This document shows positions 1 through 64,000 of a stretch of 64,000 bases of DNA, in pieces. Source of the DNA: Clostridia bacterium (GTDB lineage: Bacteria; Bacillota; Clostridia; TANB77; CAG-508). The notes beneath the pieces are model-generated. The model was not told the origin of the DNA. It saw nothing but the letters and a program-made list of their open reading frames with translations, and did not search any database. The translations under genes and the position numbers were made by a program. Location: positions 111,058 to 175,057 of the forward strand of contig JAFUGK010000007.1 of assembly GCA_017469445.1 (NCBI GenBank), read 5' to 3'. How positions within the stretch are numbered: the stretch's first letter is position 1; every line of letters begins with the position of its first letter.

Positions 1-446
1 AAGAAAAAAGATTGCATATATATAATAGTTTAAAATATGCTTCATATAATATTGCTTTTAGAAGAAAAAAGATAAAGAATAAAAACATAAAATTTAATAC
101 TAGATTTGGACCTAATGCTAATTATAAAAGTGGCGGAGATGATACTATATTCATAGTTGATTGTTTAAAAAACAAATTAAAAATATATTCAAGCCCTAAA
201 AATATAGGAAAAATATGTGGAAATGAATCAACTTGGTTCAAAGGATATGACGAAAAATATTTTTTTGATAGAGGAGCTTTGTTTACTGAAATAAGTATAA
301 GATACAGAAAGTTATTAATATTACAACATTTATTAAGGCATAAAGAGTTTTTGCAAGATGTTAAATTTTTTACTGCACTAAAAAATATGTTAAAAGGTTC
401 AAATGATTATATTAATAAATATAAAAAAGGAAAAAAGGTTTTATGA
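1..446 (+). CDS. glycosyltransferase, C-terminal portion (5' end lies outside window)
   Basis: Frame-3 ORF is open to the window edge. Its stop overlaps the next GT start (ATGA). It sits in the glycan locus and its sequence resembles GT family C-terminal regions. Confidence 0.45.
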   Translation, partial: EKRLHIYNSLKYASYNIAFRRKKIKNKNIKFNTRFGPNANYKSGGDDTIFIVDCLKNKLKIYSSPKNIGKICGNESTWFKGYDEKYFFDRGALFTEISIRYRKLLILQHLLRHKEFLQDVKFFTALKNMLKGSNDYINKYKKGKKVL

Positions 447-1552
447 AGAAAGTTTTACAAGTAACAATTGGAGATACATTTAGAGGCACTGAAAAAATAG
501 AATTGGATTGGTTTAGAATTATAAACAAAGAAGTAAAATTTGATTTTTTAGTAGTAGATGATAAGGTCTTTAATTTGTATAAAGATGAAATTAATAAATT
601 AGGTGGAAATATTTATAATATAAATGTAAAATATACTAGTTTGAAAAATAAAATTATATATTTTTATCGATTATATAAATTTTTAAGAAATAATCAATAT
701 GATGCAATACATATAAATTCTTCAGCTTTCTTTTATTCTTTTATTGTAGCTATAATATCTAAATTAAAAAAAATACCTAAAATAATTATTCATAGCCACA
801 GTTTACCACTTATAAATAAAACCAAAAAAAGTATAATTAAACTTTTGAATCCAGTATATAGAGTATTTTTTGATGAATATTTAGCATGCTCCAAAAAAGC
901 TGCAAATGCGTTATTTACTAATAATTTCATAAAGAAAGATGGAGTTAAAATATTAAAAAATGGGATTGATATAGAAAAATTTAAATTTAATGAAAACTTA
1001 AGAAAAGAATACAGAAAGAAGTTTAATATATCTAATGAAATTGTATTGGGTAATGTTGGGGTATTAGAAAATCAAAAAAATCACATGTATTTGATAGATA
1101 TTTTCTATGAAATACAAAAAATAAATACAAATACAATTCTTTTACTAATAGGAGAAGGAAAAGATAAAGAAAAAATTCAAGAAAAAGTAAAAAAACTGAA
1201 AATTGAAGAAAAAGTAAAATTTTTAGGATTTAGGGATGATGTAAGTAATATATTAAACTGTATGGATATTTTTATATTTCCAAGTTTGTCTGAAGAACTT
1301 GGAATAGCAGCAATAGAAGCGCAAACAAATGGATTAATAACGTATTGCTCAACAAAAGTACCAGAAGAAGCAAAGATTTCTAATAATTTTAGATTTTTTA
1401 ACTTGGATGAAAAGCCATATGAAATTGCAAGAAAAATTTATAATGAGAATATAAATATAGAAAATAGGTATATTGCATTTGAATATACATTGAAATGTGG
1501 ATATGACATAAAAGATGTTAGTTATGAATTATTAAAAATATATTTAAATTGA
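443..1552 (+). CDS. glycosyltransferase family 1 (GT4-type)
   Basis: 369 aa; C-terminal EELGIAAIEAQTNGLITYCS... E-x7-E/GT1 signature; typical length. Confidence 0.8.
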   Translation: MKKVLQVTIGDTFRGTEKIELDWFRIINKEVKFDFLVVDDKVFNLYKDEINKLGGNIYNINVKYTSLKNKIIYFYRLYKFLRNNQYDAIHINSSAFFYSFIVAIISKLKKIPKIIIHSHSLPLINKTKKSIIKLLNPVYRVFFDEYLACSKKAANALFTNNFIKKDGVKILKNGIDIEKFKFNENLRKEYRKKFNISNEIVLGNVGVLENQKNHMYLIDIFYEIQKINTNTILLLIGEGKDKEKIQEKVKKLKIEEKVKFLGFRDDVSNILNCMDIFIFPSLSEELGIAAIEAQTNGLITYCSTKVPEEAKISNNFRFFNLDEKPYEIARKIYNENINIENRYIAFEYTLKCGYDIKDVSYELLKIYLN

Positions 1553-1572
1553 ATACATATAGGAGAATTATA

Positions 1573-2670
1573 ATGTTTGATTATTTAATAGTTGGTTCGG
1601 GATTATTTGGCTCAACTTTTGCATTTGAAATGTCTAAGAAATAAAAAATGCTTAGTTATAGATAAAAGAAACCATATAGGAGGAAATACTTATTGCCAAA
1701 GAATTAATGGTATAAATATACATAAATATGGACCACATATATTTCATACAAATAACAAAAGAATTTGGGATTATATTAATCAATTTACAGAGTTTAATAA
1801 TTTTATATGCTCACCAATTGCAAATTATAAAGGTGAGATATACAATTTACCATTTAATATGAATACTTTTGCAAAGATGTGGAATATAGAAAGACCTAGT
1901 CAAGCAAAAGAAAAAATTGAAAAGCAAAAAAGAGAATACAATATTTCAAATCCTAAAAATTTAGAAGAACAGGCAATATCTCTTGTGGGAAAAGAAATAT
2001 ACGAGAAATTAATTAAAGAATATACAGAAAAACAGTGGAGAAAAGAATGTAAAGATTTACCAGCTTCTATTATAAATAGATTACCTGTTAGATATATATA
2101 TATGATAATAATTATTATAATGATCGATACCAAGGAATACCAATTGACGGGTATAATGTGATTATAGAAGAAATGTTGAAAAATGTAGAAACTAAAACAG
2201 GAATAGATTATTTAGAACACAGGGAAGAACTAAAGAGTATTGCTAAAAGAATAGTTTATACAGGTATGATAGATGAATATTTTGAATATAAACTAGGAGA
2301 ACTAGAATGGCGTTCATTAAAGTTTGAAGATGTAATTTTAGAAAATGTGGATAATTTTCAAGGAAATGCAATAGTAAATTATACAAGCAAAGAAGAAAAA
2401 TATACAAGAATAATAGAACATAAGCACTTTGAGTTTAATAAATGCACGGGAACAGTAATAACAAAAGAATATCCAATTAAGTGGAAAAGAGGTATAGAGG
2501 CGTATTATCCGATAAATGATAATAAGAATAATCTTTTGCTTTCAAGGTATAAAGAATTAGCCCAAAAAGAAAAAAATGTTATTTTTGGAGGAAGATTAGG
2601 AGAGTATAGCTATTATGATATGGATAAAGTTATAGAAAAAGCATTAGAATGTGTTGAGAATGAAATATAA
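1573..2670 (+). pseudogene. glf: UDP-galactopyranose mutase (glf), interrupted by two frameshifts (frames 1->2->1)
   Basis: N-terminus MFDYLIVGSGLFGS (FAD Rossmann) in frame 1 stops at 1642. The middle KRNHIGGNTY...HIFHT...EEQAISLVG segment is in frame 2. The C-terminal DNNYYNDRYQGIPIDGY...YYPINDNKN segment returns to frame 1. Shift sites are an A6 run (1643-1648) and an (AT)6 run (2092-2103). Confidence 0.7.
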
Positions 2671-2690
2671 AGGAGTTATTTAGCAAAAAT

Positions 2691-4206
2691 ATGAGAGGAA
2701 AAAATGCAATATTAAATATAATTTCATCATTTGGATTACAAATTATCACAATAACATGTGGATTTATAATTCCTAAAATGATAATTGTGAACTATGGCTC
2801 TAATGTTAATGGATTAATAACATCAATTACTCAGTTCTTAAAATATATAGTATTACTAGAAGTTGGATTTGGACCAGTAGTAAAATCTATACTATATAAG
2901 CCAATAGCAAACCAAGATAAATATAAAATACAAGAAATATTAAAGGCATCAGAAAAGTTTTTTAGAATAATTGCATATATATTTATGGCTTATATAGTTG
3001 TTTTATGCATAATATTGCCAATGATAGTATTAAATGAATTTGATACTTTATTTACAATATCATTAATAATTATCATTGCAATAAGCACTTTTGCAGAGTA
3101 TTTTTTAGGAATGACATATAAATTATATATACAGGCAGAACAGAAAACATATATAATATCAAATATTCAGCTTATAACCTTAATACTAAATACAATATGT
3201 ACAATAGCTTTAATTTATTCTGGAATGAATATTCAAATAGTAAAACTAGCTACAGCCTTCATATTTGTATTAAGGCCAATCTTACAAATGATATATGTAA
3301 AGAAAAAGTATAACATAGATTTAAAAAATGTTAAAGACGATTATAATATAAAGCAAAAATGGTATGGATTAGCACAGCACATAGCATATATTGTTTATAA
3401 TAATACAGATGTAGTAATACTAACAGTATTTACAAATATAGTGGAAGTCTCAGTATATTCAATTTATATGTTAGTAGTAAGTAGCATAAAAAATATAGTT
3501 ATGTCTTTCTCATCTGGAATAGATGCAATATTTGGTAATATGATAGCAAAACGGAGAACAAGAGAATTTAAATAAAAATTTTAAGACATACGAAGAATTT
3601 TACTTTTCAGTAGCTACAATTTTATTTGCATCTACACTTGTGCTGATAATACCATTTATAAGTATATATACAAAAGATATAACAGATGCAAACTATATAA
3701 GACCAATATTTGCATATTTACTGGTTTTAGCAGAATTTATGTGGATGATAAGAAAACCATATCATGATATGGTAAAAACAGTGGGGCATTTTAAACAAAC
3801 TCAAATAGGGGCATGGGTAGAAGCTATAGTTAATATTGTGTTATCAATTATACTTGTATTAAAATTTGGAATAGTAGGAGTAGCAATAGGGACATTAATT
3901 GCTACACTAATAAGAACAATAGAGCTTATGTATTATACTTCAAAAAACATATTAAAAAGAAGTGTAGGGTATACATTTAAACGACTTTTAGTAATAGCAA
4001 TAGAAATCGTATTAATAGTTTTGATAATAAATGTAATGCCATCAATAGAAATAACAAATTACTTAACTTGGGCTATTTATTCTTTGGGAGTTTTTGCAAT
4101 CTCTAGTTTAATAGTATTTGTAATTGATTGGTTGGTATATAAAGAAAACATAAAAACATTGATTGAAAGAATAAAAAACATGAAAAGGACTGAAAAATAT
4201 GAATAA
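2691..4206 (+). pseudogene. Wzx-like polysaccharide flippase (PST family), single frameshift near 3547-3556
   Basis: The two ORFs (294 aa + 188 aa) together give ~12-14 TM helices. Frame 1 reads ...NGEQENLNKNFKTYEEF... continuously into the second ORF. The frame switch falls at an A4 run (gcaaaacgg). The typical Wzx ...AKNxxE... motif is reconstituted if one A is added. Confidence 0.65.
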
Positions 4207-5158
4207 ATATTTAGTTACAGGAGGAGCTGGATTTATAGGCTCTTCATTGTGTAAAGAATTGTTAAAACAGGGAAAACAAGTGGTGGTTATAGATAATTTT
4301 TGTGATTTCTATGTCCCTCGAATTAAAGAAAACAATATAAAAGAATTTGAAGGAAATCCAAATTTTAAAATATATAAAAAAGATATAAGAGATAGAAAAT
4401 CTATTAGGCAAGTGTTTGAGAAAAATGACATAGAGATAGTTATACATTTGGCAGCAATGGCAGGGGTAAGACCATCAATAGAGAATCCAATTCTGTATCA
4501 AGAGGTAAATTGTATAGGGACACAAAATATATTAGAAGAAATGAAAGAGCAGGGCATTAAAAATTTAGTTTTAGCATCGTCTAGTAGTGTATATGGTAAT
4601 TGCAAGCAAACACCATTTAAAGAAGATATGAATGTGGATTTTGCAATAAGTCCGTATGCAGCAACTAAAAAAGCAAATGAAGTAATGGCACATGTTTACC
4701 ATAAACTATATGGTATGAATGTAATGGTGTTAAGGTTTTTTACAGTATATGGACCAAAGCAAAGACCAGATTTAGCAATAAATAAGTTTACAAGATTAAT
4801 GCTAGAAAATAAAGAAATTCCAATGTATGGAGATGGAAGCACAGCTAGAGATTATACATATATAGATGATATTGTAGATGGAATAATTAAGTCATGTGAG
4901 TATATACAAAAAAATGATAATGTTTATGAAATAATAAATTTGGGGAATTCAAGACCAATACCATTAAAACAAATGATAAATACAATAGAAAATGCACTAG
5001 GAGTATACGCAAAAATAAAGCAATTACCAATGCAGCCCGGTGATGTAAATATAACTTATGCAGATATTTCTAAAGCAAAAGAATTAATTGGATATGAACC
5101 AAAAACACCATTTGAAGAAGGAATAAAAAAATTTGTAAATTGGTATAAAAAGTATTGA
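4199..5158 (+). CDS. NAD-dependent epimerase/dehydratase (UDP-sugar 4-epimerase-like)
   Basis: N-terminal TGGAGFIGS Rossmann motif; catalytic YAATK motif; 319 aa. Confidence 0.85.
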   Translation: MNKYLVTGGAGFIGSSLCKELLKQGKQVVVIDNFCDFYVPRIKENNIKEFEGNPNFKIYKKDIRDRKSIRQVFEKNDIEIVIHLAAMAGVRPSIENPILYQEVNCIGTQNILEEMKEQGIKNLVLASSSSVYGNCKQTPFKEDMNVDFAISPYAATKKANEVMAHVYHKLYGMNVMVLRFFTVYGPKQRPDLAINKFTRLMLENKEIPMYGDGSTARDYTYIDDIVDGIIKSCEYIQKNDNVYEIINLGNSRPIPLKQMINTIENALGVYAKIKQLPMQPGDVNITYADISKAKELIGYEPKTPFEEGIKKFVNWYKKY

Positions 5159-5250
5159 CAAATTTGATTAAGTTATGATATGAATATAAAAACAAGGAGA
5201 TAATTTTTAGATAAGTCTCATCACATAAAAACGAAAGGATGAAGAAATTT

Positions 5251-6636
5251 ATGAAAATGACAAAAGATCAAAAAGCTATAACATTAATAGCATTAGTAAT
5301 TACAATAATAGTATTATTAATACTAGCAGGAGTAGCATTAGCCACATTAACAGGAAATACAAGCATAATAGACAATGCAAATTATGCAGTAACAGAATAT
5401 AATAAATCTGCAAATGGAGACCAAAATGTATTAAACCAAGTAGAAGAATTATTTGCAAGATATATGGGAAATGGAAATAATGAGCAAACAGCAGCTATTC
5501 AAGCACAATATGGAGATTTAGTAGACCCATCTAAAGACAAAATAAATCAAGAATTATTTACTTATGAAACATATGAACCTGGGGAAACAATAGGTTTAGT
5601 AAGGCATGTGTCAGGAGAAAATAAAACAGGAGGAATGGTATCTAGAGGAGATACACCTAGTGCCCAGGAAAAAGGGTCAGCCAAAATAACAGGAATAAAT
5701 TGGGAATATTTTTCAGATGAATATTTTGACGAAGGTGACTCAGTGGTGTCAGGATCTTCAGGATTGTATGAACGTGATTTAACGGTAACAAGTGCGGAAA
5801 AAAAGCAACAAGTAGAACAGGCTTTAAAAAAATTGATAATACCGGCCGAGATAGAGAAAAATGGCAAAAAATATGTTGTGAAAGAAGTAGAATTAACTGA
5901 GACATTAAAATTTAGCTCATACGACGGTGAAGAAGGAGATTATATGCCATTTTTAGCAACTACAGATTTTTATGCCGAGGCTGGAGCAACATCAAGTAAT
6001 GCTACTTATTTAATAATTCCGGCTTGTGTTGAAAAGATAGATAATTGCATATATCTTCCAAGGGATTATGTGCTTTTTGCTCCAAATAGTAAGGTAAAAG
6101 AAGTTTCATTTCACGGAAATGAATTCATACAAGGCGTTTCTTTACCAGAGAATTTAACAGGAGAAAATGTAATATATTTTAGTGGATGTAAAAATCTGAA
6201 ATCAATAAAAATTCCTAATGGTATTACAAGATTGGGATATCAAACTTTTGCTTCATGTAGTAGTTTAGAAACTGTAGAAATGGGAGCAGGTATAGTAGAA
6301 ATTGATACTTTTGTATTTGCAGCATGTGATTCGTTAAAAAATATAGTTTTAAATGATAATCTAAAGAATGTAAATGAAAACGCTTTTACAGGGTGTAATG
6401 GGTTAAAAACCATGACAATTCCAGGAGGTATTAGATCATTAGGAGCGGAACTTTTTGAATATTGTGATGAGTTGGAAATGGAATCAATAACATATAACAA
6501 TGTAGTATATACAAAAATAGCAGATTTAATAGCAGCCCTAAAGGCAAATAATGTTACATTTGTTGAAACAGAGCAAACTACTTTGCCTTATGATAAGCCA
6601 ACCTTTCAAGGTGTGCTTCTTTCAGGTGATAGATAA
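5251..6636 (+). CDS. surface protein, paralog A: pilin-like N-terminal leader/TM module + BspA-type leucine-rich repeats
   Basis: N-terminus MKMTKDQKA|ITLIALVITIIVLLILAGVALATL, then a conserved amphipathic stalk (IIDNANYAVTEYNKSAN.DQNVLNQVE.LF) shared with 5 other loci. C-terminal LRR_5 (BspA-like) repeats. RBS aaagga 11 nt upstream of ATG 5251. Confidence 0.6.
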   Translation: MKMTKDQKAITLIALVITIIVLLILAGVALATLTGNTSIIDNANYAVTEYNKSANGDQNVLNQVEELFARYMGNGNNEQTAAIQAQYGDLVDPSKDKINQELFTYETYEPGETIGLVRHVSGENKTGGMVSRGDTPSAQEKGSAKITGINWEYFSDEYFDEGDSVVSGSSGLYERDLTVTSAEKKQQVEQALKKLIIPAEIEKNGKKYVVKEVELTETLKFSSYDGEEGDYMPFLATTDFYAEAGATSSNATYLIIPACVEKIDNCIYLPRDYVLFAPNSKVKEVSFHGNEFIQGVSLPENLTGENVIYFSGCKNLKSIKIPNGITRLGYQTFASCSSLETVEMGAGIVEIDTFVFAACDSLKNIVLNDNLKNVNENAFTGCNGLKTMTIPGGIRSLGAELFEYCDELEMESITYNNVVYTKIADLIAALKANNVTFVETEQTTLPYDKPTFQGVLLSGDR

Positions 6637-6653
6637 TAATGAATAATTATAGC

Positions 6654-6679
6654 AAAAAAGTGGCATTGCCACTTTTTTG
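6654..6679 (+). terminator. rho-independent terminator (A-tract/hairpin/T-tract)
   Basis: aaaaagtggcattgccacttttttg: 10-bp stem, 3-nt loop, T6. Confidence 0.55.
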
Positions 6680-6708
6680 TTGTAATCGCATAAAAATATG
6701 TGTATAAT
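6680..6708 (+). promoter_or_regulatory. sigma-A-type promoter (TTGTAA-N17-TGTGTATAAT)
   Basis: -35 ttgtaa 6680-6685, extended -10 tgtgtataat ending 6708; same -10 block repeated upstream of 11015 gene. Confidence 0.5.
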
Positions 6709-6732
6709 AGAAAAAAACATATGAGGTAATAT

Positions 6733-8937
6733 ATGAAAAAAATTGGAATTGCATTATTAGAATTAGTAATATTAATATTTAATTTCATAATAGGTGCAAA
6801 TGAAAAAGGATTAAGAGTTTTACCAATTAGTATATTAATGAGTTTAATAATTATATACTTAATAATAAAAAAGATTAAAGAACCTGATAAAAATATATTT
6901 TTTAAATCCAAAACTGATTATTTAGTATTACTTTTCATGCTTACAACAACTTTACCGTTTATATTTGGCACATACTGCTCATACACTAACACTGTAGAAT
7001 TCATTATAAAATATTTCTTTATTTATTCGGTTTATGTTTTGGCAAGAAATGTAATAACAGACAAAAAAGATTTAAATCAAATAATTACTGCAACACTAAT
7101 TTGCTCATTAATACCTATAATTTTGGGGATTGATAACATAAAAGGGAAATACCTATATTGGTTATGTGAAAAACTGGATTTGTTATATAGTGGCTCTGGG
7201 TCTTTTTCGGCAACTTTTGGATATGCAAATGCAGTGGCAATTTATATGTCTCTATGCTTGTTTTTATCTTTGTATAAAATCAAAAATAGCGAAAATAAAA
7301 ATGAAAAGATAATAACATTAATATATATTATATTTATATCTTATGTGATTTGGATGACAAACTCTAAAGCTGTAGTTGCCATACTTGTAGCAACTTTACT
7401 AATGTTTTTTATAATGGACAACAAGAAAAAAATTTGTGAAAATTGGAAGAAGGTTCTACTAGTATTATTAGCTGTAATAGCTCTTGGAGCACCTATAATA
7501 ATATATGCTATGGGAGTATCAACATCTGTATATATAGATGGAGATGAATATGAAGAAAAAATAAAGTATAGTTTTTTGCCAAACAAAGAGTATAAATTAG
7601 AATTAGATTTAGAATCGAGTGTAAAAGCTAAGCAAGTTAAAGATATGGCTTTTGAACTTCAAATAATACAGGAAAACCAATATTTTAAAGATAAAAAAAT
7701 TGCAAAAAAAAGATTTGGAATTGAGAATGGTATAATAGATATAGTATTTACACCTGAAGAGGATTGTAGTCGAATAAGATTAAAAATAACAAATGATTTT
7801 TATGGAAAAATAAATATTAGAAAATGTTATATAAATGGAGAAGAGTATATTCTTAAATATAAGTATTTACCTAAAGAAATAGGAAGAATATTTGTAGAAT
7901 ATAGGCTTGATCAAAAAAGCATTAAAGAAAGAATGTATATATATAGTGATTGCATAGAGATTGCTAAAAATAATTACATTATAGGTCAAGGTGGAAATAC
8001 TTGGAGAGTATTATCGCCAGTGTTTCATGATTATATGACTCTACTTAAAGAAACTCATAGTTATTTTTTTGAATTACTCATAAGCTATGGAATAGTGGGA
8101 GTGATAGCATTTTTGACATTTATAGTATCTCTATTTGTAAAAACCTTAAAAAAATTAAAGAATAACAAAGAAAAAGCATTAATATTTTTAGGAGTATTTT
8201 TGGTATTAATACATAGCTTTGTGTTTGATTTTAGTATGTCATTTATGCTTATACAGATAATAGTATACATTTATATAGCGGGATTACTAGATGACGAGCA
8301 GAATAATGAAAAAATTCCAAAGGCCCTTGACTATATATTAATACTATTTTTGATATTCATTTTGAGCGTATATATAAGAACAGATATAGCGGAGTATATA
8401 GTAAAAGATGCTAATGATAAACAAAGTATTGCTTCATATTCAAGAGAATATTGCTATAAAAAAATAGAGGCAGAAATAGAGAATAAAGAAGATAAAACCA
8501 AAATTTTAAATAATATTCAAGAACTAATGAATAAAGAGCCATATTATAATCAAACAGAATTACAAAAAAAGTATTTTAATCTAGTATGCGATAATATAGG
8601 AGAAATGTCAGATGAGGATTTAGAAAACTATTTGACATTTGTAACAGAAAAGCTAAAAACAGTAAAATTTAGGACTCCATTATTCATAGAAACAATATTA
8701 ACCAGAACAAAGGCAATTAAAGGTGCAATAAATAAATTACAGGAATACGCAAATGGATTATCTGAAGATTCTAAAACAAAAGAAATTATAGTAAATGCAG
8801 TAAAAGAATTAGAATGGGTATTAGATGGTGAATATGAAAGAAATGTTAGCAATATAGAATCAATAGATAAGACAGGCTATACAGAAAAGGATGCAAACTC
8901 AATAAAGAAAGAATATTTAGAAATCTTAAATAAGTAG
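6733..8937 (+). CDS. Wzy_C-domain membrane protein (O-antigen ligase/polymerase or O-oligosaccharyltransferase-like) with ~200-aa C-terminal soluble domain
   Basis: ~12 TM helices. Large extracytoplasmic loop ending in the ...ETHSYFFELLISYGIVG... motif (H-x2-Y...E..G..G of Wzy_C/WaaL/PglL). Lies directly downstream of pilin-like paralog A. Confidence 0.6.
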   Translation: MKKIGIALLELVILIFNFIIGANEKGLRVLPISILMSLIIIYLIIKKIKEPDKNIFFKSKTDYLVLLFMLTTTLPFIFGTYCSYTNTVEFIIKYFFIYSVYVLARNVITDKKDLNQIITATLICSLIPIILGIDNIKGKYLYWLCEKLDLLYSGSGSFSATFGYANAVAIYMSLCLFLSLYKIKNSENKNEKIITLIYIIFISYVIWMTNSKAVVAILVATLLMFFIMDNKKKICENWKKVLLVLLAVIALGAPIIIYAMGVSTSVYIDGDEYEEKIKYSFLPNKEYKLELDLESSVKAKQVKDMAFELQIIQENQYFKDKKIAKKRFGIENGIIDIVFTPEEDCSRIRLKITNDFYGKINIRKCYINGEEYILKYKYLPKEIGRIFVEYRLDQKSIKERMYIYSDCIEIAKNNYIIGQGGNTWRVLSPVFHDYMTLLKETHSYFFELLISYGIVGVIAFLTFIVSLFVKTLKKLKNNKEKALIFLGVFLVLIHSFVFDFSMSFMLIQIIVYIYIAGLLDDEQNNEKIPKALDYILILFLIFILSVYIRTDIAEYIVKDANDKQSIASYSREYCYKKIEAEIENKEDKTKILNNIQELMNKEPYYNQTELQKKYFNLVCDNIGEMSDEDLENYLTFVTEKLKTVKFRTPLFIETILTRTKAIKGAINKLQEYANGLSEDSKTKEIIVNAVKELEWVLDGEYERNVSNIESIDKTGYTEKDANSIKKEYLEILNK

Positions 8938-8962
8938 AATAGCTAAAAGGAAGAAATATAAA

Positions 8963-9919
8963 ATGGATGAACTAATAACAGTAATTATAAATGTGTATAA
9001 TAGAGAAGATTTAATACAGAAGTGCTTGGAAAGTGTAATTAATCAAACATACAAAAATCTTGAAATATTAATAATAAATGATGGATCAACGGACAATACA
9101 CTTAAAATTTGCGAGAGCTATAAGGATAGCAGAATAAGAATTATAACTACAGAAAATATGGGGCTTTCCATGTCAAGAAATGTGGGAATTGAGAATAGCA
9201 AAGGAGAGTATTTGTATTTTGTTGATAGTGATGACTTCATAGAAGACGATACTATAGAGTATTTATATGGTTTATGCAAAAAAAACGATGTAAAATTATC
9301 AACATGCATGAGTAATACAATAAATAATTACAATTTTACAAAAAAGGAAAGCAAAGAAAAAGTAAAAATAATTGATAGCTATGAAATGCTAAAAAAAGTT
9401 GTAATTGCAAAAGATACTGCAGGAACTACATGGAATAAATTATATAAAAAAGAATTGTTTGATAATATAAGATTTGAAAAAAGAATTGTAAATGATATTG
9501 TTGTTACATATAAGGTAGTTATTGAGGCTAAAAAAATTGCATATAGTAATTTGAAAAAGTATTATTATTTAAAGCACAAGGACGCAATAACCATAAAAAA
9601 TAGGAACCACTCTGATAGAGCAATGGATTTATATAATGCAGCATATGAAAGGTATAATTATTTAAAAAAAATATATCCTAATTTTTTAGAAAATGATATT
9701 GGGATGATTAGAAATATCATAAAAGTGTATCTTACAAGCAATAGTGAAGTGGAAAAATTTTTAAAAGAACAAGAAGCGTTTAAGCTGTTTAAAGAATTAT
9801 TTTCACCTAGAATTTTAACTAGTAGAATAGGATTTAAATTAAAATCAGTTATTGTATTATTTGATATAAATCCTAAATTGTGTAAAAAAATATGGGGAAT
9901 TTATGATAAAAGGAAATAA
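8963..9919 (+). CDS. glycosyltransferase family 2
   Basis: N-terminal ITVIINVYNRE...INQTY...IINDGSTDNT...DSDD motif set (GT2 DXD). Confidence 0.85.
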   Translation: MDELITVIINVYNREDLIQKCLESVINQTYKNLEILIINDGSTDNTLKICESYKDSRIRIITTENMGLSMSRNVGIENSKGEYLYFVDSDDFIEDDTIEYLYGLCKKNDVKLSTCMSNTINNYNFTKKESKEKVKIIDSYEMLKKVVIAKDTAGTTWNKLYKKELFDNIRFEKRIVNDIVVTYKVVIEAKKIAYSNLKKYYYLKHKDAITIKNRNHSDRAMDLYNAAYERYNYLKKIYPNFLENDIGMIRNIIKVYLTSNSEVEKFLKEQEAFKLFKELFSPRILTSRIGFKLKSVIVLFDINPKLCKKIWGIYDKRK

Positions 9920-9993
9920 AAGTTTGTGATTGACAATAACATATGTTTATGGTATAAAAAGTTAAGAAATTAAAGGTGAAAAGGAGAAAAATT

Positions 9994-10863
9994 ATGAAAA
10001 TAACAAAAGAACAAAAAGGTATAACCTTAATAGCATTAGTAATAACAATAATAGTGCTATTAATATTAGCTGGAGTGGCATTAGCTACATTAATAGGAAA
10101 CACAAGCATCATAGATAACGCAAATTATGCAGTAACAGAATATAATAAATCGGCAGGTAACGACCAAAATGTATTAAATCAAGTAGAGAACTTATTTGCA
10201 AAATATATGGGAAATGGAAATAATGAACAAACAGCAGCTATTCAAGAACAATATGGAGATTTGGTGGATCCTTCTAAAGATGCAATAAATCAAGATGTAT
10301 TTACATATGAATTAACTGAGCCTAGCACGTCTAGAGTGAGAACTAATGCTAATCAAGATGGAGAAAAAGGAATAGTGTCAAGAGGAGACACACCTAGTGC
10401 AGAACAAAAAAAAGGTACAGCTAAAATTACAGGAATAAATTGGGATTATTTTGCTGGCGATGGGTTTGAAATAACCACTACAGATGCTATTGAAGCGGGT
10501 GGATCTGAATTAAAACGATATATATTTGATATAACAAATTTAGAAAAGAAACAACAAATAGAAAATATATTTAAAAAACTAATAATACCATACGAAATAA
10601 ACAAAAATGGTAAAGCATATACTGTTACAGAAGTTGAGGTAAGAGAAGAAATAAACTATGAGAATGTGAATTGGAGAATGAGCGATGTAGAAGTAGAAGA
10701 AAATTTTGTGCCTTTTCTTTCAGTAACAGGTTCATATGTAGATGCTGGAGCTACAGCTGAAAATGCAACATGTGTTATTGTACCAGTATGCGTTGAAAGT
10801 TTTGTGTTTGAGTTTCCTAATGATCATACATTATATGCAGAGGGAAGCCCACTTAACAATTAG
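9994..10863 (+). CDS. surface protein paralog B (pilin-like N-module + GINW middle module; lacks LRR C-terminus, truncated variant)
   Basis: MKITKEQKG|ITLIALVITIIVLLILAGVALATL plus stalk and middle region similar to paralog A up to ...VPVCVES. It stops where the LRR region begins in A. RBS aaaggag 7 nt upstream of ATG 9994. Confidence 0.55.
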   Translation: MKITKEQKGITLIALVITIIVLLILAGVALATLIGNTSIIDNANYAVTEYNKSAGNDQNVLNQVENLFAKYMGNGNNEQTAAIQEQYGDLVDPSKDAINQDVFTYELTEPSTSRVRTNANQDGEKGIVSRGDTPSAEQKKGTAKITGINWDYFAGDGFEITTTDAIEAGGSELKRYIFDITNLEKKQQIENIFKKLIIPYEINKNGKAYTVTEVEVREEINYENVNWRMSDVEVEENFVPFLSVTGSYVDAGATAENATCVIVPVCVESFVFEFPNDHTLYAEGSPLNN

Positions 10864-10904
10864 AAGATTAGTTTGTTTATAAATTAAAACTTAATTAATG
10901 AATA

Positions 10905-10951
10905 AAAAAGCAGGTAGTTAATAATAAAATATACTTAACTACTTGCTTTTT
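10905..10951 (+). terminator. rho-independent terminator
   Basis: aagcaggtagttaa...ttaactacttgctt stem (14 bp, 1 mismatch) followed by T5. Confidence 0.5.
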
Positions 10952-10952
10952 G

Positions 10953-10981
10953 TTGCAACAAATTACAAATATGTGTATAAT
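10953..10981 (+). promoter_or_regulatory. sigma-A-type promoter (TTGCAA-N17-TGTGTATAAT)
   Basis: -35 ttgcaa 10953-10958; -10 tataat 10976-10981 with TGTG extension. Confidence 0.5.
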
Positions 10982-11014
10982 AAGATAGAATAAAAAAATA
11001 GAAAAAGTGATGAT

Positions 11015-11755
11015 ATGAAAAAAGTAAGTGTAGTTATACCAATGCATAACAGCTCTAAGCATATTGAAGAATGCATAGATAGTGTTATAAATCAAACATA
11101 CAAAAATATAGAAATAATTGTTGTTGATGATAAAAGTAGCGACAATAGTATTTCTATTGTAAAAAACAAGAATGATGACAGAATAAAACTTATTGAGCTA
11201 AAAGAAAATGTGGGAGCAGCAAAAGCAAGAAATAAAGGAATAGAAAATGCTCCAGGAGATTATATATGTTTTTTAGATTCGGATGATTATTGGAAAGAAG
11301 ATAAATTAGAAAAACAAGTAAAATTCATGGAGGGTAATGATTATACATTTGTATATGGAGGATATGCATACTTAAAGAAAGGAAGAATGCGTACAGCACA
11401 TGTTCCAAAATCTATGAATTATAAGCAATTATTAAAGAATCATGCAATATTTACATCAACAGTAATGTTAAATATGGAGCATTTGAAAAAAGAGCAAATA
11501 TATATGCCGGATATTAAAAGAGGACAAGATATGGCAACATGGTGGCATATCTTAAAAAATGGAATTACAGCATATGGTATAGCAGAAGTTATATCCATAT
11601 ATAGAGTTGGAGAAAAATCTTTATCTTCAAATAAATTCAAAGCTGTAAGAAGAACTTGGAATCTTTTCAAAACAGAAGATATAAATATTTTTAAAAGGAT
11701 ATATCTATTTTTTTGCTATATATTTAATGCAATAAAAAGAAGAATGAGCTTATAA
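11015..11755 (+). CDS. glycosyltransferase family 2
   Basis: VSVVIPMHNS...INQTYKNIEIIVVDDKSSDNS...FLDSDDYW; 246 aa. Confidence 0.85.
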   Translation: MKKVSVVIPMHNSSKHIEECIDSVINQTYKNIEIIVVDDKSSDNSISIVKNKNDDRIKLIELKENVGAAKARNKGIENAPGDYICFLDSDDYWKEDKLEKQVKFMEGNDYTFVYGGYAYLKKGRMRTAHVPKSMNYKQLLKNHAIFTSTVMLNMEHLKKEQIYMPDIKRGQDMATWWHILKNGITAYGIAEVISIYRVGEKSLSSNKFKAVRRTWNLFKTEDINIFKRIYLFFCYIFNAIKRRMSL

Positions 11756-11767
11756 TTAGGAGGGAAA

Positions 11768-12328
11768 ATGAAAATATTATTACATACATGCTGTGCACCA
11801 TGTAGTGTGTACTGCATAGATAGATTAAAACAAATGAATATAGATATGGATGTATATTGGTTTAATCCAAACATACATCCATATATAGAATACAAAGCAA
11901 GAAGAGATACATTAAAAGAATATACAAAAATGATAGGTGTAAATGCAATATTTGAAGAAGATTATGGATTAAGAGAATTTTGCAAAAATGTAATAGGTGA
12001 CTTAGAAAATAGATGCATGAATTATTGCTATAGAGTAAGATTAGAAAAGACTGCAAAATTTGCCAAAGAAAACGGATATGATGCTTTTTCTACTACCTTA
12101 TTAATAAGTCCATATCAGAATCATGAAGGATTAAAACAAGTAGGAGAGGAGATGTCTAAAAAATATGATATACCATTCTTCTATGAAGACTTTAGACCAG
12201 GATTTAGAGAAGGACAAGCAAAAGCAAGAAAATTAGGATTGTATATGCAAAAATATTGTGGCTGTGTGTTTTCAGAGGAAGAGAGATATCAAAAACAAAT
12301 AGAAAATGATAAATTAAAGGAGGAATAA
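11768..12328 (+). CDS. queH: epoxyqueuosine reductase QueH (DUF208)
   Basis: LLHTCCAPCS Cys cluster at N-terminus plus C-terminal CGC; ~185 aa typical of QueH. Confidence 0.8.
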   Translation: MKILLHTCCAPCSVYCIDRLKQMNIDMDVYWFNPNIHPYIEYKARRDTLKEYTKMIGVNAIFEEDYGLREFCKNVIGDLENRCMNYCYRVRLEKTAKFAKENGYDAFSTTLLISPYQNHEGLKQVGEEMSKKYDIPFFYEDFRPGFREGQAKARKLGLYMQKYCGCVFSEEERYQKQIENDKLKEE

Positions 12329-12934
12329 TGGAAGAAGTAAAATATGACTATACAAAAACACATTTAGAATATCAATTAACAGAATATGATTGTGGAACAG
12401 TTACTCTTCTAAATGCTATTCGATATTTATTTAAAAGAAGTGAGATAAATCCTGAAATATATAAATTTATAATGCAATATACTCTAGATAAGACAAATGA
12501 ATTAGGAGAAATAGGAAAAGGTCGGAACTAGCGTATATGCTATGAAATTTTTGTGTAATTGGTTAAATGAAAATTCTAGCCAAAAGGGTATGAATATAAA
12601 GTGTACAGAGTTAAATAAGAATGAAATATCTATATATAATAAACAATTAACGGAAAAAATAAATAATGGGGCAGTGGCAATATTAAGAGTTAATCAACTT
12701 ACAGAGCATTATTGCTTACTTACAAAATTAGATGATGAGTATGCCTATATATTTGATCCATATTATTTAAACATTACTTATTATGATAATGATGAGGATG
12801 TAGAAATAATAAAAGATAGACCTTTTGAATTTAACAGAAAAGTAAAAAACTCCAGAATAGAAGAAGGCGAAAACAAGGATTTTTCACTAGTTAGAGGAGA
12901 AAATAGTGAAATTATAATAATAGAAAAATATTAA
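12328..12934 (+). pseudogene. peptidase C39-like (papain-fold) domain protein, split by frameshift at ~12515-12530
   Basis: N-terminus QLTEYDCGTVTLLNAIRYLF (Q...C-G C39 catalytic Cys motif) and downstream His/Asp (EHYCLL...FDPYY) lie in two frames joined across an A4 run (ggaaaagg). The two ORFs are 67 aa and 130 aa. Confidence 0.45.
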
Positions 12935-12960
12935 TATAAAATCTAAAAAAGTTAATAAAA

Positions 12961-12990
12961 ATGACAACCATCTGGTTGTCATTTATTAGG
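12961..12990 (+). terminator. rho-independent terminator
   Basis: atgacaacca-tc-tggttgtcat perfect 10-bp palindrome followed by ttatta. Confidence 0.5.
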
Positions 12991-13002
12991 TTAAATCATA
13001 TT

Positions 13003-13119
13003 CTAGCAACATCCTCTATTATTTCCACAGCAGCAGAATAATAATATAAAAATTAATATAATCCAAATGCAGTTATCATCACCAAAGCCTAAACCACCAC
13101 AACCTCTATTTTCTGGCAT
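13003..13119 (-). CDS. tiny TM protein, YjcZ-like sporulation family (38 aa)
   Basis: MPENRGCGGLGFGDDNCIWIILIFILLFCCCGNNRGCC: Gly-rich N-terminus, hydrophobic core, Cys-rich tail. RBS ggaggg 9 nt upstream. Below the 60-aa ORF cutoff. Confidence 0.5.
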   Translation of the reverse strand: MPENRGCGGLGFGDDNCIWIILIFILLFCCCGNNRGCC

Positions 13120-13178
13120 TATTATATTCCCTCCTTTCAAATCTTAAGTATGCACATAAGTACTTTTGCTACTTTTAA

Positions 13179-13277
13179 TTAATCTTGACGATAGCCTTTG
13201 TTACCACATCCACAGAAAAGTAGCAAAAATAGAATAATGAACCAAAGTATTTCATCATTATAGTAATCTCTTCCCAT
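13179..13277 (-). CDS. tiny TM protein, YjcZ-like sporulation family (32 aa), tandem paralog
   Basis: MGRDYYNDEILWFIILFLLLFCGCGNKGYRQD; RBS aaggagg 8 nt upstream; same architecture as neighbour. Confidence 0.45.
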   Translation of the reverse strand: MGRDYYNDEILWFIILFLLLFCGCGNKGYRQD

Positions 13278-13424
13278 AGTGCAAATACCTCCTTAATAAG
13301 ATTTTCTTGTAATTCCTTAGTATGTTATATAATATTCTTAGGTAAAAAAAGTGTTACAATAATTGTGAGGATGTTTCCAAATGAGGAAAAATTTCTTACT
13401 AGGATAGATTTTGAAAATTAATTA

Positions 13425-13453
13425 TTGCATTTATATTTTTCTTATGATATAAA
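13425..13453 (+). promoter_or_regulatory. sigma-A promoter of the paralog family (TTGCAT-N17-tgaTATAAAt)
   Basis: Shares the 'cttatgatataaat' extended -10 block with promoters at 56239, 58342 and 60847. Confidence 0.5.
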
Positions 13454-13487
13454 TTGGACAAATGAAACTATAGGAGGAAAAATATTA

Positions 13488-14576
13488 TGAAAAATACAAA
13501 AGAGATGAGACGGAATAACATTAATAGCACTTGTAATAACAATAATAGTGTTATTAATACTAGCAGGAGTAGCACTAGCTACACTTAATGGAAACACAAG
13601 TATAATAGACAATGCGAATTATGCAGTGGAGGAATACAATAAATCTGCAAATTCAGATCAAAATGTATTAAATCAAGTAAAAGACCTATTTGAAAAATAT
13701 ATGGGAGAAAGCAAGCCACCATTAGAACCAGTACCAGTAGTAGCAACAAATGGAGCAACAATAACGTATAATGCAAATGGTGGAACAGGAAACATTGAAG
13801 ATGGTTTTGTAGCACCATTAGGAAATGGCTTTAAAGGATGGAATACACAGCCTGATGGAAGTGGAACAAGTTATGCGCCAGGAGCAGAAGTAAGCCAAGA
13901 TTTAACACTTTATGCAATATGGGGAGGAACATACAGATTAGGACAAGAAGTATCAATACAAGTAGCAAAAGGAACAGAAACAGTTACAGAGAGCTTTTAT
14001 GTAATAGAAGATAAAGGAACAAGTGATGCAAACGTAACATTACTTGCAAAATATAACTTGGATAAAAATGTAGATGAAACAACAGGAAAATATTATCAAA
14101 AGCCAAATGCTACATTTGCTGATACAGCATGCGCGTTTTCAAGTACAAACTATTGGGCAACAAAATGGGAAGCAGTAGATATAGGGGAAAATGGAGAAAA
14201 TATAACAGCAAGAAGATTTGACTTAAATAATGAAGCAGAATATGGGGAAGTAGCAGAAGGAGATGCGATTGATAGAGCAAAAAATTATGCAAAAAATACA
14301 TTAGATTTAACAAGAAGCGCAGGAAGATTATTAACATATGAGGAAGCAATAAGACTTGAAAATTATTATAATTATATATTATTTGGAGATTTGATTGAAG
14401 GATATTTACATTATTGGCTTTCTTCTACATTTGAAGAAAATTATATTGAAGGTGGTATTTGGTGGATTCATGGCGATGAAGAAGTGGAAAGAGGTTATGT
14501 GTATAGCGGGGATGAATACGCCGATTTTGGTGTTCGCCCAGTAGTAACTGTTCCAAAAACAGCAATAAATCACTAG
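13488..14576 (+). pseudogene. surface protein paralog C (pilin-like N-module + Flg_new repeat + C-terminal beta domain), N-terminal frameshift
   Basis: Frame 0 reads MKNTKEMRRNNINS... and stops after 32 codons. A one-base shift at 'cggaataaca' restores ...ITLIALVITIIVLLILAGVALATLNGNTSIIDNANYAV... The listed ORF 13548-14576 begins inside the TM helix. It contains a Listeria-Bacteroides (Flg_new) repeat, ITYNANGGTG...GWNT..DGSGTSY...TLYAIW. Confidence 0.55.
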
Positions 14577-14605
14577 TCAGAAGTATGGAAAATAGATGAA
14601 AAAAG

Positions 14606-14640
14606 GCAATTAAAACGATTTGTTTTAATTGCTTTTTTTT
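14606..14640 (+). terminator. rho-independent terminator
   Basis: gcaattaaaac-gattt-gttttaattgc perfect 11-bp stem + T8. Confidence 0.65.
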
Positions 14641-14752
14641 GGACGAGCAATGCTCGCCCCTACATATTATTATTAAATATGTTTCTTGTTTTTTATTGCT
14701 TAAATTATTAAAAAATGATACAATAAATGTCGCATAAAGGTGGTGAGATAAG

Positions 14753-16993
14753 TTGGTAGTAGGAGTTATTGTAAATAGTACAGCTAAAGTTTTGAATAGA
14801 GTTTTCGACTATATTGTGCCTAAAGATTTAGAAGAAAAAATTAAAATTGGAGACAGAGTTAGCATTCCTTTTGGAAATTCAAAAAAGCTACAAGAAGGAT
14901 TTATTTATGAAATAAAACAAGAATCTGAATTTGCTGTTAAAGAAATAGTTAGTATAGAAAAAGATGGATTAAATGAAGAAGGAATGAAGCTTGCAAAACT
15001 AATGTCTAGAATGTACTTTTGCAATATTTTTGATTGCATAAAACTAATGCTACCACCTGGAACTTCAACTAAAATTGTAGAAAATAGGATTAAAGATAAA
15101 AAAGGAAATTTTGTATATTTAAATAAAGACATAGAAGAAATTGAACAAGAAATAGCTGATGGAGTTATTAAAAGCCCTAAACAAATTCGAGTTTTAGAAT
15201 TTTTAAAAGATAATGAAGGAGTATATATTTCGGACTTAGAAATGTATACTGACACAAGTAAGGCAATAATAAAAACACTTGAAAAAAATGAGTATATTCA
15301 AATTGTAGAAGAAAATATAGATAGGAATCCTTTTATTTTAAAGGATGTACCAAGAGATAAAAAATTACCATTAAATGAAGAGCAATTTAAAGCTTTTGAA
15401 GAAGTAAATAAAAGCATTGAAGACAAAGAGTTTAAAGAATTTTTACTGTATGGTGTAACAGGATCTGGAAAAACAGAAGTATATTTACAGTTAATAGAAA
15501 AAGTTTTAGAAAAAGGTAAAACTGCTATAATGCTTGTGCCTGAAATTTCACTTACACCACAAATGGTAAATAGATTTTTAGCAAGGTTTGGAAATTGCAT
15601 TGCTGTACTTCATAGTAAACTTTCCATAGGAGAAAGATATGATGCTTACAAAAAAATTAAAAATGGAGAAATTAAAATTGTAATTGGTGCAAGGTCTGCA
15701 ATTTTTGCACCTGTAAAAAATATTGGAATTTTAATTATAGATGAGGAACACGATTCATCATATAAATCTGAAATGAATCCAAGATATAATGCAAAAGATA
15801 TAGCAAGATACATATGTAAAAGTAATAATGCACCATTACTACTTGGAAGTGCAACTCCGGATTTAAATACTTTTTACAATGCAAAAAATGAAAAAATAGA
15901 ATTACTTACGCTTACCAAAAGAGCAAATAGCTCTAACTTACCTGATGTAGAAATTGTAGATTTGCGTGAAGAACTTGCAAAAGGCAATAAATCTATGATT
16001 AGCGAAAAATTGAAAACATATGTAGAGGAAAATTTGAAAAATAAAAAGCAAACTATACTGTTTTTGAACAGAAGAGGCTTTTCAACTTTTGTAATGTGCA
16101 GAAATTGTGGATTTACAGCTAAATGCAAGAATTGTAATATAACATTAACATACCACAAAAATACAAATAAGTTAAAATGTCATTATTGTGGATTTGAAAC
16201 TAAAAATATTACAGTATGCCCAATATGCGGTAGTAAAAATGTAAGATACTTTGGCGCAGGAACGCAAAAACTAGAAGAAGAAGTGCATAAAATGTTTCCA
16301 GAATGTAACACTATAAGAATGGATGTAGATACTGTTACAAAGAAAAATTCACATGAAGAAATACTAGAGAAATTTAAAAATGAAAATATAGATATTTTAA
16401 TTGGCACGCAAATGGTAGTAAAAGGACACCACTTTCCTAATGTGACTTTAGTTGGCGTAATAGCTGCAGATTCAAGCCTTAATATAGAAGATTTTAGAGC
16501 TGGTGAAAGAACTTTTCAAATTTTAACACAGGTTGCCGGAAGGGCAGGAAGGGAGCAACTGCCAGGAAAAGTAGTTGTTCAAACATATAATAAAGATAAT
16601 TATAGTATTGAATTTGCAAAAGAGCAAAATTATGATTTGTTTTATAATGCTGAGATTATGATGCGAAAAAGCTTGAATTATCCGCCATTTTGCGATATAA
16701 TACAATTTAGTATTAATTCCAAAAGTGATTTAGATGTAAAAAAAGTCGCTAAGTACATATATAATGAACTGAAAAAAGAATTTAATATTATAAAAAACAA
16801 TATTTTAATTTTTGAACCAGTACCTGCCCCTATTGATAAAATTAAAAATAATTATAGGTGGAGAATATTGGTTAAATGTAGGTTTAATAATAGGGTTATA
16901 GATTTGATTAATAATGTACTTGAAAGATATTATAAGAAAAATTTTAAAAATACTAGACTTATTATTGATGTTAATCCTAATAACATGATGTAA
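14753..16993 (+). CDS. priA: primosomal protein N' (PriA helicase)
   Basis: Walker A GVTGSGKTEVY, DEEH box, Cys4 zinc-binding CRNCG...CKNC...CHYCG...CPICG; 746 aa; TTG start with RBS. Confidence 0.9.
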   Translation: MVVGVIVNSTAKVLNRVFDYIVPKDLEEKIKIGDRVSIPFGNSKKLQEGFIYEIKQESEFAVKEIVSIEKDGLNEEGMKLAKLMSRMYFCNIFDCIKLMLPPGTSTKIVENRIKDKKGNFVYLNKDIEEIEQEIADGVIKSPKQIRVLEFLKDNEGVYISDLEMYTDTSKAIIKTLEKNEYIQIVEENIDRNPFILKDVPRDKKLPLNEEQFKAFEEVNKSIEDKEFKEFLLYGVTGSGKTEVYLQLIEKVLEKGKTAIMLVPEISLTPQMVNRFLARFGNCIAVLHSKLSIGERYDAYKKIKNGEIKIVIGARSAIFAPVKNIGILIIDEEHDSSYKSEMNPRYNAKDIARYICKSNNAPLLLGSATPDLNTFYNAKNEKIELLTLTKRANSSNLPDVEIVDLREELAKGNKSMISEKLKTYVEENLKNKKQTILFLNRRGFSTFVMCRNCGFTAKCKNCNITLTYHKNTNKLKCHYCGFETKNITVCPICGSKNVRYFGAGTQKLEEEVHKMFPECNTIRMDVDTVTKKNSHEEILEKFKNENIDILIGTQMVVKGHHFPNVTLVGVIAADSSLNIEDFRAGERTFQILTQVAGRAGREQLPGKVVVQTYNKDNYSIEFAKEQNYDLFYNAEIMMRKSLNYPPFCDIIQFSINSKSDLDVKKVAKYIYNELKKEFNIIKNNILIFEPVPAPIDKIKNNYRWRILVKCRFNNRVIDLINNVLERYYKKNFKNTRLIIDVNPNNMM

Positions 16994-17196
16994 AATTGTG
17001 GGTTAACACAGAAATCCGCCCAATCTTAGCCGGTGTTGGATGTTTTCTTTCTCCAAGTATTCGAAAGAAAAATGCAACACCTACGTTGGGCTAATTTGGA
17101 GCAAAAAAACTGAATTTTTGAAATATGATAAATTATCTGTTGGAAAAGAATTGAGGTTATTTAAATTATTTTCTAACTTAGAAAGGAAAAAGAAAA

Positions 17197-17682
17197 ATGG
17201 CAATAAGAACAATAAGAGAAGAAGATGATGAAATATTAAGAAAAAAATCAAGAGAAGTAGAAGTTATTGATGAAAAGATTAAAACATTAGTTGACGATAT
17301 GGTAGAAACTATGCATAAGTTTGATGGACTAGGGCTAGCTGCTGTTCAAGTTGGCGTACTAAAAAGAATTGTAGTTATAGACTTATATGATGACAAAGGT
17401 GTGATAGTTTTAATTAATCCAGTAATAACAAAGGAAAAAGGAAAACAAATAGTAGAAGAAGGTTGTTTAAGCTTTCCAAATAAATTTGCTAAAGTAGAAC
17501 GCCCAGAACAGGTTACTGTTGAAGCTTTAAATATTAATGGCGAAAAGATAAAATTAACAGGAAAAGGGCTTCTAGCACAAGCCATAGCACATGAAGTAGA
17601 TCATTTAAATGGAGAGGTATTTATAGATAAAATAATGCCAGGGACTTTAGAAATTGTAACTCCAGAATCTCAAGAAAAATAG
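17197..17682 (+). CDS. def: peptide deformylase
   Basis: GLAAVQVG, EGCLSFP, HEVDHLNG metal-binding motifs. Confidence 0.92.
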   Translation: MAIRTIREEDDEILRKKSREVEVIDEKIKTLVDDMVETMHKFDGLGLAAVQVGVLKRIVVIDLYDDKGVIVLINPVITKEKGKQIVEEGCLSFPNKFAKVERPEQVTVEALNINGEKIKLTGKGLLAQAIAHEVDHLNGEVFIDKIMPGTLEIVTPESQEK

Positions 17683-17693
17683 GGGGTGTATGT

Positions 17694-18632
17694 ATGCCAA
17701 AAATTATTTTTATGGGGACACCAGATTTTGCAGAAGAGTCGCTTAAGGCTTTATATGAAGCACAATTTGATATAGTGGCAGTTGTAACTAATCCGGATAG
17801 ACCAAAGGGTAGAGGTATGAAATTAGTTGCTTCACCAGTTAAAGAGTATGCATTAAGTAAAAATATACCTGTAATTCAACCAGAAAAAATAAAAAACAAT
17901 ACAGAATTTATCGACACAATAAAAGCTTATGAACCAGAATATATTTGTGTTGTGGCATATGGGAAAATTTTGCCAAAAGAATTGTTAGAAATACCATCAA
18001 AAGGATGTATTAATGTACATGGTTCATTACTCCCTAAATATAGGGGGGCAGCACCTATACAATGGGCAGTTTTAAATGGAGATAAACAAACGGGAATTAC
18101 TACAATGTATATGGATGAAGGTATGGATACAGGGGATATGATTTTAAAAGAAAAAGTTGAAATAGGGAAATACGAAACAACAGGCGAATTGTGGCAAAGA
18201 CTATCTAAAATTGGAGGAAAGCTACTTGTAGATACTATACAACAAATAGAACAAGGCGTTGCACCAAGAGAAAAACAGATAGGAGAATGTTCTATGGCAC
18301 CAATGCTTACAAAGGAAATGGCTAAAATAAATTGGGATGAGCAAAACACAGAAAAAATAATAAACCTAATAAGAGGTCTAAATCCTATTATGGGGGCATA
18401 TACAATTATAAATAATAAAAAAGTGAAAATATGGAAAGCTGAGATTGTAGAAAAAATATTAGATTTTCTACCAGATTATTCAAAATTTAAACCTGGAGAA
18501 ATAGTATATGCAAGTGATAAATTAGGCTTGTTTATTAAAACTATGGATGGAATCATTAGCATTTTAGAGGTGCAACCTGAAAATAGCAAAAAAATGAGTG
18601 CAGGAGATTTTATTAGAGGAAATAAATTGTAA
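17694..18632 (+). CDS. fmt: methionyl-tRNA formyltransferase
   Basis: MPKIIFMGTPDFA..., INVHGSLLPKYRGAAPIQ formyltransferase signature; def-fmt synteny. Confidence 0.92.
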   Translation: MPKIIFMGTPDFAEESLKALYEAQFDIVAVVTNPDRPKGRGMKLVASPVKEYALSKNIPVIQPEKIKNNTEFIDTIKAYEPEYICVVAYGKILPKELLEIPSKGCINVHGSLLPKYRGAAPIQWAVLNGDKQTGITTMYMDEGMDTGDMILKEKVEIGKYETTGELWQRLSKIGGKLLVDTIQQIEQGVAPREKQIGECSMAPMLTKEMAKINWDEQNTEKIINLIRGLNPIMGAYTIINNKKVKIWKAEIVEKILDFLPDYSKFKPGEIVYASDKLGLFIKTMDGIISILEVQPENSKKMSAGDFIRGNKL

Positions 18633-18669
18633 AAATAATGTGAAAATTTTGAAAAAATAGTTGTAAAAA

Positions 18670-18698
18670 TTGTCATATATTGATATACTAATAAATAT
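18670..18698 (+). promoter_or_regulatory. putative sigma-A promoter of asp23 operon (TTGTAA-N17-TATACT)
   Basis: hexamer spacing 17 nt, ~35 nt upstream of RBS. Confidence 0.4.
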
Positions 18699-18731
18699 GA
18701 TAAAGATAATAATTTTAAGGAGGAAAATATT

Positions 18732-19157
18732 ATGGAAAACGAGAATGTAAATGAAAATGTAGAATTACATGAGGAAGTAAAGGAAGAAAACAGCATCAGA
18801 ATAGCTGATGATGTTGTAGCTGTTATAGCAGGTGTAGCAGTTTCAGAAGTTCCTGGAGTTTATAGCATGGCAGGTGGATTTGCTGGAGGAATAACAGAGG
18901 TATTAAGCGGAAAGAAAAACATGTCAAAAGGAATAAAGGTTGAAGTTGGAGAAAAGGAAGCAAAAGTAGATGTTAACATCATAGTTGAATATGGTACAAG
19001 AATACCAGATGTTGCTTTTGAAATTCAAAACAGAGTAAAAAAAGCTGTTGAAACAATGACAGGATTAAAAGTAGTAGAAGTAAATGTACATGTTCAAGGT
19101 GTTAATACAGAAAATGATGGCGTAGTAGAAACAAACAATGAAGAAAAAAATGATTAA
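18732..19157 (+). CDS. Asp23/Gls24 family envelope stress protein
   Basis: IADDVVAVIAGVAVSEVPGV...VNIIVEYGTRIPDVAFEIQNRVKKAVETMTGLKV is the conserved Asp23 fold sequence. Confidence 0.8.
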   Translation: MENENVNENVELHEEVKEENSIRIADDVVAVIAGVAVSEVPGVYSMAGGFAGGITEVLSGKKNMSKGIKVEVGEKEAKVDVNIIVEYGTRIPDVAFEIQNRVKKAVETMTGLKVVEVNVHVQGVNTENDGVVETNNEEKND

Positions 19158-19180
19158 ACCTTAATAAAGGGGTATGGAAA

Positions 19181-19738
19181 ATGAAAATAGTAGAAAAAAT
19201 AAGTCTAATAATATTTGCATATTTATTACTAATAATATCTATAATAGCATGTTTACTTGTATTTAATTGGGTAAGCTTACAATTTGTTCATGAAGTTGTA
19301 ATTGCAGCATTAAATAATACAACAGTATCAAATATAATATTAGGAGTATCAGCAGTTATTATATTGCTTGCAATAAAATGTATATTCTTTAGTGGCTCAG
19401 ACAAAGAAAAGGATAGACAAAAGGATGGAATTCTTTTAGAAAATGATGAAGGTAAATTATTAATTTCAAAGGAAACTTTAGAAAACTTAATAAGTTCTGT
19501 AGCTAAAGGATTTGAGGGCGCAGAAAATGTTAATACTAAAGTTGCACTAGATAAAGAAAATAATTTAGTTGTATATATTAATTTACTAGTTCATCCTGAT
19601 GCTGTTATTAAAGATTTATCAAGTAATTTACAAACAAAAGTAAAAGAAGCAATAAAGACAACTTCTGGATTGGATGTAAAAGAAGTTAATATAAGAGTGA
19701 AGAATATTGCTCCTGAGAAATCAAATATTGAAGAATAA
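19181..19738 (+). CDS. amaP: alkaline shock response membrane anchor protein AmaP
   Basis: N-terminal TM pair then Asp23-like C-terminus; canonical asp23-amaP-DUF2273 gene order. Confidence 0.65.
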   Translation: MKIVEKISLIIFAYLLLIISIIACLLVFNWVSLQFVHEVVIAALNNTTVSNIILGVSAVIILLAIKCIFFSGSDKEKDRQKDGILLENDEGKLLISKETLENLISSVAKGFEGAENVNTKVALDKENNLVVYINLLVHPDAVIKDLSSNLQTKVKEAIKTTSGLDVKEVNIRVKNIAPEKSNIEE

Positions 19739-19752
19739 GAGGTAAATTTGTT

Positions 19753-19956
19753 ATGGAAAATATGAAACAGTTTTGGGAACAATACAAAGGTGCTATAGTA
19801 GGAGGATTAATAGGACTACTTATACTATGTACAAATTTATATAGACTTGTAATAGGAATAATACTTATAGCAATAGGAATATACATAGGTAACTATGTTC
19901 AATATAATAAAAGCAGTGTAAAAGAAAGACTAAAAAAACTTATAGATAAAATGTAA
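19753..19956 (+). CDS. DUF2273 small membrane protein
   Basis: 67 aa; two TM helices; third gene of the Asp23 operon. Confidence 0.6.
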   Translation: MENMKQFWEQYKGAIVGGLIGLLILCTNLYRLVIGIILIAIGIYIGNYVQYNKSSVKERLKKLIDKM

Positions 19957-19961
19957 AAAAG

Positions 19962-19993
19962 AGGGACGGAGAAGAGTACTTCGTCCCTAATTT
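19962..19993 (+). terminator. putative terminator of asp23 operon
   Basis: agggacgga...tcgtccct stem followed by aattt. Confidence 0.4.
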
Positions 19994-20183
19994 ACAATAT
20001 ATCAACTATAAAATAATTTGCAAATTTTGTCGTTAAACTGCACTCGAAAATCCTGAGACATACCTATGTACGCCTCGGATTCTTCTCGCTTGTTTGCCTA
20101 GAAATTTACTAAATTCTTTTATAGTTTTGAATAACTAATAATTTTACTTGGAAATTAGGATTAAAAAGAGAGAGGATTTAAAA

Positions 20184-20582
20184 ATGAAAAGGACAGAAGC
20201 TAGAGAAATGCTTTTTAAGGTTCTGTATGAAACAGAAATACAAAAAGACTTTTCGGAAGAACATATAGATTTATTTATAAAAAATAATGAAATTGAAGAT
20301 GCAGAAACAGTTGAATATATAAAGAAATCAGTAAATGGAATTAATGAGCATTGTGAAGGAATTGAAAAACTAATTTCAAAAAATTTAAAGAAGGATTGGA
20401 CACTAGATAGAATTTCAAAAACAAGTATAGCAATATTAAAACTTGCTATATATGAAATAAAATACGCAAATATACCATTTAAAGTTGCAATAAATGAAGC
20501 TGTTGATTTGGCTAAAAAATATTCAGAGGATGCAGCTCCTGCTTTTGTAAATGGTATACTAGCTAGTGTTGTAGCAGAATAA
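20184..20582 (+). CDS. nusB: transcription antitermination factor NusB
   Basis: MKRTEAREMLFKVLYE...; start moved to ATG 20184 (RBS gagagga); nusB-xseA synteny. Confidence 0.85.
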   Translation: MKRTEAREMLFKVLYETEIQKDFSEEHIDLFIKNNEIEDAETVEYIKKSVNGINEHCEGIEKLISKNLKKDWTLDRISKTSIAILKLAIYEIKYANIPFKVAINEAVDLAKKYSEDAAPAFVNGILASVVAE

Positions 20583-20594
20583 AGAGGTGAATAA

Positions 20595-21782
20595 ATGAGT
20601 CCAGAGCCAATGTCGGTTACTACTCTTAATAAGTATATAAAAGATAAGATTGCTCAAGATGAGTTCTTAAATAATGTATATGTTAAGGGAGAAATTTCTA
20701 ATTTTAAACACCATTATACAGGACATATGTATTTTACACTAAAAGATGGAACAAGCTTGATAAAATGCATTATGTTTAAAACAGCTAATGCAAATTTAAA
20801 TTTTGTACCAAAAGATGGAATGAAGGTACTTATATTAGGTACTGTTGCTGTTTTTGAAAGAGATGGAGTATATCAAATTTATTGTAAAGCAATGAAAGAG
20901 GATGGAATTGGTAGTTTATATCAGGCATATGAAGAATTAAAAAGGAAGCTGGAGCAAGAAGGATATTTTGATCAAACTCACAAAAAGAAGATTCCATTTA
21001 TGCCACAAACCATAGGAGTTCTTACATCTCAAACAGGTGCGGTAATTAGAGATATTATAAATGTCTCTACAAGAAGAAATCCTAACGTACATATAAAATT
21101 ATATCCAGTGCCAGTACAAGGTGAAGGTGCTGGAGAAAAAATTGCAGAAGCAATAAAATTTATGAATAATAGAAAAATTGCTGATGTATTAATTTTAGCA
21201 AGAGGTGGAGGATCTTTAGAAGATTTATGGCCTTTTAATGAGAGAGTAGTAGCAGATGCAATTTATAATTCTGAAATACCAATAATATCTGCAGTAGGAC
21301 ATGAAACAGATTTTACAATTTCAGATTTTGTAGCAGATTTAAGGGCACCTACACCATCTGCTGCTGCAGAACTTGCGGTTGCAGATATAAATGAAATTAA
21401 GGAAAAAATTAGTTCATATAATAGTAGAGCAAAGTTAGCTCTAAAAAAGAAAATTGAATACATGAAATTACTATTAGATAAAACTAGTCAATCACCAGTT
21501 TTTACAAATCCTACTCAAAAAATAAATGAATATTATATTATGCTTGATAATATAAGTAAAAACCTTGAAAATTTAGTAAACATAAAGTTAAGAGATGCAA
21601 AAATTAAAGGCGCAGAATTAATTGCAAAATTAGATGCATTAAGTCCTTTAAAAACATTAACTAGAGGATATTGCTTAACGGAAAAAGATGGAAGTTTAAT
21701 AGTAAGTAGTAAACAATTAAAAAAAGGTGACAATATCACATTAAGATTTACTGATGGCACGAATAACGCTCAAATATTGTAA
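20595..21782 (+). CDS. xseA: exodeoxyribonuclease VII large subunit
   Basis: OB-fold N-terminus (VYVKGEISNFKHH), catalytic core, C-terminal coiled-coil; 395 aa. Confidence 0.9.
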   Translation: MSPEPMSVTTLNKYIKDKIAQDEFLNNVYVKGEISNFKHHYTGHMYFTLKDGTSLIKCIMFKTANANLNFVPKDGMKVLILGTVAVFERDGVYQIYCKAMKEDGIGSLYQAYEELKRKLEQEGYFDQTHKKKIPFMPQTIGVLTSQTGAVIRDIINVSTRRNPNVHIKLYPVPVQGEGAGEKIAEAIKFMNNRKIADVLILARGGGSLEDLWPFNERVVADAIYNSEIPIISAVGHETDFTISDFVADLRAPTPSAAAELAVADINEIKEKISSYNSRAKLALKKKIEYMKLLLDKTSQSPVFTNPTQKINEYYIMLDNISKNLENLVNIKLRDAKIKGAELIAKLDALSPLKTLTRGYCLTEKDGSLIVSSKQLKKGDNITLRFTDGTNNAQIL

Positions 21783-21795
21783 GGGGGAAAAGTCA

Positions 21796-22269
21796 ATGAA
21801 AAAATATATTAAGATAATTATTGGGATAATAATAGTTATATTAGTAGTTGTTGGATTATTTTTTTTGAAGAATGAAGATGTAAAAGAAACTGTTAATAAT
21901 AGTATTGTACAGAGTAAAGAAGTAAAAGATGCATTTAATACTATAAAGAAGGAAGCAAATAATATTATAAATAATACAGTAGATAATACAATTTCAGAAG
22001 AAGTTAAAAATGAAGCAGAAAATCAAAATGATGAAGTGCCAGCTATTAGCAATCCAGAAAACGTTACTACAAACGAGCAAAACAATGATGAAAAAGCAAT
22101 AAACATGGTAAAGCAAGATTGGGGAGAAGACAATAATGTTACATTTAAAATAGATGAAAAAAATGAAAATGGCAAATATGTAATTGGAGTAGTTGATAAA
22201 AACACTACAAGAGTTTTAGTTTGGTATGAAGTAGATATAAGGAATAATACATTACAAGAAAAATATTAA
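21796..22269 (+). CDS. hypothetical N-terminally anchored protein (inserted between xseA and xseB)
   Basis: Start moved to ATG 21796 (RBS aaggggg). Single TM helix, then an N/E/K-rich extracytoplasmic region. Confidence 0.5.
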   Translation: MKKYIKIIIGIIIVILVVVGLFFLKNEDVKETVNNSIVQSKEVKDAFNTIKKEANNIINNTVDNTISEEVKNEAENQNDEVPAISNPENVTTNEQNNDEKAINMVKQDWGEDNNVTFKIDEKNENGKYVIGVVDKNTTRVLVWYEVDIRNNTLQEKY

Positions 22270-22331
22270 AATTAAAAAATTGTGTTTAGTGTATAAAGTT
22301 GCATAGAAATAGTTGAAAGGATGATTATAAG

Positions 22332-22568
22332 ATGGCAAATGAGAATAATATGTCTTTTGAAGATACAATGAAAAATTTACAAGAAATTGTTCAAGAATTA
22401 GAAAAAGGTACATTAAATTTAGAAGATTCTGTAAAAAAATTTGAAGAAGGAATAGAACTTTCTAAAAAGTGTAATGAAATATTAGAAAATGCCGAAAAGA
22501 AAATAAATATATTGATTCGTAAAGATGAAGAAATAATTGAAAAACCATTCACTCCAACTGAGGAATAA
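22332..22568 (+). CDS. xseB: exodeoxyribonuclease VII small subunit
   Basis: 78 aa; FEDTMKNLQEIVQELEKGTLNLEDSVKKFEEG helical hairpin signature. Confidence 0.85.
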   Translation: MANENNMSFEDTMKNLQEIVQELEKGTLNLEDSVKKFEEGIELSKKCNEILENAEKKINILIRKDEEIIEKPFTPTEE

Positions 22569-22593
22569 AGATAAATAAAAGGGGATAATAAAG

Positions 22594-23034
22594 ATGCAAG
22601 AATTTCAAGAATTGTTACATAATAAATATATAATTGTTCCAATGTTTGTATGGCTTGGAATACAAGTATTTAAAACACTATGGGATTTATTTAAAGAAAA
22701 AAAATTTAATTTTAAAAGAATATTAGGAGCAGGTGGAATGCCTAGCTCTCATTCTGCTGTTGTATGTTGCTTGAGTACTTTAATAGGTAGAGATTTAGGG
22801 TTTGACTCTGCAATTTTTGGACTATCTGTTATAATGTCTTTAGTAGTAATGTATGATGCAGCTGGCGTTAGAAGAGCAGCAGGAAAGCAAGCTAAAATAT
22901 TAAATAAAATTGTAAATACACCAGGATTAGCAATAGAAACTGTTCAAGAAAAGTTACAAGAAGTTCTAGGGCACACACCAGTTGAAGTCTTTGTAGGGGC
23001 ATTACTTGGTGTTATTGTTGGATTCCTAGTTTAA
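22594..23034 (+). CDS. divergent PAP2 family (YuiD-like) membrane protein
   Basis: GGMPSSHSA motif, 146 aa, 3-4 TM. Confidence 0.7.
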   Translation: MQEFQELLHNKYIIVPMFVWLGIQVFKTLWDLFKEKKFNFKRILGAGGMPSSHSAVVCCLSTLIGRDLGFDSAIFGLSVIMSLVVMYDAAGVRRAAGKQAKILNKIVNTPGLAIETVQEKLQEVLGHTPVEVFVGALLGVIVGFLV

Positions 23035-23090
23035 TTAAGAAAAAGGTAAATATATTTTTTAAAGTAATAAAGTAAAAATGAGGTGCTAAA

Positions 23091-24752
23091 ATGAAAGACA
23101 TAGAGATTTCGAGAAAAGCTAATATAAAGAATATTAGTGAAATTGCTGAAAATTTAAATATTGATTCAGAGTATATAGAACAATATGGAAAATATAAAGC
23201 AAAAATATCTAACAAAATAATGTCTAAATTAAATAATAAGCCAAATGGAAAATTAGTTCTAATGACATCTATTAACCCTACACCACTTGGAGAAGGCAAG
23301 ACTACAATGGCAATTGGATTAGCTGATGGCTTGAGACAGATTGGAGAAAAATCAATATTAGCATTAAGAGAACCATCTCAAGGTCCGGTATTTGGAATAA
23401 AAGGAGGGGCAACAGGTGGTGGATATTCTCAAGTTGTTCCAATGGATGAAATAAATTTACATTTTACTGGAGATATACATGCAATAACTGCTGCAAATAA
23501 TCTACTTGCAGCTATGATAGATAATCATATTTATTTTGGAAATAAGCTTAAAATAAAAAATGTTGTATGGAAAAGATGCGTAGATTTAAATGATAGATCA
23601 TTAAGAAAAGTAGAAATTAATTTAAATCAAGAAAAGAATATGATTCCAAGAGAAGATGGATTCGACATTTCTGTTGCTTCTGAAATAATGGCAATATTTT
23701 GCTTAGCGGAAGACTTAAATGATTTACAAAAAAGGCTTGGAAATATAATTATAGGATATAATGACAAGGAAGAACCTATAAGAGCAAGAGATTTGAAGGC
23801 AGAAGGTGCAATGACAGCACTTCTAAAGGATGCATTAAATCCAAATTTGGTTCAAACATTGGAAAATACACCTGCAATAATACATGGTGGACCATTTGCT
23901 AATATAGCACATGGATGTAATAGTGTTGTAGCAACAAAAATGGCATTAAAATTAAGTGATTATGTTATAACAGAAGCTGGCTTTGGAGCAGATTTGGGAG
24001 CAGAAAAATTTTTTAATATAAAGTGTAGAACTTCTGGAATAAATCCTAATTTAGCTGTATGTGTTGCAACTATAAAAGCATTAAAATATCATGGTGGAGC
24101 TACAAAAGAAAGCTTAGAAGAAGAAAATATAGAGGCATTAAAAAGAGGAATTCCAAACTTATTAAAGCATATAGATAATATTAAAAATAAATTTAATGTG
24201 CCTGTAATTGTAGGAATAAATAAATATAACCAGGATACAGAATTAGAAATCGAAACATTAAAAACAGCATTAGATGAAGTAGGAGTAGAATTAAGTTTAA
24301 TAGAGTCATGGGAAAAAGGTGGAAAAGGAGCAATAGATTTAGCACAAAAAGTTGTTAAACTTTCAAATAATAACAATAAGTTGAAATTTGTATACAATAT
24401 AGAAGATGGAATAAAAGAAAAGATAGATAAAATAGCTAAGGAGATATATGGAGCTTCTGGAGTAGAGTATAGTGAAGAGAGCATAAAAACTATTGAAAAA
24501 ATAGAAAAAATGGGATATGGAAATTTACCAATTTGCATTGCAAAAACTCAATATTCTTTATCAGATGATCCTAAAAAATTAGAAATAAATGAAGAATTTA
24601 AAATCACAATTAGAGATATAAATTTACGTGCTGGAGCCGGATTTATAGTAGCATTAGCAGGTAAAATATATACAATGCCAGGATTACCTGAAAAGCCAGC
24701 AGCAGAAAATATAGGAGTAGATGAGTTAGGCAATATATATGGCATTTTCTAA
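23091..24752 (+). CDS. fhs: formate--tetrahydrofolate ligase
   Basis: TPLGEGKTT P-loop, 553 aa, conserved throughout. Confidence 0.95.
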   Translation: MKDIEISRKANIKNISEIAENLNIDSEYIEQYGKYKAKISNKIMSKLNNKPNGKLVLMTSINPTPLGEGKTTMAIGLADGLRQIGEKSILALREPSQGPVFGIKGGATGGGYSQVVPMDEINLHFTGDIHAITAANNLLAAMIDNHIYFGNKLKIKNVVWKRCVDLNDRSLRKVEINLNQEKNMIPREDGFDISVASEIMAIFCLAEDLNDLQKRLGNIIIGYNDKEEPIRARDLKAEGAMTALLKDALNPNLVQTLENTPAIIHGGPFANIAHGCNSVVATKMALKLSDYVITEAGFGADLGAEKFFNIKCRTSGINPNLAVCVATIKALKYHGGATKESLEEENIEALKRGIPNLLKHIDNIKNKFNVPVIVGINKYNQDTELEIETLKTALDEVGVELSLIESWEKGGKGAIDLAQKVVKLSNNNNKLKFVYNIEDGIKEKIDKIAKEIYGASGVEYSEESIKTIEKIEKMGYGNLPICIAKTQYSLSDDPKKLEINEEFKITIRDINLRAGAGFIVALAGKIYTMPGLPEKPAAENIGVDELGNIYGIF

Positions 24753-24764
24753 ACAGGAGGTATA

Positions 24765-25679
24765 ATGAATATACTGGAAGATTTGAAATCTATTTTAAAA
24801 TCAAGTGATATTTTAAAAGATGAACCTATGAGTAAACATACTTCTTTTAAAACAGGTGGACTAGCAGATTTTTTTATAAAAATATATGATGAAGAAGATT
24901 TAAAAGTACTACTTAAGTATGCAAGTGCAAATAAAATACCTGTAACTATTGTCGGAAATGGAACCAACTTGATAGTAAGGGATAAAGGAATACGAGGAAT
25001 AGTAGTATGCTTAAAAATGAATAAAATAAATGTAAAACTTGAAGATAATATTGGAATAATAGAAGCTCAAGCTGGTGTATCTGTTATTAAATTATCACAA
25101 ATAGCAAAAGAAAATAATTTAAAAGGTTTAGAGTTTGCAGTTGGTATACCAGGAACACTAGGTGGGGCAATTAGAATGAATGCAGGCGCTTATGGCTCTG
25201 AGATTGGCAGCTTTATTCAAAAGACAGAATATATTACTTTTGATGGAAATATTCAAACAATAAAAAATGCAGAGCATGAGTTTACATATAGAAATAGTAT
25301 TTTTTCAAAGATGAATGTTATTATTTTAAAAACTTATATAAAACTTGAAAAAGGTAATTTAGAAGAAATAGAATCTAAAATGAAAGAAAATCAGCAAGCG
25401 AGGATCGAAAGACAGCCATTAGATAAACCTAATGCAGGAAGTACATTTAAAAGAGGAGATGGCTTTATCACAGCAAAACTCATAGATGAGTGTGGACTAA
25501 AAGGCTATAAAATAGGTGGAGCTGAAGTATCTACTAAACATGCAGGTTTTATAATAAATACAGGAAATGCAACATCACAAGATATTTTAGATTTAATTGA
25601 GCATGTAAAAAAAGAAGTTTACAAGAAATTTAAAGTTAATATAGAAACCGAAGTGGAAATTATTGGAGAGGAGAAATAA
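24765..25679 (+). CDS. murB: UDP-N-acetylenolpyruvoylglucosamine reductase
   Basis: FAD-binding N-terminal domain (FKTGG...VTIVGNGTNLI), 304 aa. Confidence 0.9.
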   Translation: MNILEDLKSILKSSDILKDEPMSKHTSFKTGGLADFFIKIYDEEDLKVLLKYASANKIPVTIVGNGTNLIVRDKGIRGIVVCLKMNKINVKLEDNIGIIEAQAGVSVIKLSQIAKENNLKGLEFAVGIPGTLGGAIRMNAGAYGSEIGSFIQKTEYITFDGNIQTIKNAEHEFTYRNSIFSKMNVIILKTYIKLEKGNLEEIESKMKENQQARIERQPLDKPNAGSTFKRGDGFITAKLIDECGLKGYKIGGAEVSTKHAGFIINTGNATSQDILDLIEHVKKEVYKKFKVNIETEVEIIGEEK

Positions 25680-25680
25680 A

Positions 25681-27330
25681 ATGAAAGGCTTTTTTGGCTG
25701 GTTCAAAGGCAGTACAAAGATAAAAAGATGGATGTTTTTAATATTAGTAGGAATAGTTTTAGTGTGCTATGGAATTGCTGAAATATTAGTATTAAACGAA
25801 GCTTCTATACAAGAAATAATAAAAATAGTAGCATCATTTGTAGTAGGATTTACATTTGTTATATTAGGAATAGTATACATACAAAAAAGAACTTTAGAAT
25901 TAGTTGTAGAGGCAAATGCTAATAATGAGCTAGATGATGATGTTACAAAAAAAGCACAAGTAAATATACAATCATTAATATTTAACAAAAAAGTATATGA
26001 AGAGGGACCTAAAGTAGTTGTAATAGGTGGAGGAGAAGGTATAAATACAATAATAAGTGGCTTAAAAAAATATACTAGTAATATTACAGCGATTGTAACT
26101 GTTTCAGATTATGGAAATAAACCTACAGATTCAAGAATTGCATTAAATTTATTACCTTTTGAAGATGTAAAAGGAGCAATAGCTTCACTTGCAAAAGATT
26201 CAGAAGTAATGGATTATATGATGAAATATAAATTTAAAAATGATAGATTAAAAAATCTTTCTTTTGGAGATGTGTATTTATCTGCAATGAATGAGGTTTT
26301 TAATGACATAACAGATAGTATTTCAAACTCAAATAGAGTACTTAATATTGAAGGAAAAGTACTACCAGTAACAGCTGATGAAATTACAATATGTGCTGAA
26401 TTAGACGATGGGACAGTTGTAAAAGAAAAGGATAAAATACCAGAAGTAGCATATGAGAGAGTTTCTAAAATTAATAGAATATATATAACACCATCTAACT
26501 GTAGACCTGCACCAGGTGTACTAGAGGCTATCTCAGAAGCTGATGCAATTGTAATAGGACCAGGAAGTTTATACACAAATGTTATACCAAATTTATTAGT
26601 TAAAAATGTGGCAAAAACAATTAAAGAAAGCAAAGCATATAAAATATATGTAAGTAATATTATGACAGAACCTGGACAAACAGATAATTATTCAATTTCA
26701 GAGCATTTGCAAGCTATTACAGATCATGCAGGAGGAAAAATAATAGATTATTGTATATGTGATACAGGGGAAGTTGTACCAGAGTATATTAGAAGATACA
26801 ATATGCAAGGTTCTGAATTAGTAGAAATTGATTTAAATAAAGTATCTAGTATGGGTGTTAATGTAATACATAAGCATATGTCAAAAATAGAAGGAGATAA
26901 AATTAGGCATGATGCAGACACTGTTGCAGTTGCAATTATGGAACTAATTCGTACAGATCTAAAATTTAAGGACAAGCAATATGATACACAATATATATTG
27001 TTAAATTCAAAATTGAAAGGCCAAAAGAAAAAAGAAAAGAAAAAAGAAAATATTCAAAAAATAAATAAAAAAGCACAAAAAAGAATAGAGAACAAATATA
27101 AGCCAAAAATGAAGAGTAAATTTGCAAGTAAATATCAAGAAAGAATTAGAGATATAAAAGCAAGTAATGAAACAAGATTAGAGAATATAAAATTATATGA
27201 ACAAACAGGTTCATTGTATAATGTGAAAAAAATAAAGGAAGAAGAAGGAAAACACGAAACAGCAAGGAAAAAAGAAAAGGTAAAAACACCAAAAGCACCA
27301 AAGAAACAAGCTAGAAGAGCTAAGCATTAA
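25681..27330 (+). CDS. yvcK: YvcK/CofD-like (UPF0052) gluconeogenesis-factor family protein with N-terminal TM pair and K/E-rich C-terminal tail
   Basis: KVVVIGGGEGINTIISGLKKYTSNITAIVTVSDYGN... core; start moved to ATG 25681 (RBS ggagaggag). Confidence 0.7.
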   Translation: MKGFFGWFKGSTKIKRWMFLILVGIVLVCYGIAEILVLNEASIQEIIKIVASFVVGFTFVILGIVYIQKRTLELVVEANANNELDDDVTKKAQVNIQSLIFNKKVYEEGPKVVVIGGGEGINTIISGLKKYTSNITAIVTVSDYGNKPTDSRIALNLLPFEDVKGAIASLAKDSEVMDYMMKYKFKNDRLKNLSFGDVYLSAMNEVFNDITDSISNSNRVLNIEGKVLPVTADEITICAELDDGTVVKEKDKIPEVAYERVSKINRIYITPSNCRPAPGVLEAISEADAIVIGPGSLYTNVIPNLLVKNVAKTIKESKAYKIYVSNIMTEPGQTDNYSISEHLQAITDHAGGKIIDYCICDTGEVVPEYIRRYNMQGSELVEIDLNKVSSMGVNVIHKHMSKIEGDKIRHDADTVAVAIMELIRTDLKFKDKQYDTQYILLNSKLKGQKKKEKKKENIQKINKKAQKRIENKYKPKMKSKFASKYQERIRDIKASNETRLENIKLYEQTGSLYNVKKIKEEEGKHETARKKEKVKTPKAPKKQARRAKH

Positions 27331-27353
27331 ACAAATGATGGAGGGAACAATAG

Positions 27354-29417
27354 ATGAAATATTTAGATAAGGAATTATCTTTAAAAGACGCGCTAGAAAA
27401 AGAATGGTTAATTACAAATGGAATAGGTGGTTATGCATCTTCAACAGTAATTGGAGCAAATACAAGGAAATACCATGGATTACTTATTGCAGCATTAACA
27501 CCTCCAGCAAGAAGACATTTGATTCTTTCTAAATTAGATGAGAGCATAGAAATAAATGGTAAGAGCCATGTGTTATATACAAATATATGTAAAAACTATA
27601 TTTCAGAGGGCTTCAAGTTACAAAAAAACTTTGAAAAAGCATATATTCCAATATTTACATATGAAGTAAATGGAATAATAATTAAAAAAATTATTTGTAT
27701 GAAATATAGGGAAAATACAGTTTGCATTCTTTATAAAATTACAACAAAAGATGAAGATGCAAAATTAAATATCACACCTGTAATAAATTTTAGGGATTTT
27801 CATTGCATGAATACAGGTAAATATTATGATTTAAAACAAGAAGTAAAAGACCAAAAAGTGAAAATAATTGTTGATAATATGGGAATGAATCCAATTTATA
27901 TTTATGCATCAGAAGGAAATTATAATCAGCATTATAATGATACTTTTAATAATATGTATTATCTAGAAGAAGAGAAAAGAGGCTTTTTCCCTGAAGAAAA
28001 TCATGCAGTGCCTGGGACATTTACAGTGGAAATTCCAGCAAATGAAGAAAAGGAGATTTCTATAATATGCTCTTTAGAAAGTAATATCGAGGAAATAAAC
28101 ATAAAAGATGTAATAAATGAACAAATAAAAAGACTAGAAAACATGGTATATGAAAGTAATTTAGTATGGGAGAATAAAAAAGATACACAAGAACAAATAG
28201 AGGAAAAGAAATTTATTAAAGATTTAGTAATGAGTACAGATGATTTTATAGTATATAGGCCGACATTTGGATTACATACTGTTATTGCAGGCTATCATTG
28301 GTTCCTAGATTGGGGAAGAGATGCATTAATTGCATATGAAGGCTTACTTTTAAAAACTAGAAGATTTGAAATTGCAAAACAAGTATTATTAACTTTTACG
28401 CGAAATATAAAATTTGGTTTAGTACCAAATGGATATTCAGGATATGATAATAGACCATTATATAATAGTGTAGATAGTTCTTTATTATTATTTGAACAAA
28501 TAAAAAAATACCTTATCTATACAGGGGATTATGTCTTTGTAAAGAGGGAATTATATGAAATTTTAAAAAAGATAATAGAGTCATATAAGGTAGGAATAGA
28601 TCTAGATGATAATAATATTTACTTAGATGAAGATAATTTAATTGTAAGTGGAACAGACCATACTCAAAATACTTGGATGGATGCAAAATATGGCGATTTT
28701 GCAGTAACTCCAAGAAATGGAAAAGCAGTTGAAATAAATGCTCTTTGGTATAATGCATTAAATATAATGGCAGAATTATGTACAAAGTATGGAGAAAAGG
28801 CAGATGCAGAAATATATTTACAAATGGCAAGCAAAACTAAAAAATCTTTTGAAGAAAAATTTTATAACTCAAAAAGAAAATGTTTATATGATGTATTAGG
28901 AGATAGTAAAATAAGACCAAATCAATTATTTTCATTTTCATTAACATACCCAGTTATAGATCCAAATGGGGAAATAGCTCAAAATGTTTTAAAAGTTGTA
29001 GAATCAAAATTACTTAACAAATATGGATTAAAAACATTAGCAAAAGGTGAAAAAGGTTATGTAGATATATATGAAGGAAATGGATTTAAAAGAGATATGA
29101 GTTATCATCAAGGTATTACATGGCCTTGGCTTTTAGGATTATATAATAATTGTTTATTAAATCAATTAAAAGCGCAAAAGGATAAAAAGGAAAAATCAGA
29201 ATTAATAGAAAAATATTTAGAATTTGCAAATGAAACAGAAAAGACATTCAAAAAAGAATTTTACTATAATGGTGGAATATATAGTATTTCTGAAATATAC
29301 GATTCTAAAACGCCATTTCTTCCAAAGGGAACTATAGCACAAGCTTGGAGTGTAGCAGAAATATTAAGAATTATTCTAAATAAAAAGGAAGTAGAAAATG
29401 AGAATTTTAGGAATTGA
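27354..29417 (+). CDS. amylo-alpha-1,6-glucosidase / glycogen debranching enzyme (archaeal-type)
   Basis: N-terminal GDE_N-like ([24 protein letters not shown]) and C-terminal (alpha/alpha)6 barrel ([13 protein letters not shown]); 687 aa. Confidence 0.7.
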
Positions 29418-29884
29418 TCCAGGATTTGCAATAACAGGATATAGCATAGTAGATTACATAGGAAATAAATTCAAACTAATAACATCTGGAGCAGTAAAAA
29501 CCGAAGCACGGAGTTTCATTTCCTTTAAGATTAGAGAAAATATATAAAGATTTAGAAGAAATAATAAATGAGTATAAACCAGATGCAATGTCTGTTGAAG
29601 AGCTATTTTTTAATAATAATGCAAAAACAGCGATAAATGTTGCACAAGCAAGAGGGGTAGTTTTAGTAGTTGCAAGAATTCACGGGATACCAACATATGA
29701 ATATACTCCTTTGCAAGTAAAACAAGCAGTAGTAGGTTATGGTAGAGCAGATAAAATGCAAGTGCAAAGAATGGTAAAAATGATATTAAATGAAGAAAAA
29801 TTACCTAAATTGGATGATATAACTGATAGTATGGCAATTGCAATATGCCATGCACATTCTGCAAAATTTTCTCAAAAATTATAA
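29398..29884 (+). pseudogene. ruvC: Holliday junction resolvase RuvC, apparent frameshift in A5 run (29496-29500); possibly a sequencing artefact
   Basis: [18 protein letters not shown]...SGAVK in frame 1. It continues as ...[37 protein letters not shown]...QVKQAVVGYGRADKMQVQRMV... in frame 2 (listed ORF 29588-29884). The frame 1 stop is at 29545-29547. Confidence 0.75.
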
Positions 29885-29894
29885 GGAGTATTAA

Positions 29895-30869
29895 ATGGGT
29901 GGATTAGAGTTATTATATGGCGAAAATACATATTTAATAGAAAAAGAAATAAAGACTATTAAGAAAAAATTTGGCCAAATAGTTCAAGGAATAAACTATG
30001 TTGCAGTAGAACAAGAAAATTTAGAGAACATCATATCAGAACTCCAAACACCAGCATTTGGATATAGCCAAAAATTAATATTAGTAAAGAATTGTGATCT
30101 GTTAAAAAAAGAAACAAAAACTAAAAAAAATAAGAATAGTGAATTAATTTCAAAACTAGTAGATTATATTGAAGAAAATGCAAACCACATATTTGAAAAT
30201 GTAATATTATTAATTGTAGAAGAATCAGTAGATAAATCTAGTAGTTTATATAAAACAATAGAAAAACATGGGAAAATATTAGAATTAGCTGAGCTAAAAC
30301 CATTACAACTAATTACAAAGTTAAAACAGATATGCACAGCTTACAAAGTAGATATAGATGAAGATACACTAAAATATTTAATAGAAAAATGTGGAACATC
30401 ATTTCAAGAACTAATAAACGAAATACGAAAATTAATTGAGTATGCAGGAGAAGGCGGAAAGATTACTAAAAAAGAAGTGGATCTTTTGGCAATCCCCAAA
30501 ATAGAAGCTGTAATATTTGATTTGACAGATAGTTTAGGTGTGAAAAATATTAAGCAAGCAATGGAAGTATTAAATAATTTAATTTATAACAAAGAGCCTG
30601 TGCAAAAGATATTAATAACTTTATATAATCATTTTAAAAAATTATATCTTGTAAAGCTGGCCTTACGAGAAAATATAAGTTTAGAAGAAATATTAAATTT
30701 AAAGCCTAATCAAACTTTTCTAATAACAAAGTATAAAAGGCAAGCACAATATTTTGAAGAAGAAAAGTTAAGAAATATTTTAGAGGAATTGATTAATTTG
30801 GATTCTAATAGCAAGGTTGGATTGATTGATTTAAATATTGGACTAGAAGCAATACTTTGCAATGTGTAA
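29895..30869 (+). CDS. holA: DNA polymerase III subunit delta
   Basis: 324 aa, delta N-terminal/helical domain pattern (LLYGENTYLIEKEI...). Confidence 0.75.
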   Translation: MGGLELLYGENTYLIEKEIKTIKKKFGQIVQGINYVAVEQENLENIISELQTPAFGYSQKLILVKNCDLLKKETKTKKNKNSELISKLVDYIEENANHIFENVILLIVEESVDKSSSLYKTIEKHGKILELAELKPLQLITKLKQICTAYKVDIDEDTLKYLIEKCGTSFQELINEIRKLIEYAGEGGKITKKEVDLLAIPKIEAVIFDLTDSLGVKNIKQAMEVLNNLIYNKEPVQKILITLYNHFKKLYLVKLALRENISLEEILNLKPNQTFLITKYKRQAQYFEEEKLRNILEELINLDSNSKVGLIDLNIGLEAILCNV

Positions 30870-30873
30870 TAGC

Positions 30874-30905
30874 AAAAAACGAGTTCGTGATGAACTCGTT
30901 TTTTG
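30874..30905. terminator. bidirectional rho-independent terminator
   Basis: aaaaacgagttc-gtgat-gaactcgttttt, A-tract and T-tract on both sides. Confidence 0.65.
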
Positions 30906-30909
30906 TAGC

Positions 30910-31041
30910 TTATTGCCTTAACCATATGGCTAAAGCAATGAGGAGCATTGCTCCAACTACAGCAATAATGCCTTTCAGCCCGGCAAGAAGCATGCTTGGC
31001 ACATAGTGTTGTTTTCTTTCATTTTCAATGCTGTTTTTCAT
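30910..31041 (-). CDS. hypothetical small membrane protein (43 aa)
   Basis: MKNSIENERKQHYVPSMLLAGLKGIIAVVGAMLLIALAIWLRQ; RBS ggaggt 7 nt upstream; single TM; not in ORF track (<60 aa). Confidence 0.4.
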   Translation of the reverse strand: MKNSIENERKQHYVPSMLLAGLKGIIAVVGAMLLIALAIWLRQ

Positions 31042-31202
31042 TTCTTTTACCTCCTGCAGATATTTATATTGAATATATTAAATAAAAAACAAATGAAAAC
31101 AAAATTTAATAAATGTTTATACATATATATTATACCACAAATTTTGGAAAAAATGAATAAGATTATGCTAAATTAGGGAAAATAAAGATGATATTTATAA
31201 AA

Positions 31203-31374
31203 TATTCGCAATATATCTAATAATTTTTTCATTTAAAAGCACTCCATAGCAGGGCAATAGCTGACCAGACGGGGACCCTAGCGAGGAAGAAAGTTCAAAG
31301 TCTGGCAGAGCTTTGTGGGTCTTCGGGAACTGTCGGCTTTATAAATTAAAAAATTATTAGATATATTGCGAATA
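31203..31374. repeat. element bounded by a perfect 27-bp inverted repeat enclosing a 118-bp GC-enriched core (candidate structured RNA or MITE-like element)
   Basis: Left arm tattcgcaatatatctaataatttttt (31203-31229) is the exact reverse complement of the right arm (31348-31374). The core has nested/pseudoknot-like pairings (ccagac/gtctgg, ggaccc/gggtc). Confidence 0.5.
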
Positions 31375-31405
31375 GACGATAAAAATTGTGAAGGGACGTG
31401 TAATA

Positions 31406-32335
31406 ATGGATTTTAGAACTGATTTGGCCTTAGAGAGAAGAGATTTGTATAGAAAAGCAAATAATATGAAAGAGGAGATTCCTGGTATTGAAACTAATGA
31501 AGAAGAAAAGAATGGAACAAAAGTTACTAGAGTTAAAATAACTAATGAAGAGGGTGCAAGTGCAATTGGAAAGCCTATTGGAAATTATATTACTATAGAT
31601 ATTAAAAATGTAAAATTAGCTACTGAAGATGAAATACAAAATTCAGCAGAAATATTAGCAGAAGAATTAAGAAAATTATATGATATTCATTTAAATGGAA
31701 AAGAAGATATTTTAGTAGTTGGACTTGGAAATATGGGAGTAACACCAGATGCATTAGGACCTAGTGTAGTAAAGGATATAGATATAACAAGGCATTTATT
31801 AAAATATGCACCACAGTATTTAGAAGAAGGTGCAAGACCAGTTAGTGCATTAGCACCTGGAGTTCTTGGGACTACTGGAATAGAAACACAAGAAATTTTA
31901 AAAGGTATAGTAGATAATGTAAAACCAAAACTTTTAATTGTTATAGATAGTTTAGCATCAAAGAGTATAGAAAGAATTAGTTCGACAGTACAAATAGCAG
32001 ATACAGGAATAGTACCAGGAGCAGGAGTTGGAAATGCAAGAAAAGAGATATCTAAAGATACATTAGGAATACCAGTTATAGCATTAGGAATCCCAACAGT
32101 GGTAGAAGCAGCAACAATAGCAGCAGATTCAATAGAATTATTTATAGAAAAACTACAACAGGATGCAAAATCAAATGAGTATTTAAATGAACTACAAAAT
32201 GAAGATAAATATGAAATGATAAAAGAAGTATTAGTTCCAAATGACTTTAACTTTATAGTAACACCAAAAGAAATAGATGGCTTAATAGAAAATATGAGCT
32301 CCATAGTAGCAAGAGGAATAAATATAAGTTTGTAG
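31406..32335 (+). CDS. gpr: germination protease (GPR endopeptidase)
   Basis: MDFRTDLALE start, ...ILVVGLGN...GIET...VIDSLAS... GPR signature; start moved to ATG 31406. Confidence 0.85.
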   Translation: MDFRTDLALERRDLYRKANNMKEEIPGIETNEEEKNGTKVTRVKITNEEGASAIGKPIGNYITIDIKNVKLATEDEIQNSAEILAEELRKLYDIHLNGKEDILVVGLGNMGVTPDALGPSVVKDIDITRHLLKYAPQYLEEGARPVSALAPGVLGTTGIETQEILKGIVDNVKPKLLIVIDSLASKSIERISSTVQIADTGIVPGAGVGNARKEISKDTLGIPVIALGIPTVVEAATIAADSIELFIEKLQQDAKSNEYLNELQNEDKYEMIKEVLVPNDFNFIVTPKEIDGLIENMSSIVARGINISL

Positions 32336-32348
32336 TTGTGTAGTTGGG

Positions 32349-32425
32349 GACGTTTCCTTTTTGGGAATAGTTCCCAAAAAGGAAACGTCCCCAGTTGGGA
32401 ATTATTCCCAACTGGGGACACTGCT
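32349..32425. repeat. two overlapping perfect palindromes (22-bp and 15-bp stems) sharing a CCCC/GGGG clamp
   Basis: ggggacgtttcctttttgggaa-tag-ttcccaaaaaggaaacgtcccc, overlapping tccccagttgggaat-t-attcccaactgggga. They are mutually exclusive because both use the 'tcccc' segment. Confidence 0.5.
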
Positions 32426-32476
32426 TTACTTTATTTTTTATTTATGATAATATGTAGCAAAAGGATAGTGATTTTT

Positions 32477-33124
32477 GTGGAATATCTATTATTATTTTTA
32501 GAAGGTATTGCAACATTTGTATCACCTTGTTTATTGCCAATGTTACCGATTTACATATTGTATTTAGTTGGTAAAAATGCAGATAATAAAAAACTGATAT
32601 TTAATAGCTTAGCTTTTGTATTAGGTTTTACACTTGTGTTTATTGCTTTAGGTACTATTTTTTCTGCTATAGGAGTTTATCTAAATGATTTTACAAACAT
32701 AATAAATATTATATTTGGAGTTATAATTATAATATTTGGACTTGATTTTGCAGGAGTGCTAAAAATACCATTTTTAAACAGAAATACAAAAATTAAGAAA
32801 AAAGAAGATAGTAAAGGAATATTGTCTGCTTTCTTATTTGGAATTGCTTTTGGAATAGCATGGACACCATGTGTTGGAGCATTTCTAAGTTCTGCACTTC
32901 TTATGGTTGCAACAACAGGAAATATAATAAAGGGTATAGCAATGCTTAGCATGTATTGTTTAGGACTTGGTATACCATTTATATTGAGTGCTGTTTTAAT
33001 GGAACAACTTAAAAATGCATTTGAATTTATAAAGAGAAACTATAAAATATTTAATATAATTTCAGCAGTATTCTTAATAGGAATAGGTATATATATGATT
33101 GTTAAGGGGGTTATTGGAATATGA
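32477..33124 (+). CDS. ccdA: cytochrome c-type biogenesis protein CcdA (DsbD-family thiol-disulfide transporter)
   Basis: FLEGIATFVSPCLLPMLPIY and second Cys in ...AWTPCVGAFL; 6 TM. The listed ORF N-terminus runs through the palindromes, so GTG 32477 is a more plausible start. Confidence 0.7.
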   Translation: MEYLLLFLEGIATFVSPCLLPMLPIYILYLVGKNADNKKLIFNSLAFVLGFTLVFIALGTIFSAIGVYLNDFTNIINIIFGVIIIIFGLDFAGVLKIPFLNRNTKIKKKEDSKGILSAFLFGIAFGIAWTPCVGAFLSSALLMVATTGNIIKGIAMLSMYCLGLGIPFILSAVLMEQLKNAFEFIKRNYKIFNIISAVFLIGIGIYMIVKGVIGI

Positions 33125-33666
33125 ATTCTAAATTAAAACTGCTTCTAACGATTATTTTATTTGTTTTAGTTTTAGGAGGAGGATTATTCTTATATAATAA
33201 AACATCTAATATTGATTTTAAATTTGATAATAGGAATACTGGGCAGAGTAAAAAAGCAATGCCAGAAACTATAATTTATACAGAAAATGATGAAGAATTA
33301 AATTTATCTAGTTTAAAGGGAAAGCCAATTGTAATTAATTTTTGGACAACATGGTGTACATATTGTAGACAAGAGATGCAAACACTCGAAAAAGTATATA
33401 ATGAATACAAGGATAAAGTTGAATTTGTTTTAATTGATGTGCTTGATAGTTCGGAAGAAACAAAAGAGAATGGAATTAAATTCAAAGAAGAACAAGGGTT
33501 AACAATGCCGATATATTTTGATAGAAATCACATTGCAATTAGTAAATTTGGGGCACCAGGATTTCCTACAACATATTTTATAGATAAAGATGGAAATATT
33601 AATAAAATAAGAGCATCTATGCTAACTGAAGAATTTCTAGTTCAAAATATAGAAGAAATATTGTAA
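33121..33666 (+). CDS. TlpA/ResA-like thiol-disulfide oxidoreductase (thioredoxin fold, membrane-anchored)
   Basis: FWTTWCTYCRQEM CxxC motif, N-terminal TM; paired with ccdA. Confidence 0.75.
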   Translation: MNSKLKLLLTIILFVLVLGGGLFLYNKTSNIDFKFDNRNTGQSKKAMPETIIYTENDEELNLSSLKGKPIVINFWTTWCTYCRQEMQTLEKVYNEYKDKVEFVLIDVLDSSEETKENGIKFKEEQGLTMPIYFDRNHIAISKFGAPGFPTTYFIDKDGNINKIRASMLTEEFLVQNIEEIL

Positions 33667-33740
33667 TAGAATATTTACTTATTTAGTTTATAAATATATA
33701 ATAATTTAGAGTAACAAAAGCAAAAAAGGAGGGAATACAA

Positions 33741-36700
33741 ATGGCAAAAAAACAAGTAAAAATAACTTTAGGAACATTTACAATATTAGTAATATCAATA
33801 ATACTATTAGTATTGGCTATTTTATTATGTGCTTATTTTATGTGGAATAAAAACATATTTAGCATAGGAGAAGAACCTATTAGTATCGCCAAAATTAAAA
33901 ATATAGAACCAACTAAAATGAATAATGGAATAATTGATAACACAACTGAATTTATAATAACTTCAGAAGAAAAGGTTAATCTAGATGATGTAAGAAAAGC
34001 GATATATGTAGAACCTGCACTTGAATATAGCATTGCTAAAACTGGCAATGAAAATGAATATAAACTAACATTTAAACAGAACATACCAGACAATACTATA
34101 GTAAAATTGCAATATATAAAAAATAAAATAGCAGAAGATAGTTGGGCATATCAGACCAAAAATCAATTAAGTGTTGTTAGCACATATCCATATCAAAATG
34201 AATGGATTAGTGAAAATAGTGCTATTGAAATAGAGTTTTCATATGTAAATGTTGAAAATGCAGAAAATTATTTTGAAATGCTACCAAATGTTGAAGGAAG
34301 ATGGGAACATAATAGAAAGATTTGGAGATTTATTCCAAACGAAGAATGGAAAACTGGAGATTATACATTAACAATAAAAAAAGGACTAACAGCAGGAGAT
34401 CAAAAACTAGAAGAAGATTATGTTTTTAAATTTAGGGTAAGTGGACAAACAGAGAGTACATATTCTAGAGAAAGTATAACAGTAGACAAAATAAATACAT
34501 ATAAACCAGATGAAGCAATAAGAATATATGGAACATTAGAAAAAGGAAATGTTGGAAAGATTAATATATATAAATTTGCCAGTAAAGATGAGTTTATAAA
34601 ATATTTAGAAGATAGAAACTATAACAATGCTCAAAATTTGGGAGAGTATAATTTCACCAAAACAGAAGCATATATACAACTGGAAAAAACTTTAGAAAAT
34701 GGATATTATGCAGCAGTAATTAGATCTTCAAAAGGTTATGTTGTAGATAATATACCAATACAAATTAACGAATTATCGGCATATGCTTTAGAAACAGAAA
34801 GAGATGTACTTGTATGGGTAGCAAAAGGAAATGATTTAGCAAAAGATATAAGTATAGAATATTTAGGAAAAACGGCAAAAACAGATTCACAAGGTGTTGC
34901 AAAATTTGAGAATATAACAGATAATTCTAAAGAGGTAAAATATCTAACTATTGATAATAAATTAATTGTGGGAATATTAAATAGTAATTTAGATGTATAT
35001 AATGCTGCATATTTATATACAGATAGACCATTATATAAAAATACAGATACCATTAAAGTGTGGGGATTTGTTCCCAAAAAATTATTCTATGATAAGGTAG
35101 ATGAAAATGAATTTTACATAGAATTTGGAGAAGAAGGAAAGAAAAAAGTATCAGTAGATGATGATGGAATTTTAAATTACGAATACAAAATACAAAATCA
35201 TGTGGATGGATATTTATCTGCAACACTATATTATAAGAATAGCTCAATAGCATATAGACCAATAGAAATAGAAAAGTATGAACTTCAAAATTATACATTT
35301 GAAACTTCACACAAAAAAGATTATGTGTTTGATGGTGAAAAATTTGATTTTGACGTTAAAGTTAAACATATAACAGGATTAAATGTAACAAATAAGAAAG
35401 TAACAGCAGTATTCGAAGGAGAAAATTATTCAGCTATAACAGGAGCAGATGGTGTGGCACATTTTTCATTACCAATAAAAATACCAGTTGGTAATAGAGA
35501 CAATACGACAAATTTAAAAGGATTTTCTATAAATATATATAGTGGAGATGCAATAGAATATTCAAATAATGAAAATAGTATATACGTAAATGTTATAAAC
35601 CGAAAAGCCTATACAGATTTTAAAGAAGAAAAAGATAAATATAAAATAACACTTTATAAATTAAGTGATAACGATCGTAAAACAGTAGAATATGATTTGA
35701 AGGAACTATATGATGGAACATACAAAAATGCAAGTGTTATAATAGATTTAGTAGAATATAAATATACTAGATATGTTAGTGGACAAAGATATAATGAATA
35801 CACAAAAGAAACAGAACCAGAGTATTCATATAAAACAGATAAAGATATACAAACTATAATTGCAGGGCAAACAGATGAAAACGGAGTAATAGAAGTAAAT
35901 AAAGATAGCCTAAAACTAAAAAAGGATTCAGATGGAATATCATATAGTTATGAATTAAGAGTATCATATGTAGATAGTGATGGAAAAACAGTTGAGGATT
36001 GTAATTATATAAGTAGATTTGATGAAGATGAAAATATAAAGCTTGGACATGTAAGATTCAATTGGAGTGATTTTGATAGTTCACAAATTAATTATTCGAA
36101 GTATGCTATATATAGATATTTCCTTAAATTTGATGAATATAAAAAATATAAAATAGGGGATACAATAGAGTTTAAATTAGGTGAAAGCACTGAAGCGGGA
36201 GAAAAAGAGATTGACAATGAAGGTAAACTATTACAAGTTGCCTTTAAAGAAGGAATACACTCTCAAAAAATTATTAGTGATAATAATATAAGTTATAAAT
36301 TTGAGAATAAAGATTTTCCAGGAACAAAATTAACATCAGCATATTTCCTAAATGGTAAATTCTATAGAATGCCAACATATTACTTAGATTTTGACGAAGA
36401 AGATAGAAAGGTTGATGTAGAGATTACATCAGATAAAACTGTATATAAACCAGGAGATGAAGTTACATTAAACATTAAAACAACTAACAAAGGAAAAGGT
36501 GTAAAAACTTCAGTTAATGTTAGTGTAGTAAATAAAGCTATTTTCGAATTAGAACATGACAACACAGATTTATTAGAAAGAATATATGAGAATAAAGAAT
36601 ACTTTGCATACACATATTCTACCTATAGAGACTATATAGAAACACAAGTTGGTGATGGATATGGTGGAGGAGACGATGATAGGGACGATTTTGAAGATAC

Positions 36701-38363
36701 AGCATATTTTGATACTGTAAAAACTAATAATGATGGAAACGCAACAGTTAAATTTAAGCTACCAGACAATGTAACAACATATACAGCAACAGTTCATAGC
36801 GCAAACAAGGACTTATACTTAGGTGTAAATAAATTAGAAATAGTTTCAAAACCAGATTTCTTTATACAAATTGTAGAACCAAGAGGTGTAAAAACAACAG
36901 ATGATTTAGTATTAAATGCAACAAGTATTTCAGATGAAAATTATCAGGTTGAATATGAATTCACAATAAAAGAATTAAATAAAACAATGAAAGCAACAGG
37001 AAATACAAATAATTTAGTAACAGTAAATTTTGGTAAATTACCATATGGTACATATACAGCAGTAATAAGAGGAAAAGGCAATAATAAAGAAGATGGAATA
37101 GAATACAAATTTAGTGTGGTTGAATCTGTGCAAGAAGTATCTGCAAAAGCGGATTTAAATATAGTAGAAAAACCAGAATTTAAACCAATAAAAATGCCAG
37201 TAACATTGGAAATATATAATAATGAAGTACAACAATATTTAAAATATATTGAATTTGTACAAACAAGGGTAAATAACAGATTAGATACACAAATTGCGAA
37301 TAGAGAAGTGCAAAAATTAAAAAATGAATTTTATGGAACAGATGATACAATATCTACAGTACCTGCCAGTGAATATAATTGGTATGGAGGATATTCAAAT
37401 TTAAAAAATGCAAGTAAAGATTTACTGCTTACTGCATTAATTAGTTATTATGCAGAAGAATATGCATTAAAACCAAATTGGACAGAAAATGATGACAATA
37501 TATTTGAACTATATTTATTAGCATCAGCCAATAAAGAGCCTGTGCTTACAGATGTATTATATTTGAAAGAAGAACAGGATATAGATAATTATAATAAATT
37601 GTTAGTAACACTATCACTTGAATTTTTAGGAGACTATAAAAATGCTAAAGAGTTATATGGAAAAATAGATTTAACACAAGAAGAAAAAGAAGAATATGCC
37701 TCTATAATTGCAATAATAGATACATTTATTAACAAAAAACAAGCAGTAGAAGAAATAAATAAATTGATAGAAGAAAAACCAGCAGATAATTACTTAAGAT
37801 TTGCTATATTATCATTCTTTAGAAATAATTCACAAGAATTTGCAAAAGAAGAAACAGTAAAAATAATAACAGCAAATTCAAGTGAGATAATAAAGCTAAA
37901 AGGAATGGAAATAAAAAAATATACTATTTATGAGGAAAATTTAGAAAACATAAAATTTGAGACAGATAGTAAAGATCTAAGAGTTACATATTATTATGAA
38001 GGAGATTTTGCTAATTTGAATGCAGAAGAATCAATACAAATTAGTGTGGATCCAATAGAAGGCAATGAGCTAAACTTACATATTCAATTTCCTAATGATT
38101 ATGAAGGTAATGTAAGAATTGCTCTTCCAAATTCATTAAGATTAGCTAGAAATTACAGAGCTTCATATTCTTCAGACAATAGGTATTATTTAAAAGACAA
38201 TAAAATACATTATATAACATTTTATAAAGGATCAAATTGTTATAGCATGGATATACCACTAATTATAACATGCTATGGAAATTACAAATTTGAACCAATT
38301 ATATTAACAGCAGAAGGAAGATATTATATATCAAATTCATTGGATTTAAATATAGGAGAGTAG
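33741..38363 (+). CDS. giant N-terminally anchored extracellular protein, alpha-2-macroglobulin-like architecture (beta-rich repeats + alpha/alpha-toroid region + C-terminal beta domain); no thioester CxEQ seen
   Basis: 1540 aa; single N-terminal TM; helical block ~aa 1180-1360 (LLTALISYYAEEYAL...LRFAILSFFRNN) flanked by beta-rich regions. Confidence 0.4.
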   Translation: MAKKQVKITLGTFTILVISIILLVLAILLCAYFMWNKNIFSIGEEPISIAKIKNIEPTKMNNGIIDNTTEFIITSEEKVNLDDVRKAIYVEPALEYSIAKTGNENEYKLTFKQNIPDNTIVKLQYIKNKIAEDSWAYQTKNQLSVVSTYPYQNEWISENSAIEIEFSYVNVENAENYFEMLPNVEGRWEHNRKIWRFIPNEEWKTGDYTLTIKKGLTAGDQKLEEDYVFKFRVSGQTESTYSRESITVDKINTYKPDEAIRIYGTLEKGNVGKINIYKFASKDEFIKYLEDRNYNNAQNLGEYNFTKTEAYIQLEKTLENGYYAAVIRSSKGYVVDNIPIQINELSAYALETERDVLVWVAKGNDLAKDISIEYLGKTAKTDSQGVAKFENITDNSKEVKYLTIDNKLIVGILNSNLDVYNAAYLYTDRPLYKNTDTIKVWGFVPKKLFYDKVDENEFYIEFGEEGKKKVSVDDDGILNYEYKIQNHVDGYLSATLYYKNSSIAYRPIEIEKYELQNYTFETSHKKDYVFDGEKFDFDVKVKHITGLNVTNKKVTAVFEGENYSAITGADGVAHFSLPIKIPVGNRDNTTNLKGFSINIYSGDAIEYSNNENSIYVNVINRKAYTDFKEEKDKYKITLYKLSDNDRKTVEYDLKELYDGTYKNASVIIDLVEYKYTRYVSGQRYNEYTKETEPEYSYKTDKDIQTIIAGQTDENGVIEVNKDSLKLKKDSDGISYSYELRVSYVDSDGKTVEDCNYISRFDEDENIKLGHVRFNWSDFDSSQINYSKYAIYRYFLKFDEYKKYKIGDTIEFKLGESTEAGEKEIDNEGKLLQVAFKEGIHSQKIISDNNISYKFENKDFPGTKLTSAYFLNGKFYRMPTYYLDFDEEDRKVDVEITSDKTVYKPGDEVTLNIKTTNKGKGVKTSVNVSVVNKAIFELEHDNTDLLERIYENKEYFAYTYSTYRDYIETQVGDGYGGGDDDRDDFEDTAYFDTVKTNNDGNATVKFKLPDNVTTYTATVHSANKDLYLGVNKLEIVSKPDFFIQIVEPRGVKTTDDLVLNATSISDENYQVEYEFTIKELNKTMKATGNTNNLVTVNFGKLPYGTYTAVIRGKGNNKEDGIEYKFSVVESVQEVSAKADLNIVEKPEFKPIKMPVTLEIYNNEVQQYLKYIEFVQTRVNNRLDTQIANREVQKLKNEFYGTDDTISTVPASEYNWYGGYSNLKNASKDLLLTALISYYAEEYALKPNWTENDDNIFELYLLASANKEPVLTDVLYLKEEQDIDNYNKLLVTLSLEFLGDYKNAKELYGKIDLTQEEKEEYASIIAIIDTFINKKQAVEEINKLIEEKPADNYLRFAILSFFRNNSQEFAKEETVKIITANSSEIIKLKGMEIKKYTIYEENLENIKFETDSKDLRVTYYYEGDFANLNAEESIQISVDPIEGNELNLHIQFPNDYEGNVRIALPNSLRLARNYRASYSSDNRYYLKDNKIHYITFYKGSNCYSMDIPLIITCYGNYKFEPIILTAEGRYYISNSLDLNIGE

Positions 38364-38364
38364 A

Positions 38365-39066
38365 ATGAATAAAGAATTAAGAGAAGAAATAAGAGAAGAA
38401 ATGAAGAAAGAAAACATAAAAAGAAAAAGATTGATTATATGTTTTCTAATACTTGTATTAATTACTATAATTGTAACAATAATAATTTCTAATAAAAATA
38501 CTGAAAATTATATATCAAAGGAAGAGTTTGAACAATATAAAAATGAATTACCTATAACTACAGATAATTGGAAAGATTATATTGAATTAGAATATGAAAA
38601 AAAAGAATATAAAGATACCTTTGGAGATGTAATAAAGAGTGAAAAAGTACCATGTTTAAAGTTTAAGAAGGATAATATAATTGGATATATGGTTTTGAAG
38701 TTTATAATAAATAAAGATGTGATAGATTCACGTTTTAGCAATGAAATTACGATTTCGGTTAATGGTAATAAACAAGAAATAAGTCCACAAATATTAGAAG
38801 GCAAAGAACTAACAATAAATGACATGGAATGCATTCAATTAAAAGGCAAATTATATGAAATCAACATTCCTGAAGATAAATGGGAAGAGTTTAAAACAAC
38901 TAGAATAACTAATAAATTTGTAGAAGGAGAAAATGTAACCATTGAAGAAAGAAAATATATTGATGTTGGCACAAAACAGGATTATTCTAGATATTGGGAA
39001 TATACATATCTTGATGAATTACGCATTAAAGAAACTGATAAATACTTAAAAGGAAACAATAATTAA
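38365..39066 (+). CDS. hypothetical membrane-anchored protein
   Basis: 233 aa, charged N-terminus then TM (LIICFLILVLITIIVTIII); start 2 nt after the giant gene, probably co-transcribed. Confidence 0.5.
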   Translation: MNKELREEIREEMKKENIKRKRLIICFLILVLITIIVTIIISNKNTENYISKEEFEQYKNELPITTDNWKDYIELEYEKKEYKDTFGDVIKSEKVPCLKFKKDNIIGYMVLKFIINKDVIDSRFSNEITISVNGNKQEISPQILEGKELTINDMECIQLKGKLYEINIPEDKWEEFKTTRITNKFVEGENVTIEERKYIDVGTKQDYSRYWEYTYLDELRIKETDKYLKGNNN

Positions 39067-39070
39067 GACA

Positions 39071-39117
39071 AAAATACTTCTTTATGAAAAAGCATAAAGA
39101 AGTATTTTTGTGTTTTT
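39071..39117 (+). terminator. rho-independent terminator
   Basis: aatacttctttatg-aaaaag-cataaagaagtatt perfect 14-bp stem + T-tract. Confidence 0.65.
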
Positions 39118-39149
39118 ACAAATTTATTTCACTTTTTTATCAAAAACAG

Positions 39150-39179
39150 TTGACTTTACCAACCAATCCGTAGTATAAT
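39150..39179 (+). promoter_or_regulatory. S10 operon promoter (TTGACT-N18-TATAAT) followed by ~215-nt leader
   Basis: consensus hexamers; long structured leader before rpsJ RBS. Confidence 0.55.
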
Positions 39180-39397
39180 ATTCAAGCGTATGGATTTGCG
39201 GTGAAGCAGAATGTGGCTACACTATTTATAGTGGAGGGAACTTCTGTGGAGTATGTCTTGGCTTAGACCGGGCGAAAGTTTGATAAAAGCACTTTTACCT
39301 AAGTTCATTATGCCTTAGGTTTTAAAAATGGTATAAAAAGAAACACCAGGGTGCGTTGATAACTTGCCGGAAACATTTTTAAATAAGGAGGGAAATT

Positions 39398-39727
39398 ATG
39401 GCAACATCAAACAAAGTAGTAGGAAGTGACAAAATAAGAATAAGATTAAAAGCTTATGACTATGTAGTTTTAGATCAGTCTGCTGAAAAAATAGTAGATA
39501 CTGCTAAAAGAACAGGAGCACAAGTTTCAGGTCCAATTCCACTTCCAACAAAAAAGGAAGTTATAACAATTTTACGTTCTCCACACAAACATAAAGATGC
39601 TAGAGAGCAATTTGAAATGAGAACACATAAAAGAGTTATAGATATTCTATATCCAACACAAAAAACTGTTGATAGTTTAATGAAATTAGACTTACCAGCA
39701 GGTGTAGACATTGAAATTAAATTGTAA
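39398..39727 (+). CDS. rpsJ: 30S ribosomal protein S10
   Basis: [39 protein letters not shown]. Confidence 0.95.
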
Positions 39728-39768
39728 AACCATGCTGATATAATCAGCCAATAGTTAGGAGGAAGAAA

Positions 39769-40404
39769 ATGAACAAAGCGTTAATAGGCAAAAAACTAGG
39801 AATGACTCAAATATTCGATGAAAACGGAGCAGTTATTCCAGTAACAGTTATTGAAGCTGGACCATGTACAGTAGTACAAGTTAAAACTGTTGAAACTGAT
39901 GGATACAATGCAGTTCAATTAGGATTTGGTTCAGTTAAAGAAAGTAAATTAAACAAACCAGAAAAAGGAAGCTTTAAAAAAGCTAATATAGAACCAAAGA
40001 AATATTTAAGAGAATTTAGAGTAGATTCTACTGAAAATATAACAGTAGGTTCAGAAGTTAAGGCAGATGTTTTTACTGCCGGAGAAAAAGTAGACATTCA
40101 AGGCGTAACAAAAGGAAAAGGATTCCAAGGCGTTATTAAACGTCATGGACAACACAGAGGACCAATGGGACATGGTTCTATGTATCATAGAAGACCAGGT
40201 TCAATGGGACCAACTTCAACACCAGGAAGAGTTTTCAAAGGTAAAAAACTTCCAGGACATATGGGAATTGATACTGTTACAATTCAAAACTTAGAAGTTG
40301 TAAGAGTAGATTTAGACAAAAATGTAATTTTAGTAAAAGGTAGTGTTCCAGGAAATAAAGGAGCAATACTAAAAATAAAAGAAACAGTGAAAGTAACAAA
40401 ATAG
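39769..40404 (+). CDS. rplC: 50S ribosomal protein L3
   Basis: [14 protein letters not shown]; 211 aa. Confidence 0.95.
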
Positions 40405-40419
40405 GAAGGAGGAAAAACA

Positions 40420-41043
40420 ATGCCTAAGATAGATGTATATGATATGAAAGGTAAGAAGGTTAGCGATTTAGAATTAAAAGAAGAAATATTTGGAATTGAG
40501 CCAAATGAAGCTGTTGTACACAGTGTGTTAGTAAATTATATGGCTAACCAAAGACAAGGTACACAAAGCACAAAAACTAGAAGCGAAGTTTCTGGTGGCG
40601 GAAGAAAACCTTGGAGACAAAAAGGAACAGGTAGAGCTAGACAAGGAAGTATAAGGGCACCACAATGGATAAAAGGTGGTATAGCATTAGGACCAAAACC
40701 TAGAAGCTATAAATATACAGTAAACAAGAAAGAAAAGAGATTAGCAATAAAATCTTTACTAAGCTCAAAAGTTCTAGAAAACTCATTAGTAGTTGTAGAT
40801 AAATTAGAATTAAAAGAAATAAAAACAAAGAATATGGTAAATGCATTAGCTAGTTTAAAAGTAACAGAACCAGCATTAATTCTTTTACCAGAAAAGAATG
40901 AAACAGTACAAAGATCTGCAAGAAATATTGAAAATGTAAAAACAAGTCTTGTAAATACAATTAATGTGTATGATTTGTTAAAATACAATAAACTTGTAGT
41001 TACAGTAGATACTGTTAAGAAAATTGAGGAGGTGTACGCATAA
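40420..41043 (+). CDS. rplD: 50S ribosomal protein L4
   Basis: [20 protein letters not shown]. Confidence 0.95.
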
Positions 41044-41390
41044 TGAGACCAGAAGATATTATAGTAAGACCAGTTATAACAGAAAAAAGTAACATGGCAA
41101 TACAAGAAGGAAAGTATACCTTTGAAGTAGCTAAAAAAGCGACAAAAATTCAAATAGCACAAGCTGTTGAAAAATTATTCAATGTTAAAGTTTTAAAAGT
41201 AAATACAATGAACATTGATGGAAAACAAAAAAGAGTTGGAGTTCATCAAGGAAAAACTTCTGATTGGAAGAAAGCAATAGTAACAATAGATACAAATCCA
41301 CAAGATGGAAAATATATGGCAAAAGGTGGAAAAGAAGTTAAAGTTGCTAATAAGTATAAAGATGCAATTGATGAATTCACAGGGGTTTAA
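41043..41390 (+). CDS. rplW: 50S ribosomal protein L23 (with ~18-aa C-terminal insertion)
   Basis: RPVITEKS...KYTFEV...[10 protein letters not shown]. Confidence 0.9.
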
Positions 41391-41392
41391 TT

Positions 41393-41611
41393 ATGGATGA
41401 ACCAAAAAACAAATTAAATAATGTAAGTGTTGGACAAATGGGTGTTGATGAAGAAGAAAATTTTTACTTTGGTTTACATCCAATGATGCCAAGAAAATAT
41501 AATGCAGTTCAAAGAGCTAAATTAAGAGAGTTTGAACGAGAATTACTTACAGACTCAAAAGATAAAAATGTTAAAGTAAAAATTAACCTAGAAGAAGATA
41601 TCGAGAGATAA
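41393..41611 (+). CDS. hypothetical 72-aa protein inserted between rplW and rplB
   Basis: RBS aggggt 6 nt upstream; genic codon usage; the rplW-rplB gap is ~290 nt versus the usual <60 nt. Confidence 0.4.
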   Translation: MDEPKNKLNNVSVGQMGVDEEENFYFGLHPMMPRKYNAVQRAKLREFERELLTDSKDKNVKVKINLEEDIER

Positions 41612-41682
41612 CTCGGATAATAAATAATAGCTGCAGTGGAGCAGGAAAACAAACCACAAATATGTAAAAGGAGAGAATTAAT

Positions 41683-42510
41683 ATGGGTATAAAACATTAC
41701 AAACCAACAACACCATCAACAAGAAATATGACTTCATTATCATATGAAGAAATTACAAAAAAGACACCTGAAAAATCTTTGTTAGCTAAAAAGAAGAAAA
41801 ATGCAGGTAGAAACTCATATGGAAGAATAACAGTAAGACATCAAGGTGGTGGAAACAGACAAAAATACAGAATAATAGATTTTAAACGTCAAAAAGATGA
41901 TGTAGTTGCAACTGTAATAGGAATAGAATATGATCCTAACAGAAGTGCAAACATTGCATTAATAGAATATGAAGATGGAGTAAAAAGTTATATTTTAGCT
42001 CCAATAGGATTAAAAGATGGAGATAAGGTAGTATCAGGAGTAAACGTAGATATAAAACCTGGAAATTGCCTTCCAATAGAAAATATACCTGTAGGTACTA
42101 TGATTCATAATATAGAATTAAACCCAGGTCAAGGAGGAAAATTAGTTAGAGCTGCAGGACAAGAAGCTCAACTTATGGCAAAAGAAGGAAAATATGCTCA
42201 CGTAAGACTTCCATCTGGAGAAATGAGACTTATAATGGCTAGATGCAGAGCAACAATTGGAACAATTGGTAACTCTGATTATGAAAATGTCAAATTAGGA
42301 AAAGCAGGAAGAAAAGTTCATTTAGGAATTAGACCTACAGTTAGAGGTTCTGCAATGAACCCTAATGATCACCCTCATGGTGGTGGTGAAGGTAAAGCAC
42401 CAGTTGGTAGACCAGGACCATTAACTCCTTGGGGTAAACCAGCATTAGGATACAAAACAAGAAAGAGAAATAAACAATCTAATAAGTTTATAGTTAAGAG
42501 AAGAAAGTAA
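41683..42510 (+). CDS. rplB: 50S ribosomal protein L2
   Basis: 275 aa; [16 protein letters not shown]. Confidence 0.95.
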
Positions 42511-42530
42511 GATAAGGAGGTAAATCCGTA

Positions 42531-42809
42531 ATGTCAAGATCAAGCAAAAAGAAACCATTTGTAGCACCAGAATTATTAAAGAGAATCGAAGCTATGAATG
42601 AAACTGGTAAAAAAGATGTTTTAAAGACATGGTCAAGAGCATCTACAATATATCCTCAAATGGTAGGACATACAATAGCTGTTCATGATGGAAGAAAACA
42701 TGTACCTATTTATATTTCAGAAGAAATGATAGGTCATAAATTAGGTGAATTTGCACCAACAAGAACTTTCAAAGGCCATTCAGGAGAAAAAACAACTGAA
42801 GTTAAATAA
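42531..42809 (+). CDS. rpsS: 30S ribosomal protein S19
   Basis: 92 aa; [27 protein letters not shown]. Confidence 0.95.
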
Positions 42810-42871
42810 AAAATAAAAGGTGACCATATAAAAGATGTGTCCCCTTACAAAGAAGCAAGGAGGGAAATATC

Positions 42872-43240
42872 GTGGCAGAAATGCAAGAAAAAGAAGTAAA
42901 AGTAGAAGCAAGAGCAGAATTAAAGTATGCTAGAATTTCAAACAGAAAAGTTAAAATTGTAGCAGATTTAATTAGAGGAAAAAATGCTCAAGAAGCTTTA
43001 GCAATAGTTAAATTTACACCAAAAGCATCTTCAGAAATTATAGAAAAATTGTTAAAATCAGCTATGGCAAATGCTGAAAATAACCATAAAATGGACGTAA
43101 ATAAGTTATATGTTGCTGAAATATATGCAAACCAAGGCCCTACATTAAAAAGAATTAGACCAGCTGCAAAAGGTTCAGCAGTAAGAATTAGAAAGAGAAC
43201 AAGTCATATAACAATAGTTTTAAGAGAAAAAGAAGATTAA
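42872..43240 (+). CDS. rplV: 50S ribosomal protein L22
   Basis: GTG start 7 nt after RBS aaggaggg; [10 protein letters not shown]. Confidence 0.92.
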
Positions 43241-43262
43241 TAAGAAGGAGGAATCTTAAAAA

Positions 43263-43925
43263 ATGGGACAAAAAATGCATCCACATGGATTAAGAGTAGG
43301 TGTTATTAAAGATTGGAACTCAAAATGGTATGCAGATTCTAAAAACTTTAGTGATTATCTAATAGAAGATTATAAAATCCGTGAATTACTTAAAAAGAAA
43401 CTATTTGCTGCAGGAATTTCTAAAATAGAAATCGAAAGAACAGCAAAATTAGTTAAAATTAATGTTTATACTGCTAAACCAGGATTAGTAATTGGTAAAG
43501 GCGGAAATCTAGCAGAAACAACAAAGCTAGAAGTGCAAAAAATGATAGGAAAAGAAGTTAGCCTAAATATAGTAGAGGTTAAGAATGTAGATTTAGATGC
43601 ACAATTAGTTGCAGAAAATATTTGTGCTCAACTTGAAAAGAGAATATCTTTTAGAAGAGCAATGAAACAAGCAATGCAAAAAACAATGAAAGCAGGAGCT
43701 CTAGGAATTAAAACATCAGTATCTGGAAGATTAGGCGGAGCTGATATGGCAAGAACAGAGTTCTATAAAGAAGGTACAATTCCTTTACAAACTTTAAGAG
43801 CTGATATAGATTATGGATTCTATGAAGCTGATACAACTTATGGAAAAATAGGTGTTAAGGTTTGGATATATAAAGGTGAAGTACTAGGTAAGAAAAAAGT
43901 AGAAACAGAGGGAGGCGAAGCATAA
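43263..43925 (+). CDS. rpsC: 30S ribosomal protein S3
   Basis: [18 protein letters not shown]; KH domain. Confidence 0.95.
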
Positions 43926-44368
43926 TGCCAGTAATGCCAAAAAGAAGTAAATATAGAAAAATGCAAAAAGGTAGAAATAGAGGAAAAGCAACAAGAGGTA
44001 CAAAAGTATCTGATGGAGAATATGGCTTACAAGCTTTAGAAGCTGGCTGGATCACTTCAAATCAAATAGAAGCAGCCCGTGTAGCTATGACTCGTTTCAT
44101 AAAAAGAGGTGGAAAAGTTTGGATAAAAGTTTTCCCAGATAAGCCAATAACAAAGAAACCAGCTGAAACTCGTATGGGTAAAGGTAAAGGTGCTCCAGAA
44201 TATTGGGTAGCAGTTGTAAAACCAGGAAGAGTAATGTTTGAAATAGCAGGAGTTACAGAAGAAACTGCTAGAGAAGCTCTAAGGTTAGCAATGCATAAAC
44301 TACCTGTAAAAGCTAAATTTGTTAGCAAAGAAAATGAAGTAGGTGGTGATAGTGATGAAGATAAATAA
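43925..44368 (+). CDS. rplP: 50S ribosomal protein L16
   Basis: 147 aa; ATGA overlap with rpsC. Confidence 0.95.
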
Positions 44369-44558
44369 AATAAGAGAAATGTCTTCACCAGAGCTAGAAA
44401 AGGAACTAGAAGAATTAAAATCTGAATTATTTAAATTAAGATTTAGTCTAGCAACAAGTGGATTAGATAATCCTATGAAAATAAAAGAAGTAAGAAAAGA
44501 CATTGCTAAAATAAAGACAATTTTAAGACAAAGAGAATTAGAAGAGCAAAAAGCATAG
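44355..44558 (+). CDS. rpmC: 50S ribosomal protein L29
   Basis: [10 protein letters not shown]...[17 protein letters not shown]; start moved to ATG 44355. Confidence 0.9.
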
Positions 44559-44592
44559 ATAATCTTATTTCTAAAAGAAAGGAGAAATTTCA

Positions 44593-44856
44593 ATGGCAGA
44601 GAGAAATCTTCGTAAAGTTATGATAGGAACAGTTACATCTGATAAAATGGATAAAACAGTAGTTGTATCAGTTGAAACTAATGTAAAACATAAATTATAC
44701 GGAAAAATAGTAAAAAGAACATATAAATTAAAAGCTCATGACGAAGAAAATGCATGCAAAGTTGGAGATAAAGTTAAAGTTATGGAAACAAGACCTCTTT
44801 CTAAAGATAAAAGATGGAGAGTTGTTGAAATAATGGAAAAGGCAGATGTAAAATAA
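44593..44856 (+). CDS. rpsQ: 30S ribosomal protein S17
   Basis: 87 aa; [16 protein letters not shown]. Confidence 0.95.
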
Positions 44857-44880
44857 AAATATAAAAAGGAGGACTATAGC

Positions 44881-45249
44881 ATGATACAGCAACAATCAAA
44901 ATTAAAAGTAGCTGACAACACTGGCGCAAGAGAAATTATGTGCATTAGATGTTTAGGCGGATCATATAGAAAATATGCTGAAATTGGTGATGTAATTATA
45001 GCTTCTGTTAAAGATGCTACACCAGGTGGCGTTGTTAAAAAAGGTGAAGTTGTAAAAGCAGTAGTAGTAAGAACAAAAAAAGGTGCTAGAAGAGCTGATG
45101 GTTCTTATATAAAATTTGATGAAAATGCAGCTGTAATTATAAAAGATGATGGAAATCCAAGAGGAACTCGTATATTTGGACCAGTTGCAAGAGAATTAAG
45201 AGATAAGAACTATATGAAGATATTATCATTAGCACCAGAAGTATTATAG
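44881..45249 (+). CDS. rplN: 50S ribosomal protein L14
   Basis: [23 protein letters not shown]. Confidence 0.95.
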
Positions 45250-45313
45250 AGGCTAATGAAAAACGGCATCTTACGTCGTTAGAATTATAAATGAAAAGGA
45301 GGAGAATCCTGAA

Positions 45314-45622
45314 ATGAGAATAAAAAAAGGCGATACAGTTCAAGTTTTATCTGGAAATGATAAAGGAAAAACTGGAGAAGTTTTAGAAGTATTACCAAAA
45401 GCTGAAAAAGTAATAGCAAAAGGTATTAATGTTAGAAAAAAACATGTAAAACCTAGAAAACAAGGTGAAGAAGGCGGAATACTTAGCGTAGAATCTGCTA
45501 TACATGCAAGTAAATTAGCAGTAGTATGCCCAAAATGTAATAAGCCAACTAGAATAGGTATTGTAATAGAAAATGGTGAAAAATCACGTGTTTGCAAAAA
45601 ATGCGGAGCTAAATTAAAATAG
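45314..45622 (+). CDS. rplX: 50S ribosomal protein L24 (KOW domain; C-terminal CPKC...CKKC zinc-ribbon-like tail)
   Basis: MRIKKGDTVQVLSGNDKGKTGEV. Confidence 0.92.
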   Translation: MRIKKGDTVQVLSGNDKGKTGEVLEVLPKAEKVIAKGINVRKKHVKPRKQGEEGGILSVESAIHASKLAVVCPKCNKPTRIGIVIENGEKSRVCKKCGAKLK

Positions 45623-45643
45623 GAAGGAGGCTATTGAAAAATA

Positions 45644-46183
45644 ATGGAAAAACTAAGAGAACAATATGAAAAAGAAGTTGTACCTGCATTAATGAAAAAA
45701 TTTAATTATAAGTCTGTTATGCAAGTACCAAAATTAGAAAAGATCATAATAAATATAGGGTTAGGAGATATAAAAGATAATCCTAAAGCATTAGATAATG
45801 CTATGAATGATTTAAGCTTAATAACAGGACAACAACCTGTTGTAACAAAAGCTAAAAAATCAATAGCAGCATTTAAATTAAGAGAAGGAGCAAAAGTTGG
45901 ATGTAAAGTAACTTTAAGAAGTGGAAAAATGTATGATTTTGCATATAAATTATTCAATGTAGCACTTCCAAGAGTTAGAGATTTTAGAGGAGTATCAGCA
46001 AATTCTTTTGATGGTAGAGGAAACTATTCAATGGGCGTAAAAGAACAATTAATATTCCCAGAAATTGAATATGATAAAATAGATAAAATAAGAGGTATGG
46101 ATATTATATTCGTAACAACTGCTAAATCTGATGAAGAAGCAAAAGAATTATTAGCTCTTCTTGGAATGCCATTTAGAGTTTAA
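45644..46183 (+). CDS. rplE: 50S ribosomal protein L5
   Basis: 179 aa; conserved throughout. Confidence 0.95.
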
Positions 46184-46220
46184 AAATATCTAAACCTTAA
46201 AAAAGGAGGAATTAAAGCAA

Positions 46221-46406
46221 ATGGCTAAAAAATCAATGATTATAAAACAACAAAGAGACCCAAAATTCAAAACAAGATATTATAATAGATGTAAAATCTG
46301 TGGTAGACCACATGCTTATATAAGAAAATTTGGAATTTGCCGTATATGCTTTAGAGAATTAGCACATAAAGGCGAAATTCCAGGCGTAAAAAAAGCAAGT
46401 TGGTAA
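46221..46406 (+). CDS. rpsZ: 30S ribosomal protein S14 type Z (zinc-binding, 61 aa)
   Basis: [20 protein letters not shown]. Confidence 0.95.
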
Positions 46407-46438
46407 AATAAAAATTTAAGAAGGAGGTAAGCACAAGA

Positions 46439-46837
46439 ATGAATATTACTGACCCAATTGCAGATATGTTAACTAGAATTAGAAATGCAAGTACATCTAA
46501 ATTCAAAACAGTTGATATACCAGCATCAAAAATGAAAAAATCAATAGCACAAATATTACTTGATGAAGGATACATAAAAGCTTTTGAAGAAATAGAAAAT
46601 GAAACACAAGGAATTATTAGAATAACACTAAAATATGATGAAAAAGGAAAAAGAGTAATAGCAGGTTTAAAGAGAATAAGTAAACCAGGACTTAGAATAT
46701 ATGCAGCAAAAGATGAGTTACCAAAAGTTTTAAATGGTTTAGGAATTGCTATAATCTCAACATCTCAAGGTGTTATGACAGATAGAGAAGCTAGAGCAAA
46801 AGGAATTGGCGGAGAAGTATTAGCTTATATTTGGTAG
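46439..46837 (+). CDS. rpsH: 30S ribosomal protein S8
   Basis: [17 protein letters not shown]. Confidence 0.95.
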
Positions 46838-46866
46838 AATATAAAAAGAATGGAGGAAAATTCAAG

Positions 46867-47406
46867 ATGTCAAGAATAGGAAACAAGGCAATAGAAATTC
46901 CAGCTGGAGTAGAAGTTACTATAGATGGAAACACTGTTACAGTAAAAGGTCCTAAAGGTTCAATGACAAAAGAATTTCATAAAAATATTGAAATTAAGAA
47001 AGAAGAAAATACAATAAAGTTAACAAGATGTGATGATGAACCAGAAAATAGAAGTTTACATGGACTAACAAGAACTTTAATTAATAATATGATTCTTGGT
47101 ACAACACAAGAATTTACTAGAGAATTACAAATTAATGGTGTTGGTTATAGAGCACAAAAAAGTGGTACAAAATTAGTACTTACACTAGGTTATTCACATC
47201 CAGTGGAGATGGAAGCACCTGCTGGTATTACTTTTGAAGTTCCAAACCCAAATACAGTAATTGTTAGAGGAATAGATAAAGAATTAGTTGGTCAAACAGC
47301 AGCTGTAATTAGAACAAAGAGACCACCAGAAGTATATAGAGGCAAAGGTATTAAATATGCTGAAGAAGTTATTAGACGTAAAGAAGGAAAAGCCGGCAAG
47401 AAATAG
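46867..47406 (+). CDS. rplF: 50S ribosomal protein L6
   Basis: [17 protein letters not shown]; start moved to ATG 46867 (RBS ggagga). Confidence 0.92.
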
Positions 47407-47423
47407 AATAAGGAGGTAAGTAA

Positions 47424-47783
47424 ATGATTACAAAAATAGATAGAAAAGCTGAAAGACAAAGAAGACATACAAGAGTTAGAACAAAAATATCTGGAACAGC
47501 AGAATGTCCAAGACTTTGTGTTTATAGAAGCAATAATAATCTATATGTCCAAATAATAGATGACGATAAAGCTCAAACATTAGTTAGTGCATCTACCTTA
47601 GAAAAAGAAATAAAAACAAAACACAGCAATAAAGAAGCTGCTAAAGAATTAGGAGCGCTAATTGCAAAAAAAGCTTTAGAAAAAAATATAAAAACAGTAG
47701 TTTTTGACAGAGGCGGATATATATATCATGGAGTAGTAAAAGAATTAGCAGATGCCGCAAGAGAAGGCGGACTTGAATTTTAA
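47424..47783 (+). CDS. rplR: 50S ribosomal protein L18
   Basis: 119 aa; [18 protein letters not shown]. Confidence 0.95.
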
Positions 47784-47833
47784 TAGAAAAAAGGAGAGAA
47801 TCTTGAAAAATGACATCATTAGCTCATAAGAAT

Positions 47834-47945
47834 GGGGATTACATTGACCATGGGACATTTCTTAACAACAAAGAAATGACCATAGGGAAAGAAGTGTCCT
47901 AGGCTAAGTCATAAGTAAAGATGCGTCCCCTTACACTAGAAAAAA
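47834..47945. repeat. small palindromic repeat units (GGGGAC-N-TGACCATAGG-N-GTCCCC family) filling the unusually long rplR-rpsE spacer
   Basis: Tandem/nested units: ggggattacattgaccatgggacatttctt...aagaaatgaccatagggaaagaagtgtcc...taaagatgcgtccccttacac. Related copies at 42821-42850 and 51065-51120. Confidence 0.5.
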
Positions 47946-47956
47946 AGGAGGATAAC

Positions 47957-48445
47957 ATGGAAGATAATTCAGTAGAATTAAAAGAAAAAGTTGTTGCCAT
48001 AAACAGAGTTGCTAAAGTTGTTAAGGGTGGTAGAACTTTTAGATTTAGTGCACTAGTTGTAGTTGGAGATGAAAATGGTAATGTTGGTGTTGGAAATGGA
48101 AAAGCAGCAGAAGTTCCAGATGCTATAAAGAAAGCAATCGAAGAAGCTAAAAAGAACTTAATTCAAGTTCCAATAGTAGGAACAACAATACCACATGAAT
48201 ATGTTGGAAAATTTGGAAGTGCTAGTGTTTTATTAAAACCAGGAGAAAAAGGTAGTGGACTTATTGCTGGTGGTAGCGTAAGACCAGTACTAGAACTTGC
48301 TGGATATAGAGATATAAAAACAAAGGTTATTGGAACAAATAATCCAAGAAATGTTGTATATGCTACAATGAATGCTCTTGAAAACATGAAGACAGCAGAA
48401 GAAATTGCAAAGAAAAGAGGAAAAAAAGTAGAAGAAATACTTTAA
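47957..48445 (+). CDS. rpsE: 30S ribosomal protein S5
   Basis: start moved to ATG 47957 (RBS aaggagga); [22 protein letters not shown]. Confidence 0.92.
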
Positions 48446-48489
48446 TTTTAAGTATTTGCTTAAGAGATAAATAGGAGGTGCAAACGTAA

Positions 48490-48924
48490 ATGAAATTAGG
48501 AGAATTAAAGCCAGCAGTAAAAAAAGAAACAAGAAAAAGAGTAGGACGTGGAGTTGGTTCAGGACTTGGAAAAACTTCTGGTAAAGGACATAAAGGTCAA
48601 AAAGCAAGATCAGGTGGCGGAGTAAGACGTGGTTTTGAAGGAGGCCAAACACCTTTATATAGAAGATTACCAAAAAGAGGATTTACAAATATACATGCTA
48701 AAACTTATACAGAAGTAACTTTAACAATGCTTAATAAAGCAACAACAGAAGAAGTTACAGCAGAAAGTTTATTAGCAGATGGAATAATAACAAAAATAAA
48801 TGACGGAATTGTTGTACTTGCAACAGGAAATTTAGAGAAAAAACTTACTGTTAAAGCAAAAAGATTTACTAAATCTGCACAAGAGAAAATAGAAGCTCTT
48901 GGTGGAAAGACAGAGGTGATTTAG
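48490..48924 (+). CDS. rplO: 50S ribosomal protein L15
   Basis: 144 aa; [24 protein letters not shown]. Confidence 0.95.
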
Positions 48925-50250
48925 TTGTTTAAAACGATAAAAAATGCACTTAAAACTCCTGATGTTAGAAAGAGATTATTATATGTATTATTATTAATAG
49001 TTATTTTTAGATTAGGATGTTATATAGCAGTACCAGGAGTTGATACTATATCTTTAAATGAGCAGATGAATTCATCTGCAAATGGAATTGCAGGATTAAT
49101 AGATATAATTTCTGGTGGAGCTTTTTCTAGATTATCAATATTTGCAATGTCAATAACACCATATATTACAGCATCAATAGTAATTCAATTACTAGGAATG
49201 ATAATACCTTCATTGGAGAAAATGATGAAGGAAGGTGGAGAAGCTGGAAGAGCAAAAGTTAATAAATACACAAAAGCTCTTACAATAGTATTATCTACTG
49301 TTGAAGCAGCTGGTATTTATATATCATATCAAAGTACTGGAATATTTATAAATCCAGGATTTATGACAGGGCTTACTGTAGTATTAAGTTTAGTAGCAGG
49401 AACATCTATACTTATGTGGTTAGGTGAACAAATTACTGAAAAAGGAATAGGAAATGGAATATCAACACTAATTTTCGTTGGTATTATAGCTGGATTACCT
49501 AGCTTCATAATAACATTATTTAGAATGGTATTTACAAGTGCAGGGCTTGATACAGCTGGTTTAATTACAGCCCTTGGATTACTAGTTGGAGCTATAATAT
49601 TGATAGCAGGTGTTGTATTTGTTCAACAATCAGAAAGAAGAGTACCAGTGCAATATGCTAAAAAAGTAGTGGGAAGAAAAATGTATGGTGGACAAAGTAC
49701 ACATATTCCTTTAAAACTTGCTATGGCAGGTGTTATGCCTATAATATTTGCTTCAGCATTTATGACATTCCCAGCAATGTTTTTACAAATATTTGTAAAA
49801 GATATTGCTACTCAAACAGGATTTTGGAATGGGGTGTATAAGTTCTCAATAGCAACTTCTACATCACAAGGAATTCCTATTGGATATTCAATAGCTAATG
49901 CTATAGTATATTTATTACTTATTGTAGGATTTACATTTTTCTATACATATGCTACATTTAATCCAGCAGAAGTGTCTAGTAATATTAAGAAAAATGGTGG
50001 ATTTATACCAGGAATAAGAGCTGGAAAACCAACAACAGATTATTTATCATCAATAATATCTAAATTAACATGGTTTGGAGCAGTGTTCTTAGCAATAATT
50101 GCTATATTACCTATGTTAATTAGATTTACAAATTTAAATATCGCATTTGGTGGAACATCTATACTTATCGTGGTAGGAGTTGCACTAGAAATAGTTCAAC
50201 AATTAGAATCACAATTAGTAATGAGACATTACAAGGGATTCTTAGAATAA
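48925..50250 (+). CDS. secY: preprotein translocase subunit SecY
   Basis: TTG start, 10 TM, 441 aa. Confidence 0.95.
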   Translation: MFKTIKNALKTPDVRKRLLYVLLLIVIFRLGCYIAVPGVDTISLNEQMNSSANGIAGLIDIISGGAFSRLSIFAMSITPYITASIVIQLLGMIIPSLEKMMKEGGEAGRAKVNKYTKALTIVLSTVEAAGIYISYQSTGIFINPGFMTGLTVVLSLVAGTSILMWLGEQITEKGIGNGISTLIFVGIIAGLPSFIITLFRMVFTSAGLDTAGLITALGLLVGAIILIAGVVFVQQSERRVPVQYAKKVVGRKMYGGQSTHIPLKLAMAGVMPIIFASAFMTFPAMFLQIFVKDIATQTGFWNGVYKFSIATSTSQGIPIGYSIANAIVYLLLIVGFTFFYTYATFNPAEVSSNIKKNGGFIPGIRAGKPTTDYLSSIISKLTWFGAVFLAIIAILPMLIRFTNLNIAFGGTSILIVVGVALEIVQQLESQLVMRHYKGFLE

Positions 50251-50261
50251 TGAAGAAAAAT

Positions 50262-50357
50262 ATCATAGGGCAAATATTAAAATATGTTTGCCCTGTATGA
50301 TTTTTTCAAAACATATTTTTTCAATGTGCTTTGAAAAAATATGTTTTGAAAAAATCA
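50262..50357. promoter_or_regulatory. secY-adk spacer: short hairpin followed by a perfect 24-bp inverted repeat
   Basis: Hairpin agggcaaa...tttgccct (50262-50296). Then tgattttttcaaaacatatttttt (50298-50321) and its exact reverse complement (50334-50357), separated by a 12-nt loop. Confidence 0.5.
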
Positions 50358-50377
50358 TACAGGTAGGAGGAAGAATT

Positions 50378-51031
50378 ATGATATTAATAATGCTTGGTGC
50401 ACCTGGTGCAGGTAAAGGAACATTAGGAAAGAAATTATCGAGAATGATTGGAGCTAGGTATATAGCTAGCGGAGATGTATTTAGAAAAATTATGGAGAAA
50501 GATACACCTCAAGGAAATGAAATAAAAAAATATATGGAAAAGGGAAAACTTGTACCAGATGATCTTGCAATAGAAATATTCATGTCAAAAATTTTACCAA
50601 AAGACTTAACAAGAGATATCCTTTTAGATGGATATCCACGTACAAAGAAACAAGCAGAACATTTAGATAAAATCCTTGAAGAAAGAAAAGCTAAAGTTAC
50701 AGCAGTAGTATCATTAGATGTATCTAATGAGTTAATTATAGATAGATTAATAAACAGAAGAATATGCCCAGAATGTGGTGAAATATACAATTTGAAATAT
50801 GGTAAAAGACCTAAACAAGAAGGAATATGTGATAGCTGTGGAACTAAATTGGTACAAAGAATTGATGATAATGAAGAAACTATAAAAGATAGATTAACAA
50901 CATATGAAATTACAACAAAACCACTTATTACATACTATAAAAAGCAAGGCAAACTAAAACATATTGAAGCATTTGCTGATACATCAGTAGAAGAACTAGT
51001 GCAAAAAACATTACTAGAATTAGCAAAGTAA
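50378..51031 (+). CDS. adk: adenylate kinase (with Cys4 zinc lid)
   Basis: MILIMLGAPGAGKGT P-loop; CPECG...CDSCG lid; start moved to ATG 50378. Confidence 0.95.
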   Translation: MILIMLGAPGAGKGTLGKKLSRMIGARYIASGDVFRKIMEKDTPQGNEIKKYMEKGKLVPDDLAIEIFMSKILPKDLTRDILLDGYPRTKKQAEHLDKILEERKAKVTAVVSLDVSNELIIDRLINRRICPECGEIYNLKYGKRPKQEGICDSCGTKLVQRIDDNEETIKDRLTTYEITTKPLITYYKKQGKLKHIEAFADTSVEELVQKTLLELAK

Positions 51032-51064
51032 ATTTGAAAACTGACATTACTAGTTCATAAGCAA

Positions 51065-51120
51065 GGGGACATATCTTGTCCATATAGGAATGACCATAGG
51101 TAAAGATGTGCCCCCTTACA
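51065..51120. repeat. palindromic repeat unit (ggggacatatctt-N26-aagatgtgccccc) immediately upstream of map RBS
   Basis: 13-bp terminal inverted repeats; internal tgaccatagg box shared with copies at 42821 and 47887. Confidence 0.5.
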
Positions 51121-51139
51121 AATAAAGAAAGGAATAAAA

Positions 51140-51910
51140 ATGGTATATATAAATTCTAAAAAAGAAATTGAATTGATGCGTGAAGCATGTAGACTTACAT
51201 ATTTAACTCATAAAGAAATAGAAAAAAATATAAAACCAGGAATAACAACATGGGAGTTAGATAAAATAGCAGAAAAATTCATAAAAGACTGTAAGGCTAT
51301 TCCTGCACAAAAAGGTTATCCAAGTGGTGTAAGAGGAATACCAGATTTTCCAGCTACACTATGTATATCTATAAATGATGAAGTAATACATGGTATACCA
51401 TCTAAAAAGGTACAATTAAAGGATGGAGATGTTGTTAGTATAGATTTAGTAGTATTAAAGGATGGATTCCATGGCGATGCGGCTAGAACATATATCGTTG
51501 GAACACCAACAAAAGAAAAACAAAGATTATTAGATGTTACAAAACAAGCATTTTTTGAAGGAATTAAACAAGCAGTTCCAGGGAATAGAATTGGCGATGT
51601 ATCACATGCGATTGGAGAATATGTAAAAAAGAATGGATATTCAGTAGTAAGAGAATTTCAAGGCCACGGAATTGGTAGAGAAATGCATCAAGACCCAGGT
51701 ATTCCTAATTATGGAAAGGCAGGAAAAGGTGTAAGACTAGAACCTGGAATGACATTAGCAATAGAACCAATGGTAATACAAGGAAAACCAGATATTTTGG
51801 AATTAGAAGATGGATGGACAATTGTAACAGAAGATGGTAGTCTATCTGCACATTATGAAAATACAATTTTAATAACAGAAAATGAGCCAGAAATATTGAC
51901 AATCTTATAA
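51140..51910 (+). CDS. map: type I methionyl aminopeptidase
   Basis: 256 aa; metal ligands D...D...H...E...E pattern (FHGDAART, HGIG). Confidence 0.93.
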   Translation: MVYINSKKEIELMREACRLTYLTHKEIEKNIKPGITTWELDKIAEKFIKDCKAIPAQKGYPSGVRGIPDFPATLCISINDEVIHGIPSKKVQLKDGDVVSIDLVVLKDGFHGDAARTYIVGTPTKEKQRLLDVTKQAFFEGIKQAVPGNRIGDVSHAIGEYVKKNGYSVVREFQGHGIGREMHQDPGIPNYGKAGKGVRLEPGMTLAIEPMVIQGKPDILELEDGWTIVTEDGSLSAHYENTILITENEPEILTIL

Positions 51911-51977
51911 TTTTATTATATACTATATTAGCTATATGCAAAAAAATGGATAAATCTTTTCAAGGAGGGGAAAAGAC

Positions 51978-52196
51978 TTGGCAAAAGAGGATGTTATAGA
52001 AGTTGAAGGTACTGTTGTAGAAGCATTACCAAATACTAATTTTAAAGTAAAACTAGAAAATGGTCATGAAGTTTTGGCACATATTTCTGGTAAATTAAGA
52101 ATGAATTATATAAAAATACTTCCAGGTGATAAAGTAAAACTTGAATTGTCACCATATGATTTAACAAGAGGACGTATTACTTGGAGAGATAAATAA
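51978..52196 (+). CDS. infA: translation initiation factor IF-1
   Basis: TTG start; [18 protein letters not shown]; 72 aa. Confidence 0.93.
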
Positions 52197-52275
52197 TATA
52201 TAATTGTTAGAAGAGATTTGAATTAACCCGCCTGTCTCTTATACTAACTTCTAGAATTTTTAGGAGGTGTAATAA

Positions 52276-52389
52276 ATGAAGGTAAGACCATCAGTTAAAA
52301 AGATGTGTGAAAAATGTAAAGTAATCAAAAGAAAAGGTGTCATAAGAGTTATTTGTGAAAATCCAAAGCATAAGCAAAGACAAGGATAA
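52276..52389 (+). CDS. rpmJ: 50S ribosomal protein L36
   Basis: [37 protein letters not shown]; RBS taggaggtg; not in ORF track (37 aa). Confidence 0.93.
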
Positions 52390-52574
52390 TTTGGTATTAA
52401 CATAAATTAGTAGCGGCTGATAATTCTAATTTATGTTTATATATAGTCTAATCTTTTTTATAACTATTTTTCTATACAACAGATTATAGTTTCCTTTAAT
52501 TTGTTGTATAGAAAAATACATTTCAAATAAAAAAGAGATGACAAATAAAAATATTTTACGGAGGTGCTAAAAAT

Positions 52575-52937
52575 ATGGCTCGTATAGCAGGAGTAGATTT
52601 GCCTAGAGAAAAAAGAGTTGAGATAGGACTAACATATATTTATGGAATAGGACTAACAAGTTCTCAAAAAATCCTTAAAGAAGCTGGAATAGATCCAGAC
52701 ACAAGAGTAAAAGATTTAACAGACGATCAAATTAATAGTATAAGAAAAGCTATGGAAGGATACAAAACAGAAGGTGACTTAAGAAGAGAAGTAGCTTTAA
52801 ATATTAAAAGATTAACAGAAATCGGATGCTATAGAGGAATTAGACATAGAAGAGGATTACCAGTTAGAGGTCAAAGAACAAAAACAAATGCTAGAACTAG
52901 AAAAGGTCCTAGAAAATTAATAAGTAAAAGTAAATAA
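52575..52937 (+). CDS. rpsM: 30S ribosomal protein S13
   Basis: [26 protein letters not shown]. Confidence 0.95.
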
Positions 52938-52955
52938 AAATAAGGAGGAAACCAA

Positions 52956-53357
52956 ATGGCTGTAAAAGGTTCAGTTAAGAAAACAACAACTAGAAGAAGA
53001 GACAGAAAAAACATCGATAAAGGTGCTGCTCATATTCATTCTAGTTTCAATAATACAATAGTAACTATATCAGATGTTCAAGGTAATGTTATAGCATGGG
53101 CTAGTGCTGGTGAATTAGGATTTAAAGGTTCTAGAAAAAGCACTCCATTCGCAGCAGGACAAGCGGCAGAAACAGCTGCAAAAGCTGCAATGGAACATGG
53201 ACTAAAAACAGTTGAAGTATATGTAAAGGGTCCAGGTTCAGGACGTGAAGCAGCTATAAGATCACTTCAAACAGCTGGATTAGAAATAAGTATGATTAAA
53301 GATGTAACACCAATACCACACAATGGATGTAGACCACCAAAAAGAAGAAGAGTATAA
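52956..53357 (+). CDS. rpsK: 30S ribosomal protein S11
   Basis: [20 protein letters not shown]. Confidence 0.95.
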
Positions 53358-53374
53358 AAAAGGAGGAGAATAAA

Positions 53375-54001
53375 TTGGCAAGATATAAAGATGAACAATG
53401 TCGTATATGCCGTAGAGAAGGTCAAAAGTTATTCTTAAAAGGTGCAAGATGCTATACAGATAAATGCAGTATAACAAGAAGAAACTATGGACCAGGTCAA
53501 CATGGTCAAAAGAAGAAAAAACTTTCTGAATACGGTACACAATTAAGAGAAAAGCAAAAAACAAAGGCTTATTACGGAGTAGGAGAAAAACAATTTAGAA
53601 AATACTTCGAAATAGCAGAAAATAAAAAAGGAATCACAGGTGAATTATTATTACAAATATTAGAAAGCAGATTAGATAATGTAGTTTACAGATTAGGATA
53701 TGGAAGTTCTAGAGCTCAAGCTAGACAATTAGTAAACCATGGTCAATTTGATGTAAATGGTAAAAAAGTAGATATACCATCTTACTTAGTAAAACCAGGT
53801 GATGTAATTTCAGTTAGAGAAATAAAGAAAGATAATAAAACAATAAAAGCAAATGCAGAAGAAAACGCATCTAGACCAGTTCCAGAATGGTTAGAGAAAG
53901 ATAATAAAACATTAAGTGGAAAAGTAATAAGATTAGCTGCAAGAGAAGATATAGATATTCCAGTTGCAGAACACTTAATAGTTGAATTATACTCTAAATA
54001 A
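53375..54001 (+). CDS. rpsD: 30S ribosomal protein S4 (zinc-ribbon type)
   Basis: TTG start; [23 protein letters not shown]; S4 domain. Confidence 0.93.
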
Positions 54002-54071
54002 AATCTATAAATTAATAATTGTAATAAAATATTTAATAATATATTTTAAGTTACAAGATAGGAGATAAGTG

Positions 54072-55019
54072 ATGATTGAATTCGAAAAACCAAATATTGA
54101 GTGCTTAGAAGTTGATAACGTAAATAACTATGCAAGATTTGAATGTCAACCATTAGAGAGAGGTTACGGAATGACAATAGGAAATTCTTTAAGAAGAATA
54201 CTATTATCATCTTTACCAGGTACTGCAATAACAAGTGTAAAAATTGATGGGGTAGTTCATGAATTTGCAACAGTACCAGATGTTGTGGAAGATGTTCCAG
54301 AATTGATAGTTAATTTAAAAAGTGTAAGACTAAAATCATTTGATAATGAAGAAAAATTCTTAAAAATTGATTTCAAAGGTCCAGGAGAAGTTACAGCAAA
54401 AGACATAATTACAGATGGAACTGTTGAAGTATTAAATGGAGACTTACATATAGCAACTGTTGAAGAAGGCGGACACCTTGTAATGGAGATGACTGCTGGA
54501 AGAGGAAGAGGATACAATACAGCTGATAAGAATAAAAAAGACAACCAAGCTATAAATGTTCTTCCAATAGATTCAATATTTACTCCGGTTAAAAAGGTAA
54601 ATTATACAGTAGAAAATACAAGGGTTGGGCAAATGGTAGATTATGATAAATTAACAATAGATGTATGGACAGATGGAAGCCTTAAACCATATGAAGCATT
54701 AAGCTTAGCTGCTAAAGTAATGGTTGGACATTTAGAATTATTTATAGATTTATCAGAAACAGCAAAAAACACACAAGTAATGGTAGAAAAAGAAGAATCA
54801 AAGAGGGAGAAAATCTTAGAAATGCCAATAGAAGAATTGGAATTATCTGTAAGATCATATAATTGCTTAAAAAGAGCTGGAATTACAACTGTTCAAGATT
54901 TAGCAAATAAATCTGAATCAGAAATGATGAAAGTTAGAAATTTAGGTAAAAAATCATTAGATGAAGTAGTAAATAAATTACATTCATTAGGTTTAGAATT
55001 TGCACAAGAAGAAGATTAA
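54072..55019 (+). CDS. rpoA: DNA-directed RNA polymerase subunit alpha
   Basis: [10 protein letters not shown]...; alpha NTD and CTD; start ATG 54072. Confidence 0.95.
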
Positions 55020-55049
55020 AATATATAACAAAAAGGGAAGGTGAACAAA

Positions 55050-55574
55050 TTGGCTAAAAATAGAAAACTTGGTAGAACAACTGACCAAAGACTAGCAATG
55101 TTAAAAGGATTAACAACAGATTTAATACTATATGGAAAAATCGAAACAACAGAAGCTAGAGCTAAAGAAGTAAAAGCAATAGCAGATAGCTTAATAGCAT
55201 TAGCAATAAAGGAAAAAGATAATTATGATATGGTAGATGTTAAAGTTGTAAAAGCTAAGCTAGATAGCAACGGAAAGAAAGTAACAGAGCTTACAAAAAG
55301 CAAAAATGGAAAAGAATATTTAAAAGTTGTAAAAGAAGAAACAACAGAATCAAGACAAAAAGATAAACCATCTAGATTAAATGCTAGAAGAAAAATAATG
55401 AGAAATATAAATAAAGTAAAAGATGCAGATGGAAAGAATATAGATTTACCAGCTAAACTATTCGGAGAAATAGCAGAAAAATATTCAGATAGAGTTGGTG
55501 GATATACAAGAATATTAAGATTAGGTCAAAGAAAAGGTGACGCAGCAGAGGTTGTTATTTTACAATTAGTTTAA
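55050..55574 (+). CDS. rplQ: 50S ribosomal protein L17 (with Lys-rich internal extension)
   Basis: TTG 55050 gives MAKNRKLGRTTDQR matching the L17 N-terminus. It has a better RBS spacing than GTG 55041. Confidence 0.85.
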   Translation: MAKNRKLGRTTDQRLAMLKGLTTDLILYGKIETTEARAKEVKAIADSLIALAIKEKDNYDMVDVKVVKAKLDSNGKKVTELTKSKNGKEYLKVVKEETTESRQKDKPSRLNARRKIMRNINKVKDADGKNIDLPAKLFGEIAEKYSDRVGGYTRILRLGQRKGDAAEVVILQLV

Positions 55575-55585
55575 GAATTAATTAT

Positions 55586-55620
55586 GGGGGCGAATTTAAA
55601 TACTCGCTCCTTTTGTTTTT
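55586..55620 (+). terminator. putative terminator of alpha operon
   Basis: ggggcga...tcgctcc imperfect stem followed by ttttgtttttg. Confidence 0.45.
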
Positions 55621-55660
55621 GTGTTAATAACAAAATATTGGGCAAAATAATATAATAATA

Positions 55661-55689
55661 TTGACATACGTAATACAATGTAGTACAAT
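55661..55689 (+). promoter_or_regulatory. TA-operon promoter TTGACA-N17-TACAAT with overlapping TACAAT direct repeats (likely antitoxin operator)
   Basis: taatacaatgtagtacaat: repeat spans spacer and -10. Confidence 0.5.
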
Positions 55690-55710
55690 ATTTAAAAGGA
55701 GTTGATAAAA

Positions 55711-55929
55711 ATGACTATTTCTGTAAGATTAAACGAAGAAGATACAGAACTTATAAAAGCATACGCAGAAATTAAAAATATATCTTTATCAGATTTAATA
55801 AGGGAAGCTGTTTTGGAAAAAATAGAAGATGAATTAGATTTAAAGGCATATGAAGAAGCAATGAAAGAATATAAGAAAAATCCAAAAACCTATACACTTG
55901 AAGAAGTAAAAAAGGAGTTAGGAATATGA
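55711..55929 (+). CDS. relB: type II antitoxin (RelB/DinJ-like, ribbon-helix-helix)
   Basis: MTISVRLNEEDTELIKAYAE... RHH N-terminus; 4-nt ATGA overlap with toxin; start moved to ATG 55711. Confidence 0.7.
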   Translation: MTISVRLNEEDTELIKAYAEIKNISLSDLIREAVLEKIEDELDLKAYEEAMKEYKKNPKTYTLEEVKKELGI

Positions 55930-56201
55930 AAAAATACAAAGTAGTATTTACAGATAAAGCAAAAAAACAATTTAAAAAATTAGATAAGCATATTGAACTA
56001 TTATTAATGGGTTGGATTGAAAAAAATCTAGAAGGATGTTCTAATCCAAGATTACATGGAAAAGCATTAATTGCAGATAAAACAGGTAAATGGAGATATA
56101 GGATTGGAAATTATAGATTAATTGCCCAAATAGAGGATGATAAAATTATAATACTAATATTGAATGTTGGGCATAGAAGAGAAATATATAAGAAAGATTA
56201 A
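55926..56201 (+). CDS. relE: type II toxin RelE/ParE family
   Basis: 91 aa; KVVFTDKAKKQFKKLDK...WRYRIGNYRLIAQIEDDKIIILILNVGHRREIY classic RelE fold sequence. Confidence 0.8.
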   Translation: MKKYKVVFTDKAKKQFKKLDKHIELLLMGWIEKNLEGCSNPRLHGKALIADKTGKWRYRIGNYRLIAQIEDDKIIILILNVGHRREIYKKD

Positions 56202-56202
56202 A

Positions 56203-56237
56203 CTAGTAAATAAAATAAAAAGTTTACTGGTTTTTTT
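56203..56237 (+). terminator. rho-independent terminator whose T-tract runs into next -35
   Basis: ctagtaaa...tttactgg stem + T7. Confidence 0.5.
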
Positions 56238-56238
56238 A

Positions 56239-56267
56239 TTGCAAATTTTATTTCGTTATGATATAAA
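56239..56267 (+). promoter_or_regulatory. repeat-family promoter copy 1 (TTGCAA-N17-tgaTATAAAt)
   Basis: near-identical to 58342-58370 and 60847-60875. Confidence 0.55.
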
Positions 56268-56323
56268 TATTTTATAAAATATTTATGGGTAGAATATTGC
56301 TCATATGTGAAAGGATGAATTTT

Positions 56324-58258
56324 ATGAAAAAAACTAAAGAGATTCGAGGTATTACATTAATAGCATTAGTAATAACAATAATAGTATTACTAATACTAGC
56401 AGGAGTAGCACTTGCTACACTTACAGGGAATAGTAGTATAATAGATAATGCAAATTATGCAGTAGAGGAATACAATAAATCTGCCAATTCAGATCAAAAT
56501 GTATTAAATCAGGTAGAAGATTTATTTGCTAAATATATGGGAACAGAAACTAAATACACAATAACATATAATGCAAATGGTGGAACAGGAACAATGGAAG
56601 TAGAGCAATCTTCAAGGACAGGTATAAATAAGTTTGTACCACCAGAAGGAAAAGTGTTTAAACATTGGAATGTATCAGCAGATGGAAGTGGGACAAGTTA
56701 TAGAGAAGGAGCACAAGTTTCATCTGATGTGACATTATATGCTATATGGGCAACAAAAATAGAACAACAATATGGTAATCTAGTAAATGAACAAAATGAA
56801 ACAGTAACACCAGAATTATTTGAATGGGAGCCAATAACAGAACCAGGAGTGGCAGTAATAAGACATAATTCAAATGCAAATGGAGTAGATGGAATAGTAT
56901 CAAGAGGAGATACACCTACTGCAACAACACTAAAAGGAACAGCAAAAATAACGGGAATAAATTGGGAGTATTTTGCAAGTGGCGATGATTCAAGTATTTT
57001 TGAAGTAAAAGAAAATGATAAAAAAGGATCTACATGGTCTGAGGAATATGCGGGTATTGTTACTAATTATGAAGCTTTTGGATCTACAGGATATACAATA
57101 AGTGTAAAAACAAACCAAAAGATGAATGAAATTAAGAACAAAATGAAAAAATTGATAATACCATATGAAGTAACAAAAGAAGTTGATGGGGTCACAAAAA
57201 CATATACAGTTACAGATATAGATGCAAAATATATGTATAACGATGTTGAATTTAAAATCTTAGAAGATACAGACGTAGATATGGGAAGCTACAGTGAAGT
57301 GGAAAGTGGAAGTATATCATTTTATGAATTCTTTTATGGAACAATTGACGAAAATGAATCATCATACTTGATTATTCCAAGCTGTATAGAACATATAGGA
57401 AATATAAATATTTTCCCATGTGAATATATAGTGTTTGCAGAAGATAGTAATCTTACGGGATTTGGCGTTGAAAAAGCGCCAAAAGAGCCTTTAACAAATA
57501 TATATACTAAATCTATCATATTACCAAATGATATTCAAAAAGTAGGGAAAAAGGCATTTTCAAACTTTACTGCACTAGAGAGTATTATAATACCAGATAG
57601 TGTAACAGAAATAGGAGAATCAGCATTTGAAGGATGTTCAAGTCTTAAAAATGTAACAACGCCAAGAAATTTAAAAATTATAGGACCTTCTGCATTCAAA
57701 GATTGTGATAAATTAGAAAACATAACAATACCAAGTGGGGTTACTTATATTGGGGGTTCAGCATTCTCGGGTTGTAGAGAACTAACAAATGTAGTATTAC
57801 CGAATGGTATTAAAAGAATAGACTTTGCAGCGTTTAATGGTTGCGCAAAAATAACAAGCATGGAGATACCAGATAGTGTAATTGAATTAGGAACTAGGGC
57901 ATTTTCTGGTTGCAAATTAACAAGCTTAACGATACCAAATAGTGTGACAAAATTAGGGAGCTCTATAGTTGAAAACTGTACTACTTTAACAAGTATAGTA
58001 TTTCCAGAAAATATGACAGAAATGCCATATAAAATATGTTCTGGATGTACCGGATTAGAAAGTATTACTATTCCAGATGGAGTTACTAATTTTGGAATAG
58101 GATGTTTCTATAACTGTACAGGGCTTAAAACTATAAATTATAAAGGTGTTGAGTATAGAAAAATTTCAGATTTTAAAAATGCATTGACAGCAAATGGAAT
58201 TAAATTAAATACAACAGGTGAGCCTTCATTTGGAAATGTAAGCTTAATAGATGACTAA
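56324..58258 (+). CDS. surface protein paralog D: pilin-like N-module + Flg_new repeat + GINW middle module + BspA-type LRR C-terminus
   Basis: MKKTKEIRG|ITLIALVITIIVLLILAGVALATL; YTITYNANGGTG...HWNVSADGSGTSY...TLYAIW; ~10 LRR_5 repeats; RBS aaagga 8 nt upstream of ATG 56324. Confidence 0.65.
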   Translation: MKKTKEIRGITLIALVITIIVLLILAGVALATLTGNSSIIDNANYAVEEYNKSANSDQNVLNQVEDLFAKYMGTETKYTITYNANGGTGTMEVEQSSRTGINKFVPPEGKVFKHWNVSADGSGTSYREGAQVSSDVTLYAIWATKIEQQYGNLVNEQNETVTPELFEWEPITEPGVAVIRHNSNANGVDGIVSRGDTPTATTLKGTAKITGINWEYFASGDDSSIFEVKENDKKGSTWSEEYAGIVTNYEAFGSTGYTISVKTNQKMNEIKNKMKKLIIPYEVTKEVDGVTKTYTVTDIDAKYMYNDVEFKILEDTDVDMGSYSEVESGSISFYEFFYGTIDENESSYLIIPSCIEHIGNINIFPCEYIVFAEDSNLTGFGVEKAPKEPLTNIYTKSIILPNDIQKVGKKAFSNFTALESIIIPDSVTEIGESAFEGCSSLKNVTTPRNLKIIGPSAFKDCDKLENITIPSGVTYIGGSAFSGCRELTNVVLPNGIKRIDFAAFNGCAKITSMEIPDSVIELGTRAFSGCKLTSLTIPNSVTKLGSSIVENCTTLTSIVFPENMTEMPYKICSGCTGLESITIPDGVTNFGIGCFYNCTGLKTINYKGVEYRKISDFKNALTANGIKLNTTGEPSFGNVSLIDD

Positions 58259-58302
58259 ATAGAGAATGAAGATTCCAAATAAATATATTAGAATTTGTAT
58301 AT

Positions 58303-58340
58303 AAAAAACAATGTAAATAATTTAATTTACATTGTTTTTT
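58303..58340 (+). terminator. rho-independent terminator
   Basis: aaaaaacaatgtaaat-aattt-aatttacattgtttttt. Confidence 0.65.
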
Positions 58341-58341
58341 A

Positions 58342-58370
58342 TTGCAAATATTGTTATGTTATGATATAAA
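58342..58370 (+). promoter_or_regulatory. repeat-family promoter copy 2
   Basis: ttgcaa 58342-58347; tataaa 58365-58370; same gttatgatataaat block. Confidence 0.55.
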
Positions 58371-58401
58371 TCTATCAAGAGAATATTATAAGGAAATATA
58401 A

Positions 58402-60009
58402 ATGGTGCAGAAGATGAAAAAGTTTATTAGTAAAAATTGGTTAATACTAGTATTAATATTAATAACAATTTTAAGAATTGTGCTAACATTTAATTTGCCT
58501 AGTTTTTATATAAATAATTTGCGATATGATGATAAATTGATGATAAGCCAATTAAGTGCTATGGAAAGAGACAAATACTTAGGTAAGTATAATGATGTTA
58601 CAATGGTTAAAGGTATAGCATATCCAATATTTCTATATTTAATAAGATTAACTAATATGAGTTATGGCTTTATAATAACAATAATATATATATCAGCATG
58701 TATATTCTTTGTTAATGCATTAAGAAAAATAATAAAAGATAAATCAGTTTTAGCAATAATATATATCTTTTTGCTTTTTAATCCTATTAGTTATTCAAGC
58801 GAGTTATTTCAAAGATTATATAGAAATGGGCTAACAATAATTGAGCTACTATATTTCTTAGGAATTATAGTAAATATTATTACTTCTAAAAAGAATTCAT
58901 TTATTAATTATATATTTTTAGGGTTAATAATGTCTTTTATGCTTTTAACACGAGAAGATAATATATGGATAATCATTGTGTTTGCAGTTTTAGTAATATA
59001 TAAATTGTATAAGGAATTTAAAATAAAAAACGTTTTAAAATTTTCAAGTGCAGTATTGGTAGCTTTTATAGGACTAAACATAGTATCATATATTAACTAT
59101 AAGAACTATGATATATATACATACAATGAATTAACAGATTCAAATTTCAAGGATGCATATATTAAAATACTTCAAATAAAGGATGAAAAAAAAGAAAATC
59201 AAGTAGCAATTACTAAAGAAACATTATATAAACTTTCAGAGAAATCTGAAATGTTTAATATTCCTAAAGGATTTATTGATTTAAAGTATCAAAAATTGGC
59301 AGATGAAAATGGAGAAATATATAATGGTAATATAGTTTGGTATATAAGAGCTTGGGTATATCAAGTAAATGGCTTTAAAAATGGTAAAGAGGCAAATGAG
59401 TATTGGGGAAAGTTAAGTAATGAAATAGAAGAGTTATTTGAAAAAGGTGAATTAGAAAGAGAATTTGTTATTCCATCTGTAAAACTCAATACACCGACAA
59501 TTGATGAAATAGCAGAATTACCTAAGAATTTTATAGATGCAATTATATATACTACAACATATAAAAATGTTAAAAGCTTTACAAAAAAAGATATGGAAGA
59601 TAGATACTTTGTATTTGATGAAAAATTTGATGCATATTATACAACATTTAGAGATTATCATGATGCAGAGAACATTATAGATAATAACCCAATTGGATTT
59701 GAAATGATAAGAATTGTATATATGTGCTTCACAGTAGTATTTAGTATTATAGCATTAGTTATTTATGTGAAAAATATTAAAATTAGAGATAAGCTAAACT
59801 TATTAACACATATTACTTTACTTGTTTATTTAATAATATTAGCAGGAATAGCATATACACATACAACAGCTTTTTCATCAATCAGATATTGTTACTTAGG
59901 AAATGTTTATATATTACAAAATTTATTTATATTATTAAATGCGGCAAGAGTGTATGATAAGAAAAGAGGAAATAAGAATGATATCAGTAATAATACCAGC
60001 ATACAATGA
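58402..60009 (+). CDS. GT-C-fold-like polytopic membrane protein (putative lipid-linked-sugar-dependent glycosyltransferase, GtrC/PMT-like)
   Basis: 535 aa; N-terminal TM then loop with RYDDKL acidic motif; ~8 N-terminal and ~3 C-terminal TMs with a soluble middle; immediately upstream of and overlapping a GtrB-like GT2. Confidence 0.4.
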   Translation: MVQKMKKFISKNWLILVLILITILRIVLTFNLPSFYINNLRYDDKLMISQLSAMERDKYLGKYNDVTMVKGIAYPIFLYLIRLTNMSYGFIITIIYISACIFFVNALRKIIKDKSVLAIIYIFLLFNPISYSSELFQRLYRNGLTIIELLYFLGIIVNIITSKKNSFINYIFLGLIMSFMLLTREDNIWIIIVFAVLVIYKLYKEFKIKNVLKFSSAVLVAFIGLNIVSYINYKNYDIYTYNELTDSNFKDAYIKILQIKDEKKENQVAITKETLYKLSEKSEMFNIPKGFIDLKYQKLADENGEIYNGNIVWYIRAWVYQVNGFKNGKEANEYWGKLSNEIEELFEKGELEREFVIPSVKLNTPTIDEIAELPKNFIDAIIYTTTYKNVKSFTKKDMEDRYFVFDEKFDAYYTTFRDYHDAENIIDNNPIGFEMIRIVYMCFTVVFSIIALVIYVKNIKIRDKLNLLTHITLLVYLIILAGIAYTHTTAFSSIRYCYLGNVYILQNLFILLNAARVYDKKRGNKNDISNNTSIQ

Positions 60010-60841
60010 GGAAGAAGCAATAGAAAAAACAATAGATGAAGTAAAAGAAGTTATGAAAAGTAACAAGCTAAATGATGGATTGGAAATAATAGTAGTAAAT
60101 GATGGCTCAACAGATAAAACAAGTAAAAAAGCTGAAGCAAAAGGCGTAACAGTAATAAATAATCCTCAAAATATGGGATATGGTTATTCGCTAAAAAAAG
60201 GAATAAAAGCTGCTAAAAATGAAACCATTGTAATAACAGACGCAGATTTAACATATCCGTTTTCATCTGTACCAGAAATGTTAAAAATGAAGGAAAAAGG
60301 ATTTGACCTTGTGGTAGGAGCAAGAAGCGGAAAGTACTATAAACAATCAATTTTTAAAAACATGCTAAGAAAAATATTAAAAGGTTTTGTAGAGTTTATT
60401 TCTGGCAAAAAAGTAAAAGATGTAAACTCTGGCTTAAGAGTATTTGACAAATCTACAGTAATTAAGTTTTTTCCAAGATTATGCAACACATTTAGCTTTA
60501 CAACTTCGCAAATGCTTGCATACGCAATGAATGACTTGACAATATATTATGTGGATATTCCATATAATAAAAGAACAGGAAAAACAAAAGTAAAACTTTT
60601 AAAAGATTCAATAAAATCGATGAGATATATTCTTGAGGCTGGGATATACTATAATCCACTTAAAATATTCGTTTTGTTGACACTGATATGTATAGCGCTA
60701 TCTGTTATTGGATTTTTATGTTCTCATTTCCTAAAAATAAACGCAGGATATGTTTTAGGAATTGGTGGACTTTTAGTATCAATTATAGTATTTGCATTAG
60801 GAATACTATCAGCATTATTAAAACAAATAATGGATAAATAA
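59978..60841 (+). CDS. polyprenol-phosphate glycosyltransferase (GtrB/CsbB/Ppm1-like GT2 with two C-terminal TM helices)
   Basis: MISVIIPAYNEEEAI...VVNDGSTD...ITDADL then C-terminal TM pair; start ATG 59978 with RBS aaagagga. Confidence 0.75.
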   Translation: MISVIIPAYNEEEAIEKTIDEVKEVMKSNKLNDGLEIIVVNDGSTDKTSKKAEAKGVTVINNPQNMGYGYSLKKGIKAAKNETIVITDADLTYPFSSVPEMLKMKEKGFDLVVGARSGKYYKQSIFKNMLRKILKGFVEFISGKKVKDVNSGLRVFDKSTVIKFFPRLCNTFSFTTSQMLAYAMNDLTIYYVDIPYNKRTGKTKVKLLKDSIKSMRYILEAGIYYNPLKIFVLLTLICIALSVIGFLCSHFLKINAGYVLGIGGLLVSIIVFALGILSALLKQIMDK

Positions 60842-60846
60842 ATTTA

Positions 60847-60875
60847 TTGAAATTTATATTTTGTTATGATATAAA
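60847..60875 (+). promoter_or_regulatory. repeat-family promoter copy 3 (TTGAAA-N17-tgaTATAAAt)
   Basis: shared block ttttgttatgatataaatatttta. Confidence 0.5.
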
Positions 60876-60918
60876 TATTTTAGAAAATATATGTAGGTAA
60901 ACAGAAAGGATGAATTCT

Positions 60919-62172
60919 ATGAAAAGAACAAAAGAACAAGGTATTACATTAATAGCATTAGTAATAACAATAATAGTGCTATTAATATTAGCAGGAGTGG
61001 TATTAGCCACATTAACAGGAAATAGTAGCATAATAGATAATGCAAATTATGCAGTTGGAGAGTATAGTAAATCTGCAAATGCAGACCAAAATGTATTGAA
61101 TAAAGTAGAAGATTTATTTGCTAAATATATGGGAACAGAAACTAAATACACAATAACATATAATGCAAATGGTGGAACAGGAACAATGGAAGAAGAGGAA
61201 GCATCAAGAACAGCAACAAGTACATTTATACCACCAGAAGGAAAACAATTTAAAGAATGGAATACAGCGGCAGATGGAAGTGGGACAAGTTATGCAGCAG
61301 GAGCACAAATCCCATCAAATGTGGATTTATATGCAATATGGTATGACCCATTAAGCGCACATGTAAGTGTAGGAGATTATATAGAATATAATCCAACATT
61401 AGGAGTTACAAATCAGAGTTTAATTAATTATACAAGTTCAGTGGGAACAATTAAGGTAAAAAGTGGAAATGATTATGTTTTAAATGAAGATGGTACAAAT
61501 ACGGAATCGTTTGTATATAATGGAGCATATAATTTAATAAATCAGAATGGAGAAATAGTAACAGAAGGGTATACAGTGGAAAGTGACATACCAGGAAATG
61601 GATATGGTAATCAAGAATTTGAAGCATCATCAACAAATAACCTATGGCTAGTTCTTGGTATAGATGAAGAAACTGGAATGATAAAAATTGTTCCTGATTC
61701 TGCAATTTTAACGAAAACAAGCCAATTATTTACGTTAAAAGGATTAAGAGGATATAAAAATGGAGAAACAGAATTAGATAATATAAGTAGAATATTTGGC
61801 TATGGACAAGGTGCAGATTCTTCTAAAACTAGAAGTATAAGATTAGACGAAATAAATGTATTAACACATTATAGCCCAAGTTCTAGAAGTTATACGATAG
61901 AAGGTATAAATAAAACATTTAATGATAACTCATGTTATTATACAGATGATGATGATGGGTATGGTCATGATATTTATACATGTGATAATGATAAAATAAA
62001 TAATCTAATATATATAGGAAAAAATAATTGGATTGCAAATAAGGTGGTTGTTTGTGAAGAGCATTATGGAGAAGCAGTTGGATTTTCTGTTAGCTGTGCA
62101 TGTGAAGGTTATTTTGCTAATGCTATAAGATATGGATATGATTTATTCGAAGTAAATGATGAACGGAGATGA
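60919..62172 (+). CDS. surface protein paralog E: pilin-like N-module + Flg_new repeat + distinct Cys/Asp-rich domain; probably continues downstream through two frameshifts
   Basis: MKRTKEQG|ITLIALVITIIVLLILAGVVLATL; 5' 250 nt ~90% identical to paralog D at DNA level. Confidence 0.55.
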   Translation: MKRTKEQGITLIALVITIIVLLILAGVVLATLTGNSSIIDNANYAVGEYSKSANADQNVLNKVEDLFAKYMGTETKYTITYNANGGTGTMEEEEASRTATSTFIPPEGKQFKEWNTAADGSGTSYAAGAQIPSNVDLYAIWYDPLSAHVSVGDYIEYNPTLGVTNQSLINYTSSVGTIKVKSGNDYVLNEDGTNTESFVYNGAYNLINQNGEIVTEGYTVESDIPGNGYGNQEFEASSTNNLWLVLGIDEETGMIKIVPDSAILTKTSQLFTLKGLRGYKNGETELDNISRIFGYGQGADSSKTRSIRLDEINVLTHYSPSSRSYTIEGINKTFNDNSCYYTDDDDGYGHDIYTCDNDKINNLIYIGKNNWIANKVVVCEEHYGEAVGFSVSCACEGYFANAIRYGYDLFEVNDERR

Positions 62173-62240
62173 ATTATGTGCTAGTGATAGTTATGGAGTT
62201 TTACCAGTAGTATTTCTAAATCCAAGTGTTGCTGGAATAA

Positions 62241-64000: not shown

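Follow-up and report, generated by a model that had tools for sequence, protein, structure and literature searches.

Wzy_C/WaaL-fold enzymes occur in several described glycan pathways. TfpO/PilO (Pseudomonas), TfpM and PglS (Moraxellaceae/Acinetobacter) are enzymes of Gram-negative hosts, smaller than the one described here, and TuaE is the Wzy_C protein of the Bacillus subtilis teichuronic-acid operon (TuaA-H), thought to act as a polymerase. Genes for enzymes of the TfpO/PglS type adjoin pilin genes, and the resulting pair need not be part of a glycan-assembly cluster (PMC12645811, PMC3643930). Both WsfB, from the slg locus of Paenibacillus alvei, and PglL bear a C-terminal TPR motif (PMC2943079).

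The window, a 64,000-nucleotide stretch of DNA from an uncultured gut Clostridium, holds a + strand glycan-assembly locus with interleaved surface-protein genes (Table 1). Like TfpO/PilO, TfpM and PglS, its 734-aa Wzy_C protein has a predicted WaaL fold, has a gene neighbour whose membrane-anchored product shows a class-III-type N-terminus, and belongs to a gene pair that is separable from glycan-assembly genes; unlike them, it contains an inserted CBM-like domain and an ectodomain of helical repeats, lacks a PglL_A or Wzy_C_2 signature, and has partners without a pilin fold or Glu5. The slg loci of P. alvei (WsfB) and Geobacillus stearothermophilus (WsaB) share with it a Firmicutes host, a Wzy_C protein of ~750 aa with a C-terminal interaction repeat (PMC2943079; compared by description), and an accessory set of AsnB-like protein, TagF+GT fusion, WsfD-like membrane transferase, WsfH-like GT2 and Gal-1-P-transferase-type phosphoglycosyltransferase (PGT). 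As related loci jointly hold counterparts of P. alvei WsfA, WsfB, WsfC, WsfD, WsfH and WsfP, the label 'slg-like' given in an earlier note on this DNA is apt. In contrast to the slg loci, the proposed targets here are N-terminally anchored LRR, FGE-like and Flg_new proteins rather than an S-layer protein, and export would depend on a Wzx-like protein, where G. stearothermophilus uses an ABC transporter. The teichuronic-acid operon is matched in Ugd, a GT4, a TuaG-like GT2, a flippase-like protein and a Wzy_C protein; however, TuaE and TuaB are unmatched, a TuaF/Wzz-like gene is absent, and surface-protein genes are interspersed here.

Gene content and state of the locus

All genes previously called at 1-12000 were found in place on the + strand. 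The UDP-sugar epimerase was borne out (210 bits to NCBIfam galE, under the cut-off), whilst other assignments held in part. One GT1 and three GT2 glycosyltransferases had been counted, of which GT1, GT2b and GT2c are complete but the remaining GT2 is represented in the window only by a C-terminal piece. The glf gene (Galf donor) is present, but its reading frame is broken; the proposed Wzx flippase is likewise split and gave no significant match in Pfam, NCBIfam or PDB, so that the Wzx label is retained because of a ~500-aa polytopic membrane protein and its position in the locus, and nothing else.

Table 1. Features of the window (positions in nucleotides)
Feature	Position	Strand	Remarks
GT2a, C-terminal part	12..446	+	Full gene 262 aa, PF00535, begins upstream of window
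GT1/GT4 glycosyltransferase, 369 aa	443..1552	+	Pfam Glycos_transf_1 1.6e-23
glf (UDP-galactopyranose mutase), disrupted	1573..2670	+	Pfam GLF on both pieces; compared with L003
Wzx-like polytopic membrane protein, split	2691..4206	+	Size and position; weak MurJ match only
NAD-dependent nucleotide-sugar epimerase/dehydratase (GalE-like)	4199..5158	+	Pfam Epimerase 1.9e-58
Family member A, LRR_5	5239..6636 (alternative start 5251)	+	Proposed glycan acceptor
Wzy_C/WaaL-fold enzyme, 734 aa, 13 TM helices	6733..8937	+	Proposed O-oligosaccharyltransferase
Predicted CBM-like beta-sandwich, residues ~262-375	7516..7857	+	Inserted in extracytoplasmic catalytic loop of Wzy_C protein
C-terminal helical-repeat (TPR-like) domain, residues ~560-734	8410..8934	+	Predicted fold
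GT2b glycosyltransferase, 318 aa	8963..9919	+	Pfam 3.5e-35
Family member B, 289 aa from ATG 9994	9976..10863	+	N-terminal module and beta domain, without LRR
GT2c glycosyltransferase, TuaG-like	11015..11755	+	TuaG match at 253 bits
Family member C, Flg_new repeat	13487..14576	+	Frameshift near 13511, inside signal region
Family member D, Flg_new and LRR_5	56285..58258	+	
GT-C-like membrane protein, 535 aa	58402..60009	+	YDD motif past TM1; weak WsfD match
GT2d, polyprenyl-phosphate-hexose-synthase-like (AglJ/PgfS/WsfH-like)	59978..60841	+	
Family member E, Flg_new	60910..62172	+	
Family member F	63172..64000	+	Runs past window end; full protein 411 aa

The left-hand locus begins ~5 kb 5' of the window, directly past ruvB, with DUF2142 genes, ugd and GT2a. 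The earlier note misses this upstream part, as well as member C, members D-F with the GT-C/GT2d genes, and the CBM-like insert. No priming PGT was found in the left-hand locus, whereas in relatives this enzyme is cluster-encoded. Many related loci carry a GT2a homologue 3' of Wzy_C, the position of GT2b 3' of Wzy_C is kept in relatives, a matching 369-aa GT1/GT4 gene follows the second Wzy_C gene of L035, and GT2c is fused to a TagF-type glycerophosphotransferase in some relatives. GT2-TagF fusions are present in L013, L015 and L023. At 56285-64000 the GT-C-like/GT2d pair is flanked by adhesin genes, three further members of the surface-protein family; in L013 a homologue of the GT-C-like protein is encoded immediately 5' of Wzy_C. 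GT2d matches PgfS, AglJ and dolichyl-P-hexose synthase models, all under curated cut-offs, and the pair recalls Streptococcus mutans Pgf (PgfS/PgfM1/PgfE/PgfM2) and Gtr-type three-component glycosylation, although a GtrA-type flippase was not seen here.

The glf frame is broken by an (AT)6 slip at 2092-2103 and by a 2-nt deletion at 1638, the latter in this window alone, and the Wzx-like gene by a 1-nt frameshift within an A-run (3548-3551). Public assemblies built from two sequencing runs share both the slip and the Wzx-like frameshift. Intact Wzx-like homologues of 494-503 aa are found in L007, L014, L015, L023, L033 and L035, and the gene is unbroken (500 aa) in a related strain. With glf and the flippase gene frameshifted, the pathway may therefore be impaired or partly disabled in this genome.

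The Wzy_C protein and the surface-protein family

As the earlier note had claimed, a 734-aa Wzy_C protein is encoded directly 3' of member A. It matches Pfam PF04932 at 48.7 bits (cut-off 31.7) and has about 120 homologues, from uncultured Clostridia throughout. Structure prediction, which that note had proposed, returned a WaaL/O-oligosaccharyltransferase (O-OTase) fold, and the catalytic residues are kept in the family. Conserved positions comprise K220 (replaced by R in most homologues), R400, D499 and H442-S-x9-G453-x-x-G456, which we take to be a ligase/OTase-type motif and to count against a polymerase. The closest fold is that of a ligase, not of SEDS-type polymerases, and hhalign aligned the enzyme core with an O-antigen-ligase-family protein of Paenibacillus thermoaerophilus (probability 99.4). 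Compared with WaaL of Cupriavidus metallidurans (PDB 7TPG/7TPJ), sequence identity is 11 %, the enzyme has one more predicted TM helix and two more ectodomains, and the LPS core acceptor is absent in spore-forming Clostridium. The C-terminal soluble domain noticed earlier was recovered as helical (pLDDT >90) and is kept along the enzyme family; given the 13th TM helix, it would lie outside the cell by TM parity. Searches with PglL_A, again as proposed, and with Wzy_C_2 gave no match to the enzyme even at E ≤ 1. In NCBIfam, all matches were sub-threshold (ligase model, 27.3 bits; repeat-unit polymerase TIGR04370, 26.5 bits; EpaQ) and TuaE was not matched. Sequence and fold are compatible with either a protein O-OTase or a polymerase/ligase.

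The two 'pilin-like' surface proteins, members A and B, lie where they had been placed and possess the N-terminal signal, but the remainder of A is a BspA-type LRR adhesin. Its class-III-signal-like module (KAITLIALVITIIVLLILAG, without Glu5) is followed by a disordered loop containing SRGDTPSA and then the LRR domain; the 289-aa form of member B is also present in a related strain. Throughout the family the conserved N-terminal module reads (K/R)-G/A-ITLIALVITIIVLLILAG. This module is common to the partner proteins and is followed by Gly/Ser/Thr/Asn-rich linkers, whilst the C-terminal domains differ (LRR, FGE-like, Flg_new). A hydroxyl residue occupies position +41 in 78 % of members (n=244). 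In pilins, Glu5 is required for pilus filament assembly. A similar layout is seen in type IV pili of Streptococcus sanguinis: the large pilin-like proteins PilB and PilC, and PilA, which lacks Glu5, begin with a short, hydrophilic leader that ends in Gly/Ala, followed by ~22 hydrophobic residues and by a bulky adhesin-type domain 'grafted' on at the C-terminus (PMC6497953). Unlike these, the family described here has Ala for Glu5 in 97 % of members, falls below threshold for Pfam N_methyl, and returned only LRR proteins in the fold search, with no pilin-fold module detected; on these grounds a pilin identity was rejected. It is also enormous, with 14,609 representatives (50 % identity; E ≤ 1e-3) and many copies per genome.

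Conserved pairing of surface-protein and Wzy_C genes

The cross-strain comparison that had been suggested covered 28 evaluable loci with enzyme identities of 25-58 %. In 15 of these, with enzymes down to 25 % identity, a family gene lies immediately 5' of the Wzy_C gene on the same strand (the window, L006, L007, L014, L015, L017, L018, L019, L021, L023, L025, L029, L031, L033 and L035#2). Six further loci have one within 3 kb: separated by a lone PGT gene (two), immediately downstream (one) or ≤3 kb downstream (three). The nearest family gene is 3-6 kb upstream in L010 and L011, and there is none within 10 kb of the enzyme in the clade L008/L009/L012 or in L024 and L032. Of 19 family genes counted across 24 related loci, 10 fall within 2.5 kb 5' of Wzy_C, a region that constitutes 15 % of the surveyed DNA (binomial P = 1.4e-4), and the 121 kb of flanking DNA surveyed contained none farther than 6 kb from the enzyme; the interleaving is therefore not due to chance. 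In L020 and L021 the pair is surrounded by housekeeping genes only; L017 adds one GT2 two genes downstream, and L031 a GT2 fragment together with an LCP gene two genes upstream. One related strain encodes two Wzy_C paralogues (mutually 57 % identical) with a family member ahead of each, and L030 has a six-gene cluster in the order PGT, Wzx-like, family gene, Wzy_C, GT2, GT2-TagF. The link is thus a deeply conserved pair and no accident of one locus, which refutes the idea, raised at the outset, that the neighbours are unrelated. It is highly improbable that the two genes adjoin simply because they lie in a hypervariable surface-gene island, with no functional link between them: the very large family, whose members group together, would fit such an origin, but order and strand recur beside differing housekeeping genes over the full range of enzyme identity, and the 6 kb limit also speaks against it.

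Candidate function of the Wzy_C protein

Because the gene pair recurs in so many distant relatives, the enzyme most likely glycosylates the surface proteins, and from the sequences we give roughly even chances that it is an en-bloc O-OTase dedicated to them. The proposal that they are its acceptors draws on the pairing and on the WaaL/O-OTase fold. Further points in its favour are the accessory genes shared with the P. alvei slg locus, the helical repeat predicted to lie outside the cell, comparable to the C-terminal TPR of WsfB and PglL (PMC2943079), the lack of a listed chain-length regulator, and partner proteins that differ at the C-terminus yet have the N-terminal module and linker in common; against it are the negative PglL_A and Wzy_C_2 searches and the fact that the partners are not pilins. 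Moreover, the predicted CBM-like domain would suit a glycan acceptor no less than a protein one, and this insert also fits the main alternative, a less likely one, namely that the protein polymerises the repeat units of a teichuronic/teichoic-like cell-wall glycopolymer, or ligates the glycan to a lipid or glycan acceptor. On this alternative, the surface proteins would be co-located or co-expressed envelope components or polymer-interacting partners rather than substrates. Such a wall polymer would accord with the TuaG-like GT2c, a weak TuaC match for GT1, Ugd upstream, the GT4 and TagF-type domains with their GT2-TagF fusions, the LCP gene of L031, the sub-threshold TIGR04370 and EpaQ matches, and the L008-L012 clade, in which the enzyme keeps a PGT and GT2s without an adjacent family gene. 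However, a polymerase standing away from glycan genes, beside a surface-protein gene only (L020, L021) or with a lone GT2 (L017), would be odd, as would two paralogues in one cluster, each preceded by a family gene. A chain-length partner (Wzz/CpsCD) is listed in none of the Pfam-annotated loci, and the missing TuaE match and the ligase as best fold match likewise argue against this explanation.

It is also possible, if somewhat doubtful, that in this genome the left-hand locus is undergoing decay and is now a remnant, the glycan no longer being made or flipped and the Wzy_C protein idle or using glycans from elsewhere. The reproduced glf and Wzx-like frameshifts, the unbroken Wzx-like gene of the related strain, a DUF2142 gene called in two pieces (271 and 226 aa), the frameshift in member C and the lack of a PGT would be consistent with decay. 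Nevertheless, Wzy_C, GT1, GT2b, GT2c, the epimerase and members A and B all have unbroken reading frames, another strain has a Wzy_C protein of 98 % identity, and the two reproduced frameshifts sit in short repeats (A4, (AT)6), where reversible changes or assembly errors are possible; the pair-only loci, in turn, suggest that the enzyme can use glycans encoded elsewhere.

If the protein is indeed an O-OTase, we infer that the glycan would be assembled on the cytoplasmic side, with undecaprenyl phosphate as carrier, by a PGT together with GT2a, GT2b, GT2c and GT1, with sugar donors supplied by Ugd, the epimerase and Glf, and would be flipped across the membrane by the Wzx-like protein. The WaaL-fold enzyme would then move it from Und-PP onto a hydroxyl residue of proteins bearing the N-terminal module, the first acceptor being the protein encoded immediately upstream, with K/R220, R400 and H442 acting as catalytic residues on the outer side of the membrane. 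Its two additional ectodomains, the CBM-like sandwich and the TPR-like helical repeat, may hold the glycan and the protein partner, and the GT-C/GT2d pair (58-61 kb) may use Und-P-hexose to attach a hexose side branch outside the cell. If this is true, a lipid-linked-glycan pathway would end in the en-bloc O-glycosylation of membrane-anchored surface proteins.

Gene content and condition of the two arrays

The window has a G+C content of 28 % and its genes all lie on the + strand; its first 18.9 kb are those of scaffold_17 of ENA assembly ERZ28654170, save for a 2-nt deletion. As gpr (germination protease), priA and ribosomal protein genes are among the neighbours, we take it to be chromosomal DNA of a spore-forming Clostridium. 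The glycan locus starts directly after ruvB, upstream of the window, where it holds three DUF2142 calls, ugd and the glycosyltransferase gene GT2a, and it ends at queH. The genes and coordinates listed for positions 1-12000 in the earlier note proved correct (see the table), although of its three GT2 genes only two are complete here, the third being a tail. A priming phosphoglycosyltransferase (PGT) was not found within the window's locus, nor was any S-layer or SLH-type protein; the neighbours are instead N-terminally anchored LRR proteins. Scanning for promoters and terminators was uninformative in such AT-rich DNA (116 sites vs 115 expected).

Several of these genes are disrupted. The glf gene, named earlier as the Galf donor, is present but frameshifted, once by an (AT)6 slip and again, in the window alone, by the loss of two bases (AA) relative to public contigs L001 and L003-L005, which are identical to it in other respects. 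The Wzx-like gene fits a flippase in position and membrane topology, on which we base the assignment, but attempts to place it in a known family with Pfam, NCBIfam and PDB profiles failed; it carries a 1-nt frameshift and is intact (500 aa) in a related strain. In addition, member C of the surface-protein family is frameshifted inside its signal region, and one DUF2142 gene upstream of the window is split. TGA recoding was ruled out for the split genes, which contain true frameshifts with a TAA or TGA stop after the frame change. Assembly error was also weighed: independent (Logan) assemblies from two runs contain both the slip in glf and the frameshift in wzx, whilst the deletion at 1638 is unique to the window. 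Because glf, the flippase gene, a DUF2142 gene and member C are broken and the locus has no PGT, the left-hand pathway may, judging from the sequence, be impaired in this strain. Paralogs A and B, two further members of the family, are intact, as are the epimerase, three glycosyltransferases and the Wzy_C enzyme.

Copies of the N-terminal module that defines the family number six in the 64 kb, with none across the intervening 40 kb of housekeeping genes. The three right-hand copies flank a GT-C-like gene and a GT2, and belong to a second array between rplQ and ykuD/secA that comprises members D, E, F and G and a module-less Flg_new/DUF6273 protein. Past the window's end two further members precede ykuD and secA. 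The GT-C-like gene encodes a 535-aa membrane protein, weakly matched by NCBIfam WsfD, in which TM1 is followed by a YDD motif; the GT2 resembles polyprenyl-phosphate-hexose synthases (AglJ, PgfS). Directly upstream of member D is an RHH antitoxin/ParE toxin pair. Elsewhere, a 130-aa ORF lacking Pfam and NCBIfam matches lies between queH and member C, and two small ORFs, the region's sole minus-strand coding candidates, specify the Cys-rich hydrophobic peptides MPENRGCGGLGFGDDNCIWIILIFILLFCCCGNNRGCC and MGRDYYNDEILWFIILFLLLFCGCGNKGYRQD; one is called in L001 as a 38-aa gene. An alpha-2-macroglobulin-domain protein (A2M_BRD, A2M; 1540 aa) is encoded beside the gene for a DsbD-type membrane protein.

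Features of the window and of compared public contigs (L numbers)
Feature	Position	Strand	Remarks
GT2a	12-446	+	Tail of a 262-aa GT2 beginning upstream of the window
GT1	443-1552	+	Confirmed gene
AA deletion	1638		Second glf frameshift
(AT)6 slip	2092-2103		In glf
Wzx-like gene	2691-4206	+	Frameshifted
A-run	3548-3551		Site of the Wzx-like frameshift
Epimerase	4199-5158	+	Confirmed gene
Paralog A	5239/5251-6636	+	Confirmed gene
Wzy_C protein	6733-8937	+	Confirmed gene, 734 aa
GT2b	8963-9919	+	Confirmed gene
Paralog B	9976/9994-10863	+	Confirmed gene
GT2c	11015-11755	+	Confirmed gene; TuaG-like
130-aa ORF	12542-12934		
Small ORFs	13003-13119, 13179-13277	-	Cys-rich peptides
Member C	13487-14576	+	Frameshifted
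A2M-domain protein	33741-38363	+	
RHH/ParE pair	55711-56201		Converted from L034 2540-3030
Second array	56285-64000		Continues into L034 10001-12765
Right-hand module copies	56285-, 60910-, 63172-	+	
Flg_new/DUF6273 protein	62247-63134	+	Module-less
GGF(Y/W)VGRYE members	L007 258-1853; L014 4807-6105; L031 8376-9833; L033 6595-7890; L035 3-521		Enzyme-adjacent
PilB-, PilT-, PilC-type genes	L032 1-2874		T2SSE x2, T2SSF

The Wzy_C enzyme and its pairing with surface-protein genes

Among Pfam families the enzyme matched Wzy_C only (PF04932; 48.7 bits, cut-off 31.7) over residues 391-461, with a beta-sandwich insert interrupting the match. The HMM comparison proposed in the earlier note thus came out for Wzy_C and against PglL_A (PF15864), which, like Wzy_C_2 (PF11846), was absent even at E<=1. 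A confident AlphaFold model (pLDDT 91.5, pTM 0.88) has 13 TM helices, with the beta-sandwich (~262-375) inserted into the large external loop, and a helical domain (~560-734) predicted from TM parity and the positive-inside loop pattern to lie outside the cell. This agrees with the ~200-aa C-terminal soluble domain previously noted; in a fold search it resembled helical-repeat proteins, and no TPR was matched in it by Pfam. As expected of a WaaL-type enzyme, the polytopic fold brings two conserved Arg residues and a conserved His to the outer membrane face, and Y164, N166, R400, G418, G420, H442, G453 and D499 are invariant in a 68-sequence alignment. There are about 120 homologues of ~740 aa, and those with a named source are from uncultured Clostridia, except the weakest match (Paenibacillus thermoaerophilus). 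With an O-antigen-ligase-family protein of P. thermoaerophilus, the enzyme core aligned at an hhalign probability of 99.4.

When the family profile was run against PDB sequences, it gave a marginal match to 9rmk_A ('Oligosaccharyltransferase', E=0.26), which is not among the fold-search matches listed, and none to WaaL, so that the fold search was needed. NCBIfam polymerase models scored below cut-off (TIGR04370, 26.5 vs 40; EpaQ, 15.7 vs 100), TuaE was not matched, and the ligase model likewise fell far below its cut-off; these models were unable to separate ligases from polymerases. Sequence and model together place the enzyme firmly in the WaaL/O-OTase/Wzy_C superfamily, a membership that does not in itself tell the acceptor.

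In order to compare loci we scanned one genome per species, yielding 24 loci, all from MAGs of gut/rumen Clostridia; exact-protein look-ups added more, and 28 cases were evaluable. The pairing of a surface-protein gene with the Wzy_C gene, for which a cross-strain comparison had been suggested, recurs: in the same orientation, a module gene directly precedes the enzyme gene in 15 of 28 loci (the window, L006, L007, L014, L015, L017, L018, L019, L021, L023, L025, L029, L031, L033 and L035#2), at enzyme identities as low as 25 %. Among these, the upstream gene lacks the N-terminal module in L019, is frameshifted in L023 and in L035#2 is represented on the contig by its C-terminal part alone. Counting every family gene up to 3 kb from the enzyme gene raises the number to 21/28 loci; in L016 and L026 the sole intervening gene is a Bac_transf phosphoglycosyltransferase, in L020 the family gene is directly downstream, and in L013, L022 and L028 it is <=3 kb downstream. 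L010 and L011 have one solely at 3-6 kb upstream, and none was found within 10 kb in the clade L008/L009/L012 or in L024 and L032. Across the 24 scanned loci, the 2.5 kb directly upstream of the enzyme (15 % of the DNA) contains 10 of 19 module genes (P = 1.4e-4), whilst the 33 % of DNA more than 6 kb away contains 0/19 (P = 5e-4); the loci behind these P values are not fully independent, though their flanking housekeeping genes differ.

The pair also persists without glycan-assembly genes, as the gene orders of four loci indicate: lepA-methyltransferase, Wzy_C-family gene, nth (L020); family gene-Wzy_C, tRNA-synthetase-like gene (L021); family gene-Wzy_C, ruvB-GT2-queH (L017); and argS-LCP, family gene-Wzy_C, GT2 fragment (L031). 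At the other extreme, L030 has a six-gene cluster from ybeY to era (PGT, Wzx-like, family gene, Wzy_C, GT2, GT2-TagF). A strain closely related to that of the window possesses two enzyme paralogues, in the order FGE-type family gene, Wzy_C#2, GT1, AsnB-like, Wzx, paralog A, Wzy_C#1, GT2b, paralog B, and in L013 the window's two sites are joined (GT-C535, Wzy_C, GT2-TagF, family gene, GT2d).

The N-terminal module

Paralogues in this genome have in common an N-terminal module of ~73 aa (85-96 % identical). Throughout the family (n=244) a short basic, hydrophilic leader ends in Gly (92 %) or Ala (8 %) at -1 and is followed by ~21 hydrophobic residues, ITLIALVITIIVLLILAGV, then a conserved Gly at +26 and an amphipathic stretch. 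Gly-1 is required by prepilin peptidase and Glu5 for filament assembly (PMC6497953); position +5 is Ala in 97 % of members rather than the pilin Glu5. The Pfam N_methyl model (PF07963/IPR012902) scored 13.8-17.2 bits, under its cut-off of 21.2. In the model of paralog A a TM helix is followed by a second helix of low confidence, a disordered loop (115-138) with the sequence SRGDTPSA, conserved in A and B (SRGDTPTA in D), and a BspA-type LRR domain; the protein ends in ...LLSGDR. Foldseek matched LRR surface proteins alone and no pilin module. As such, the earlier description of these proteins as pilin-like holds for the class-III-like signal, but on sequence and model the family fails the tests of pilin membership.

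Searched with the module by phmmer, a set of 1.84 billion representatives yielded 14,609 matches at E<=1e-3. NCBI names members after their C-terminal domains alone (paralog A is a 'leucine-rich repeat protein'), and among the enzyme's partners these domains differ, being LRR, FGE-like or Flg_new. In several enzyme-adjacent members the LRRs are replaced by a C-terminal region containing a GGF(Y/W)VGRYE motif, which is typical of formylglycine-generating-enzyme/SUMF1-like domains; the two tested (L007, L033) gave no FGE/SUMF1-type Pfam match. Large pilin-like proteins with 'grafted' C-terminal domains occur in S. sanguinis (PMC6497953). Numerous module matches are merely 70-100 aa, i.e. the module alone (e.g. 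P0249, P0262 and P0287); these could be contig-end fragments or genuine helix-only subunits, and the latter would bear on whether the family forms filaments. In L032, a locus without an adjacent family gene, PilB-, PilT- and PilC-type genes precede the Wzy_C homologue by ~6 kb.

Possible acceptors of the enzyme

We consider a functional link between the enzyme and the surface-protein family to be highly probable. That the enzyme acts as an en-bloc O-oligosaccharyltransferase serving the module-bearing proteins, a proposal argued by analogy, has about an even chance, and we favour it because of the gene pairing of the TfpO/TfpM/PglS type and the slg-like accessory genes. The hallmark of TfpO, TfpM and PglS is a Wzy_C enzyme gene paired with that of its membrane-anchored substrate, and Schulz et al. 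found 21/31 PglL homologues adjacent to pilin genes (PMC3643930, PMC12645811). The window-type enzyme gene likewise adjoins that of its proposed substrate; however, the substrate of TfpO, PilO and TfpM is a type IV pilin, whereas the partners here are without a pilin fold, and unlike PglL and PglS the enzyme is missing the PglL_A and Wzy_C_2 signatures. A type IV pilin substrate glycosylated at a C-terminal Ser/Thr was rejected, the partners having varied C-termini. The 'slg-like' label fares well for accessory genes, which across related loci match the Paenibacillus alvei slg cluster almost part for part: WsfA (asparagine-synthase homologue), WsfB (Wzy_C protein with C-terminal TPR), WsfC (TagF domain plus GT domains), WsfD and WsfH (lipid-P-glucose branch system) and WsfP (priming PGT) (PMC2943079). 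These parallels come from comparing gene content across loci. An slg-type O-OTase (WsaB/WsfB) is a Wzy_C protein of ~750 aa with a protein-interaction repeat at its C-terminus, for which the helical-repeat domain here is a candidate counterpart. The label fails for the target, as the locus offers no S-layer protein.

Under this proposal the enzyme would transfer a glycan en bloc to the surface proteins and, since the partners' C-terminal domains vary, the recognition element would have to be the N-terminal module or the Gly/Ser/Thr/Asn-rich linker after it. Speculatively, the acceptor site might be the residue at +41, a hydroxyl-bearing one (Tyr, Thr or Ser) in 78 % of members, or the disordered SRGDTPSA loop.

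A less probable reading, though one with a real claim, makes the enzyme the polymerase/ligase of a teichuronic/teichoic-type polymer. Ugd, GT4 and TagF-type domains are suggestive of such a polymer, whose Wzy_C component is regarded as a polymerase; GT2c is TuaG-like, if under cut-off (253 bits), and the CBM-like insert of the enzyme would suit a glycan acceptor. Conversely, some enzyme/family pairs stand apart from any glycan gene, one cluster contains the pair twice, the enzyme's fold match is ligase-like, and the Pfam annotations of L001, L003, L030-L033 and L035 include no chain-length regulator (Wzz/CpsCD), though one may be encoded elsewhere. None of the four counterpoints (isolation, duplication, fold and regulator) is decisive. 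It is also conceivable, at long odds, that the (K/R)G-ITLIALVITIIVLLILAG module, which lacks Glu5, has no Pfam or NCBIfam annotation and spans at least 14,600 protein clusters, marks an undescribed display system of uncultured gut Clostridia. Interchangeable adhesin domains would be mounted on a pilin-type membrane helix, which might cap a type IV filament as its tip subunit or serve alone as an anchor, and a dedicated WaaL-fold transferase would load a teichoic/teichuronic-like polymer onto the module. Such a protein-anchored wall polymer would be a kind of bacterial proteoglycan, and Gram-positive bacteria would have their first pilin-linked O-OTase system.

Our literature searches returned no description of the enzyme family, the module or Gram-positive pilin-adjacent O-OTases, the reviews covering only Gram-negative TfpO, TfpM, PglS and PglL and S-layer systems. 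To our knowledge, Wzy_C-type en-bloc protein O-glycosylation has been established in Gram-negatives and, within the Firmicutes, solely for S-layer proteins. Should the enzyme instead be a wall-polymer polymerase/ligase, it would still represent a new architecture, genetically tied to surface proteins. If it and the module-bearing proteins are indeed a conserved enzyme-substrate pair, they would provide new O-OTases with unusual ectodomains for glycoengineering and a testable handle on the purpose of a pilin-type signal without Glu5. Moreover, O-OTase chemistry would then reach a very large, unannotated adhesin-like family of gut and rumen Clostridia, one that probably shapes host and diet interactions.

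Follow-up and report, generated by a model that had tools for sequence, protein, structure and literature searches.

In the window analysed here, a 64-kb stretch of DNA from an uncultured low-GC gut Clostridium whose Gpr protein is only 88% identical to that of the best GTDB species representative, the gene for the germination protease (gpr) is preceded by a 172-bp intergenic element that consists of a GC-rich core enclosed by two long, perfectly complementary arms. A nearly identical strain carries an unrelated leader in its place, and a sister lineage has an empty site. The reading that we rank first, and to which we give about an even chance of being right, is that the element (hereafter type A) is a young non-coding palindromic insert, mobile or recombining, which replaced the gpr leader in some strains and is tolerated there. 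Most likely it is such a tolerated insert and not a purpose-built regulator. The four competing explanations, which are weighed below where the relevant evidence is presented, rank behind it in the order phase switch, selected RNA device, miniature transposable element and riboswitch.

The two 27-nt arms of type A (Table 1) are complementary at all 27 of 27 positions, and a search of the 64 kb for the 27-mer, with up to three mismatches allowed, returned only these two matches, compared with 0.00 expected from 100 shuffles. The arms are Watson-Crick paired on both strands, with no G-U pair, and imperfect pairing continues beyond them in both directions, 31191-31238 pairing with 31339-31386 (48 nt, 85%). 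It is also the only long inverted repeat of the window in which the arms are perfect and lie more than 100 nt apart. The spacer itself (G33, C24, A34, T27) has a GC content of 48%, which rises to 56% over its central 98 nt, in a neighbourhood of approximately 25% GC where the flanking 100-nt windows range from 17 to 30%. The preliminary description of a perfect 27-bp inverted repeat around a 118-bp GC-rich core, placed between a small minus-strand gene and gpr, was therefore accurate in each of these respects; the minus-strand gene is a 43-codon open reading frame for which no Pfam match was found.

Table 1. Features of the gpr leader region in the window, and copies of the recurring C1 and C2 cores in related loci (L numbers, with positions in those loci).
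Feature	Position	Strand	Remarks
Divergent 43-codon membrane-like ORF	30910..31041	-	strong Shine-Dalgarno sequence (SD); position conserved in relatives; outside the element
Promoter-like block of gpr	31154..31185	+	TGAATA 31154-31159, spacer of 16-17 nt, GGGAAAATAA 31176-31185
Variable segment (type A allele)	31186..31405	+	everything from the promoter -10 to the gpr ATG
Outer imperfect extension of left arm	31191..31198		ATATTTAT; pairs with 31379-31386 across a 4-nt mismatch
Left arm	31203..31229		27 nt, perfect inverted repeat; TATTCGCAATATATCTAATAATTTTTT on the + strand
GC-rich core	31230..31347		118 bp; G-rich strand (G33/C24) in gpr sense
Right arm	31348..31374		27 nt, exact reverse complement of the left arm
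Outer imperfect extension of right arm	31379..31386		ATAAAAAT
Weak Shine-Dalgarno-like AAGGGA	31391..31396	+	10 nt before the ATG; inside the variable segment
gpr	31406..32335	+	germination protease, Peptidase_A25, 309 aa; ATG at 31406
C1 copies, first	L035:492-638, L031:603-750, L035:3504-3642, L020:3488-3631
C1 copies, further	L040:3523-3643, L053:2198-2410	reverse
C2 copies	L078:3530-3641, L079:3539-3650, L078:4973-5083, L079:4982-5095		recurring 64-nt core

Immediately upstream of the element lies a promoter-like block that is identical in L001/L086, the carriers of the other allele, and is conserved in L087, L088, L093 and L006, where it stands 45-55 nt from the ATG (TGAATA, 17 nt, nnAAAATAn). 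It is the last sequence that the window, the other allele and the sister lineage have in common. On the basis of its likeness to the sigmaF/sigmaG consensus, its position and general knowledge of gpr in B. subtilis, we take this block to be the forespore promoter of gpr. Judging from its position, transcription would start at approximately 31190-31192, at the base of the extended helix, and the element would then constitute essentially the whole gpr 5' UTR. Among the conditions that, taken together, would have spoken against the preliminary description was a gpr promoter mapping elsewhere with no transcript over the element; since a conserved gpr promoter is situated just upstream, the element is instead most likely transcribed as the gpr leader. 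The weak Shine-Dalgarno-like sequence of type A differs from GAGAGGAGAG of the other allele and from that of the sister lineage, and turning the core round leaves the predicted accessibility of the Shine-Dalgarno region and the AUG unchanged, because the arms insulate the core.

Comparison with related strains, which had been suggested at the outset, found the element replaced in a strain that is about 99.9% identical and missing from the sister lineage. The exact Gpr protein occurs on seven public contigs. Type A is carried by L003, L085, L099 and L101: L085 equals the window over 20.9 kb without a difference, L101, which comes from a second sample, matches it exactly over 3.4 kb and has the same orientation, and the Logan contigs L099 and L003 represent the two halves of type A, oriented as in the window. 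L001/L086 encode an identical Gpr and are, over 16 kb, 99.96% identical to the window upstream and 99.89% downstream, with no mismatch in the 317 bp to the left of the variable segment and one in the 3930 bp to its right; between 31185 and the ATG, however, they contain an unrelated 150-bp stretch in which nothing is alignable to type A. In the sister lineage L087 (Gpr 91% identical), TGAATA..GGGAAAATA is followed by a 21-nt leader and then by the ATG, and the 80 species-level relatives have mostly short, AT-rich leaders of around 20-40 nt. BLAST of the element against approximately 97 related loci gave no match, and upstream of gpr it is absent from 80 GTDB-representative loci, 11 closer loci and the co-specific strain.

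Given the 21-nt leader of L087 and the absence of type A there, type A represents a gain. The Shine-Dalgarno region that accompanies it (GAAGGGACG) is also foreign, and thus the whole leader was replaced and not merely interrupted; as the replaced stretch runs past the arms to the ATG and includes a different Shine-Dalgarno sequence, simple insertion into the ancestral leader is an insufficient explanation. One has to assume either that homologous recombination brought in the whole leader from an unsampled donor or that the insertion was accompanied by a deletion. Derivation of the arms from the ancestral leader was also considered and rejected (best local score 18, null 16.9 +/- 2.7).

The leader of L001/L086 contains an 88-nt GC-rich hairpin repeat (type B), which is also found 3' of holA in L001 and at 17012-17098 in the window, where it shows two compensatory pair changes. 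The leader copy is centred within a 22-bp quasi-palindrome, AATAATACTATATAGAATAATT, and has a TACTATA direct repeat at its sides; once type B is removed, a 34-nt leader is left, and its Shine-Dalgarno region then resembles that of the relatives. Together with a GGGGAC hairpin in L060, type A and type B (L001/L002) make three unrelated hairpin-forming inserts in gpr leaders. Short, non-coding, GC-richer hairpin repeats in intergenic regions, such as REP/BIME, ERIC and the pneumococcal BOX, RUP and SPRITE elements, vary between strains and are transcribed with neighbouring genes (PMC3049150, PMC2229807). Type B of the present genome fits this kind well, whereas type A departs from it in that its core is not itself a hairpin (z of about 0) and its long perfect arms would lie outside the inferred repeat unit.

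When folded as RNA, the whole element reaches -66 kcal/mol, with z-scores of -7.1 (+ strand) and -6.7 (- strand) against shuffles, and folding as DNA gives a z-score of -6.5. The core by itself remains at the level of its shuffles (-0.35 on the + strand, +0.37 on the - strand), so that the folding signal of the whole element is owed to the arms and not to the core. Nested, pseudoknot-like pairings had been described within the core. The strings that were quoted do exist (CCAGAC at 31265-31270 and GTCTGG at 31300-31305, as well as GGACCC and GGGTCT), but perfect 6-bp complementary pairs number one, compared with 1.46 expected from dinucleotide shuffles, 68% of which have at least as many; a nested pseudoknot is therefore not indicated above chance. 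Rfam 15 (cmscan, both strands, E<=10, 30800-31800) produced no match overlapping 31186-31405, and no match at gathering score in the entire 64-kb window. The element contains no tRNA or tmRNA, the largest open reading frame inside it has 20 codons, promoter and terminator matches within it are at chance level (4 promoter-like matches, 3.3 expected), and phage, plasmid and E. coli sequences gave only chance AT-rich matches to it.

These results bear most directly on the proposal that gpr is preceded by a riboswitch, or by another cis-regulatory RNA that senses a ligand or a protein and whose core forms a pseudoknot. The GC-rich island within the 5' UTR and the interleaved complementary hexamers are in its favour, but no Rfam family matched on either strand even at E<=10, the minimum free energy of the core equals that of shuffles, the pairings occur at chance level, and the element is absent upstream of gpr in about 90 related loci and in the co-specific strain. 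We consider a riboswitch highly improbable, and the broader suggestion of a structured non-coding RNA was not borne out either.

Further copies of type A were sought in several collections. The core hairpin pattern CCAGACGGGGACCC..GTCTGGCAG had no match in 185,579 GTDB species representatives and none in JGI metagenomes, from both of which the host species is absent, so that these negatives speak for rarity across taxa and not for a single copy in the element's own genome. The 3' core 21-mer had no match in IMG/VR; the arm 21-mer had none in JGI metagenomes and one in IMG/VR, which lies inside a coding region and is a chance match. Phage and plasmid collections yielded no second type A core or 27-mer, and the 10 kb upstream beyond the window held no further copy of the A, B and D elements. 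The additional copies of the 27-mer for which the preliminary description had recommended a search were thus not encountered, the two arms being the only ones in the 64 kb. The genes called in the 10 kb to the left and to the right include no transposase or recombinase, and no open reading frame flanked by inverted repeats with similar ends was found in approximately 0.5 Mb of related loci or in the window.

The contig structure of short-k assemblies provides an indirect sign that the type A core may nevertheless be multi-copy. In Logan assemblies (k=31), the contig that arrives from holA ends at 31261 and the contig that leads into gpr starts at 31317, and the same contigs were recovered in three samples. 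In de Bruijn simulations, a second context for 31232-31346, the core minus its arms, yields exactly these ends, and so does a variant that is present alongside and deviates in the central 55 nt. Since the contig overhangs equal k, a repeat would be the favoured explanation of the break. A mixture of orientations was rejected as the cause, as it breaks the simulated assembly at 31229/31348 and not at 31261/31317; a mixture of A and B alleles would, by the same logic, be expected to break it at 31185 and 31406.

Among the three options raised in the preliminary description, a mobile miniature element is the closest, and it is partly supported. Presence and absence at strain level, a sister lineage without the element and the build of a dispersed, inverting class (described below) are in its favour, whereas the lack of a target-site duplication, the lack of other copies of the 27-mer and the fact that the arms of related elements differ from copy to copy are against it. 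In its classical form, this option would make type A a MITE, a deletion derivative of an insertion sequence that is mobilised in trans by a transposase recognising the 27-bp terminal inverted repeats. A 172-bp intergenic element with perfect terminal repeats, present or absent between strains and bearing an outward-facing -10-like TATATT in each arm, as Correia elements do (PMC2649163), has much of the appearance of a MITE. Neither the perfect nor the extended boundaries, however, are marked by a direct duplication (the left flank ends in ATAAAA and the right flank begins with GACGAT, so that AAAA and GACG adjoin the arms), the arm sequence is unique in all the collections covered, no open reading frame with similar ends is available in the 0.5 Mb of related loci, and the promoter-like matches are at chance. 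Related elements with the same core have different arms, which is the opposite of what end recognition by a transposase predicts. We regard a classical MITE as improbable.

Among described elements, type A would, by analogy, work most like a Correia-type element. The Correia elements of Neisseria (CREE or nemis) measure approximately 105-155 bp and consist of a characteristic core bounded by 26-bp inverted repeats; they are scattered through intergenic regions, often 5' of genes with which they are co-transcribed, and their positions differ between strains (PMC2649163). The hairpin that their inverted repeats form in mRNA is bound or cut by RNase III (PMC2649163). Hundreds of copies have these ends in conserved form, and a TA (or CA) target is duplicated when they insert. 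The resemblance, a hairpin of inverted repeats co-transcribed within a leader, is functional only: type A lacks a TA or CA duplication, its arms are unrelated to those of Correia elements and unique in everything searched, and its host belongs to another phylum. Furthermore, Correia ends are conserved whereas the arms of the related elements in Clostridia differ between copies of one core, and in the case of type A the ancestral leader was replaced and not only interrupted.

Elements of comparable build are widespread in related gut Clostridia. A scan for perfect inverted repeats across the approximately 97 fetched loci identified at least 12 elements in which perfect, AT-rich arms (15-29 nt) enclose cores of 64-125 nt, the GC content of which is 32-44% (40-44% in most); none of them reached an Rfam gathering score. 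They comprise at least two recurring core families (C1 and C2; Table 1) and several singletons without a recurring core. C1 has an invariant CCCAAC...GTYGGTCCCCAC and compensatory changes in its central hairpin. Copies of one core differ in their arms, as is seen on comparing L079 3539-3650 with 4982-5095 or L035 492-638 with 3504-3642, and in C2 only the inner 10 nt of the arms (CTTATATTTT) are common to the copies. Strong hairpins (z of -3 to -8) make up the cores of C1, C3 and B, but not those of type A and C2. Several of the related cores are twofold C-rich on one strand. Type A has the build of this class, in that its arms are perfect, AT-rich and no shorter than 15 nt, its GC-richer core falls within 60-130 nt and its position is intergenic; a second such element, with imperfect arms, is present at 20004-20126 of the window. 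The assignment of type A to the class is by architecture, without similarity of core sequence. Membership in C1 was rejected, as a covariance model (R1) recovers all six known C1 copies and nothing in the window, and so was homology to the other cores, for which pairwise local alignment scores are at null level.

Many of the related elements are located 55-100 nt 3' of the gpr stop codon. At this site after gpr, L035 and L031 carry two different nested palindromic elements, which mirrors the A/B situation in the leader.

Two pairs of relatives reveal how such elements change. L078 and L079 are close relatives with collinear flanks (93-98% identity), in which the C2 elements after gpr are identical at 112 of 112 positions, but only as reverse complements; a second C2 element, 1.4 kb away, is likewise inverted between the two (86%, minus strand). 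At this second site, the arms are imperfect in L078 and perfect in L079, where they resemble a mosaic of the two L078 arms. Between L035 and L031, a matching 1-nt indel is present in both arms. From the inverted C2 copies, the mosaic arms and the paired indel, it follows that the arms recombine with or convert each other and that the enclosed segment flips. The perfect Watson-Crick arms of type A are best explained in the same manner, by homogenisation at the DNA level and not by selection on an RNA stem. Its orientation is identical in the window and L085, in L101 and in L099 plus L003 (three Logan samples). Type A fits no curated RNA family, lacks the target duplication and the shared ends that define MITEs and is not demonstrably invertible itself, and a literature search for MITEs or invertons of such build in Clostridia found nothing specific.

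Inversion in relatives raises the question of whether type A makes the gpr 5' UTR phase-variable, as an inverton whose 118-bp core is turned round between the arms by a site-specific recombinase; the gpr mRNA would pass in one orientation, and the orientation with a C-rich transcript would bring about Rho-dependent termination or decay. The layout has a precedent in the flgB switch of C. difficile (flgB, Cdi4; RecV), in which 154 bp lie between AT-rich, imperfect 21-bp inverted repeats, 3' of the promoter, and regulation is exerted after initiation; the switch was discovered in silico, identity being restored by reverse-complementing the segment (PMC5386303). Rho dependence also has a precedent (PMC7446863). 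Between L078 and L079, similarly built elements are inverted at both of the sites compared (2/2) and bear the same in-silico signature by which the flgB switch was found, and the arms of type A are kept perfect. Its core has a G/C asymmetry, modest in itself (G33/C24) and twofold in several related cores.

Like the flgB and cwpV switches, which act after transcription initiation, type A is a short segment bounded by AT-rich inverted repeats within a 5' UTR, downstream of a promoter. The resemblance is incomplete, as its repeats are 27 bp and perfect whereas those of flgB are 21 bp and imperfect, and the A and T runs that border the core on the inside of the repeats stand in reverse order (A6, core, T6 in flgB, but T6, core, A6 in type A). 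The cores of the related elements in Clostridia are dispersed repeats, whereas the C. difficile switches are not. More directly, and in contrast to the C. difficile switches, every observed copy of type A has one orientation, and no recombinase was called within 10 kb on either side; the Logan breaks (31261/31317) are not those that an orientation mixture predicts (31229/31348). Promoter and terminator matches within the core are not above chance, and the accessibility of the Shine-Dalgarno sequence is independent of core orientation. A switch also leaves unexplained why a 99.9% identical strain carries a different element. For these reasons we rate a phase switch as unlikely, although it is the foremost of the competing explanations.

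Slightly less probable still is a selected RNA device, in which the element would serve as a 5' stabiliser hairpin, or as an RNase III cassette that tunes forespore Gpr synthesis; in the latter variant, the core would be released as a small RNA and a short processed leader would remain. Stem-loops at the 5' end of Firmicute mRNAs, such as those of the ermC and aprE leaders, are stabilisers that form short, conserved parts of the leader. They share with the structure predicted for type A a stable helix a few nucleotides from the 5' end and upstream of an accessible Shine-Dalgarno sequence, but type A is a 196-bp foreign palindrome found in only some strains. The helix predicted for type A would run from the 5' end to just before the Shine-Dalgarno sequence, and a mismatch-free duplex of at least 22 bp is a substrate of the RNase III type, as the Correia elements illustrate (PMC2649163). 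The occurrence of three unrelated hairpin inserts in gpr leaders could also reflect selection for a structured leader. Against this, the element is not conserved, the sister lineage and most relatives being without it; the absence of any G-U pair in arms that are Watson-Crick on both strands points to a constraint at the DNA level; and the core has no structure signal.

In the preferred reading, that of a tolerated insert, the repeat, the allele replacement, the empty site, the existence of the class and the inversion and arm homogenisation in relatives are shown directly, whereas transcription of type A, the presence of its core in several copies and all consequences for the RNA are inferred. 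In one lineage of the species, a GC-rich core between long, perfect, AT-rich arms replaced the short ancestral gpr leader. By its build, type A belongs to a class of intergenic elements that extends across related Clostridia. In this class, the cores are dispersed repeats and each copy has arms of its own; recombination or gene conversion keeps both arms of a copy identical to each other, and the segment that they enclose can invert. Type A would be transcribed from the conserved forespore promoter as the first approximately 200 nt of the gpr mRNA, in which the arms would close a 27-bp helix, extended to about 40 bp, that begins a few nucleotides from the 5' end and leaves 4-5 nt in front of the ribosome-binding site unpaired. 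Such a helix would insulate the core and leave the gpr start region as it was before. As a side effect at the RNA level, the 5' end may be protected from exonucleolytic decay; alternatively, the perfect duplex may be cleaved by RNase III.

Several implications follow for these organisms and for the analysis of their genomes. Type A in itself is a single orphan palindromic insert, and the practical lesson from it is a negative one: where a perfect stem encloses a GC-rich island in front of a gene, this does not amount to evidence for a riboswitch. Strains that are 99.9% identical but have unrelated structured 5' UTRs in front of a conserved sporulation gene exemplify an under-appreciated route to regulatory divergence in gut bacteria. 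Elements of this kind also break short-k assemblies at predictable places, which matters for the quality of metagenome-assembled genomes (MAGs) and for inverton surveys. Copy-specific perfect arms, concerted arm changes and exact inversions are unlike transposase-driven MITEs, and the behaviour of the arms in relatives hints at a recombination or template-switch mechanism that is undescribed for these organisms. A more far-reaching suggestion, which we offer tentatively and think rather unlikely, is that the class constitutes an undescribed kind of non-coding element, characterised by repeated cores, copy-specific homogenised arms, flipping and cassette swap, for which the gpr leader is a hot spot where type A and type B take each other's place. 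If this cassette reading is true, elements would be swapped at fixed positions between genes, for example in mRNA leaders and at the ends of genes, and near-identical strains would thereby acquire different 5' UTRs for a sporulation and germination gene, possibly as a switch.

The coordinates of the features discussed in this part are collected in the table below, in which L followed by a number denotes a contig or locus fetched for comparison.

Coordinates of the genes, repeats and inverted-repeat (IR)-flanked elements in the window and in related loci
Feature	Sequence	Coordinates	Remark
Logan break points in type A	L099 end; L003 start	window 31261; window 31317	
Type B repeat copies	window; L001	window 17012-17098; L001 2421-2515, 2881-2968	
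C1 copies	L035, L031, L020, L040, L053	L035 492-638, 3504-3642; L031 603-750; L020 3488-3631; L040 3523-3643; L053 2198-2410	
C2 elements	L078 / L079	L078 3530-3641 / L079 3539-3650; L078 4973-5083 / L079 4982-5095	IR-flanked, 64-nt core
smpB	L079	4369-4827	minus strand
Second IR-flanked element of type A build	window	20004-20126	
Long perfect palindromes without core, 3' of gpr	window	32345-32393; 32390-32418	
Other long perfect palindromes without core	window	50292-50363; 58301-58342; 39065-39114	
Differing elements at one site 3' of gpr	L031; L035	L031 3426-3744; L035 3497-3649	
ruvC, two ORFs	window	29398-29547; 29588-29884	49 codons; 98 codons
glf homologue, likewise split	window	1592-2161; 2158-2670	
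SigmaA promoter and leader of the S10 ribosomal protein operon	window	39137-39400	

In public Logan assemblies (k=31) from three samples, the contigs break symmetrically inside the core of type A, the insert with 27-bp inverted-repeat arms in the gpr leader of the window, at 32 nt from one side and 31 nt from the other. A second context for window 31232-31346 would fit these breaks, accounting for them in simulation. In an NCBI MAG of the window's species, with identical HolA and TlpA, Gpr begins MMDFRT (P0121, MBQ9297886.1); judging from the sequence of the type A leader, one A-to-G substitution at window position 31405 would create the extra ATG that gives this start. In many relatives (L034, L061, L062, L070, L071, L077 and L078, among others), the gpr promoter, 20-60 nt ahead of the gene, has a -35/-10 spacer with complementarity to the SD region of gpr (e.g., AAAACCTCCTTTT ... 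AAAAGGAGGTTTTTT). Together with its T-run, this hairpin looks like an upstream-gene terminator whose loop contains the gpr promoter, and it would mask the gpr SD in read-through transcripts only.

In the window, type B, an 88-nt GC-rich long hairpin (folding z about -5) that matches nothing in Rfam, separates priA from def; the 99.9% identical strain L001 has further copies, one in its gpr leader and one 3' of the stop codon of holA. Two compensatory pair changes distinguish the window and L001 copies (GGCATTG/CAATGCC versus GGTGTTG/CAACACC), and the gpr-leader copy is centred in a quasi-palindrome of 22 bp and accompanied by a TACTATA direct repeat.

At least two core families recur among the IR-flanked elements of related loci. 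The first, C1, is absent from Rfam and has a conserved core with an invariant CCCAAC...GTYGGTCCCCAC, a covarying central hairpin and a twofold C-excess on one strand; the cores are always flanked by long AT-rich arms, the sequence of which changes from copy to copy. The second, C2, brackets a segment containing smpB in the closely related MAGs L078 and L079, where both elements lie in opposite orientation in the two genomes between collinear flanks, the first being identical as its reverse complement (112/112) and the second having perfect (mosaic) arms in L079 and imperfect arms in L078. No tmRNA gene adjoining smpB was detected within the 6-kb L079 locus (ARAGORN; Rfam at gathering score).

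Elsewhere in the window, the ruvC split is caused by a frameshift near 29510-29540 and is identical in the independent assemblies L001, L085 and L099. Between a near-consensus sigmaA promoter (TTGACT-17-TATAAT, at about 39150-39178) and the S10 operon lies a GC-rich leader, about 200 nt long, that matches nothing in Rfam; it is possibly an r-protein leader not yet described. The second element of type A build has imperfect 35-nt arms (74% complementary) enclosing 53 nt with a GC content of roughly 50%, and is directly preceded by a GGGACGG...CGTCCC hairpin. The coreless palindromes have 18-33-nt arms around loops of 3-6 nt; they could act as terminators, or else represent 'empty' forms of, or target sites for, the IR-flanked elements. 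The pair directly 3' of the gpr stop has in common a GGGGAC...GTCCCC base that relatives also have in their hairpins (L056, L060, L050 and the outer arms in L035/L031).

In the related genomes L031 and L035, different nested palindromic elements occupy the identical post-gpr site: a four-level hairpin of roughly 320 nt in the former and a C1 element in the latter, with only the outermost CTAGG...CCTAG in common. Alongside the gpr leader, this makes a second fixed intergenic site at which elements are replaced like cassettes.
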